This document shows positions 1 through 64,000 of a stretch of DNA of 64,000 nucleotides, piece after piece. The stretch comes from Laetmonice hystrix (taxonomy: Eukaryota), in contig OZ249436.1 in assembly GCA_965235115.1 (NCBI GenBank), positions 8,868,001-8,932,000 on the forward strand, given 5' to 3'. The notes beneath the pieces are model-generated. The model ran no database searches, was not told the origin of the DNA, and saw only the letters and a list, made by a program, of their open reading frames with translations. How positions within the stretch are numbered: the stretch's first letter is position 1; every line of letters starts with the position of its first letter. The translations under genes and the position numbers were made by a program.

Positions 1-230
1 GCGTGAACTCCAAGAAGCAGTTCGTAATCGGACACAGGAGCGTGAGAACCTTGGGGTTGACCTGTATGGCATACAACAGGAGCTGGCCCGTCACCAGATG
101 ATGTTGGAGAAAAACCACGACCAGTTCTCCAACCTACAGCAGATCCGTACACATGAAGATAACAACCTTGCTCATACCCAAGATATGTATCGGAAAAAAC
201 AAAGGGAGGTGACTACTGAAAAAAAGAAAG
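1..230 (+). CDS. CCDC40: CCDC40 exon (partial): [37 protein letters not shown]...
   Basis: Open frame from base 2; ends at AAG|GCAAGT (GC donor), phase 1. Confidence 0.85.
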
Positions 231-3200
231 GCAAGTTGTTATTTTAAACATTGGATTTGTGTACAGTCATGAAAATGATAAGACTTTTGGCAGTACTCCG
301 AATGTTCTTCCTCAAGAGTTAATAGTTCATTGCACATCTGTTCGAGATGTAAAATTGTGTATTGTTGTGTTTTTTAACTAGTGTTAAAATGTATATTGTG
401 TTTTCTGTGATTTAGTGCAGGGTGTATGACGTTCTCTTTTATTTTAGGATCGGAACTTCAACAAGAGGTAGAAAATCTGGCCCTCCGCTTGTTCTACATG
501 GAAAATGCCAAAGAAGACGTCAGATCAGATATTTCTGTGATGAGACGTGCTGCAGAAAAGGCAGACACTGAAGTTTCTAAGGCAGAACTTCAAAAACAAA
601 AACAGGTCAGTCATGTCAAGTTCATGCATTTTTTTTTGTGTTGATGAAACTTTTCCAAAACATCTGTAGGTGATATCTGATTATAATAAGTGTTGGTTAC
701 TAAGGTAACATAAACATTATAACTTTTTTCCCATTCCTAATACCTCATGTTGCTATCTATCATCAGGATCTGTTCGTGGATCGTCTAGTTGAACGGGTAG
801 ATAAACTGCGGGAAGAGATCTCATTGAATGAGGCTCAAATGAGTGCTCAGAACCTGGAGACGAAGGGCACAAAGGATGCCCTGTCAGAGGCTCACATGGA
901 GATCGAGGTACAGAACTGAATGAAACTGAAAGCCCTGGACAACAGCAATATTTTTATGATTTCTTTAACTCGTACCCATTATTATATCTAGAGGTTTAAA
1001 TTTGGGTGTAATCAACTTAGGTGTAATTGAAAGTTGGGTTCAGTCTTATTAGTGTAGGCTTGCCAAACGAAACAACAGGTGGCACTGCAGCTGCACTTGG
1101 CAGTGTAACATACTTCATGGTTTGTTTCTGAAAACAGGCCATCGGTCTGGAGAAGAAACAGTTGTTCCAGCAGTGGAACAGTAGTCTCATTGGAATGCGA
1201 CGCCGTGATGAGGCTCATTCAGCTATGCAGGAGGCATTAAGGTACGTACTTAAGCTCATGGTGTACGTATTTCTGCCATTTTAAAGTTTGTCGATTGTTT
1301 ATCATTGGTAACACAAAGTTTGCATCTAGAAATTTGGTGTTTTATGTCTGAATGATTTTCAGTGAGCAGCAGCAGCGAATCATGTCACTGGAAACTGAGA
1401 TAGAAGGATACAAAAAGTCAATCTATAAGGAACAAGAGCAGAATGAAAAGTTGACAATGATTCATAATAAAACAGAAGGGGACATCATCACCGTTAAAAA
1501 ACTCCTCCAGATCTGTCAAGACCGACATGATGCCTTGAAGAATGAGTACGCTACATGCTCTAGAATGTTGCATGAAACGGAACAGGCTCTCAATAGGGCT
1601 ACCACGGTATGCATTCTGTAAAATAGTTCTGAATTATTCATTATTTCAACAACACAGTTTTTCTGTCAAGTTAATTGGTCTTTATATAGGAATTTATTAT
1701 TAATTTCAGTGTTTTAGTGGAACAGATGTATGTGTATTAAATTATTCTCTGCTTTAGACATAATCTAGAATTAGAATCTTCTTACGACACCTGTGTGTTA
1801 TGATTTTTAGGACAAGACATTGAGGATGAATGAGCTGAATACACTTCGCAAACAAATAGAGCGTGAGTACCAGGAGAAGCTACGGTTGGAGGATGAGATC
1901 CTTGAACAGTTACGGTCACAATTGACAATGGATAAGGCAGCTCAGTACACAGACAAACTGGCACATCGGATGAGGGATCAATCCAGAACACTGGTAGGTA
2001 TCCGAGACAGAGGAAATACCAGCTGTTCTCTTCCTTAGATAGACACACGGTATCCTTGAAAATCAAAGCAAATCTTGTATGTAATTTATTTCATTTATAT
2101 AAGACTAAGGATTAGCACAGTCAAAAAACCGTATTGAGTAGTTATACTACAAATGTCATGATTACTGTCTAAAATTTATAACAACCACAAAATGTTGTGT
2201 ATTCTTCCAGGATGCTCAAGTAGCTGAGGTTGAGAATGTGCTGTCCAAGGACACACTTGAGATCTCCAACACACGAATGCGAACTGAGCGTCTTCAGGGT
2301 ATCCTAGCTGAACTCGATGAAGACATTCGTCAGAAGAATGACATCATAACTCGCAGTGAGAATGAAGTTATCAAACGTAATGCTGTCATTGAGAGGAAGC
2401 AGGGAGTCATCGACCAGTATAACAAGAAACTGGAGCAGCTCATCAGCAGTGCTGGGGTAGGTCATGCCCAAAAAATCTATGTTACCCATTGCATTTCCAT
2501 GCAATTTTGTGATTTACACTTAAAAAAAAGAAACACTAGTTTAGTCTCATAAAAAAAAAAGAGAGACCAAGAAAAACAGAGAGAAAAGAGATTCTTGTAT
2601 GTATGCGTCAGAAAATTACACTGGTTCTCTCTCGAGTTGCTTATGATCCATTTTTATGTTTTGTCTTCTCTTGCTCTGATAGGGTGTTGAGCTGGGTCCC
2701 CTTGAGATCCAGATCAATTCGCTCCAGAAGTCGATTGATGCTGAGCAGGCAGAGATTGGCGAGCTCCAGCAGATGTGGCTGAGAGATCAAAGTGAACTGG
2801 TGCGTCTCACCAAGGAAAAGGACATGCAGGGTCAAGATGTGGAGAACCTCAAAAAACAACTCACCATCTTGTCACAAAAGAAGCTTCGCATTGAAAGTAA
2901 GTTTAAACCTTTTTCTACTGCTTGGTTCCATTTCTTTTCCCAGGTTGTTATGGGATATCCACTTTTTAATTCCATAGCCCCAAAAAAGGTATTCTTTGCA
3001 AAGGTTTGTGAAATGTTTGGGTAAACTTTGATGACATCCGTAAAAAGTTTTGTGTGTTATCATGATACATGTTAAAGTTTCAACCTGAAGAAGAGAGAAA
3101 TTTAATGTATCAGCTGGTGTGATCATGCTATAAAATAGGAAAATATCTTGTATTCTACACTGATGTAGTTCAAGTTTTGATCCCTCATTTCACATTTTGT

Positions 3201-6200
3201 TTTAAAGATGACATCAATCAGCAGTTAACAGAGACGAGTGATATCGAGTGTAGCATCACTCATATGCAGAATGACATGCTCAAGTTGAACACACTCCTTC
3301 ACAAGGAGCGTGGCATGGAGTATAACCTACAGCAGGGAAATATTCTCATGGAAAACGATTTCATCGGAGGACTGAGGGTAAGATTCATCATCCCTGAACA
3401 TTTAAGATGACATGCATACACCATTGTGTGATGCCCGAAGAGAGTGTCTCTTTCTAATTGATAACTAATAACAGAGGATTTAAAGATTGGAAAGATTTTT
3501 TTAAGTGAATCTAATGTTTGTGTTGATGTCTTTGGTTCTAATCACATGATCTATGTAAATAAGAAAAAAACACCATTAAATAAGCAAGTGACATTAATGT
3601 ATGATTGGACAATGATTTTGTCTTCAGGCAGCTGAGCATGAGTCTATCGATATGCAGAATGATTTGGATAGTCTTAAAGAAGAGAAGGAACGTTTACTTA
3701 ATAGCCTTGTAGAAGCCGAGTGAGTACAGTAGCTATCCACGTGCACCTGTTTAGTTATCAGCCTGTGAAGTTAAGTGTAACACAACGCCTAATAGCATCG
3801 TTAACTTGATTCATCAAGCATGTCATGTCAAAAATAAGATAGACTGGATCACACTGAAATATTAAATGTTCAACTTACAGACTTATGTACTGCATTAATA
3901 TTGCATTTAGACGGAGGCATATCTCTACCAAATTGTACAATTGATAACGCTGCTCAAGTAAAGCTAGAGATTAACACTCCTGCTATCGGTTACACCAGGC
4001 GTCAGATCATGCTGTGGGAGAAGAAGACACAGCTGGCCAGAGAAACCCGTGCCGCAGTGGACTCTGAGGCCGGCCAGGGTGAGATATCTGCAATGAAGGC
4101 TGAGATTCATCGTATGCAGGTTCGATACACCCAGCTGATGAAACAGCAGGAACGTATGATCCAGGAGATGGAAAAGGCTGTCTCTAGGTGTGTGTCTCAC
4201 AATTGATATTAGAATCTTGGACACTTGTGATCATTTGAAGAAAAGTTATTATTACATGGCCAGTGAATGGGGGCATTGGGGGAAGGAGGTAAATAGGGAA
4301 AATATCGATGTATTGTATGTGTTGAATTCTTCAGACGGGACACCATTGTGACCAGGGGAGATGCACAAGCTAAGACAAACAAGAAGGTTTTAACAAAGGG
4401 AACTTTCCAGCGGCAGATGGCTGAAACAAAGAAAAAGATTAAAACAACCATTCAGGTATTACAGTACTTTCCTTGTTTACATGATAACTTCATATATATT
4501 TTTTCTGTTTTCGGAAAATCATTGCGCAAGTGGAATCCATGTGGTGTCTTGCAGTTGTAATAGTTCTAAAGTTTGCCACCAGATGCCAGTAGTGCTATAG
4601 TGAAGAAATATACACAATGTGACTAGAAAAAGGCCAATTCTCAAATCAGCAGCCTTAGAACTGGGTTAATGTTTTAAAAAAACAGTGGAGAGAGAGATTA
4701 CACATAGGTTGTCATTATGTATGATGGTGTGTTCAGGAGGCGAACCTGTCGGATGGAGAGATCCGGGAACTACGGGAAGCTCAGCAGGAGCTCAGCCAAC
4801 AGCTCGAGGAGCGCCAGCTCAACATGCAACAACTCCAGTCCACGGCTGACACACTGGATGGAGACATAGACCGCCTTCTGGAAAACAAGCAGAAAGTGAG
4901 CTTTGAACCTTTACTTTTCTCTGTTGATGTAGGTATTAGGTGGAAGTCCTTGTTATAATCAATGAGGGACTTCACACTCCTTGAGACGCATGCGCAACGG
5001 CACATTTCAGGTCATATCCCCGTGGCGGCAGCAGTGTCGCCCGGTCCTCTTGGCTACACATTAGTATGATATACGATAAAATGCTAATCTGTGGCAGGAC
5101 GTGTTTAGACTATTTGTTATGAAAAATAATAACTTGATAGCAGCTTCACCATGTTGTAGAACTGCTAAACGTACCATAATATTTCATAGCAAATGGCACT
5201 ACGGCACCTAGCGATAGATTAGCCTTTCGTCGACCTATCTAACGTCATAATAATGTGGGCCCAAGGGGACCGGGTTGATAGTGCTGCCGCCACGTGGAAA
5301 AGACGGTAACAAAGTCCCTTATTGTTTCAGAACAAAGCAATGAGTTATGTTAAAAGGAAATGTGAGTGTTTGACGGAATTTGATTGACCACTAGAATTTT
5401 CAAAATATTTTTATGGGGGATAGCCTTTGTCCTTAGGAGTACAAAGAAACAAAAAAAATCATATGTCACCGAATTAGATTTTTTTATACAGGCCTCCGTA
5501 AAAAATGGGTCTTTACTATAGGTTTTAATGGGAAGAACTGGATTTTTCAGACATTTTGACTAATAGTTAAAAAACGACCACTGATTTTCTCCTGAAACTC
5601 GGTGACAAGATAAAGTGGATCAGGACTAATAGTATAAAACAAAAAAATTGGGGGTCAGCGAATTAAAAAAAAAGTTACAGCCTGCCAAACAGTCAGTGCC
5701 TTGGTAAAACACGGGTCTTAACTATAGCATTCAATGGAGTAGACAGGTTCTGGCACACAGTTTGGTTCATGGTTTAAAAAATACTCCCGATTTCCACATC
5801 AAACATTGACTGCATAAATAAGCCAAACATTTTTTTGTTAAAGCTCACTACGCGGCACTTTGAATACTCATTTCCCCAGTGGTACCAATGCGACTCACTA
5901 GGTGGCGCTTTGAACACTCACATTTCCCTTTAAAATTATACTGAGCTTTTACATTATAGAAGCCTGAATTAGATACGATGTTTTTTTATTATTTATTTAA
6001 TATTTGTTAAACAATGTTAAGTGGTCAATCATGAGCAGACATCGAGTATTCTGTGCTGCCAGTTTGGCAGTTCATGCCTTGATCCAGTGGGCTATGAATC
6101 AGTCGTTGAATAACGAATGACTTGTCGTATTTTAGAACCTACAAGAGCTGGTGAGCAAACAACAGCGGGCCAAGTACTACCAGCAGGCCAAAGACGGTAA

Positions 6201-6381
6201 ATACACACGGCTTTGTAAGACTGACTCGGCCGTAGACACAGAGTTTGAGAAACAGACCGACCGAATGCAGACCCTTGGAGCCATCGTCGATCGTCTTAAC
6301 CAGGAGTATCCCCATGCAGCCACGGCTATGCGCCGTGTTACACTCTCACTTCAAGCCCATACTGCTACTTCAGAAGCCTAA
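1..6381 (+). CDS. CCDC40: Coiled-coil domain-containing protein 40 (axonemal 96-nm ruler), 5'-truncated by the window; 14 coding exons: <1-230, 448-605, 767-907, 1138-1241, 1363-1606, 1811-1993, 2211-2456, 2683-2896, 3208-3377, 3628-3719, 3999-4187, 4335-4455, 4737-4895, 6136-6381
   Basis: Exons join in frame with phase-compatible splice sites. Peptides match remembered CCDC40 motifs ([82 protein letters not shown]). Stop TAA at 6379-6381. Confidence 0.93.
448..605 (+). CDS. CCDC40: CCDC40 exon [28 protein letters not shown]...
   Basis: ttttag| acceptor, CAG|gtcag donor; inside ORF 426..644. Confidence 0.9.
767..907 (+). CDS. CCDC40: CCDC40 exon [24 protein letters not shown]...
   Basis: catcag| acceptor, GAG|gtacag donor; 47 codons. 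Confidence 0.9.
1138..1241 (+). CDS. CCDC40: CCDC40 exon [27 protein letters not shown]...
   Basis: aacag| acceptor, AG|gtacgt donor, phase 2. Confidence 0.9.
1363..1606 (+). CDS. CCDC40: CCDC40 exon [23 protein letters not shown]...
   Basis: ttttcag| acceptor, ACG|gtatgc donor; inside ORF 1352..1621. Confidence 0.9.
1811..1993 (+). CDS. CCDC40: CCDC40 exon [19 protein letters not shown]...
   Basis: tttttag| acceptor, CTG|gtaggt donor; 61 codons. Confidence 0.9.
2211..2456 (+). CDS. CCDC40: CCDC40 exon [22 protein letters not shown]...
   Basis: ttccag| acceptor, GGG|gtaggt donor; 82 codons. Confidence 0.9.
2683..2896 (+). CDS. CCDC40: CCDC40 exon [19 protein letters not shown]...QKKLRIE
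   Basis: gatag| acceptor, A|gtaagt donor, phase 1. Confidence 0.9.
3208..3377 (+). CDS. CCDC40: CCDC40 exon [27 protein letters not shown]...
   Basis: ttaaag| acceptor, AGG|gtaaga donor. Confidence 0.88.
3628..3719 (+). CDS. CCDC40: CCDC40 exon [30 protein letters not shown]
   Basis: cttcag| acceptor, GA|gtgagt donor, phase 2. Confidence 0.9.
3999..4187 (+). CDS. CCDC40: CCDC40 exon [40 protein letters not shown]...
   Basis: accag| acceptor, AG|gtgtgt donor; strongly conserved CCDC40 segment. Confidence 0.92.
4335..4455 (+). CDS. CCDC40: CCDC40 exon [27 protein letters not shown]...
   Basis: cttcag| acceptor, CAG|gtatta donor. Confidence 0.9.
4737..4895 (+). CDS. CCDC40: CCDC40 exon [27 protein letters not shown]...
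   Basis: gttcag| acceptor, AAA|gtgagc donor; 53 codons. Confidence 0.9.
4961..5323. mobile_element. Decayed palindromic MITE in the last CCDC40 intron
   Basis: Ends AATGAGGGACTT / AAGTCCCTTATT. Internal arms cgtggcggcagca..cccggtcctcttgg and ccaaggggaccggg..tgctgccgccacg are imperfect inverted repeats. Confidence 0.6.
5354..5929 (-). mobile_element. TTAA-flanked non-autonomous DNA transposon (Kolobok-like), short copy
   Basis: TTAA at 5350-5353 and 5930-5933; TIR A(A/G)GGAAATGTGAGTGTT. Reverse complement is near-identical to both ends of the 20339-21529 element. Confidence 0.8.
6136..6381 (+). CDS. CCDC40: CCDC40 last coding exon [23 protein letters not shown]...SEA*
   Basis: ttttag| acceptor; stop TAA; matches the CCDC40 C-terminus. 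Confidence 0.9.
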   Translation, partial: NLQELVSKQQRAKYYQQAKDGKYTRLCKTDSAVDTEFEKQTDRMQTLGAIVDRLNQEYPHAATAMRRVTLSLQAHTATSEA

Positions 6382-7402
6382 CTTTGTAAGGTGCATAAAA
6401 AGGGACCATACTAAAAACAAGACTAGGCTACGTCTGGATATTCTGGTTTTAGAAAAACTGTACCCATTTGTAGGCTTCAATTTGTTTTTGGCTATAGCTC
6501 TGTATTGCATGAATTATGAATATTTAATGAAGGTTATCAGAAAATATGGTCTTTAAAAAAATACATACATGTGTATTTATTTTTCAGGAACTCATTTAGA
6601 ACATAACTTGTAAGGCTTTGTGGTATGTTCCCTGCACCATGTTGGAAACATGTAGATCTAGACTTTGCCAATATTCCAACAAATTTATTGTGACAGTTAT
6701 TCACAGATTATAATCTACTAGAAATGTGAGGAAGTATATTGTAACTTGTAAGGTGCACCATTATCATTTAGTGATGGGCTATTGTTCATTAGCTTAGAGT
6801 AACTTTTACAAAATGGCAGTTCTTTAACTGAATACATAATTTATTTTAAGCATACAATTTTTTTTAACGAAATAGAAATTTATATAATTTATGTTCTTAC
6901 ACTGGCAGATCACTGGTGGAATGTACAGAAGTCCCCCCCCCCCCCCCTACTTTTCTCAAACTTAAAGTGCTAGCAAAACAGGTAATGCAACTCGGTGAGG
7001 TTCTTGCTTCAATGCAAACTTTGATAAATGTTTCTCACCTAGTACTGCATCTGACAAAATGTAACTTGCACAGACACAGGACAATTTTTTTTCACTGATG
7101 AGAACACCGGATTTGTAAGCATAAGTTACAATGTGTTTAATGATGGCAACAATGTATTTATAAAGCGTAACAAAGTTACATGACAGAATACAGGCTAAAA
7201 CAATGTATGCACGTTTGGACACAATGTATAAATTTGAAGTAGCTACAAATCGTATTGTGTTTGTTAAAACTTTGCCTTATCATGAATCGATGCGCCGACA
7301 CTTGACGTTAGTGGGCGGTCTCCGTCATATCCTGATCCAGCCGGTCATTCTTCAAGTCGGCATTTGGTGGACTTTGGAACCTTTGATAGTGATCATTACG
7401 AC

Positions 7403-7712
7403 GCAGGGGCGGATTGGGTGGGGGGGGGGGGGCTTTGGGGGCTTAAGCTCCCTCCCCCCAAGCTGACTCCAGGGTTATCATTTTGCAGTGTGTCTACGGC
7501 GCATCTAAGAGGTTTTATACATACATCGAGCGCCCTCCCCCTTTGAAAAATACTGAATGTAGCGCCCCCCCCCCCCCCCCGAAGTCCTGTTATTCTGGAA
7601 ATAAGTTCCCAAAGAGCCCAAAAGTTTGTCTTCTTTTCCAGGGTTTCCTGAATTATCCTTGTTGGGTTTCTCCCTCGTTTGGCCAGCTTTACCTCTTGGA
7701 TCGCCCCGCCCA
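7403..7712. repeat. Interspersed short repeat with GGGGCGGAT(C/T)..GATC(C)GCC ends and poly-G/poly-C tracts; related pieces at about 13670-13822, 15478-15527 and 22721
   Basis: The same terminal motif pair and homopolymer tracts recur at several loci. Confidence 0.45.
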
Positions 7713-8652
7713 CCTTTTCAATGGTAGGCCGCACCTGCCGACAGCAGGTCAGGCTGTTTAGAAAGGCAAACCACGTGTTGTATGTTGTCATAGGTTATCG
7801 GAACGACCTGTCTGAACTATCTGAAGTGATCACACTCTGTGCCGGGCCGGCTGATTTTCCGACTCCTCGAAATCTGCTGAGTGCTCACCTCCCACAATGA
7901 CCGGTGTCAGATGCAATCTGGTCCCCCATGCAAAATGGTCCTAGCAGACATTTTTGTACTGTGCAAAATCATTAAATGGTCCCCCACCGTGCAATTTGGT
8001 CCCCTTATAAGTAACCAGGGTCGCGCTATCTATGAATGTATTAGGATCAATCAGGGGCTTTATAAATATAAAAGTTTTAGTGACGTTTAATTAATGGGGT
8101 TTTGGGGAGGTGTTGTTTTTTTTTATGGTTTTTCGTTTTGTTTTTTTGTTTGCCTAGCGGAGTAGTGTACATAAGTAAAGGAAGAACAGAAGAAAGGGCT
8201 GAACATAAGAAAGCCAGTGGTTATTTTTCAATATTCGATCTCTTTCAACTCCCTCACATGCATGGGCTAACTTCCTAAGCTACGCAGTGGAATATTTAGA
8301 TTGACCTATTTCGCCTATTGTGAAGTAAAAGATTTGTGCAGATCAATTTTGCTAGATTATCTAGAGTAAACTTCTCCCAATAATACCAATCCCTTGATAT
8401 CAACCATACGTGTATGCTAAGAACAGTTTGCTTACATGTGGGCCTATATAATTATAACATGATAAACATCACAAGTAGGCCAACTCGGGCGTAAGCGAAT
8501 GTTTACCAAAGATATCATTCTTATTGATCAAACCTATCCCATTTTGTGTTGCGTCTGTATAGAGACGGAAAGGAAATCGATCAATCTATGTTTGGTCCTA
8601 TACACGTGTAAGTCAATAAAACATATCATCAAGGCGGAGATCTAGCCTTTCA

Positions 8653-8981
8653 CAGGGTTCCCACGGTCATGAAAAGTCATGAAAAGTCATAGAAAATGAA
8701 ATTTGGTTTTCCAGGCATGGAAAAGTCATGGAAAATAGAAAAACGAGGGAGAGTCATGGGAAAGTCATGGAATTTGAGATTTCTTCTGAATCACATTTCA
8801 GTTTCTGCACATTGGGTCTGAATTGTAAAGTTTCAGGACGTACTACATAGGGGACAATTCTCGGATTTTAGTCTATTTTGTTAATTTCATCTGGAATTGA
8901 TCATGAAATTTGGGAGTTTTGGTCTGGAAAAGTCATGGAGAAGTCATGAAATTTCAATATAGCGAACCTGTGGGAACCCTG
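8653..8981. mobile_element. MITE with 12-bp TIR CAGGGTTCCCAC and internal AAAGTCATGG subrepeats
   Basis: CAGGGTTCCCAC at 8653, GTGGGAACCCTG ending at 8981; TTTCA directly flanks both ends (apparent 5-bp TSD). Confidence 0.8.
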
Positions 8982-9027
8982 TTTCAGCAAGATTGGGAGA
9001 ATCCAGGACTCATAAATTTTTTTAATT

Positions 9028-9037
9028 TTTATTTATT
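9028..9037 (-). terminator. Candidate polyadenylation signals (two overlapping AATAAA) for TYMP
   Basis: TTTATTTATT on the + strand, about 30-40 nt past the TYMP stop. Confidence 0.35.
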
Positions 9038-9068
9038 ACTCAAATTACTACGGATTATGACGTAATAA

Positions 9069-9205
9069 CTATTGGAGCAGGCCGGTAATCCGTTGGAGAC
9101 GCTCGGCTGGGGGTGGACTAGTGGAGATGATGACAGCAGACCGTACCATGTCCAGCTGACCGGGAGTTAACAGAGTATCGTGGTGTACCTTGGCCCAGAT
9201 ATCTC
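9069..9205 (-). CDS. TYMP: TYMP exon 8 ([26 protein letters not shown]...LLQ*)
   Basis: ctgtag| acceptor; TAG stop at 9071-9069; WxxVH matches the TP C-terminus. Confidence 0.85.
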
Positions 9206-12200
9206 CTACAGGTGCCAAATGGACGTGGGAGGTAGAAATATTTTATAGCGGAGAGAAAAATAAATTAAAACATGATAGGATAATAGCCGCATGATATTTG
9301 ATTTAGTAAGCCTATAGTAACTCAGTCATATCATATAATAGGTAGTTTTTAGATGCAATCTTGCTCAATATAGATCTATAGCTTTATTACAGGGCAGAGT
9401 CCACTGTGGTGACTCTCTAATATAGGTACTTCTTCGCCATAATATACATGTAACATGTAGCCTACATATATTAGCGACCTAAATACTATATAACAGAACT
9501 AGTTTGTCCACACAACCAGAAGTGTTATTGCATGCATTGATCATCGAATCGTTGAAACCCACCTTTATTAACGAAGTCGCCAACTTGAGCCATAAGTTCT
9601 ACACCCACCGCCAAATTGATGCTATCCCCGGGCTTAGTGCGCCCTGCACCAAGCTGGTGGGCTACCGTGCCGCACGCCAGGGCATCGATCGCGTGAATAT
9701 ACCCTATAATATATATGGTAAGAGAAAAAGAATGGAACATGGAAATATCATGTATGCTTTTCAACGTAGTTATCACTGTGAAAGGGGCGGGATCCAGTGT
9801 CGTTGTAACGGGTAAGAAGAACCATCATGCGTGGTACGGTAATTTTGCCGTTTTCTTCGAAAGATTTCAACCTAAGTAGTATACAAACATGGCGGTTTTA
9901 CTGCAGGCTTCTCTCGGTATGAAATCAAAGCAAAGCCATCGTTGGAGAAGATGATGGGATACAACTGGGCTATCTATTCAACTCATTCAAACATGTGTGC
10001 CCCATACAGATGACACTTCTGCTATGTTCATATAACGTTCCCTTTCCAGAAGAAGAGTAGGAGTGCCTACTGATCGCTGCTGGCCTGTCAATGGATTATT
10101 GCCTCGGCTGAACGCTTCAGGATCAAGATTCCGCTCCACCGCTAAGCCCCAGTAAAATGGCCTCCTCCTTAACAATGGAGGGTGTTATGGACAATGAACA
10201 GTCGGAACATTATAAGATCCTGGTTGACGCCGTGCACGGGGCCGACCCTGCCGTGGTGGAGCAGCACGCTGTGCTTTGTGTCGAGCCAGTGTTCATGTAC
10301 CGTGCCATCAGCGAGGGACGCAGCGATGTCGTCTCAGCGCTGCTCAACCACGGCGCCAAGAACGTGAACGCTTCCATCACACCTGGCATCCGTACGACAC
10401 CACTACACCTGGCGGCACTGGGAGGACATTGTGACATCGTCAAGGACTTGGTGTCACACCACGCTGACGTTAACCGGCTTAACGATCTCAATCAAACAGC
10501 GCTGCACGTCGTTTGCTCGGAGGGTCATTTAGACATCGTCAAAGTGTTACTGAAGCAGGGCGTTGATGTCAATATAACAGACTACAGGAACGAAACTGCA
10601 TTGGTTAAGGCAGCCCGTGAGGGCCACAGACATGTGATTGAACTTTTTCTGCAGCGTCTCCCGGCATCCCACACGGTTTCATTTAAATCTGTTCTAAATG
10701 TAATAACAAGCGGCAGGCATTCCCCAGTTAAAATGCTTTTGCAACGTTTTTCTGGCAGTAGATTTGAAAGTGAGAGTTCACTCGTTGCAGGGTCATCTCC
10801 CACACGAAGAAGGATTTTGTGTCGTGAGTTGGGGTCATGTTGGTCTGGTGTGCTGCACGCGGCGGCCATTCGTGGTCATAAACTTGTGGTGAAGACGCTA
10901 CTGGAGCACGGGGCCAATGTGAACGCTGTGGACAATACTGGGGTGACGGCGATCGGGAGCGCGGCAGGCTACGGTCGTAAGGGCGTAGTATCGCTGCTGC
11001 TCGCCTGGGGGGCGGACGCCAGGGGGCAGGACGGGGAGGGTGAGACGCCCTTGCTGAAGGCGGCCTGGGGCGGCCATGCTGACATCGTCCGTATGCTGGT
11101 CCAGCAAGGCATGGGCGTCAGCGACACTGACAAAGACGGTATGTCGCCCCTGCACTTCGCCGCCAGAAAAGGTCACTTGGACACAGTGCGATGTTTGATA
11201 GACCTTGGAGCCGACGTTCACGCCATGACACGGGGAGGGATGGCATACTGCATGGATTACCCGGTCCTATCGGGAGCCACGCCACTCCACATGGCCGCCT
11301 GGAGGGGCCATGTGCGCGTCATGGAAGCCATCATCAGAAAGGGCGCCGATGTGGACGCATTTACTTTCATGGGACGGACGGCCCTTCATATTGCTACGGA
11401 TACGGCACTCTACTCGGGCGAGAAGAGGAAAATTAAATCCACAGCACAACCAAATACGGTGAGCATTTCTACTCCTATAGTAGGCCTAGGCCTATAACTA
11501 GTCTTCTACACTCAATGGAAGGAATAGGCCTACTTATAGAGTTGGAAGTTTTTGTCGCTTTCAATATTATGAATAATAATGTTCTCAAACATGAATGTCT
11601 ATATAGCATACGTCCCTGCTAAAGCCCCTATATAATATTATGTCCTTGAATCCAACACTGTCGTGAGAAATTAAATAGATCACTTACTAACCTATATACA
11701 TCTTTCACAAATGACGTAATGTATATTAGTTTAACATTGCAGTCATTGCAGTCATTGGAATCATTGCAGTTTGAAAAAAAGTGTTTCCACTTCTGATATA
11801 CCTGTTTACTTCACACATCTTTAGTGCATGCATGCAGTTAAAGGGAGGGAAAACTTCCACGGGAAATAAGGTTTCGTAGACCAAATGAAACACCAGCATT
11901 TACCTCAGGGCAATAAATGCCACAATTACGTTGTCTGAATAAAGTAATTAACGTGTAACCGCCCGATGTGTGACGCCGCTGGTTCTGCTTGTGTGTTCAA
12001 CACCTCGGACGTTTACAAACGTTGGTACTCCAAACATCGTGTCTGTGAGCAGAGTAACACGTAATGTTACGCAATATGCCGTGGTGTGCAACATTCGGCT
12101 GTGATGAACACACAAGAAGGTCAAGGTAAGAACCAGCGGCATCACATATCGGGCGGTTACACGTTAATTACTTCATTCAGACAACGTAATTGTGGCATTT

Positions 12201-15200
12201 ATTGCCCTGAGGTAAATGCGGGTGTTTCCTTTGGTCTACGAAACCTTATTTGCCGCGTGGGTTTTCCCTCCCTTTAAGGCTAGAACTTGGTTGTGTCGTT
12301 GTGTAGGACGGCGTGCGATTGTTACTCGACCACGGGTGCCAGATGAACCCTCGAGATGCCGAGGGTCACACAGCGCTCGACTTGACGTGGACCATTGGCG
12401 GCCACCCGGACGTGGCCCTCCTTTTGCTGGCAGACGGAGCCCAGTTCAGCCAGTCCAACATGTCCGCCTTTGTTAGCCTCATCCTTGAGGACAGTGGTGC
12501 TGAACTTCATTTGTGTGTGTGTAAAGCTCTACTGCTGTCGGGGAACCACGGCCGCCTGTCTATCCCAGCCGGCGACATGGACATGCTCTCAGAACGACTC
12601 CGGGCGCTGTCTTCATATGAAGAATTCAGTGAGTGGCTCTATGGCTACCTCTTCAGTCCTCTCAACCTCAGAGATATATGTCGGATAGCGATTCGGCAAT
12701 GTCTCATGCGATCCGCTCGTGGTAAGTCCATACGGAGTAGCCTCCTCAAACTCCCGCTTCCACGAGACCTTCAGAACTTTCTGCTTCTCGGTGATATGAG
12801 AGAGGCTTGTGCACAAGAATCTCCTTTCTCTCCCGAAAGCGAGAATTCAAGTGACAGCACCTTTAGTTGTAACAGCACCCAGGAGGACTAAGCCTGGGGT
12901 GAAACCCGGTTCCCTCGATCCCTCTTCATGTACCTAGATGTTATGGGGTATTTTCACCCTTTCGCACATTTTACTATAGGAATTCCCCACGTTGATGTAG
13001 GCCATATATACCTAAAACTGCGGCGGATCCGGGACCATCTTTCTATTTGTCGAAACTGTTTTTTTTATTTGACCCGGACTTTCCCTTATAATTGACCAAT
13101 TAAACTTTTGTAGTGCCTTTTTTCAGCTTCCCTTCGTGGATCCTGACTTTTTATAAGTTTTCCCTTAGTTAATCATTAATGCAATTGATGTTATAACGTT
13201 CGTGCGTACTATGCATATAAGCACAAATTAGTCTCAGGTTAAGAGAAAAGTGTGATGGAAGTTGGTGTCATGTATGCATGCCGAAATTACCGTTATAAAT
13301 GTTCAAATCGGGAAAACATGTTCATCTGTGAACCTGTATGTCCGTAAAATGGTGAGAGTCTGATGCGAAGAAACTACTGAAACCCATGCTTGACTACATC
13401 ATCCCATTAATAAATATACAATAATAGTAATCCCTTCCAAACAATTTCTATACGGGTATACTGATAGCTTCTCAAGCATTGCCCCAAGTTTTTATACTTA
13501 TTGTCGATCATATTGAATTGCAGATCTACGCAACTGACATATGTAATTCAACTTATAACACATTATTACTGGATATTCTACTTCATACCTGTTCTCTGTC
13601 TTTTTCTTAATTATTATCACTCATTGACAAGTATAGGCCTATACAAGCACTTAATATTTTCGAGAATAGAGGGGCGGATCCAGGACGGGGGTGGGGTGTG
13701 GTGGGGGGGCAACCCCCTCTTAGTGCATTGTTGGCAAAATAGGGTCTGGATTTTGCCAGAGGATTTTAATGTTAGCAAGACGCCCCCCCCCCCCTCCCCA
13801 GCCCCTCCACTGGATTCGCCACTAACAAATAATCAGCAAAGTTTAGCTTACCACTTTCTTGCGCTATGATGTGGGTGATGTCGTCAGCACAAGGTAGAAT
13901 AGCACTAAGGTTAGCGTCGGGCTTGAACAAGGCCTCGACCTTGTTACGGTCTGCTCCCTGGTAGGTGACGATGTCGATAAATTTAGTCCTGGCTGATCCG
14001 TCTCGGAGCACGCCATCAATCATGGCCTCTCCCAGCACGGCACTTGACGCCACACCAGTCGACATCAGTAACTGACCTCCTGTAATGTAGACGTACGGTA
14101 ACGTTCACTATACTCCTTAACTACATTTACCAGTTAGGCCAGCAATCCATGTCTATAGTGCGTAATGCGTAATCAAAACAATGAAAACACGCATTACGCA
14201 CTACGCATATGGAATCACATTTTTCATTGATTTTGATGAATACGCCTTACGCACTACGTATTACGCATCACGCCCACAGTACGCACACATGGATTCCTCG
14301 CTGATGTTATAGTTCTCCAGCTCCGTATACTTTACAACCTGAAAGGCTAGCTACTAGGCCGATATGCCCGAATGTGTGTCACGTATAGGCCTATGATAAT
14401 ATGAAAGGTATTCCATATATCCAATTGCTACGTGTAGATGCATGTACTGACTCCTGTAAGATTTGATAATTACTCATCGCGACTTATGATACACGGCTAT
14501 ACAGTATGCCACCTCCTCTCTGCGGCATTATAATCGGGATAATATCAGTCCAATATCACCAAACAATTATCCTAATTCTGAATCTAAACAAAAATCATTT
14601 ATAAACATTAATTTGACCGACAACGTTTTCAAGATAATATTTGGTTGATCATGGCGCCTAAACAGTTGACAGATTGGCTATACTCTGTCTGTTTTACAAC
14701 CAAGAGAACCAGCAAAGAACTTAACGAAACCATTGTCATGTCATGCTCAAGTCAGATTATCGAGGTCAGGATGACATCAAAAAGAGACTTTCAATATGGG
14801 TCGATTACGTGTACACAATAACTTCTATATGGACTGAAATAAGGTGTATTAAATTTGGAATCTGAGACTTGGACAAATATATTAAACAAATATTATCTGG
14901 GTTGTTATTGTTTGTTGTGATTTGTACAGAGAGGGTCCCACCTAGTTTACACACCACTTGGTGCAGGTCGGCTGGCCCGTCCCCGTTCAAACAATGCACT
15001 GCCTCGGCAACCTCGAGCGAGTTACCGATCATCTTCCCCAGTGGATCCGACATCTGCATCAACAGGCCCGTCGTCTTGATCCCCTGGGACTTCCCGATGT
15101 CAATCTAGAAGAAAAGGTGCATGTTGTCCATTGGCAATCAACCTTTACTAAACTTTTTAGTTCTCACATGGTTCATTGTAAAAGAGAACCCCCTCAAAAA

Positions 15201-18200
15201 CAAAGCTATACGACTGATTTTGTTCATTGGTTGATGGATGTAATCTTAGCCTACCATTCCTTGACCGCCATGGCCTTTCATCTTCAAATTTATATTATAC
15301 ATTTAAAACTTTGTTGGTACGTCTCAACGAGTCCACAAAACAGAGGTACCCTTTGGTATTCGTTATATCTGATGGACGTTTCAAGGGTAACCATGGGGCA
15401 AAAACATATTATTATAAGCCAAGTCTAAAAATATGAGAAATATTATCATAATTGGATGATAAAAATAACATTGTTTGGAGGGGCTGGAGCCCCCACCCCC
15501 CCCCCCCACCCCCTCTTGGATCCGGGCGTTTGTATAGAGAAGTACGTCACCTACAATGATCTGACCAAGGCGGCGTGCGTCCTGTTCAGTCTTCATGAAC
15601 GCCGCCTTGCCGAACGTCAACTGGAGAACGAGGGCGTCCAGGTTTTCAGCCGCTTTCTTAGACATTATCGAGGCTGCAAAGGGACATTATCGAGGCTGCA
15701 AAGGGACATTATCGAGGCTGCAAAGGGACATTATCGAGGCTGCAAAGGGACATTATCGAGGCTGCAAAGGGACATTATCGAGGCTGCAAAGGGACATTAT
15801 CGAGGCTGCAAAGGGACATTATCGAGGCTGCAAAGGGACATTATCGAGGCTGTAAAGGGACATTATCGAGGCTGCAAAGGGACATTATCGGGGCTGCAAA
15901 GGGACATTATCGAGGCTGCAAAGGGACATTATCGAGGCAGGAAAGGGACATTATCGAGGCTGCAAAGGAAAACCAGCTCACTCCTCTCCTTGAATTGAAT
16001 AGTAATATTTACAAGCTAGTAATAGAAATTCAACGTTCATGACACAAATATTGTCCACCCATTGCATCCATGCAGGCACGCTGGGTGAAAACTCTCTTCT
16101 TGAAGAAGGGTAGACCAAGAGATTTCGCTCTTGTTGAAGGAGAGAACATGCGTATATGGGTTGGCCTACCCCTGAACGACGACTTCTGTCAACAGCGGAA
16201 CCTAAAGTAGGCCTACGTTATACGCCTGCGAAAATATGCCATGTCAGGTTGATGTATAGCGTTCTTCCCCCGCTAATTTACTAGTTCAGCTTTTCTACCC
16301 CTAGAGATTCGATCGTTTCCTCACTTGAAAGGTAATTTTATAGGTGAGATCATTGGCATCCGGTTTATTTGCAACGGCCAACCCCATAATATCCGTTACC
16401 GTAATGTACGTTTTAATGTTCATCATTTCATTCATCGTTTTCCTTTCTCTAGGTCCCAGTTGATACGGAACTCGCATAAATGTAGAGAAGAGATATCACA
16501 AAGACCAGCAACATCGACTTCATTAATACTCGACCCTCACATACATCACATGGCATATTTTTGAGCAACTCTCATGACAATCATCAAAGTGAGATAACTC
16601 TACACTAAGTTGGATCTTGCAGCCAAAATTTCACAAAAATATGCCTCAAAATGGCTGGCGTTGACCTCCCCCCCCCCCCCCAACTACACCCAATTGTAAA
16701 GTGTTATTAAGAATGTGGAGTTTACCAGCTATCAGAGACTTGTTCTCCACCGTGCCAGTCGTATCTCTGGTGGCGTACAGTATTTTATCGGCTGGTACCA
16801 TGTTATCGGTAGGACCTACGATGAATGCCCCGACCTCTTCAATCTGGGCATGCAGATGTTCCATAGTGAAGGAAGACCGGATGTTGGGGATGGCGTCCAG
16901 TTTGTCGAGGGTTCCACCGGTGTGACCGAGCCCACGTCCTGTTATCATCGGCACCTGACCGAACCAAAATTATTACATTGACAACTATAATCATTATACG
17001 TCCTGTTATTATCGGCACCTGACCAAATCAAAATGGTCACATTGCCAACTATAATTATATATACGCCTCGTTTTTATTGTTTCACGAAGTTCAGAAAAGG
17101 ATACAACTCTCGTACCGATACCTCAACCAATCAATGTCTGCCAACATTTTTGTTGAAATGATAGGCTTGTATAGCCTGGAAACGATAGCCTAACTAGGCA
17201 TACATCTTGAATACTGCCTGAACGGGACGCGTATTTCAAGTGGCGGATCTGCCAATCCTTTACCCATCGCTCCACTGGGTGAACAGGCCTACTCGTGGAA
17301 CGGAAGATAGTCCTACTCTATAGTGTATTGGACGTGTTTCACTTGCGTTGCGATGGCTTCCGTGCGTCTACGATTTCTCTCTCTCTCTCGGAAACTTCGG
17401 AAGTACGTAAAAGTGCTCGTACGGCCGCGTAAGGAATTGTAGGCTTGCGTAACCCGCGTAAGCACTCGTAAGAAAATCGAAAAGCATAATCCACTTGTAG
17501 GGTCTTAAGAGCTCTTCCGATTGTCAGAGGACATCAAAATGGAGCCCGAGGAGGTCGCACTAATTGGCCTCACCTTCGCCTTTTTGGCCGAAGGTGAGGA
17601 ACAAGAAATAGAAGAAGTTTTTGGGTTCGCTTTGGACCTTTCGCGCTGAGTACTTACGAACTCTATGCATCTTCCGATATCTTACGCGAGGCCACGCGCA
17701 CTATGCGCTCTTCCGATAATATCTAACATTTTTGATCTGCTCGTAAGGAGGTCCCGAGAGCGCTCTGGCACTCGTCAGACGTCTGAAGCCCTCGGAACAC
17801 TAGTGAACTCTCGTAATGCTTCATTCACTTAAAATGCTTGCGTGTATTCCCGATTTGGATTTTTTTCCTCGGAAGAACTCTCGTATAAGACCGCGCAAGG
17901 GGTGAATCGGAAGCATCGCAACGCAAGTGGATCACGCCCATATGGCAGAATTAGGCTTATAAATCTTTGGAAAGAGTGCTAATGAAATAGACCCAGGAGG
18001 CCCGCTATTCTCTCCGTGAAAAGGGATTATAGTTCATACCCGGTTTTTATAAACGTGCTGAAATAAACGTAAAGATCTGAGGGTTTTATTGTCAATGTAA
18101 TTCTAATGAGGGGAGTCTGAAGGAAAGGTCCGCTCACTTTGAGTCCGCACGCTGCCAGAGCTGGGGTTAGTATTAGACTGCTCTTGTCGCCAACTCCTCC

Positions 18201-19516
18201 TGTGCTGTGCTTGTCGGCTACTCGGCCCCGCATTGTCTCCGGCCAGCGCAGTACCTGGCCCGAGTGTAGCATCGTGTCTGTCAGTGTGACCGTCTCGCTA
18301 TCACTCAGCCCGTTTAGAAATATCGCCATCAGCATGGCACCTGTCAGGGTATCAAACTTTGGTGAGAACAATTGCCTACAAGGCAGTTTGCCGTGCTGCC
18401 TTGGGGGGAGGGGGGGGGGTGACGGTGCTTAGTGCAAAACACTTCAATTGTGCACCAGTATTGAAGTATCGACGTAAAGTCCAGGTAAAATTAACCTTGT
18501 AGTATAGTGTGAAGTTGGTCATTTGGTTGAGTAGGCATAGTAAGATGTCCCCCTGTGAACCTGACGGTAGCAAGATGCCCCCCCCCCCCCCCGCCCCTGT
18601 GAACCTGAAGGTACATATTGCGCCGCCCTATGGAAACAGATTTTCCCCAGAGACTTTTTACACTCTGCGTCTAACTCCCCTCTCCACCGCCACCACCGCC
18701 ACCACCACTACCCCACCACCCCACCACCACCACTACCCTTTCAAGATCCTTGTACTCTGCCATGAACTTCATAGAGGCTGAGGTATCAATCTTTCAATGA
18801 GGTATGTCATCCTGGTCGGTCAGGGCAGGTAGATATCTCCTGACCACGTCCACTTTCTCGTATATATTCTAGCCCAAATATACGTGGTGTACGTGCTTCT
18901 GTAGCAGGATGAGGTTATCCGCTTCTGTAGCAGGATGAGGTTATCCGCTTCTGTAGCAGGATGAGGTTATCCGCTTCGAATGCTTTTGAGGAGGGATCGA
19001 CCCCCAAACCCGCCCACCCCCCTCTGGACACGCGCCTGTGTCAGGTACTTTGAACTATCAGGTTTTCAGCCTTATCTTTTCATTCCACAAGTATAGCCAG
19101 ATTCTTGATCATTTTCTGCATAACAGATTTTATATTAGTATATAGGCCCCTATACTTTTCAGGACTATAACAGTCATGAGGTCATGGTCATGGCCCTACC
19201 AAAATCCTGGATCTGTCCCTGTTTATCAAAATGACGAAGTAAGGAGGGGGGGGGGGTTCAGTGAGGTCTTAAAAGTAGATTTCAACGTTGCACGTGTTCC
19301 CATACCGTTTCAGTAAGCGAGAGCCCAGCCTATTTCAGACAATCTCGATTCCATGCATTGGCCCGTGGCTCCAACAAGGGTCTATGTCCTACCTGTCTGA
19401 GCATCTGTGATCTGTCCTTGTACCACTCCATCGATGAAACTGGCCACCTCGCAATCTGTCAGCTCATGGCCATCCCTCTTCTTTGCGATCAAGTCGGGAA
19501 CCCTCAGATCAGGCAT
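9069..19516 (-). CDS. TYMP: Thymidine phosphorylase, 8 coding exons (19516-19393, 18340-18138, 16954-16726, 15673-15555, 15104-14942, 14079-13852, 9703-9563, 9205-9069); 1344 nt, 447 aa
   Basis: Family motifs [75 protein letters not shown]. All introns are GT-AG and phase-compatible. Confidence 0.95.
9563..9703 (-). CDS. TYMP: TYMP exon 7 ([33 protein letters not shown])
   Basis: ttatag| acceptor, G|gtgggt donor; C-terminal domain motif. Confidence 0.9.
10157..11458 (+). CDS. Ankyrin-repeat and SOCS-box (ASB-like) protein, exon 1 with about 10 ankyrin repeats
   Basis: Repeated TPLHLAA/TALH/GADVN-type motifs in ORF 10157..11497; ACG|gtgagc donor, phase 0. The start codon is uncertain. Confidence 0.85.
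11842..12273. mobile_element. Long-TIR palindromic MITE with TTAA TSD (Kolobok-like AG..CT termini) in the ASB intron
   Basis: TTAA at 11838-11841 and 12274-12277; about 145-bp near-perfect inverted arms (AGGGAGGGAAAAC...GCCGCTGGTTCT). Confidence 0.85.
12307..12891 (+). CDS. ASB-like protein exon 2: final ankyrin repeat plus C-terminal SOCS box
   Basis: gtgtag| acceptor in phase 0; SOCS box [16 protein letters not shown]...[15 protein letters not shown]; stop at 12889-12891. Spliced product is 628 aa. Confidence 0.85.
   Translation, partial: DGVRLLLDHGCQMNPRDAEGHTALDLTWTIGGHPDVALLLLADGAQFSQSNMSAFVSLILEDSGAELHLCVCKALLLSGNHGRLSIPAGDMDMLSERLRALSSYEEFSEWLYGYLFSPLNLRDICRIAIRQCLMRSARGKSIRSSLLKLPLPRDLQNFLLLGDMREACAQESPFSPESENSSDSTFSCNSTQED
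13409..13414 (+). terminator. Candidate poly(A) signal for the ASB-like gene
   Basis: AATAAA about 520 nt after the stop codon. Confidence 0.3.
13852..14079 (-). CDS. TYMP: TYMP exon 6 ([12 protein letters not shown]...DGSARTKF)
   Basis: ttacag| acceptor, G|gtaagc donor. Confidence 0.92.
14140..14302. mobile_element. Short MITE rich in TACGCA/TGCGTA; inverted related copy at about 22370-22584
   Basis: AATCCATGT..ACATGGATT ends; internal text (atcaaaacaatgaaa, cattgattttgatg, cgcatcacgcccac) is reverse-complemented at 22.4-22.5 kb. Confidence 0.6.
14942..15104 (-). CDS. TYMP: TYMP exon 5 ([32 protein letters not shown])
   Basis: ttctag| acceptor, G|gtggga donor. Confidence 0.92.
15555..15673 (-). 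CDS. TYMP: TYMP exon 4 ([29 protein letters not shown])
   Basis: tttgcag| acceptor at the proximal repeat unit; ATT|gtaggt donor. Confidence 0.88.
15661..15968. repeat. Minisatellite: 14 x 22 bp GACATTATCGAGGCTGCAAAGG spanning the TYMP exon-4 acceptor
   Basis: Units start every 22 bp from 15661 to 15947; three units carry substitutions. Confidence 0.95.
16726..16954 (-). CDS. TYMP: TYMP exon 3 ([19 protein letters not shown])
   Basis: Inside ORF 16646..16954; AG/GT boundaries. Confidence 0.93.
17330..17939. mobile_element. Non-autonomous TIR element, probably PIF/Harbinger-derived
   Basis: About 32-bp imperfect TIR GG(A/G)CGTG..CACTTGCGTTGCGATG..CTTCCG. Internal codons at 17607-17630 read NRRSFWVR, resembling the basic-WVR N-terminus of Harbinger transposases. 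Confidence 0.65.
18138..18340 (-). CDS. TYMP: TYMP exon 2 ([11 protein letters not shown])
   Basis: Inside ORF 18027..18371; AG/GT boundaries. Confidence 0.93.
18895..18977. repeat. 26-bp tandem repeat x3.2 (GCTTCTGTAGCAGGATGAGGTTATCC)
   Basis: Three identical units in TYMP intron 1. Confidence 0.95.
19393..19516 (-). CDS. TYMP: TYMP exon 1 [41 protein letters not shown]
   Basis: ATG at 19516; ACAG|gtagga donor, phase 1. An upstream exon cannot be excluded. Confidence 0.88.
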
Positions 19517-20338
19517 GTCCTTTGGGAGAAGAAACGTATTTTCGCAAGGATTGGAAGGACCTACAATCGCAGTCTATACGCAAGAAGTAAATGTGGCTCC
19601 CACGCCTGTATGCCTAGATGCATTCCAGGGTTAAAGGTTTCGTTCAGCGATGGCCCCGTCAAGGGAGTTATGGGCATCCGTTATAAATATACAACCTTAT
19701 CCGGAACACACGCACGCAAAGTACTTATAAAAAGGCCTAGTTAAATAACAGCGTCAGTTGTCCATTATGTTGACGGACATATCTGAGTGACAGCTATCTG
19801 TACTGAACGTGGTCGGAATTGTTATGCTTCCTTCTTGTATTCTCATAAACATCTCAGAGGACAGTAATATGAGGTACGCATGCCTTATCAAGGAACTGCA
19901 CCGGCTTATCAAGGTATCTGGGTCAAAATCGTCTCGATATAAATATGCATACTTCTAGCAGGTACGTATATAATGCATCGGTTATCCATATAACACACAC
20001 CCGCAAAAAATATACCACTGAAAAACTAATGTTTGTGACGTACTGTTTGTCATCTGTCCATCTCCGGGACGACAACCCTTTTAAAGTTATTCTCACTAAC
20101 TTTGTTCGTCAGAATAAGTCATTCTGACCAACAGGTTTGTCGCAGTGTACTGGTCCAGATATGCCATGTATGAGCTATAGCTATAGAATGAGCGTGGACC
20201 TGAATGTGGAAATATGTACGGTGACCCTGTTTGAGTTAGGATTCCGCGCGGTCAAGGGCGTGAACAAACTTCAGATCAACTGCGAACAACGGCTGGACCG
20301 AAAAGTACAGCGTACGAAAAAAAATAAAATGGCCTTAA

Positions 20339-21529
20339 AGGGAAATGTGAGTGTTCAAAGCGCCACCTAGTAAGTCGCGTTGGTACCACTGGGGAAATGC
20401 GAGTATTCCAAGCGCCGCGTAGTGAGCTTTAACAGAAAAATGTTTAGTTTATTTATGCAGTCAACTAGTTTGATGTGGAAATCAGTAGTATTTTTTAAAC
20501 CATGAACCAAACTGTGTGCTAGAACCACTCGGCGCTACCTCGACAGATGGCAGATCATGTCTCGGCCGTAAAGGTCAGGTCGCCATTTTTGAAAGTAGTC
20601 ACACAACTAAACAAACCCATGTGCTATCCACAGCTCCCATCTTGGCCTTTGTCGCTATAAAACAAATTCTAGTGGGTGTTCACGGAAGGGACGGTGATCA
20701 GAGTTATGTGAAATAACGTCCTCCTTAATTTGTATCTCGCCTAGACTGCCTCACCAGTTTCCGAGCGCTACGCGCTAGCAGTAGATCTAGCAGCGGGGGC
20801 CGGTCTCCCCGCTGTCGGTAGCTGCCCCGGGGAGTCAGCGAGTGTTGGTGGCCGACGATGGGACGAATGGAGGCATATAAGCCATTTCCGAGTTGAGCAT
20901 GTTTCTCTCTGTTTTGGTTTAACTGCCGCGACTTTCCTTTGGTTATCGGACAGTTTTCAAGTGCATAATGCAATTACGCTGTAGGGATTACTTGGTCAGC
21001 GCGCATTGTGCACCCCCTGCCTGCTCACTCATATTCATTCGCGCCGCATCACAAAGTCACACAAAACTGTCCATTACACCCGAGGTGAAAATCCGAACCC
21101 ACCGGAAGGTGGCGGACTTTCCCGAGGGTTCCCGAATGTGCCAGAACCTGTCTACTCCATTGAATACTATAGTTAAGACCCGTGTTTTACCAAGGCACTG
21201 ACTGTTGGCAGGCTGTAACTTTTTTTTTTTAAATTTGGTGACCCCCTTTTTTTTACTTTTAAACTATTAGTCCAGATCCACTTTACCTTGTCACCGAGTT
21301 TCAGGAGAAAATCAGTGGTCGTTTTTTAAGTATTAGTCAAAATGTCGTTTTCTCGTTGAAACCTATAGTAAAGACCAATTTTTTTACGGAGGCCTGTATA
21401 AAAAAATCTAATTCGGTGACATATGATTTTTTTGTTTCTTTGTACTCCTAAGGACACAGACTATCCCCCATAAAATATTTTGAAAATTCTAGTGGTCAAT
21501 CAAATTCCGTCGAAAACTCGCATTTCCCT
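20339..21529 (+). mobile_element. TTAA-flanked non-autonomous DNA transposon (Kolobok-like), long 1,191-bp copy
   Basis: TTAA|AGGGAAATGTGAG ... CTCGCATTTCCCT|TTAA; same family as 5354-5929. Confidence 0.82.
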
Positions 21530-24500
21530 TTAAGTGGGACAGATTCCCTAAGCACTCGGTACATGCTTCGACCGACTGACGTCATGTCTCGGCTGTACGA
21601 CGAAGGTCGCAATGTTGGGGGGTGGGGTGGTGGGTGGCTAGGTCGGGACAGTGGCCCGGATGTAGACAACAGCAAACCGAAAGTCCCACGGTGCAGCCGT
21701 ACCGAAAATCGAACACTTCTCACTTAATTAGCCTGTGTCGGACGTTAGAGAGTTAGAACATCTGGTTTGCTCGCAGGTGAAGAAGAGACTGTTTTGCCTC
21801 TAGGGTAGAAAATTCGAGGATAGGTAGCCCCCCCCCCCCCCCCATGTTGAGAAATTCGATTTGAACTATGTGCATGTGCGTATGGCGACTATTTACTGCT
21901 CATCTCTACATCCGCGATACCGCTTTAACGACTTTGCGCAAATCCTGGGGGAATGGCCGCTTCATACATCCGAGGCCCACTCGGAACACCGACGCTGCTT
22001 CTGATTGGCTGTTTCTAGGTCATATCCGGAGGCGAAGCAGGTCTCATTGGCAGTCAGTCCACTTAAAGACCGGCCCCGACTATAAAAGCCGTCCCCGTGC
22101 CAGTGTGTATCGGTTAGCTCAGCTGAGGTCAACGTTACGGGTTCCCGGCCTTTAAAGCAATAACGACTGCATAAGAATAGTGCTGGGATTATTTTTTTAG
22201 CGGCCACGCGGACTCCATGCCCACCCCATTTGCTTTTGCACAGCATATGTAAATATAGCGGGCCAATGGCCTTGGGCACTGGTCAGTCTGGTTGGCTATT
22301 GAACACGCTATGTCATGTTTAGGATACCACCTGGGGCCGGTTGCACCAAAGGTGTCGTAAGTGCTTGCATGAATCCATGTGTAGGTCTACGTAGGCCCTA
22401 GTGTGGGCGTGATGCGTAATGCGAACTGCCTAGTGCGTAGGTACCTATAGGCCTATATGCATCAAAATCAATGAAAACAAGTTTGAGTGATTCCATGTGT
22501 GCGTATAGTGCGTAATGCGTGATTTCATTGTTTTGATTACGCAGACCGCAATACGCAATACGGACACATGTATGGGTTCCTGGCTTAAGACATGGCGTAA
22601 GTGCTGTTGCACCAAAAACGCTTACGCATCATGTAGGCTACTAAAGTCCGTCTCTTACGACATGACTTAGATTCTAAGTCACGTAACACGTGACGCACTC
22701 GGCGAAGGAGAGCACATCACTTGGCGGATCCATTCAGGAAAGGGGGGGGCACCTTTAAATTGGTGGATAGTCGGTGGGCCGCCTTTTCGGGGGCCTAGGG
22801 GGCCCTCCCATAGATTTTTGTAGGAACGACGGAGACATGTTTTCTGAACATATAGGCCTATAATAGAGTAAATTTCTCGCAAATCTTTCAACGAAATTCC
22901 ATTCTTTTTATGCATGAAATAGAGAAAATAGGCAAGAGTTTGAAAATTGGAGAGTCACTGGAGAGTGCGTACTAAGGGGGGCTCCAGTTTCACATTATTA
23001 AAAGTTATCCTTAGCCTATATAGAAGACTTTTTTGTGTTCAGCAGTTACGGTGATTTTGAACATTAGGTGTATGTATTGGAACAGTAAACGATTATACCT
23101 TACTACCACACAAAGTAATTTACGCCAGCTTTATGCTAAAAAAATGTTTCTTATCCCCTATAGGATATACTTCTAGCCCACTCTCAAATGTTTAGCCACC
23201 AAATATTACTAATAATTGCACTCGCGCCCAACTTACGCCACCTTCCACCACACGTAGGCCTGTGTAGATTGTAGGTCCGTGTCCTATGTTGTGTTGTTGG
23301 AACGGTCTCCTCGTAATGTTTTTGGGTTGTACTAAACTTGACTTGTGCGTGCGTAGTGCGTAGGAGAGCGACACTTCACAACCACAATTTTCAGTCGACG
23401 ATTGGATTATGAATGGGTCTAAAGAAAGGATGGGCCAACGGACACTCCTATATCAACGATTCCCATCCGTACTGACAGACACGGTCCCGCCGGGATCGTC
23501 TCATCCTGTAGAGGGACGAGTCCTGGAATTGAGGACGGGGACGGGGGACGTGAAACTATGAGTGGTTGGTTGACTAGGAGGGGCCGGATTAAATTTAAGG
23601 CCTCCTAGATGTAAAGGAAGCTCATGTTACAAAACATTTGGCCGTATTCGCCGTTGGTGCATAGGTCGTTGGTGGCGCCATCTGCTGGCAATCCCATTGC
23701 TGTTGCCTTTGTGAACTGGTTCCCGGCTCACTCGCTGGGTGGCTCTGTGGTCGACGCGAGAGCCACCTAGCGAGTGAGCCGGGAAGCAGCTTACTGCCTG
23801 TGGTGCCTGTGGTGCCTGTGCTGTGGTGCACGGTGACGTTCTTTGTGCACGGCCATATCAGGAATGAGGCATATAATATGTCTTGAGGCATTAGTGATGC
23901 AAAAAGGGTCTGAGCGTTGAACGATTTTAATTCATTTTCTATTACAATTGCCAACATGAAGTGCAAAATTGTATAAACATGTATAACTTAATTCGTAGGC
24001 CCTAATATTATTTATATCCAGCTAATATCGCTATGGTCTAGTTTATAGGTCTAGGTCCCTACTATTTCACGCGACCATCAGCCATATCCCTGTAAGGGAA
24101 ACCGGGGATTATTGAACATTTTTCACATTATTGGTGTTTTCGGAAAACCAGAGGCCCTCCAATGATATCGACACTTACCCCAATGCTTCCTTTATTATGT
24201 GGACAAAACAGTGGCTGAAATCAAACGATAAGTTATAGAGAATGAAACAATTTTCCAACGGGCATCGCGTATTACACTCGTTCCCTTTACTCGGGTCAAT
24301 GTCCGACACGTTACTGTCAGTCATTGCCAGGTCTAGGCCCAATGTGCCCATTGGCATTGGTCGTAACTGGCTTGGGCCTAATTTTGATAGAAATCATATT
24401 CCTTTTACTCTGAAGCTTATTTTCACTTTCCGACATCCGGTTTAGCTTGAAGAAGCTGTGCCTCTGAGCTTTCTGTTTACAAACTTGTAGACGACACAAA

Positions 24501-25710
24501 ACGTTCCAGTGACTGAAAGGACAGTGGCGACGCCAAAGGAATTCAAGTCATGCCTTTTTTTTATTAACGCCCCTTTGTAACACCCCTCAGGTTCACTTGT
24601 AACGGGAGGAAAAAGGCGTAAAATGTCTAGGCGTTAAGGCGTCCATTAACAACATATTTTTTTATTCTCAAAACACAAAAAGTTGATACTTTTTCTATTT
24701 TATTTTACTATTTTTGTGTAAGTGTTATATTTTGGACAAATCACTTGCGGATGTGCACTTGCGTATTAATTTTCACCCGCTGCTGAAATGAGTTGGACCA
24801 GCAAGGAGTTTGGTTGGAGGACAACCGAACTTCCGGCAAAAAAGTGACAAGGTTTTTGATATGCGTCGTGCGATTCATTGCTGTCTCTCCCACAGGTGGC
24901 GCATCTGTAGGGAAGGTTATCACGTGGTTTGCCGCGCTCGAATCCTCGTGTTATACCATTATTTGACCCCGGTTTCCCCTATATTGTATGGTTCATTCTG
25001 GAGAGATAATCTACTCGTCCAGAAGAAGTCAGTTGTCGAAACACCCGGTCATCTCGATGTTTTGGTTCACCTGTCTCCTGAAACCGTCACCAAACCCAGG
25101 AGATGGTGCGGGCCGAAACTCCAAGCCTCCTAGCGATGTGATGGACCTTCATTCCTCTTTGCCTCAACTCCACGATCATCATCCGCTGCTCTTCATTGAC
25201 GTTCTTCCTACTACCCACGCATAGCGACGACAAAATTGTTGTAAATCAGCTTTTTTAAGTTCTCGTAATATATATGCGCTATGAGTTGCGAGAAATCGGT
25301 GTTTTCGGGGGTTTTTTTTGCATCTTTTTTTTATTTCCGCTCTGTAGATTGCGGAAATGCTGTCGACATACATGTACTACCGATATAAAGATGGCACAAA
25401 AAAGCAAATCATGTGAAGAAAATGTTGAAATGTTTTCGTTTTCCCCTAAAAGGTATATAATATCTGCAATTATATTCTAGAGGGTCGCCTTTTACTCCTC
25501 CAGTGTCATCGGGACAAAAAAACTGGTACTCAGTTATTTAAACCATTTTGGAAAGTCGGGGTAACCATATGAGTTGGATATATCAGTTTCTGTATAGGCC
25601 GATAGTACCATGGTCTGGTGGTGACATACACACACACATAAATGTGTGGGTGGGTGTTAGGCAATAAACAGCTCATTGCACACACAAACACACACACCCA
25701 TTTGTGTGTG

Positions 25711-25872
25711 TATTAAATACAAAAAGATTTTGTATTTAATACAAAATCTTTTTGTATTTAATACAGAAACTTTTTGTGTTAATACAAAAAGTTTGTGTAT
25801 CTAATACAAAAACTTTTTGTATTTATACAAAAACGTTTTGTATTAGATACAAAAAGTTTTTGTATTAGATAC
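25711..25872. repeat. AT-rich palindromic minisatellite (TAATACAAAAA/TTTTTGTATT, about 22-24 bp period)
   Basis: Alternating self-complementary motifs seen directly. Confidence 0.85.
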
Positions 25873-25879
25873 TCTTATT

Positions 25880-26092
25880 AGCTCTTCTCTCGCTCTCGCT
25901 CGCTCTCGCTCTCGCTTTCTCTCGCTCTCTAGCTCTCTCTCCCCTCTCTCTCTTTATCTTTAACTCTCTCTCTATCTCTCTCTTCCCTCTCTCTCCCTCT
26001 CTCTTCTCTCTTTCTCTCTCTCTCTCTCTCTCTTTCGCTCTCCCTCCCTCCCTCCCTCCCTCTCTCTCTTTCTCCCTCTCTCTTTCGCCTTT
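25880..26092. repeat. (CT)n/(CCCT)n polypyrimidine microsatellite
   Basis: Seen directly. Confidence 0.95.
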
Positions 26093-26439
26093 CGAGTCCG
26101 CGGTGCCGTACACCCTGCAACTGATGCGACCCCCACCCCGCCAAAAACCCCTCCCAATATATTCCGGTGCCTGTGTCCATGCTCCCGGGAAGGAGCAGCC
26201 AACCGTTACACCTGGAAGGGCCAGCCCACATGCTCATTCTCTCACTCTGCCTATAGCTTCCTGTATACCAAATGCACCGCCATTCGTCTTTCGTGATTCA
26301 GTGACCCATTTGTGCCCGCAGTATAGTACCATTGCAGGCAAACGAAGTCCTTGCCTCTAAATATAACATTAATAGATTATTACGTGAGTTGGTGATAACT
26401 AAAAAAGGACCTGGCAACGGTACAAAAGTAATAGCGAGC

Positions 26440-27877
26440 CACCCTACCGTCCCCTACAGTCACCCTACCGTCCCCATGCAGTCACCCTACCGTCCCCTAC
26501 AGTCAGCCTGCCTCGCCCTGCAGTCACCTACCGTCCCTTACAGTCACCCTACCGTCCCCTACAGTCACCCGGCCGTCCCCTACAGTCAGCCTACCGTCCC
26601 CTACAGTCAGCCTACCGTCCCTACAGTCACCCTACCGTCCCTACAGTCACCCTACCGTCCCTCCGGTCACCCTACCGTCCCCTACAGTCACCCTACCGTC
26701 CCCTACAGTCACACTACCGTCCCCTATACAGTCACACTACCGTCCCTCCAGTCACCCTACCGTCCCCCACAGTCACCCTACCGTCCCCCACAGTCACCCT
26801 ACCGTCCCCTATACAGTCACACTACCGTCCCTCCAGTCACCCTACCGTCCCTCCAGTCACCCTACCGTCCCCTACAGTCACCCTACCGTCCCTACAGTCA
26901 CCCTACCGTCCCTACAGTCACCCTACCGTCCCCTATACAGTCACACTACCGTCCCTACAGTCACCCTACCGTCCCCCACAGTCACCCTACCGTCCCCCAC
27001 AGTCACCCTACCGTCCCCTATACAGTCACACTACCGTCCCTCCAGTCACCCTACCGTCCCCTACAGTCACCCTACCGTCCCCTACAGTCACCCTACCGTC
27101 CCCTACAGTCACCCTACCGTCCCTACAGTCACCCTACCGTCCCCTATACAGTCACACTACCGTCCCTACAGTCACCCTACCGTCCCCCACAGTCACCCTA
27201 CCGTCCCCCACAGTCACCCTACCGTCCCCTATACAGTCACACTACCGTCCCTCCAGTCACCCTACCGTCCCTCCAGTCACCCTACCGTCCCCTACAGTCA
27301 CCCTACCGTCCCCTACAGTCACCCTACCGTCCCCTCCAGTCACCCTACCGTCCCCTACAGTCACCCTACCGTCCCCTATACAGTCACACTACCGTCCCTC
27401 CAGTCACCCTACCGTCCCTACAGTCACCCTAATGCCCCTACAGTCACCCTACCGTCCCCTATACAGTCACACTACCGTCCCTCCAGTCACCCTACCGTCC
27501 CTACAGTCACCCTACCGTCCCCTACAGTCACCCTACCGTCCCTTAAAGTCACCCTACCGTCCCCTACAGTCACCCTACCGTCCCCTACAGTCACCCTACC
27601 GTCCCCTACAGTCACCCTACCGTCCCCTACAGTCAGCCTACCGTCCCCTACAGTCAGCCTACCGTCCCCTACAGTCACCCTACCGTCCCCTACAGTCAGC
27701 CTACCGTCCCCTACAGTCACCCTACCGTCCCTTACAGTCACCCGGCCGTCCCCTACAGTCACCCTACCGTCCCCTACAGTCACCCTACCGTCCCCTACAG
27801 TCACCCTACCGTCCCCTACAGTCACCCTGCCTCCCCCTGCAGTCACCCTACCGTCCCCTACAGCCTGCAGTCACCCT
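26440..27877. repeat. About 1.44-kb minisatellite, consensus CAGTCACCCTACCGTCCCCTA (20/21/23-bp variants)
   Basis: Seen directly; accounts for ORFs 26332..27432, 27432..27938 and 27487..27846. Confidence 0.95.
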
Positions 27878-28349
27878 GATGCATTCGTATCCGGATAAAC
27901 ATAATCCGGAATATCAAAATCGGTTCACTGGGGGCTGAAAACTACGGCTATTTCCGGTTAATTGAAGGCCATCTTGGACTTAGCAGCCATCTTGAATGTT
28001 GAAAACGTCTTCCAACCCCCCAACCCCCTCCATAAAGCACTACGGGGTCGTCAAAATCGTCAAGGGGCTGCTGAGATATGGGCAACCCCATGCTAATTAG
28101 GCTAATTATACAAATGAACTAATTTTCCCCAGAGTTGGCTCTTATAACCAAGCTAAAAGTATTTCTAGGGCCTATGTGGACCTATGTCAACCCAAAAAAA
28201 AACCATATACCATAAACCATGCAATTCTGGGTTTGCTGGCTGGCAGCTAGACAATAAAACTAAGTGGCGATAGCAGTATATCGTGTGGAGTTTTCTGTTG
28301 AAAATTAGGACAGGAAATCTCATATTGAATGGAGGCATGTACGTGTTGG

Positions 28350-28850
28350 CAAGCGTTTCTGGATGGATGTCTGCCTCGATCAGACGAGAAACCTTTAGCA
28401 ATTATCTGCGGAGCTTCTCAGGCCGACTCCGCCACCATGCATAGATCTACATACGAGGAAGATTGCCTGACTTGATGTTTAGCCAAAAACTCATTCTTTT
28501 ATCCACGCCATAAAGATTGTTTATAATTTACCATCAACCACGGGTCCTTATCTCCCTCAATATTTAAATGTATGCATGCATCGAGATCTATGTGAGGTCT
28601 GAGACCCTGAGAGCCGATGCTAACCGGGCAGAAGTTGACCCTGAGGTCAACCTTATGAATATTAATAGGACCTGTCATCGTCGCTCCACCCGCACTCACG
28701 GTCCTCACCGAAGGCTTACTTCTCGCAAAAATGCCTGATAGCCTTGCCCAGTTCGCTGATAAACAAATGTGTCCCTCCCTAACAATACAGTTTGTAGCAC
28801 TCTGACTTCTTGATACGGTTTAACACGCGAAATTCCAAAGTTTAGCTCCC
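28350..28850 (-). pseudogene. Decayed RecQ-like (SF2) helicase N-terminal fragment, likely transposon-derived
   Basis: FGISRVKPYQEVRVLQTVLLGRDTFVYQRTGQG-YQAF resembles RecQ motif 0/I (FG..l+p.Q...l.GrD.fv..pTG.GKSlcYQ) with KSLC missing. Downstream IHPETL resembles the y.sPE.L motif. Confidence 0.45.
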
Positions 28851-31800
28851 CTGGCATCCAAACATTAAAGGAAATCTGTCCGAAAATTGAAATAAACGCA
28901 GTCAATTCAACAAAACTTGAGTAGGCTAAAAACAATTATTTTAAGGGGTTTCTAGCAGTCTGGTACCATGGCGCGTCCATATCGACAATATTTTTAATTA
29001 TAATTAATTAATCGTTTACCTATTTGGCTAGAGACGAGAGCGCGGGAATCAAATCATGCCCTTATTTGGCTTATGGGGGAGGGCGGGCGGAGCAGTGCGA
29101 GGCAACGCATGCGCCCAATCCCGTTGCTTAGTAACGACCGCCCTAACAATGCTAACGCGGTCATGGCGGTCGGTTTAGGTTCTCAGTCCATTGAGATGAA
29201 AAATATGGGATGTATCGCCTCATTATGGCTCATAATCATCAACAGGCAGGCAGTGCTGTAATCTGATTGGGCTGCAGGGTACCGCCGCAAGGTGGAAAAC
29301 AGATGGCGCTGCGAGCTACGCGTTTCTGAGAATAGGCGGGCAGGCGGGAGGGGGGATCACTGGCAGCGGTTCAACCCCGAGCAGGGGAGGATGAGGATGG
29401 CAGTATTGTTATGGTAATGGCCGGGGTTCTTTAAATGGGCTCTAAAAAAATTAACAAGGAGGATGGGGGGGGGGGTCAATAAAATTAGGAGAGCGAACAA
29501 ATGGATAGGCCTACCATTTCGTTTAGTATTGGCAGGAACCGTGAGTCGACCGCCAAGAAGACTTTGTGTTTCATGCCATCTGCCAGTGTCATTCGGGGGT
29601 GGGGGGGGGGGTGGGGGGGTTCAATACGGTGGTCCGCCTGGCACAGGAGTTACACACTGACTGATTTGATTGTACGCGTTTCAGGATGACGCAACGTTAA
29701 CCATATAGGGCCCTATGCAATTGCTGGAACATGTATTATAAATTACAGATGTGTACCGTAACCGGCGTAAGTTGGGGGACTAAAAGCTTAGTTTTTCTGA
29801 ACTCGGGTGTTCGCAGTGGGAAAAATAAAACAATTCACATGGAAATTGTTGCCAGGGAAACTGGACATATTTGGCTTTTGTTTAGTATGATATTTTATAA
29901 GTAGATTCAATGATTCTTTTTTAGTCCGACCATTTGAAACCATCAAAAATGTATTTTAAAAAACTGATCTTTCTACATAGCAGCGCTTGCCACGCATGCA
30001 AAATCTGTCGCGACGACCTACACAAAAAACATCCAGAATTATTCCCCACAGAGATACTTTTGAGCAGCAGCGCTCTAAAATAATGCTATTTGATCAATGA
30101 AATAAGGATTGATTTTTTTATAAAGTCTTTATAAAGCGTTGTAAGTATGGAACTTGATGCCTGGTGCATGAATATGGCAGTCTACCTTCGAAGTCGTGCC
30201 GTATTCATGCACCAGGAAATTCGTTCCATACTTTCCGCCGTAAAGGCCCCTTATCTGCCTGCCCTTACGTGTTTAAATCCAGGTTGTTTCCTAATTTCGC
30301 GTTCCGTCTTACTTGGTGTTGATGTTTTCCGCGGGAACGAGTCCACAGTCAGCCTGTCCTTGACGAGCTTCAGCTGCAGGCCTCAGAGTTCCCATTCCTT
30401 ATTTAAGATGGCTACTTTTGAAATGACCAATGGCCGTCAGAAATAAGGAAGTGCAACCCAGGACTCCGTTGAAATCTTCGAGTTGCATTTAGGCCTATGT
30501 CGTGAAAAATACGTATTAGGCATAACCTCTATAATTTCATAATAGGTCTACATGGAGAACTAAAGCATTACAATATTCTTACTGGTTACTTTTACTCCAA
30601 TTCTGAAAAGGTCATCTTTCCGTAAATAATGTGAACAAAATACCTACTGCTATTATAGCTATATGATTTTTGAATTTACATGGATATAGTTGCATGTATC
30701 GAGTCAACCTTTACAACTCTCTGTATTTATAAAGCGAATTAAAAGATGACTTTCTTCATTGGTATTGGCCTCAACGTATACGTATATAAACCTAGTGTTA
30801 TACTTACTTAGGCCTACCTCACTGTTAATTTAGGAGCCCGCGTGATCTGCGGCCGTGATGTTTACCTGCATCCAACAAAGTGTTTCAGATGCAGTCCTCA
30901 TTTCCAGTGATGCCTGATGATCAGAAACCATGGCAGTTAGCTTCACTGAAATGACCTCTTCAAGTCGTCGATGTACATACACCATTCACGTGTGCCAAGA
31001 TTGTCAGAGGTGTCCATCACACCAGGTATAGACCCTGTTTACTGAGGTCCATATTTAATATATTTTCCTGTGAGTACACTTTCTAATTTCCATACGGCTC
31101 GCCTCTCTGCTCATATCCAGAATGATGTACACCTTCGTGCCATATTGAAAAGGCAAGCCAGTAGCCCAAGCGTGAAGAAGGGCCGTCTTTTAATGTAGCT
31201 TCTTGTGTTTCTGCCAAAAGGTTCCATGCATGGTTGGAAGATCGAGGGGCTAGACCTATATACTTTGCTATTGGCGCTTCATGGATTTTATAACACAGAG
31301 CGATAGTCCTACCTATATAAGTATAGTTCCCGTTATTAGGATTCAAAGATTAGGCCTCTATAGACGCTCACTAGATTTTAATAGATGTTATGCAATAGGC
31401 ATGATAAGCAGAAAATGACCCTGTTAGCTATATATAGATACTATAGATGCGCTGTTTGCTATCTTATTATTAGCCCATTCCTGAGATCTAAAATTGGGTA
31501 CTTTCCAAAATAATCAAGGAGGCAAGCAAGAACGACACGAACTCGTGGGCATGTGATATGTGGCAAGGGCGGTGATGCGTGCCGTCGACAAGCAGTGCCG
31601 AAAGCTCTACACAGAGGGAAGGCCGGGAAATACGGATCGCCTGGGCAAAAAGGATCACGCGTTTTTTGCTAACATTGATATAGGTATAACATTATCATGC
31701 AAAAAGTGATTGCAGTTGTGGAGCAAAGTCGTTTGGACGAAGCAATATTTTAGAACTGTCAAGAGCCATGAGCTAAAACAAGTTTTATTCTGTATTTGGG

Positions 31801-32005
31801 TAAAACGGGGTCAAACGAAATTTCAGTGTATATTTCACAGCATATTTGGGTTAATGCCATGGATAACGGCGAAACGTCTGTGTGCATAGCGGAAGTTTCG
31901 GCAATATTGGCTTTTCGGTAAAGTAGGCCTACATGGGGAAAAGATTGAGGGGTGTGTTGTTATTGTGCGCGCAAATTTAAGCACTCTGGGGCCCGGGGCC
32001 AGCCT

Positions 32006-32170
32006 GGGGACCGGTTTACTAATGTGCCGATAATAACGACGTCGATAATTTAACATAGAAGTGAATGGGTTGCTATAGATCTAGGTTGAAAACAACGACC
32101 TAGCAACCCATTCACTTCTATGTTAAATTATCGACGTCGTTATTATAGACACATTAGTAAAACGGGCCCC
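32006..32170. mobile_element. Palindromic MITE with GGGG(A/C)CCG termini
   Basis: About 65-bp inverted arms including a perfect ATAATAACGACGTCGATAATTTAACATAGAAGTGAATGGGTTGCTA / reverse complement pair. Confidence 0.8.
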
Positions 32171-32956
32171 ATATGCAGCATAACGGATCAGGCAAATCGG
32201 ATCTACATAATTTACCCAGGACAGAAATCTGATATAAGGTAAAGATATTCCTAAATGATCCGTTTTCCCAAATAATGTTGAAGCCCCCAGGGAAGGGGAG
32301 GAGGGCTATAGCCAAGAAACGCTTCGACAAAAAAAGGAGATAATTTCACATCTATTATGCGACTGCTGCTAACATTTTCAGCCCACTGTAGGCCAACGCA
32401 TTTGGCGATATCACAAAAAAAACAAACACAAAAAAATGACGTTCCTCCATGATTAGGGTGACCCGTTTTGCCCGAAGATTTTAGTGGAAAAATCATTCCC
32501 CCATGTAAAAGTTTTCGTTATTTTCTCGACAGATCTTTATGACTTCGACAGCGATGTACTATTGTGCGCCAATCTCCCATAATGCAGAGGGGCTTGCTCC
32601 ACTACCCCTCTGCCACACTCCTTCCCATGACCCTCTTCGTGCCTCGACTGTCACTGCCACAAGTGGCAAACTGGTTCCCTGCCTAGAGGAGTGAAGCAGG
32701 GACCCAGCCAGTGCCAGGCTGCCGGGACTACTCCTCTGCTGTTTTCATGATGTCGTAAGCAATACAAACTCCAAAAACCTTTTCTAATTTGTGGCTGAGG
32801 TTGTTACCTTGCCATCTCCTATCTCCTATCCTATCGTGCAAACAGCAAAAACATCCCGCAGAATATAATTTGACGGGTAATTTGTTGCCATGCTGTTTGC
32901 GCGGGATCCCCGCCCTGCGGAGTGAGCCCAACTTGGTGAGCCGTCTACGCGGAACG

Positions 32957-33377
32957 TAGCCTGGTCCCCGGTCTAAACACTACGTATATAGAGCCTGGTG
33001 ATGGCCAATCGAAGCAAGCGTTGTGATTGGCCCATCTAAAACATGGACGCAAACGAGGTATAGTTCCGTACCCTCCGTATTTCTTCAACAAGACACAAAT
33101 ATTTTCGTCAATCCATTTAAAATACAAGTGTTAAATGTCCTCACTTTTCTGGATGTAAACATAGCGTCAGCATGTTGCTATTGTTGGCCACTCCCGGCCT
33201 CGCTCCAAGCAGAAGTCAATCACTCTGTTAACGCTGACCAACGGACCGGAGGCGGAAGTGATTAGCTCCGACGCGGAAGTGCTTGGGGATACCACTTCCG
33301 TTTTACAGCTTTCTGTTAGCCATCACCGGGCCTAACATCACAGCGGATGCGTATGGTAGGCACCGGGGACCAGGCTA
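32957..33377. mobile_element. Non-autonomous Academ(H)-type DNA transposon, 421 bp
   Basis: TIR TAGCCTGGTCCCCGGT / ACCGGGGACCAGGCTA; perfect 9-bp TSD CGCGGAACG at 32948-32956 and 33378-33386. Confidence 0.8.
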
Positions 33378-33600
33378 CGCGGAACGCGAAACGCGCGACC
33401 TGTTCACATCCGACAATGAAATAGTTCTTAAAATAAATGCGAAGGAATGTTCTCGGGATAGAACATATCATGTTGATGCTGGTTTATTATGCGATATTTA
33501 AACATTTTAAACACTATTGGTGAAATCTAGCCTATATGGTTCCTATTTTAGGTGTACACTCTATATGAACTTTGTGGCTGTCGACCATAATTATTGTCAA

Positions 33601-36600
33601 GTTCAGTGAGGTAGTGGAAATGAAAGATATAGGCGAGGGGCATCCAATGTTAAAATTTGGAGAAGATACTCAAATGGGAAGTAGATATCTCACAACCATT
33701 TATCTATAGCGAACGTACGAGACCTATAGAGATGACAGTTATACATCTGGCCTAACAATCATAATTTGGGGGGCGTAATTTCAATTTGACGTATCAAAAA
33801 TGAAGCCATTTTTCGCTTATCATTGTCTCTCCCCTAAGCGCCATAGGTGCCTGCCAGCCCGGCCAGGTATAAGGTGGTGATTACATGGGTAGCCGGAAGG
33901 TGGCAGTGCAGTCGGAGGGAGGCCGCTTCATTACTGCAACCTGGTGTTTGCTTCCAACCTCTCTGTCATCTGTTTCTACTGGGGGATGGGATATCTGATG
34001 TAGAAAGGCGAACAACGTCATTTGCCATTGTTAATTAAGCCTTTACGGCAAACATCCACTGGGTCTACCATACAACGTTGTCGGACGCTTACAGGTGGTC
34101 AGTAGGGGACACAGATTACATGGGGGTAAATGATGGACGAAACGGATGGCCTGCCTCCTGGACAATAAAGGCATGGAAACATGAAACATGAGGCGTTCCT
34201 ACATTTCTGGATACAGTTGTATAGAAGCAAGCAGTACAGTGATGCCAAAGAGTACAGGGAGGCCAAACAGTACAGTGAGGAATCCCTACAAGGTGCTGTA
34301 TTGCCTAATACCCAAGCAAACACTAGAGTGAGGCCGAACAGTACAGTGAGGCCAATTAGTATACTGTGAGGCCAAGCACTACGAGAGGCCAATCAATACT
34401 CTGGGAAGTCTCTACATCTTATCGGCTGGCCTACTACCCATGCAAATAGTTCAGTGAGGTAGTGGAAATGAAAGATATAGGCGAGGGGCATCTAATGTTA
34501 AAATTTGGAGAAGATACTCAAATGGGAAGTAGATATCTCACAACCATTTATCTGTAGCGAACGTACGAGACCTATAGAGGTGACAGTTATACATCTGGCC
34601 TAACAATCATAATTTTGGGGGCGTAATTTCAATTTGACGTATCAAAAATGAAGCCATTTTTCGCTTATCATTGTCTCTCCCATAAGCGCCATAGGTGCCT
34701 ACCAGCCCGGCCAGGTATAAGGTGGTGATTACATGGGTAGCCGGAAGGTAGCAGTGCAGTCGGTGGGAGGCCGCTTCAGTACTGCACCCTGGTGGTTGCT
34801 TGCCACATCTCTGTCATCAGTTTCTACTGGGGGATGGGATATCTGATGTAGAAAGGCGAACAACGTCATTTGCCATTGTTAATTAAGCCTTTACGGCAAA
34901 CATCCACTGGGTCTACCATACAACGTTGTCGGACGCTTACAGGTGGTCAGTAGGGGACACAGATTATATGGGGGTAAATGATGGACGAAACGGATGGCCT
35001 GCCTCCTGGACAATAAAGGCATGAAAACATGAAACATGAGGCGTCCCTACATTTCTGGCTACAGTTGTATAGAAGCAAGCAGTACAGTGATGCCAAAGAT
35101 TACAGGGAGGCCAAACAGTACAGTGAGGAATCCCTACAAGGTCCTGCATTGCCTAATACCCAAGCAAACACTACAGTGAGGCCGAACAGTACAGTGAGGC
35201 CGAACAGTACAGTGAGGCCAAATAGTATACTGTGAGGCCAAGCACTACGAGAGGCTAATCAGTACTCTGGGAAGTCTCTACATCTTCTCGGCTGGCCTAC
35301 TACCTATGCAAATCGTTCACTGAGGTAGTGGAAATGAAAGATATAGGCGAGGGGCATCTAATGTTAAAATTTGGAGAAGATACTCAAATGGGAAGTAGAT
35401 GTCTCACAACCATTTATCTATAGCGAACGTACGAGACCTATAGAGGTGACAGTTATACATCTGGCCTAACAATCATAATTTTGGGGGCGTAATTTCAATT
35501 TGACGTATCAAAAATGAAGCCATTTTTCGCTTATCATTGTCTCTCCCATAACCGCCATACGTGCCTGCCAGCCCGGCCAGGTATAAGGTGGTGATTACAT
35601 GGGTAGCCGGAAGGTAGCAGTGCAGTCGATGGGAGGCCGCTTCAGTACTGCACCCTGGTGGTTGCTTGCCACATCTCTGTCATCTGTTTTCATTTGGGGA
35701 TGGGATATCTGATATAGAAAGGCGAACAACGTCATTTGCCAATGTTAATTAAACCTTTACGGCAAACAGTCACTGGGACTACCGTACAACGGTGTCGAGC
35801 GCTTACAGATGGTCAGTAGGGGACACAGATTATATGGGGGTAAATGAGGGACGAAACGGATGGCCTGCCTCCTGGACAATAAAGGCATGGAAACATGACA
35901 CATGAGGCGTCCCTATATTTCTGACTACAGTTGTATAGAAGCAAGCAGTACAGTGATGCCATAGAGTACAGGGAGGCCAAACAGTACAGTGAAGAATCCC
36001 TACAAGGTGCTGTATTGCCTAATACCCAAGCAAACACTACAGTGAGGCCGAACAGTACAGTGAGGCCAATTAGTATACTGTGAGGCCAAGCACTACGAGA
36101 GGCCAATCAATACTCTGGGAAGTCTCTACATCTTATCGGCTGGCCTACTACCCATGCAAATCGTTCACTGAGGTAGTGGAAATGAAAGATATAGGCGAGG
36201 GGCATCTAATGTTAAAATTTGGAGAAGATACTCAAATGGGAAGTAGATGTCTCACAACCATTTATCTATAGCGAACGTACGAGACCTATAGAGGTGACAG
36301 TTATACATCTGGCCTAACAATCATAATTTTGGGGTCGTAATTTCAATTTGACGTATCAAAAATGAAGCCATTTTTCGCTTATCATTGTCTCTCCCATAAC
36401 CGCCATACGTGCCTGCCAGCCCGGCCAGGTATAAGGTGGTGATTACATGGGTAGCCGGAAGGTAGCAGTGCAGTCGATGGCAGGCCGCTTCAGTACTGCA
36501 CCCTGGTGTTTGCTTGGAACATCTCTGTCATCTGTTTTCATTTGGGGATGGGATATCTGATATAGAAAGGCGAACAACGTCATTTGCCAATGTTAATTAA

Positions 36601-39600
36601 ACCTTTACGGCAAACAGTCACTGGGACTACCGTACAACGGTGTCGAGCGCTTACAGATGGTCAGTAGGGGACACAGATTATATGGGGGTAAATGAGGGAC
36701 GAAACGGATGGCCTGCCTCCTGGACAATAAAGGCATGGAAACATGACACATGAGGCGTCCCTATATTTCTGACTACAGTTGTATAGAAGCAAGCAGTACA
36801 GTGATGCCATAGAATACAGGGAGGCCAAACAGTACAGTGAAGAATCCTACAAGGTGCTGTATTGCCTAATACCCAAGCAAACACTACAGTGAGGCCGAAC
36901 AGTACAGTGAGGCCAATTAGTATACTGTGAGGCCAAGCACTACGAGAGGCCAATCAATACTCTGGGAAGTCTCTACATCTTATCGGCTGGCCTACTACCC
37001 ATGCAAATCGTTCACTGAGGTAGTGGAAATGAAAGATATAGGCGAGGGGCATCTAATGTTAAAATTTGGAGAAGATACTCAAATGGGAAGTAGATGTCTC
37101 ACAACCATTTATCTATAGCGAACGTCCGAGACCTATAGAGGTGACAGTTATACATCTGGCCTAACAATCATAATTTTGGGGTGGTAATTTCAATTTGACG
37201 TATCAAAAATAAAGCCATTTTTCGCTTATCATTGTCTCTCCCATAAGCGCCATAGGTGCCTACCAGCCCGGCCAGGTATAAGGTGGTGATTACATGGGTA
37301 GCCGGAAGGTAGCAGTGCAGTCGGTGGGAGGCCGCTTCAGTACTGCACCCTGGTGGTTGCTTGCCACATCTCTGTCATCAGTTTCTACTGGGGGATGGGA
37401 TATCTGATGTAGAAAGGCGAACAACGTCATTTGCCATTGTTAATTAAGCCTTTACGGCAAACATCCAATGGGTCTACCATACAACGTTGTCGGACGCTTA
37501 CAGGTGGTCAGTAGGGGACACAGATTATATGGGGGTAAATGATGGACGAAACGGATGGCCTGCCTCCTGGACAATAAAGGCATGAAAACATGAAACATGA
37601 GGCGTCCCTACATTTCTGGCTACAGTTGTATAGAAGCAAGCAGTACAGTGATGCCAAAGATTACAGGGAGGCCAAACAGTACAGTGAGGAATCCCTACAA
37701 GGTCCTGCATTGCCTAATACCCAAGCAAACACTACAGTGAGGCCGAACAGTACAGTGAGGCCGAACAGTACAGTGAGGCCAAATAGTATACTGTGAGGCC
37801 AAGCACTACGAGAGGCTAATCAGTACTCTAGGAAGTCTCTACATCTTCTCGGCTGGCCTACTACCTATGCAAATCGTTCACTGAGGTAGTGGAAATGAAA
37901 GATATAGGCGAGGGGCATCTAATGTTAAAATTTGGAGAAGATACTCAAATGGGAAGTAGATGTCTCACAACCATTTATCTATAGCGAACGTACGAGACCT
38001 ATAGAGGTGACAGTTATACATCTGGCCTAACAATCATAATTTTGGGGTCGTAATTTCAATTTGACGTATCAAAAATGAAGCCATTTTTCGCTTATCATTG
38101 TCTCTCCCATAACCGCCATACGTGCCTGCCAGCCCGGCCAGGTATAAGGTGGTGATTACATGGGTAGCCGGAAGGTAGCAGTGCAGTCGATGGCAGGCCG
38201 CTTCAGTACTGCACCCTGGTGTTTGCTTGGAACATCTCTGTCATCTGTTTTCATTTGGGGATGGGATATCTGATATAGAAAGGCGAACAACGTCATTTGC
38301 CAATGTTAATTAAACCTTTACGGCAAACAGTCACTGGGACTACCGTACAACGGTGTCGAGCGCTTACAGATGGTCAGTAGGGGACACAGATTATATGGGG
38401 GTAAATGAGGGACGAAACGGATGGCCTGCCTCCTGGACAATAAAGGCATGGAAACATGACACATGAGGCGTCCCTATATTTCTGACTACAGTATGTTGTA
38501 TAGAAGCAAGCAGTACAGTGATGCCATAGAATACAGGGAGGCCAAACAGTACAGTGAAGAATCCTACAAGGTGCTGTATTGCCTAATACCCAAGCAAACA
38601 CTACAGTGAGGCCGAACAGTACAGTGAGGCCAATTAGTATACTGTGAGGCCAAGCACTACGAGAGGCCAATCAATACTCTGGGAAGTCTCTACATCTTAT
38701 CGGCTGGCCTACTACCCATGCAAATCGTTCACTGAGGTAGTGGAAATGAAAGATATAGGCGAGGGGCATCTAATGTTAAAATTTGGAGAAGATACTCAAA
38801 TGGGAAGTAGATGTCTCACAACCATTTATCTATAGCGAACGTCCGAGACCTTTAGAGGTGACAGTTATACATCTGGCCTAACAATCATAATTTTGGGGTG
38901 GTAATTTCAATTTGACGTATCAAAAATAAAGCCATTTTTCGCTTATCATTGTCTCTCCCATAAGCGCCATAGGTGCCTGCCAGCCCGGCCAGGTATAAGG
39001 TGGTGATTACATGGGTAGCCGGAAGGTGGCAGTGCAGTCGGAGGGAGGCCGCTCCATTACTGCACCCTGGTGCTTGCTTCCAACCTCTCTGTCATCTCTT
39101 TCTACTGGGGGATGGGATATCTGATATAGAAAGGCGAACAACGTCATTTGCCATTGTTAATTAAGCCTTTACGGCAAACATCCACTGGGTCTACCATACA
39201 ACGGTGTCGGACGCTTACAGGTGGTCAGTTGGGGACACAGATTACATGGCGGTAAATGATGGACGAAACGGATGGCCTGCCTCCTGGACAATAAAGGCAT
39301 GGAAACATTAAACACGAGGCGTCCGTACATTTCTGGCTACAATTGTATAGAAGCAAGCAGTACAGCGATGCCAAAGAGTACAGGGAGGCCAAACAGTACA
39401 GTGAGCAATCCGTACAAGGTCCTGCATTGCCTAATACCCAAGCAAACACTACAGTGAGGCCGAACAGTACAGTGAGGCCGAACAGTACAGTGAGGCCAAT
39501 TAGTATACTGTGAGGCCAAGCACTACGAGAGGCTAATCAGTACTCTGGGAAGTCTCTACATCTTCTCGGCTGGCCTACTACCCATGCAAATCGTTCACTG

Positions 39601-42600
39601 AGGTAGTGGAAATGAAAGATATAGGCGAGGGGCATCTAATGTTAAAATTTGGAGAAGATACTCAAATGGGAAGTAGATGTCTCACAACCATTTATCTATA
39701 GCGAACGTACGAGACCTATAGAGGTGACAGTTATACATCTGGCCTAACAATCATAATTTTGGGGTCGTAATTTCAATTTGACGTATCAAAAATGAAGCCA
39801 TTTTTCGCTTATCATTGTCTCTCCCATAAGCGCCATAGGTGCCTGCCAGCCCGCCCAGGTATAAGGTGGTGATTACATGGGTAGCCGGAAGGTGGCAGTG
39901 CAGTCGGAGGGAGGCCGCTCCATTACTGCACCCTGGTGTTTGCTTCCAACCTCTCTGTCATCTCTTTCTACTGGGGGATGGGATATCTGATATAGAAAGG
40001 CGAACAACGTCATTTGCCATTGTTAATTAAGCCTTTACGGCAAACATCTACTGGGTCTACCATACAACGGTGTCGGACGCTTACAGGTGGTCAGTTGGGG
40101 ACACAGATTACATGGGGGTAAATGATGGACGAAACGGATGGCCTGCCTCCTGGACAATAAAGGCATGGAAACATTAAACACGAGGCGTCCCTACATTTCT
40201 AGCTACAGTTGTATAGAAGCAAGCAGTACAGTGATGCCAAAGAGTACATGGAGGCCAAACAGTACAGTGAGGAATCCCTACAAGGTCCTGCATTGCCTAA
40301 TACCCAAGCAAACACTACAGTGAGGCCGAACAGTACAGTGAGGCCAAATAGTATACTGTGAGGCCAAGCACTACGAGAGGCCAATCAGTACTCTGGGAAG
40401 TCTCTACATCTTATCGGCTGGCCTACTACCCATGCAAATCGTTCACTGAGGTAGTGGAAATGAAAGATATAGGCGAGGGGCATCTAATGTTAAAATTTGG
40501 AGAAGATACTCAAATGGGAAGTAGATGTCTCACAACCATTTATCTATAGCGAACGTACGAGACCTATAGAGGTGACAGTTATACATCTGGCCTAACAATC
40601 ATAATTTTGGGGGCGTAATTTCAATTTGACGTATAAAATGAAGCCATTTTTCGCTTATCATTGTCTCTCCCATAAGCGCCATAGGTGCCTACCAGCCCGG
40701 CCAGGTATAAGGTGGTGATTACATGGGTAGCCGGAAGGTAGCAGTGCAGTCGGTGGGAGGCCGCTTCAGTACTGCACCCTGGTGGTTGCTTGCCACATCT
40801 CTGTCATCAGTTTCTACTGGGGGATGGGATATCTGATGTAGAAAGGCGAACAACGTCATTTGCCATTGTTAATTAAGCCTTTACGGCAAACATCCAATGG
40901 GTCTACCATACAACGTTGTCGGACGCTTACAGGTGGTCAGTAGGGGACACAGATTATATGGGGGTAAATGATGGACGAAACGGATGGCCTGCCTCCTGGA
41001 CAATAAAGGCATGAAAACATGAAACATGAGGCGTCCCTACATTTCTGGCTACAGTTGTATAGAAGCAAGCAGTACAGTGATGCCAAAGATTACAGGGAGG
41101 CCAAACAGTACAGTGAGGAATCCCTACAAGGTCCTGCATTGCCTAATACCCAAGCAAACACTACAGTGAGGCCGAACAGTACAGTGAGGCCGAACAGTAC
41201 AGTGAGGCCAAATAGTATACTGTGAGGCCAAGCACTACGAGAGGCTAATCAGTACTCTAGGAAGTCTCTACATCTTCTCGGCTGGCCTACTACCTATGCA
41301 AATCGTTCACTGAGGTAGTGGAAATGAAAGATATAGGCGAGGGGCATCTAATGTTAAAATTTGGAGAAGATACTCAAATGGGAAGTAGATGTCTCACAAC
41401 CATTTATCTATAGCGAACGTACGAGACCTATAGAGGTGACAGTTATACATCTGGCCTAACAATCATAATTTTGGGGTCGTAATTTCAATTTGACGTATCA
41501 AAAATGAAGCCATTTTTCGCTTATCATTGTCTCTCCCATAACCGCCATACGTGCCTGCCAGCCCGGCCAGGTATAAGGTGGTGATTACATGGGTAGCCGG
41601 AAGGTAGCAGTGCAGTCGATGGCAGGCCGCTTCAGTACTGCACCCTGGTGTTTGCTTGGAACATCTCTGTCATCTGTTTTCATTTGGGGATGGGATATCT
41701 GATATAGAAAGGCGAACAACGTCATTTGCCAATGTTAATTAAACCTTTACGGCAAACAGTCACTGGGACTACCGTACAACGGTGTCGAGCGCTTACAGAT
41801 GGTCAGTAGGGGACACAGATTATATGGGGGTAAATGAGGGACGAAACGGATGGCCTGCCTCCTGGACAATAAAGGCATGGAAACATGACACATGAGGCGT
41901 CCCTATATTTCTGACTACAGTTGTATAGAAGCAAGCAGTACAGTGATGCCATAGAATACAGGGAGGCCAAACAGTACAGTGAAGAATCCTACAAGGTGCT
42001 GTATTGCCTAATACCCAAGCAAACACTACAGTGAGGCCGAACAGTACAGTGAGGCCAATTAGTATACTGTGAGGCCAAGCACTACGAGAGGCCAATCAAT
42101 ACTCTGGGAAGTCTCTACATCTTATCGGCTGGCCTACTACCCATGCAAATCGTTCACTGAGGTAGTGGAAATGAAAGATATAGGCGAGGGGCATCTAATG
42201 TTAAAATTTGGAGAAGATACTCAAATGGGAAGTAGATGTCTCACAACCATTTATCTATAGCGAACGTCCGAGACCTATAGAGGTGACAGTTATACATCTG
42301 GCCTAACAATCATAATTTTGGGGTGGTAATTTCAATTTGACGTATCAAAAATAAAGCCATTTTTCGCTTATCATTGTCTCTCCCATAAGCGCCATAGGTG
42401 CCTGCCAGCCCGGCCAGGTATAAGGTGGTGATTACATGGGTAGCCGGAAGGTGGCAGTGCAGTCGGAGGGAGGCCGCTCCATTACTGCACCCTGGTGCTT
42501 GCTTCCAACCTCTCTGTCATCTCTTTCTACTGGGGGATGGGATATCTGATATAGAAAGGCGAACAACGTCATTTGCCATTGTTAATTAAGCCTTTACGGC

Positions 42601-45600
42601 AAACATCCACTGGGTCTACCATACAACGGTGTCGGACGCTTACAGGTGGTCAGTTGGGGACACAGATTACATGGCGGTAAATGATGGACGAAACGGATGG
42701 CCTGCCTCCTGGACAATAAAGGCATGGAAACATTAAACACGAGGCGTCCGTACATTTCTGGCTACAATTGTATAGAAGCAAGCAGTACAGCGATGCCAAA
42801 GAGTACAGGGAGGCCAAACAGTACAGTGAGGAATCCGTACAAGGTCCTGCATTGCCTAATACCCAAGCAAACACTACAGTGAGGCCGAACAGTACAGTGA
42901 GGCCGAACAGTACAGTGAGGCCAATTAGTATACTGTGAGGCCAAGCACTACGAGAGGCTAATCAGTACTCTGGGAAGTCTCTACATCTTCTCGGCTGGCC
43001 TACTACCCATGCAAATCGTTCACTGAGGTAGTGGAAATGAAAGATATAGGCGAGGGGCATCTAATGTTAAAATTTGGAGAAGATACTCAAATGGGAAGTA
43101 GATGTCTCACAACCATTTATCTATAGCGAACGTACGAGACCTATAGAGGTGACAGTTATACATCTGGCCTAACAATCATAATTTTGGGGTCGTAATTTCA
43201 ATTTGACGTATCAAAAATGAAGCCATTTTTCGCTTATCATTGTCTCTCCCATAAGCGCCATAGGTGCCTGCCAGCCCGCCCAGGTATAAGGTGGTGATTA
43301 CATGGGTAGCCGGAAGGTGGCAGTGCAGTCGGAGGGAGGCCGCTCCATTACTGCACCCTGGTGTTTGCTTCCAACCTCTCTGTCATCTCTTTCTACTGGG
43401 GGATGGGATATCTGATATAGAAAGGCGAACAACGTCATTTGCCATTGTTAATTAAGCCTTTACGGCAAACATCTACTGGGTCTACCATACAACGGTGTCG
43501 GACGCTTACAGGTGGTCAGTTGGGGACACAGATTACATGGGGGTAAATGATGGACGAAACGGATGGCCTGCCTCCTGGACAATAAAGGCATGGAAACATT
43601 AAACACGAGGCGTCCCTACATTTCTAGCTACAGTTGTATAGAAGCAAGCAGTACAGTGATGCCAAAGAGTACATGGAGGCCAAACAGTACAGTGAGGAAT
43701 CCCTACAAGGTCCTGCATTGCCTAATACCCAAGCAAACACTACAGTGAGGCCGAACAGTACAGTGAGGCCAAATAGTATACTGTGAGGCCAAGCACTACG
43801 AGAGGCCAATCAGTACTCTGGGAAGTCTCTACATCTTATCGGCTGGCCTACTACCCATGCAAACAGTTCAGTGAGGTAGTGGAAATGAAAGATATAGGCG
43901 AGGGGCATCTAATGTTAAAATTTGGAGAAGATACTCAAATGGGAAGTAGATATCTCACAACCATTTATCTATAGCGAACGTACGAGACCTATAGAAGTGA
44001 AAGTTATACATCTGGCCTAACAATCATAATTTTGGGGTCGTAATTTCAATTTGACGTATCAAAAATGAAGCCATTTTTCGCTTATCATTGTCTCTCCCCT
44101 AAGCGCCATAGGTGCCTGCCAGCCCGGCCAGGTATAAGGTGGTGATTACATGGGTAGCCGGAAGGTAGCAGTGTAGTCGGTGGAAGGCCGCTTCAGTACT
44201 GCACCCTGGTGGTTGCTTGCCACATCTCTGTCATCAGTTTCTACTGGGGGTTGGGATATCTGATGTAGAAAGGCGAACAACGTCATTTGCCATTGTTAAT
44301 TAAGCCTTTACGGCAAACATCCACTGGGTCTACCATACAACGTTGTCGGACGCTTACAGGTGGTCAGTAGGGGACACAGATTATATGGGGGTAAATGATA
44401 GACTAAACGGATGGCCTGCCTCCTGGACAATAAAGGCATGAAAACATGAAACATGAGGCGTCCCTACATTTCTGGCTACAGTTGTATAGAAGCAAGCAGT
44501 ACAGTGATGCCAAAGATTACAGGGAGGCCAAACAGTACAGTGAGGAATCCCTACAAGGTCCTGCATTGCCTAATACCCAAGCAAACACTACAGTGAGGCC
44601 GAACAGTACAGTGAGGCCGAACAGTACAGTGAGGCCAAATAGTATACTGTGAGGCCAAGCACTACGAGAGGCTAATCAGTACTCTAGGAAGTCTCTACAT
44701 CTTCTCGGCTGGCCTACTACCTATGCAAATCGTTCACTGAGGTAGTGGAAATGAAAGATATAGGCGAGGGGCATCTAATGTTAAAATTTGGAGAAGATAC
44801 TCAAATGGGAAGTAGATGTCTCACAACCATTTATCTATAGCGAACGTACGAGACCTATAGAGGTGACAGTTATACATCTGGCCTAACAATCATAATTTTG
44901 GGGTCGTAATTTCAATTTGACGTATCAAAAATGAAGCCATTTTTCGCTTATCATTGTCTCTCCCATAACCGCCATACATGCCTGCCAGCCCGGCCAGGTA
45001 TAAGGTGGTGATTACATGGGTAGCCGGAAGGTAGCAGTGCAGTCGATGGCAGGCCGCTTCAGTACTGCACCCTGGTGTTTGCTTGGAACATCTCTGTCAT
45101 CTGTTTTCATTTGGGGATGGGATATCTGATATAGAAAGGCGAACAACGTCATTTGCCAATGTTAATTAAACCTTTACGGCAAACAGTCACTGGGACTACC
45201 GTACAACGGTGTCGAGCGCTTACAGATGGTCAGTAGGGGACACAGATTATATGGGGGTAAATGAGGGACGAAACGGATGGCCTGCCTCCTGGACAATAAA
45301 GGCATGGAAACATGACACATGAGGCGTCCCTATATTTCTGACTACAGTTGTATAGAAGCAAGCAGTACAGTGATGCCATAGAATACAGGGAGGCCAAACA
45401 GTACAGTGAAGAATCCTACAAGGTGCTGTATTGCCTAATACCCAAGCAAACACTACAGTGAGGCCGAACAGTACAGTGAGGCCAATTAGTATACTGTGAG
45501 GCCAAGCACTACGAGAGGCCAATCAATACTCTGGGAAGTCTCTACATCTTATCGGCTGGCCTACTACCCATGCAAATCGTTCACTGAGGTAGTGGAAATG

Positions 45601-48600
45601 AAAGATATAGGCGAGGGGCATCTAATGTTAAAATTTGGAGAAGATACTCAAATGGGAAGTAGATGTCTCACAACCATTTATCTATAGCGAACGTCCGAGA
45701 CCTATAGAGGTGACAGTTATACATCTGGCCTAACAATCATAATTTTGGGGTGGTAATTTCAATTTGACGTATCAAAAATAAAGCCATTTTTCGCTTATCA
45801 TTGTCTCTCCCATAAGCGCCATAGGTGCCTGCCAGCCCGGCCAGGTATAAGGTGGTGATTACATGGGTAGCCGGAAGGTGGCAGTGCAGTCGGAGGGAGG
45901 CCGCTCCATTACTGCACCCTGGTGCTTGCTTCCAACCTCTCTGTCATCTCTTTCTACTGGGGGATGGGATATCTGATATAGAAAGGCGAACAACGTCATT
46001 TGCCATTGTTAATTAAGCCTTTACGGCAAACATCCACTGGGTCTACCATACAACGGTGTCGGACGCTTACAGGTGGTCAGTTGGGGACACAGATTACATG
46101 GCGGTAAATGATGGACGAAACGGATGGCCTGCCTCCTGGACAATAAAGGCATGGAAACATTAAACACGAGGCGTCCGTACATTTCTGGCTACAATTGTAT
46201 AGAAGCAAGCAGTACAGCGATGCCAAAGAGTACAGGGAGGCCAAACAGTACAGTGAGGAATCCGTACAAGGTCCTGCATTGCCTAATACCCAAGCAAACA
46301 CTACAGTGAGGCCGAACAGTACAGTGAGGCCGAACAGTACAGTGAGGCCAATTAGTATACTGTGAGGCCAAGCACTACGAGAGGCTAATCAGTACTCTGG
46401 GAAGTCTCTACATCTTCTCGGCTAGCCTACTACCCATGCAAATCGTTCACTGAGGTAGTGGAAATGAAAGATATAGGCGAGGGGCATCTAATGTTAAAAT
46501 TTGGAGAAGATACTCAAATGGGAAGTAGATGTCTCACAACCATTTATCTATAGCGAACGTACGAGACCTATAGAGGTGACAGTTATACATCTGGCCTAAC
46601 AATCATAATTTTGGGGTCGTAATTTCAATCTGACGTATCAAAAATGAAGCCATTTTTCGCTTATCATTGTCTCTCCCATAAGCGCCATAGGTGCCTGCCA
46701 GCCCGCCCAGGTATAAGGTGGTGATTACATGGGTAGCCGGAAGGTGGCAGTGCAGTCGGAGGGAGGCCGCTCCATTACTGCACCCTGGTGTTTGCTTCCA
46801 ACCTCTCTGTCATCTCTTTCTACTGGGGGATGGGATATCTGATATAGAAAGGCGAACAACGTCATTTGCCATTGTTAATTAAGCCTTTACGGCAAACATC
46901 TACTGGGTCTACCATACAACGGTGTCGGACGCTTACAGGTGGTCAGTTGGGGACACAGATTACATGGGGGTAAATGATGGACGAAACGGATGGCCTGCCT
47001 CCTGGACAATAAAGGCATGGAAACATTAAACACGAGGCGTCCCTACATTTCTAGCTACAGTTGTATAGAAGCAAGCAGTACAGTGATGCCAAAGAGTACA
47101 TGGAGGCCAAACAGTACAGTGAGGAATCCCTACAAGGTCCTGCATTGCCTAATACCCAAGCAAACACTACAGTGAGGCCGAACAGTACAGTGAGGCCAAA
47201 TAGTATACTGTGAGGCCAAGCACTACGAGAGGCCAATCAGTACTCTGGGAAGTCTCTACATCTTATCGGCTGGCCTACTACCCATGCAAATCGTTCACTG
47301 AGGTAGTGGAAATGAAAGATATAGGCGAGGGGCATCTAATGTTAAAATTTGGAGAAGATACTCAAATGGGAAGTAGATGTCTCACAACCATTTATCTATA
47401 GCGAACGTACGAGACCTATAGAGGTGACAGTTATACATCTGGCCTAACAATCATAATTTTGGGGTCGTAATTTCAATTTGACGTATCAAAAATGAAGCCA
47501 TTTTTCGCTTATCATTGTCTCTCCCCTAAGCGCCATAGGTGCCTGCCAGCCCGGCCAGGTATAAGGTGGTGATTACATGGGTAGCCGGAAGGTAGCAGTG
47601 TAGTCGGTGGAAGGCCGCTTCAGTACTGCACCCTGGTGGTTGCTTGCAACATCTCTGTGATCTGTTTCTATTTGGGGATGCGATATCTGATATAGAAAGG
47701 CGAACAACGTCATTTGCCAATGTTAATTAAACCTTTACGGCAAACACTCACTGGGACTACCGTACAACGGTGTCGGACGCTTACAGATGGTCAGTAGGGG
47801 ACACAGATTATATGGGGGTAAATGATGGACGAAACGGATGGCCTGCCTCCTTGACAATAAAGGCATGAAAACATGAAACATGAGGCGTCCCTACATTTCT
47901 GGCTACATTTGTATAGAAGTAAGCAGTACAGTCATGCCAAAGATTACAGGGAGGCCAAACAGTACAGTGAGGAATCCCTACAAGGTCCTGCATTGCCTAA
48001 TACCCAAGCAAACACTACAGTGAGGCCGAACAGTACAGTGTGGCCGAACAGTACAGTGAGGCCAAATAGTATACTGTGAGGCCAAGCACTACGAGAGGCT
48101 AATCAGTACTCTGGGAAGTCTCTACATCTTCTCGGCTGGCCTACTACCCATGCAAATCGTTCACTGAGGTAGTGGAAATGAAAGATATAGGCGAGGGGCA
48201 TCTAATGTTAAAATTTGGAGAAGATACTCAAATGGGAAGTAGATGTCTCACAACCATTTATCTATAGCGAACGTACGAGACCTATAGAAGTGAAAGTTAT
48301 ACATCTGGCCTAACAATCATAATTTTGGGGTGGTAATTTCAATTTGACGTATCAAAAATAAAGCCATTTTTCGCTTATCATTGTCTCTCCCCTAAGCGCC
48401 ATAGGTGCCTGCCAGCCCGGCCAGGTATAAGGTGGTGATTACATGGGTAGCCGGAAGGTAGCAGTGTAGTCGGTGGAAGGCCGCTTCAGTACTGCACCCT
48501 GGTGGTTGCTTGCAACATCTCTGTGATCTGTTTCTATTTGGGGATGCGATATCTGATATAGAAAGGCGAACAACGTCATTTGCCAATGTTAATTAAACCT

Positions 48601-51600
48601 TTACGGCAAACACTCACTGGGACTACCGTACAACGGTGTCGGACGCTTACAGATGGTCAGTAGGGGACACAGATTATATGGGGGTAAATGATGGACGAAA
48701 CGGATGGCCTGCCTCCTTGACAATAAAGGCATGAAAACATGAAACATGAGGCGTCCCTACATTTCTGGCTACATTTGTATAGAAGTAAGCAGTACAGTCA
48801 TGCCAAAGATTACAGGGAGGCCAAACAGTACAGTGAGGAATCCCTACAAGGTCCTGCATTGCCTAATACCCAAGCAAACACTACAGTGAGGCCGAACAGT
48901 ACAGTGTGGCCGAACAGTACAGTGAGGCCAAATAGTATACTGTGAGGCCAAGCACTACGAGAGGCTAATCAGTACTCTGGGAAGTCTCTACATCTTCTCG
49001 GCTGGCCTACTACCCATGCAAATCGTTCACTGAGGTAGTGGAAATGAAAGATATAGGCGAGGGGCATCTAATGTTAAAATTTGGAGAAGATACTCAAATG
49101 GGAAGTAGATGTCTCACAACCATTTATCTATAGCGAACGTACGAGACCTATAGAGGTGACAGTTATACATCCGGCCTAACAATCATAATTTTGGGGTCGT
49201 AATTTCAATTTGACGTATCAAAAATGAAGCCATTTTTCGCTTATCATTGTCTCTCCCATAACCGCCATACGTGCCTGCCAGCCCGGCCAGGTATAAGGTG
49301 GTGATTACATGGGTAGCCGGAAGGTAGCAGTGCAGTCGATGGGAGGCCGCTTCAGTACTGCACCCTGGTGTTTGCTTGGAACATCTCTGTCATCTGTTTT
49401 CATTTGGGGATGGGATATCTGATATAGAAAGGCGAACAACGTCATTTGCCAATGTTAATTAAACCTTTACGGCAAACAGTCACTGGGACTACCGTACAAC
49501 GGTGTCGAGCGCTTACAGATGGTCAGTAGGGGACACAGATTATATGGGGGTAAATGAGGGACGAAACGGATGGCCTGCCTCCTGGACAATAAAGGCATGG
49601 AAACATGACACATGAGGCGTCCCTATATTTCTGACTACAGTTGTATAGAAGCAAGCAGTACAGTGATGCCATAGAGTACAGGGAGGCCAAACAGTACAGT
49701 GAAGAATCCCTACAAGGTGCTGTATTGCCTAATACCCAAGCAAACACTACAGTGAGGCCGAACAGTACAGTGAGGCCAATTAGTATACTGTGAGGCCAAG
49801 CACTACGAGAGGCCAATCAATACTCTGGGAAGTCTCTACATCTTATCGGCTGGCCTACTACCCATGCAAATCGTTCACTGAGGTAGTGGAAATGAAAGAT
49901 ATAGGCGAGGGGCATCTAATGTTAAAATTTGGAGAAGATACTCAAATGGGAAGTAGATGTCTCACAACCATTTATCTATAGCGAACGTCCGAGACCTATA
50001 GAGGTGACAGTTATACATCTGGCCTAACAATCATAATTTTGGGGTGGTAATTTCAATTTGACGTATCAAAAATAAAGCCATTTTTCGCTTATCATTGTCT
50101 CTCCCATAAGCGCCATAGGTGCCTGCCAGCCCGGCCAGGTATAAGGTGGTGATTACATGGGTAGCCGGAAGGTGGCAGTGCAGTCGGAGGGAGGCCGCTC
50201 CATTACTGCACCCTGGTGCTTGCTTCCAACCTCTCTGTCATCTCTTTCTACTGGGGGATGGGATATCTGATATAGAAAGGCGAACAACGTCATTTGCCAT
50301 TGTTAATTAAGCCTTTACGGCAAACATCCACTGGGTCTACCATACAACGGTGTCGGACGCTTACAGGTGGTCAGTTGGGGACACAGATTACATGGCGGTA
50401 AATGATGGACGAAACGGATGGCCTGCCTCCTGGACAATAAAGGCATGGAAACATTAAACACGAGGCGTCCGTACATTTCTGGCTACAATTGTATAGAAGC
50501 AAGCAGTACAGCGATGCCAAAGAGTACAGGGAGGCCAAACAGTACAGTGAGGAATCCCTACAAGGTCCTGCATTGCCTAATACCCAAGCAAACACTACAG
50601 TGAGGCCGAACAGTACAGTGAGGCCGAACAGTACAGTGAGGCCAAATAGTATACTGTGAGGCCAAGCACTACGAGAGGCTAATCAGTACTCTAGGAAGTC
50701 TCTACATCTTCTCGGCTGGCCTACTACCTATGCAAATCGTTCACTGAGGTAGTGGAAATGAAAGATATAGGCGAGGGGCATCTAATGTTAAAATTTGGAG
50801 AAGATACTCAAATGGGAAGTAGATGTCTCACAACCATTTATCTATAGCGAACGTACGAGACCTATAGAGGTGACAGTTATACATCTGGCCTAACAATCAT
50901 AATTTTGGGGTCGTAATTTCAATTTGACGTATCAAAAATGAAGCCATTTTTCGCTTATCATTGTCTCTCCCATAACCGCCATACGTGCCTGCCAGCCCGG
51001 CCAGGTATAAGGTGGTGATTACATGGGTAGCCGGAAGGTAGCAGTGCAGTCGATGGCAGGCCGCTTCAGTACTGCACCCTGGTGTTTGCTTGGAACATCT
51101 CTGTCATCTGTTTTCATTTGGGGATGGGATATCTGATATAGAAAGGCGAACAACGTCATTTGCCAATGTTAATTAAACCTTTACGGCAAACAGTCACTGG
51201 GACTACCGTACAACGGTGTCGAGCGCTTACAGATGGTCAGTAGGGGACACAGATTATATGGGGGTAAATGAGGGACGAAACGGATGGCCTGCCTCCTGGA
51301 CAATAAAGGCATGGAAACATGACACATGAGGCGTCCCTATATTTCTGACTACAGTTGTATAGAAGCAAGCAGTACAGTGATGCCATAGAATACAGGGAGG
51401 CCAAACAGTACAGTGAAGAATCCTACAAGGTGCTGTATTGCCTAATACCCAAGCAAACACTACAGTGAGGCCGAACAGTACAGTGAGGCCAATTAGTATA
51501 CTGTGAGGCCAAGCACTACGAGAGGCCAATCAATACTCTGGGAAGTCTCTACATCTTATCGGCTGGCCTACTACCCATGCAAATCGTTCACTGAGGTAGT

Positions 51601-54600
51601 GGAAATGAAAGATATAGGCGAGGGGCATCTAATGTTAAAATTTGGAGAAGATACTCAAATGGGAAGTAGATGTCTCACAACCATTTATCTATAGCGAACG
51701 TCCGAGACCTATAGAGGTGACAGTTATACATCTGGCCTAACAATCATAATTTTGGGGTGGTAATTTCAATTTGACGTATCAAAAATAAAGCCATTTTTCG
51801 CTTATCATTGTCTCTCCCATAAGCGCCATAGGTGCCTGCCAGCCCGGCCAGGTATAAGGTGGTGATTACATGGGTAGCCGGAAGGTGGCAGTGCAGTCGG
51901 AGGGAGGCCGCTCCATTACTGCACCCTGGTGCTTGCTTCCAACCTCTCTGTCATCTCTTTCTACTGGGGGATGGGATATCTGATATAGAAAGGCGAACAA
52001 CGTCATTTGCCATTGTTAATTAAGCCTTTACGGCAAACATCCACTGGGTCTACCATACAACGGTGTCGGACGCTTACAGGTGGTCAGTTGGGGACACAGA
52101 TTACATGGCGGTAAATGATGGACGAAACGGATGGCCTGCCTCCTGGACAATAAAGGCATGGAAACATTAAACACGAGGCGTCCGTACATTTCTGGCTACA
52201 ATTGTATAGAAGCAAGCAGTACAGCGATGCCAAAGAGTACAGGGAGGCCAAACAGTACAGTGAGGAATCCGTACAAGGTCCTGCATTGCCTAATACCCAA
52301 GCAAACACTACAGTGAGGCCGAACAGTACAGTGAGGCCGAACAGTACAGTGAGGCCAATTAGTATACTGTGAGGCCAAGCACTACGAGAGGCTAATCAGT
52401 ACTCTGGGAAGTCTCTACATCTTCTCGGCTGGCCTACTACCCATGCAAATCGTTCACTGAGGTAGTGGAAATGAAAGATATAGGCGAGGGGCATCTAATG
52501 TTAAAATTTGGAGAAGATACTCAAATGGGAAGTAGATGTCTCACAACCATTTATCTATAGCGAACGTACGAGACCTATAGAGGTGACAGTTATACATCTG
52601 GCCTAACAATCATAATTTTGGGGTCGTAATTTCAATTTGACGTATCAAAAATGAAGCCATTTTTCGCTTATCATTGTCTCTCCCATAAGCGCCATAGGTG
52701 CCTGCCAGCCCGCCCAGGTATAAGGTGGTGATTACATGGGTAGCCGGAAGGTGGCAGTGCAGTCGGAGGGAGGCCGCTCCATTACTGCACCCTGGTGTTT
52801 GCTTCCAACCTCTCTGTCATCTCTTTCTACTGGGGGATGGGATATCTGATATAGAAAGGCGAACAACGTCATTTGCCATTGTTAATTAAGCCTTTACGGC
52901 AAACATCTACTGGGTCTACCATACAACGGTGTCGGACGCTTACAGGTGGTCAGTTGGGGACACAGATTACATGGGGGTAAATGATGGACGAAACGGATGG
53001 CCTGCCTCCTGGACAATAAAGGCATGGAAACATTAAACACGAGGCGTCCCTACATTTCTAGCTACAGTTGTATAGAAGCAAGCAGTACAGTGATGCCAAA
53101 GAGTACATGGAGGCCAAACAGTACAGTGAGGAATCCCTACAAGGTCCTGCATTGCCTAATACCCAAGCAAACACTACAGTGAGGCCGAACAGTACAGTGA
53201 GGCCAAATAGTATACTGTGAGGCCAAGCACTACGAGAGGCCAATCAGTACTCTGGGAAGTCTCTACATCTTATCGGCTGGCCTACTACCCATGCAAACAG
53301 TTCAGTGAGGTAGTGGAAATGAAAGATATAGGCGAGGGGCATCTAATGTTAAAATTTGGAGAAGATACTCAAATGGGAAGTAGATATCTCACAACCATTT
53401 ATCTATAGCGAACGTACGAGACCTATAGAAGTGAAAGTTATACATCTGGCCTAACAATCATAATTTTGGGGTCGTAATTTCAATTTGACGTATCAAAAAT
53501 GAAGCCATTTTTCGCTTATCATTGTCTCTCCCCTAAGCGCCATAGGTGCCTGCCAGCCCGGCCAGGTATAAGGTGGTGATTACATGGGTAGCCGGAAGGT
53601 AGCAGTGTAGTCGGTGGAAGGCCGCTTCAGTACTGCACCCTGGTGGTTGCTTGCCACATCTCTGTCATCAGTTTCTACTGGGGGATGGGATATCTGATGT
53701 AGAAAGGCGAACAACGTCATTTGCCATTGTTAATTAAGCCTTTACGGCAAACATCCACTGGGTCTACCATACAACGTTGTCGGACGCTTACAGGTGGTCA
53801 GTAGGGGACACAGATTATATGGGGGTAAATGATGGACGAAACGGATGGCCTGCCTCCTGGACAATAAAGGCATGAAAACATGAAACATGAGGCGTCCCTA
53901 CATTTCTGGCTACAGTTGTATAGAAGCAAGCAGTACAGTGATGCCAAAGATTACAGGGAGGCCAAACAGTACAGTGAGGAATCCCTACAAGGTCCTACAT
54001 TGCCTAATACCCAAGCAAACACTACAGTGAGGCCGAACAGTACAGTGAGGCCGAACAGTACAGTGAGGCCAAATAGTATACTGTGAGGCCAAGCACTACG
54101 AGAGGCTAATCAGTACTCTAGGAAGTCTCTACATCTTCTCGGCTGGCCTACTACCTATGCAAATCGTTCACTGAGGTAGTGGAAATGAAAGATATAGGCG
54201 AGGGGCATCTAATGTTAAAATTTGGAGAAGATACTCAAATGGGAAGTAGATGTCTCACAACCATTTATCTATAGCGAACGTACGAGACCTATAGAGGTGA
54301 CAGTTATACATCTGGCCTAACAATCATAATTTTGGGGTCGTAATTTCAATTTGACGTATCAAAAATGAAGCTATTTTTCGCTTATCATTGTCTCTCCCAT
54401 AACCGCCATACGTGCCTGCCAGCCCGGCCAGGTATAAGGTGGTGATTACATGGGTAGCCGGAAGGTAGCAGTGCAGTCGATGGCAGGCCGCTTCAGTACT
54501 GCACCCTGGTGTTTGCTTGGAACATCTCTGTCATCTGTTTTCATTTGGGGATGGGATATCTGATATAGAAAGGCGAACAACGTCATTTGCCAATGTTAAT

Positions 54601-57600
54601 TAAACCTTTACGGCAAACAGTCACTGGGACTACCGTACAACGGTGTCGAGCGCTTACAGATGGTCAGTAGGGGACACAGATTATATGGGGGTAAATGAGG
54701 GACGAAACGGATGGCCTGCCTCCTGGACAATAAAGGCATGGAAACATGACACATGAGGCGTCCCTATATTTCTGACTACAGTTGTATAGAAGCAAGCAGT
54801 ACAGTGATGCCATAGAATACAGGGAGGCCAAACAGTACAGTGAAGAATCCTACAAGGTGCTGTATTGCCTAATACCCAAGCAAACACTACAGTGAGGCCG
54901 AACAGTACAGTGAGGCCAATTAGTATACTGTGAGGCCAAGCACTACGAGAGGCCAATCAATACTCTGGGAAGTCTCTACATCTTATCGGCTGGCCTACTA
55001 CCCATGCAAATCGTTCACTGAGGTAGTGGAAATGAAAGATATAGGCGAGGGGCATCTAATGTTAAAATTTGGAGAAGATACTCAAATGGGAAGTAGATGT
55101 CTCACAACCATTTATCTATAGCGAACGTCCGAGACCTATAGAGGTGACAGTTATACATCTGGCCTAACAATCATTATTTTGGGGTGGTAATTTCAATTTG
55201 ACGTATCAAAAATAAAGCCATTTTTCGCTTATCATTGTCTCTCCCATAAGCGCCATAGGTGCCTGCCAGCCCGGCCAGGTATAAGGTGGTGATTACATGG
55301 GTAGCCGGAAGGTGGCAGTGCAGTCGGAGGGAGGCCGCTCCATTACTGCACCCTGGTGCTTGCTTCCAACCTCTCTGTCATCTCTTTCTACTGGGGGATG
55401 GGATATCTGATATAGAAAGGCGAACAACGTCATTTGCCATTGTTAATTAAGCCTTTACGGCAAACATCCACTGGGTCTACCATACAACGGTGTCGGACGC
55501 TTACAGGTGGTCAGTTGGGGACACAGATTACATGGCGGTAAATGATGGACGAAACGGATGGCCTGCCTCCTGGACAATAAAGGCATGGAAACATTAAACA
55601 CGAGGCGTCCGTACATTTCTGGCTACAATTGTATAGAAGCAAGCAGTACAGCGATGCCAAAGAGTACAGGGAGGCCAAACAGTACAGTGAGGAATCCGTA
55701 CAAGGTCCTGCATTGCCTAATACCCAAGCAAACACTACAGTGAGGCCGAACAGTACAGTGAGGCCGAACAGTACAGTGAGGCCAATTAGTATACTGTGAG
55801 GCCAAGCACTACGAGAGGCTAATCAGTACTCTGGGAAGTCTCTACATCTTCTCGGCTGGCCTACTACCCATGCAAATCGTTCACTGAGGTAGTGGAAATG
55901 AAAGATATAGGCGAGGGGCATCTAATGTTAAAATTTGGAGAAGATACTCAAATGGGAAGTAGATGTCTCACAACCATTTATCTATAGCGAACGTACGAGA
56001 CCTATAGAGGTGACAGTTATACATCTGGCCTAACAATCATAATTTTGGGGTCGTAATTTCAATTTGACGTATCAAAAATGAAGCCATTTTTCGCTTATCA
56101 TTGTCTCTCCCATAAGCGCCATAGGTGCCTGCCAGCCCGCCCAGGTATAAGGTGGTGATTACATGGGTAGCCGGAAGGTGGCAGTGCAGTCGGAGGGAGG
56201 CCGCTCCATTACTGCACCCTGGTGTTTGCTTCCAACCTCTCTGTCATCTCTTTCTACTGGGGGATGGGATATCTGATATAGAAAGGCGAACAACGTCATT
56301 TGCCATTGTTAATTAAGCCTTTACGGCAAACATCTACTGGGTCTACCATACAACGGTGTCGGACGCTTACAGGTGGTCAGTTGGGGACACAGATTACATG
56401 GGGGTAAATGATGGACGAAACGGATGGCCTGCCTCCTGGACAATAAAGGCATGGAAACATTAAACACGAGGCGTCCCTACATTTCTAGCTACAGTTGTAT
56501 AGAAGCAAGCAGTACAGTGATGCCAAAGAGTACATGGAGGCCAAACAGTACAGTGAGGAATCCCTACAAGGTCCTGCATTGCCTAATACCCAAGCAAACA
56601 CTACAGTGAGGCCGAACAGTACAGTGAGGCCAAATAGTATACTGTGAGGCCAAGCACTACGAGAGGCCAATCAGTACTCTGGGAAGTCTCTACATCTTAT
56701 CGGCTGGCCTACTACCCATGCAAATCGTTCACTGAGGTAGTGGAAATGAAAGATATAGGCGAGGGGCATCTAATGTTAAAATTTGGAGAAGATACTCAAA
56801 TGGGAAGTAGATGTCTCACAACCATTTATCTATAGCGAACGTACGAGACCTATAGAGGTGACAGTTATACATCTGGCCTAACAATCATAATTTTGGGGTC
56901 GTAATTTCAATTTGACGTATCAAAAATGAAGCCATTTTTCGCTTATCATTGTCTCTCCCCTAAGCGCCATAGGTGCCTGCCAGCCCGGCCAGGTATAAGG
57001 TGGTGATTACATGGGTAGCCGGAAGGTAGCAGTGTAGTCGGTGGAAGGCCGCTTCAGTACTGCACCCTGGTGGTTGCTTGCAACATCTCTGTGATCTGTT
57101 TCTATTTGGGGATGCGATATCTGATATAGAAAGGCGAACAACGTCATTTGCCAATGTTAATTAAACCTTTACGGCAAACACTCACTGGGACTACCGTACA
57201 ACGGTGTCGGACGCTTACAGATGGTCAGTAGGGGACACAGATTATATGGGGGTAAATGATGGACGAAACGGATGGCCTGCCTCCTTGACAATAAAGGCAT
57301 GAAAACATGAAACATGAGGCGTCCCTACATTTCTGGCTACATTTGTATAGAAGTAAGCAGTACAGTCATGCCAAAGATTACAGGGAGGCCAAACAGTACA
57401 GTGAGGAATCCCTACAAGGTCCTGCATTGCCTAATACCCAAGCAAACACTACAGTGAGGCCGAACAGTACAGTGTGGCCGAACAGTACAGTGAGGCCAAA
57501 TAGTATACTGTGAGGCCAAGCACTACGAGAGGCTAATCAGTACTCTGGGAAGTCTCTACATCTTCTCGGCTGGCCTACTACCCATGCAAATCGTTCACTG

Positions 57601-60600
57601 AGGTAGTGGAAATGAAAGATATAGGCGAGGGGCATCTAATGTTAAAATTTGGAGAAGATACTCAAATGGGAAGTAGATGTCTCACAACCATTTATCTATA
57701 GCGAACGTACGAGACCTATAGAAGTGAAAGTTATACATCTGGCCTAACAATCATAATTTTGGGGTGGTAATTTCAATTTGACGTATCAAAAATAAAGCCA
57801 TTTTTCGCTTATCATTGTCTCTCCCCTAAGCGCCATAGGTGCCTGCCAGCCCGGCCAGGTATAAGGTGGTGATTACATGGGTAGCCGGAAGGTAGCAGTG
57901 TAGTCGGTGGAAGGCCGCTTCAGTACTGCACCCTGGTGGTTGCTTGCAACATCTCTGTGATCTGTTTCTATTTGGGGATGCGATATCTGATATAGAAAGG
58001 CGAACAACGTCATTTGCCAATGTTAATTAAACCTTTACGGCAAACACTCACTGGGACTACCGTACAACGGTGTCGGACGCTTACAGATGGTCAGTAGGGG
58101 ACACAGATTATATGGGGGTAAATGATGGACGAAACGGATGGCCTGCCTCCTTGACAATAAAGGCATGAAAACATGAAACATGAGGCGTCCCTACATTTCT
58201 GGCTACATTTGTATAGAAGTAAGCAGTACAGTCATGCCAAAGATTACAGGGAGGCCAAACAGTACAGTGAGGAATCCCTACAAGGTCCTGCATTGCCTAA
58301 TACCCAAGCAAACACTACAGTGAGGCCGAACAGTACAGTGTGGCCGAACAGTACAGTGAGGCCAAATAGTATACTGTGAGGCCAAGCACTACGAGAGGCT
58401 AATCAGTACTCTGGGAAGTCTCTACATCTTCTCGGCTGGCCTACTACCCATGCAAATCGTTCACTGAGGTAGTGGAAATGAAAGATATAGGCGAGGGGCA
58501 TCTAATGTTAAAATTTGGAGAAGATACTCAAATGGGAAGTAGATGTCTCACAACCATTTATCTATAGCGAACGTACGAGACCTATAGAGGTGACAGTTAT
58601 ACATCCGGCCTAACAATCATAATTTTGGGGTCGTAATTTCAATTTGACGTATCAAAAATGAAGCCATTTTTCGCTTATCATTGTCTCTCCCATAACCGCC
58701 ATACGTGCCTGCCAGCCCGGCCAGGTATAAGGTGGTGATTACATGGGTAGCCGGAAGGTAGCAGTGCAGTCGATGGGAGGCCGCTTCAGTACTGCACCCT
58801 GGTGTTTGCTTGGAACATCTCTGTCATCTGTTTTCATTTGGGGATGGGATATCTGATATAGAAAGGCGAACAACGTCATTTGCCAATGTTAATTAAACCT
58901 TTACGGCAAACAGTCACTGGGACTACCGTACAACGGTGTCGAGCGCTTACAGATGGTCAGTAGGGGACACAGATTATATGGGGGTAAATGAGGGACGAAA
59001 CGGATGGCCTGCCTCCTGGACAATAAAGGCATGGAAACATGACACATGAGGCGTCCCTATATTTCTGACTACAGTTGTATAGAAGCAAGCAGTACAGTGA
59101 TGCCATAGAGTACAGGGAGGCCAAACAGTACAGTGAAGAATCCCTACAAGGTGCTGTATTGCCTAATACCCAAGCAAACACTACAGTGAGGCCGAACAGT
59201 ACAGTGAGGCCAATTAGTATACTGTGAGGCCAAGCACTACGAGAGGCCAATCAATACTCTGGGAAGTCTCTACATCTTATCGGCTGGCCTACTACCCATG
59301 CAAATCGTTCACTGAGGTAGTGGAAATGAAAGATATAGGCGAGGGGCATCTAATGTTAAAATTTGGAGAAGATACTCAAATGGGAAGTAGATGTCTCACA
59401 ACCATTTATCTATAGCGAACGTACGAGACCTATAGAGGTGACAGTTATACATCTGGCCTAACAATCATAATTTTGGGGTCGTAATTTCAATTTGACGTAT
59501 CAAAAATGAAGCCATTTTTCGCTTATCATTGTCTCTCCCATAAGCGCCATAGGTGCCTGCCAGCCCGGCCAGGTATAAGGTGGTGATTACATGGGTAGCC
59601 GGAAGGTGGCAGTGCAGTCGGAGGGAGGCCGCTCCATTACTGCACCCTGGTGTTTGCTTCCAACCTCTCTGTCATCTCTTTCTACTGGGGGATGGGATAT
59701 CTGATATAGAAAGGCGAACAACGTCATTTGCCATTGTTAATTAAGCCTTTACGGCAAACATCTACTGGGTCTACCATACAACGGTGTCGGACGCTTACAG
59801 GTGGTCAGTTGGGGACACAGATTACATGGGGGTAAATGATGGACGAAACGGATGGCCTGCCTCCTGGACAATAAAGGCATGGAAACATTAAACACGAGGC
59901 GTTCCTACATTTCTGGCTACATTTGTATAGAAGTAAGCAGTACAGTGATGCCAAAGATTACAGGGAGGCCAAACAGTACAGTGAGGAATCCCTACAAGGT
60001 CCTGCATTGCCTAATACCCAAGCAAACACTACAGTGAGGCCGAACAGTACAGTGTGGCCGAACAGTACAGTGAGGCCAAATAGTATACTGTGAGGCCAAG
60101 CACTACGAGAGGCTAATCAGTACTCTGGGAAGTCTCTACATCTTCTCGGCTGGCCTACTACCCATGCAAATCGTTCACTGAGGTAGTGGAAATGAAAGAT
60201 ATAGGCGAGGGGCATCTAATGTTAAAATTTGGAGAAGATACTCAAATGGGAAGTAGATGTCTCACAACCATTTATCTATAGCGAACGTACGAGACCTATA
60301 GAGGTGACAGTTATACATCCGGCCTAACAATCATAATTTTGGGGTCGTAATTTCAATTTGACGTATCAAAAATGAAGCCATTTTTCGCTTATCATTGTCT
60401 CTCCCATAACCGCCATACGTGCCTGCCAGCCCGCCCAGGTATAAGGTGGTGATTACATGGGTAGCCGGAAGGTAGCAGTGCAGTCGATGGGAGGCCGCTT
60501 CAGTACTGCACCCTGGTGTTTGCTTGGAACATCTCTGTCATCTGTTTTCATTTGGGGATGGGATATCTGATATAGAAAGGCGAACAACGTCATTTGCCAA

Positions 60601-63600
60601 TGTTAATTAAACCTTTACGGCAAACAGTCACTGGGACTACCGTACAACGGTGTCGAGCGCTTACAGATGGTCAGTAGGGGACACAGATTATATGGGGGTA
60701 AATGAGGGACGAAACGGATGGCCTGCCTCCTGGACAATAAAGGCATGGAAACATGACACATGAGGCGTCCCTATATTTCTGACTACAGTTGTATAGAAGC
60801 AAGCAGTACAGTGATGCCATAGAGTACAGGGAGGCCAAACAGTACAGTGAAGAATCCCTACAAGGTGCTGTATTGCCTAATACCCAAGCAAACACTACAG
60901 TGAGGCCGAACAGTACAGTGAGGCCAATTAGTATACTGTGAGGCCAAGCACTACGAGAGGCCAATCAATACTCTGGGAAGTCTCTACATCTTATCGGCTG
61001 GCCTACTACCCATGCAAATCGTTCACTGAGGTAGTGGAAATGAAAGATATAGGCGAGGGGCATCTAATGTTAAAATTTGGAGAAGATACTCAAATGGGAA
61101 GTAGATGTCTCACAACCATTTATCTATAGCGAACGTCCGAGACCTATAGAGGTGACAGTTATACATCTGGCCTAACAATCATAATTTTGGGGTGGTAATT
61201 TCAATTTGACGTATCAAAAATAAAGCCATTTTTCGCTTATCATTGTCTCTCCCATAAGCGCCATAGGTGCCTGCCAGCCCGGCCAGGTATAAGGTGGTGA
61301 TTACATGGGTAGCCGGAAGGTGGCAGTGCAGTCGGAGGGAGGCCGCTCCATTACTGCACCCTGGTGCTTGCTTCCAACCTCTCTGTCATCTCTTTCTACT
61401 GGGGGATGGGATATCTGATATAGAAAGGCGAACAACGTCATTTGCCATTGTTAATTAAGCCTTTACGGCAAACATCCACTGGGTCTACCATACAACGGTG
61501 TCGGACGCTTACAGGTGGTCAGTTGGGGACACAGATTACATGGCGGTAAATGATGGACGAAACGGATGGCCTGCCTCCTGGACAATAAAGGCATGGAAAC
61601 ATTAAACACGAGGCGTCCGTACATTTCTGGCTACAATTGTATAGAAGCAAGCAGTACAGCGATGCCAAAGAGTACAGGGAGGCCAAACAGTACAGTGAGG
61701 AATCCGTACAAGGTCCTGCATTGCCTAATACCCAAGCAAACACTACAGTGAGGCCGAACAGTACAGTGAGGCCGAACAGTACAGTGAGGCCAATTAGTAT
61801 ACTGTGAGGCCAAGCACTACGAGAGGCTAATCAGTACTCTGGGAAGTCTCTACATCTTCTCGGCTGGCCTACTACCCATGCAAATCGTTCACTGAGGTAG
61901 TGGAAATGAAAGATATAGGCGAGGGGCATCTAATGTTAAAATTTGGAGAAGATACTCAAATGGGAAGTAGATGTCTCACAACCATTTATCTATAGCGAAC
62001 GTACGAGACCTATAGAGGTGACAGTTATACATCTGGCCTAACAATCATAATTTTGGGGTCGTAATTTCAATTTGACGTATCAAAAATGAAGCCATTTTTC
62101 GCTTATCATTGTCTCTCCCATAAGCGCCATAGGTGCCTGCCAGCCCGCCCAGGTATAAGGTGGTGATTACATGGGTAGCCGGAAGGTGGCAGTGCAGTCG
62201 GAGGGAGGCCGCTCCATTACTGCACCCTGGTGTTTGCTTCCAACCTCTCTGTCATCTCTTTCTACTGGGGGATGGGATATCTGATATAGAAAGGCGAACA
62301 ACGTCATTTGCCATTGTTAATTAAGCCTTTACGGCAAACATCTACTGGGTCTACCATACAACGGTGTCGGACGCTTACAGGTGGTCAGTTGGGGACACAG
62401 ATTACATGGGGGTAAATGATGGACGAAACGGATGGCCTGCCTCCTGGACAATAAAGGCATGGAAACATTAAACACGAGGCGTTCCTACATTTCTAGCTAC
62501 AGTTGTATAGAAGCAAGCAGTACAGTGATGCCAAAGAGTACATGGAGGCCAAACAGTACAGTGAGGAATCCCTACAAGGTGCTGTATTGCCTAATACCCA
62601 AGCAAACACTACAGTGAGGCCGAACAGTACAGTGAGGCCAATTAGTATACTGTGAGGCCAAGCACTACGAGAGGCCAATCAATCCTCTGGGAAGTCTCTA
62701 CATCTTATCGGCTGGCCTACTACCCATGCAAATAGTTCACTGAGGTAGTGGAAATGAAAGATATAGGCGAGGGGCATCTAATGTTAAAATTTGGAGAAGA
62801 TACTCAAATGGGAAGTAGATGTCTCACAACCATTTATCTATAGCGAACGTACGAGACCTATAGAGGTGACAGTTATACATCTGGCCTAACAATCATAATT
62901 TTGGGGTCGTAATTTCAATTTGACGTATCAAAAATGAAGCCATTTTTCGCTTATCATTGTCTCTCCCATAAGCGCCATAGGTGCCTACCAGCCCGGCCAG
63001 GTATAAGGTGGTGATTACATGGGTAGCCGGAAGGTAGCAGTGCAGTCGGTGGAAGGCCGCTTCAGTACTGCACCCTGGTGGTTGCTTGCAACATCTCTGT
63101 GATCTGTTTCTATTTGGGGATGCGATATCTGATATAGAAAGGCGAACAACGTCATTTGCCTATGTTAATTAAACCTTTACGGCAAACAGTCACTGGGACT
63201 ACCGTACAACGGTGTCGGACGCTTACAGATGGTCAGTGGGGGACACAGATTATATGGGGGTAAATGATGGACGAAACGGATGGCCTGCCTCCTGGACAAT
63301 AAAGGCATGAAAACATGAAACATGAGGCGTCCCTACATTTCTGGCTACAGTTGTATAGAAGTAAGCAGTACAGTGATGCCAAAGATTACAGGGAGGCCAA
63401 ACAGTACAGTGAGGAATCCCTACAAGGTCCTGCATTGCCTAATACCCAAGCAAACACTACAGTGAGGCCGAACAGTACAGTGAGGCCGAACAGTACAGTG
63501 AGGCCAAATAGTATACTGTGAGGCCAAGCACTACGAGAGGCTAATCAGTACTCTGGGAAGTCTCTACATCTTCTCGGCTGGCCTACTACCCATGCAAATC

Positions 63601-64000
63601 GTTCACTGAGGTAGTGGAAATGAAAGATATAGGCGAGGGGCATCTAATGTTAAAATTTGGAGAAGATACTCAAATGGGAAGTAGATGTCTCACAACCATT
63701 TATCTATAGCGAACGTACGAGACCTATAGAGGTGACAGTTATACATCTGGCCTAACAATCATAATTTTGGGGTCGTAATTTCAATTTGACGTATCAAAAA
63801 TGAAGCCATTTTTCGCTTATCATTGTCTCTCCCATAACCGCCATACGTGCCTGCCAGCCCGGCCAGGTATAAGGTGGTGATTACATGGGTAGCCGGAAGG
63901 TAGCAGTGCAGTCGATGGGAGGCCGCTTCAGTACTGCACCCTGGTGTTTGCTCGCAACATCTCTGTCATCTGTTTCTATTTGGGGATGGGATATCTGATA
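33601..64000. repeat. Large satellite array: 35 complete monomers of 847-866 bp plus a partial one, continuing past the window end
   Basis: Anchor GTTCA(C/G)TGAGGTAGTGGAAATG recurs at 33601, 34449, 35315 ... 62735, 63601. The 848/866 length classes differ by one 18-bp AGTACAGTGAGGCCGAAC subunit. Confidence 0.98.

Follow-up and report, generated by a model that had tools for sequence, protein, structure and literature searches.

Introduction

Tandem repeats laid over exon–intron boundaries have been described in amphioxus (lancelet), where they are known as "mirage" minisatellites. Examples include those of Adh3, the globin genes BflGb6 and BflGb9, troponin C and PGBD5 (PMC3087553, PMC3902484). 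According to the passages of these papers that deal with them, mirages leave regular mRNA splicing undisturbed, and Canestro et al. 2002 is the work cited there for them (PMC3087553, PMC3902484). The two relevant papers found for the term "mirage", in a search of largely open-access literature, were on amphioxus. The array described here lies over the intron 3/exon 4 boundary of a thymidine phosphorylase (TYMP) gene and is, judging from its sequence, a further example of this repeat type. It is a head-to-tail tandem, its unit covers a real exon–intron boundary, and an AG is found in many but not all of its units (13 of 14). The portions of the amphioxus papers that describe mirages likewise give tandem units over such a boundary and an AG in many units though not in all. 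Mirages are further characterised by differences between haplotypes and by clusters with a homogenised interior and a divergent edge. For instance, an intron 3' end is copied together with the 5' part of an exon in the BflGb6 mirage as it is in TYMP, and the 22-nt unit of TYMP falls within the 10–72 bp given for Adh3. Unlike the amphioxus mirages, the TYMP unit holds an active-site codon, and the splicing of TYMP is predicted from DNA. The hosts are also different, since amphioxus is a cephalochordate whereas the best named matches of the CCDC40 gene found beside TYMP make the present host look lophotrochozoan.

Human genes offer further comparisons. The CBS 844ins68 duplication was reportedly the subject of a study by Romano et al. 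in 2002. In this allele the intron/exon junction that opens an exon is duplicated, as in TYMP; the account in PMC2630376 has the distal duplicate strongly favoured, the upstream exon piece treated as intron and normal mRNA produced. CBS 844ins68 consists of two 68-bp copies, whereas the TYMP array has 14 of 22 nt. Minisatellites of donor sites occur in F7 IVS7, CBS IVS13, 6-16, LMNB2 and PDGF, and the part of PMC1557585 devoted to them reports use of the exon-adjacent site alone or together with two neighbours. These arrays share with TYMP the presence of many identical tandem splice sites, but what they repeat is a donor rather than an acceptor. In them the copy next to the exon comes first, in the TYMP array it comes last, and 5'-to-3' scanning therefore cannot explain the TYMP case.

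Results

The window, that is, the whole 64,000-nt stretch of DNA that was analysed, contains the TYMP coding region at 9069..19516 on the minus strand, with eight exons, seven GT-AG introns and a 447-aa product ending in a single terminal stop. Seven exons were placed by tblastn with 5 of the 120 listed homologs and the eighth was read off the sequence; exon numbers refer to coding exons alone. An AG directly before the start codon suggests an additional 5' untranslated exon. Homolog figures refer to the best 120 of 7882, among which there was no named animal protein, and identity to one of them (P0080) is 51% over 427 aa with one gap. Exon 3 gives a PF00591 match, and in PDB matches the exon 4 product aligns with human thymidine phosphorylase starting at residue 217. 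The motifs of thymidine/pyrimidine-nucleoside phosphorylases, with the equivalents of Arg202, Ser217 and Lys221, are found in one open frame (positions 84, 115, 172 and 186-192 of the 447 aa). Across the exon 3-4 junction the RDxTxT-SIxxKK spacing is 9 residues, the same as in 119 of the 120 listed homologs. In the human enzyme, as stated in the relevant section of PMC2719695, Ser217 and Lys221 contact the base and Ser217Gly has no activity. The Ser217 equivalent is encoded within the repeated unit, which thus carries an active-site serine codon. Elsewhere in the gene, intron 1 contains a perfect 26-nt repeat of 3.2 copies (18895-18977), off any known junction, and intron 6 hosts an antisense two-exon ankyrin-repeat gene with a SOCS box at its end (ASB-like, ~10157-12891, plus strand).

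The preliminary description, whose sequence observations proved correct at each point checked, had reported 14 tandem copies of a 22-nt acceptor unit, and both TRF and a unit-by-unit reading bear this out (Table 1). TRF gives a 22-nt period and 14.0 copies, with 97% matches and no indels. The minus-strand consensus, CCTTTGCAG followed across the junction by CCTCGATAATGTC, joins 9 nt from the end of intron 3 to 13 nt from the start of coding exon 4, the junction having been set by homology and reading frame, and it is exact in 11 of the 14 units. Variants are confined to units 2, 4 and 6. Units 4 and 6 have a single change each; unit 2 has two substitutions and has lost its AG, as had been noted before. 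Units 7-14 are all identical, and the four changes across the array are too few for a tree. The 13 remaining AGs have their G at 15960, 15916, 15894 and so on, down to 15696 and 15674. No other occurrence of the unit was found within the 64-kb window with up to 5 mismatches allowed.

Table 1 Features of the TYMP acceptor repeats and adjoining exons (positions in the window)
Feature	Position	Strand	Basis
22-nt x 14 minisatellite, intron 3/exon 4 boundary	15661..15968	-	TRF, unit alignment
Unit 1 with original T-rich intron end, acceptor G 15960	15947..15990	-	
Unit 2, AG-less, two substitutions	15925..15946	-	
Units 3-13, eleven decoy acceptors, each with stop at 197 or 202 aa	15683..15924	-	
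Last unit, sole productive acceptor (G 15674), encodes A-S-I-M-S (Ser equivalent to human Ser217)	15661..15682	-	
Coding exon 4, 119 nt, donor GTAGGT at 15554	15555..15673	-	
Coding exon 3, glycine-rich GRGLGHTGG loop, Arg202 equivalent, phase-1 donor	16726..16954	-	
64-nt two-copy duplication of exon-3 acceptor	16934..17077	-	TRF, alignment

The acceptor at 15674 alone leads to the full 447-aa frame. Translation via each of the 12 upstream AGs ends at 197 or 202 aa, with the last junction 635-884 nt downstream of the stops, and a functional mRNA from this allele therefore needs the last AG. The preliminary description had likewise claimed that only the last of 13 AGs yields intact enzyme, and that acceptors at multiples of 66 nt keep the frame yet meet a stop; the latter holds for +66, +132 and +198, the three in-frame acceptors of the 12. 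The unit-1 acceptor would create a 405-nt exon with a stop after 202 aa. A coding role for the array units was ruled out, as every upstream route hits a stop. Two other routes were also rejected: the in-exon AG at 15653, which is in frame but removes A-S-I-M-S-K-K and has a matrix score of -7.4, and skipping of exon 4, which gives a stop after 186 aa.

Acceptor strength was scored with a crude local matrix trained on 20 real acceptors of the window, which themselves score from -0.6 to 7.4 when each is left out in turn. At -2.0, the productive acceptor falls under every one of these 20 values, though it exceeds the median of 247 intronic AGs (-5.2). By the same crude matrix the first copy reaches 1.4, 3.4 bits over the last, in agreement with the earlier claim that it keeps the native pyrimidine tract; it is also, as claimed, the most upstream copy, 286 nt from the last AG, and frameshifting. 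Seen from the intron, units 3-14 hardly differ, with a similar tract and an AG-free stretch of 20 bases (42 for unit 3), and the choice between them must therefore come from the exon side. The closest branch-like TAAT sits just 13 nt before each AG. The distance to the exon-4 donor is 119 nt from the last AG and 405 nt from the first. RNA structure masking the decoys was considered and rejected (z -0.11; 48 of 100 shuffles fold equally well), and Rfam returned 0 matches across the window.

Two of the seven TYMP acceptors are repeated, those of exons 3 and 4 only. In the case of exon 3, the downstream copy (G at 16955) is in frame and is the productive one, whereas the upstream copy (G at 17019) would shift the frame and lead to a stop at 168 aa; their scores are 5.9, for a site that is itself in the training set, and 3.9. 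Between the two copies, 11 of 64 sites are different, 10 of them intron-side. The one exon-side difference changes Met to Ile in the upstream copy only, and Met is present in 98 of the 120 listed homologs. The exon-3 duplication is the older of the two, and has the look expected of an aged, tolerated version of the exon-4 array. It is conceivable but doubtful that the genome preferentially duplicates splice-junction pieces, as two of seven TYMP acceptors might suggest, which would create a standing source of expression variation. Random placement of the five arrays of 1-20000 gives a probability of 0.008 that at least two fall on an acceptor (0.028 with approximate donors), and of 0.14 that at least one does. 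The window was chosen for having one such array; therefore two are not strong evidence of targeting, and enrichment is unsupported.

Four sequencing runs (X1-X4) cover the region, with no RNA run listed among them; all come from one sample and one study, and so do not count as evidence independent of the assembly. Their listed records were compared with 13845-15695, a range that includes 35 nt of the array. Record 3 of X1 equals the window sequence over 1002 of 1002 nt, and a second haplotype is seen in X1-X3. It has three exonic differences, at 13907, 13931 and 14981 (two synonymous, one replacing Asp by Asn in a variable alignment column), with no listed exonic indel, and at least 16 intronic substitutions among the 40 rows listed; these small numbers would fit a gene under constraint. 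Record 8 of X1 (186 nt, depth 44.6) matches 15542-15680 apart from three other letters. After the last unit it goes back to 15661, and 47 further letters, about two more units, follow the match. Since this record re-enters the unit, the tandem is present in the reads, and the expectation that raw reads would contain the array is borne out to that extent; the count of 14 copies is that of the assembly. No array-free allele is seen among the records listed. In record 8 the tract of the last acceptor is one base longer than in the window. Given that the flank in record 3 is identical over 1002 nt, the extra base most likely belongs to the second haplotype, though a consensus error in the window is also possible. 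Given record 8, the tandem seems not to be limited to one haplotype. A simple unitig simulation gave 149 nt for the window haplotype alone, 170 for the extra base alone and 139 for both, and did not reproduce the observed 186 nt or the 47 extra letters. The possible sign of instability between haplotypes is one contig with a last unit one base longer, in one sample and over the 35 nt compared. The listed records of X2-X4 do not include most of exon 4, and a single contig spans that exon completely. X4 (share 0.10) has 151-nt records over intron sequence, on which it looks like DNA rather than RNA. Short dispersed repeats with very high run depth were observed at 14150-14302, which resembles ~22400-22630, and at ~15400-15510.

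Discussion

We favour, at a probability of roughly 70%, a reading in which the array is a tolerated by-product and the exon-adjacent acceptor is chosen by exon definition. A 22-nt piece over the 3' splice site would first have become a tandem duplicate, with slippage or unequal exchange then raising the number of copies; this would have displaced the original intron end 286 nt upstream and left units 1-13 as surplus intron. The last AG alone is backed by the true exon 4, 119 nt from its donor, and pairing across the exon, as in the established model of exon definition, would select it. The introns flanking exon 4, at 1052 and 450 nt, are long enough for exon definition to be expected. Should an upstream AG occasionally be used, the stop would lie 635 nt or more ahead of the last junction and the mRNA would probably be cleared by NMD. 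Selection would maintain the last unit, as its codon is that of the active-site serine, and the array would be a product of repeat instability and no regulatory device. This is supported by the intact 447-aa frame via the last acceptor, with its conserved motif spacing, by the few exonic differences of the second haplotype and by the lack of a special RNA fold (z -0.11). The exon-3 duplication in the same gene, the amphioxus mirages and CBS 844ins68 serve as precedents. Some points count against it. The last acceptor is weak (-2.0) relative to the first copy (1.4), which makes some leak plausible; the branch-like TAAT is very close to each AG; a search that starts in the intron and stops at the first AG would end on an upstream copy; some pseudo-sites are used in human donor arrays; if the expansion is very recent, the intact frame may simply be older than it; and early duplication experiments, as referred to in PMC1557585, gave opposite results. 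A regulatory role for the array is unsupported. The preliminary description had proposed that the spliceosome must skip 12 near-identical acceptors or that the array tunes or disables TYMP; the logic of skipping stands, and skipping has precedents in mirages, CBS 844ins68 and F7, while tuning and disabling are unsupported, the frame being intact.

It is rather unlikely, though to be taken seriously, that the allele is leaky, with a sizeable share of splicing going to the first copy or the closest decoys and its products to NMD, so that TYMP falls with copy number, whether as a passive hypomorph or as a selected dial. The 3.4-bit advantage of the first copy and the NMD-type stops from all 12 alternatives fit such leakage, as does the use of pseudo-sites in the human 6-16 and CBS IVS13 donor arrays, to go by the section of PMC1557585 on them. 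The loss of the AG in unit 2 indicates that units can be silenced, but this unit is far from the productive site. The design expected of a dial, such as an in-frame product or a fold, is also absent, and the amphioxus papers, in their passages on mirages, report these without aberrant mRNA (PMC3087553, PMC3902484). The specific version in which the stronger original acceptor and the decoys divert splicing into NMD by copy number, setting TYMP dose, is doubtful.

A null allele, with this copy of TYMP put out of action by the expansion and the animal using the other haplotype or doing without, is very improbable. The weak productive acceptor (-2.0) would suit it, and the eight identical downstream units suggest a recent expansion, perhaps unfiltered by selection. 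However, the eight exons contain no other lesion, the contig with the differing last unit also re-enters the repeat, so that the tandem is seemingly not confined to one haplotype, and duplicated acceptors elsewhere give normal mRNA in the cases described in PMC2630376 and PMC3087553. That the array is an assembly artefact, absent or much shorter in the animal, can be given hardly any weight: the extra base of record 8 is missing from the window, the listed records of X2 and X3 end at ~15580 and no listed record spans the array, but record 8 returns to the start of the unit and continues for about two more, three units carry four private substitutions, and the flank in record 3 equals the window over its 1002 nt.

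The TYMP array extends mirage arrays to another invertebrate gene, a finding of modest significance. It can also serve as a natural substrate for the study of 3' splice-site choice: its 12 near-identical acceptors are spaced at 22 nt, a stronger acceptor precedes them, and a single splicing outcome is productive, with an enzyme as read-out. Its importance would be greater only if copy number alters the level of TYMP.

Other features of the window

The 3' part of CCDC40 (~14 exons, 1-6400, plus strand) is convergent with TYMP, and the best named matches of the CCDC40 exon near TYMP are from molluscs, a bryozoan, a brachiopod and annelids. A satellite array without Rfam match occupies ~33600-64000, with 848/866-nt units over the last 30 kb; frequent spacings of 1714 and 3427 suggest a higher-order structure. 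A 21-nt minisatellite of 68 copies (26440-27863) has long open frames on both strands and is probably non-coding.
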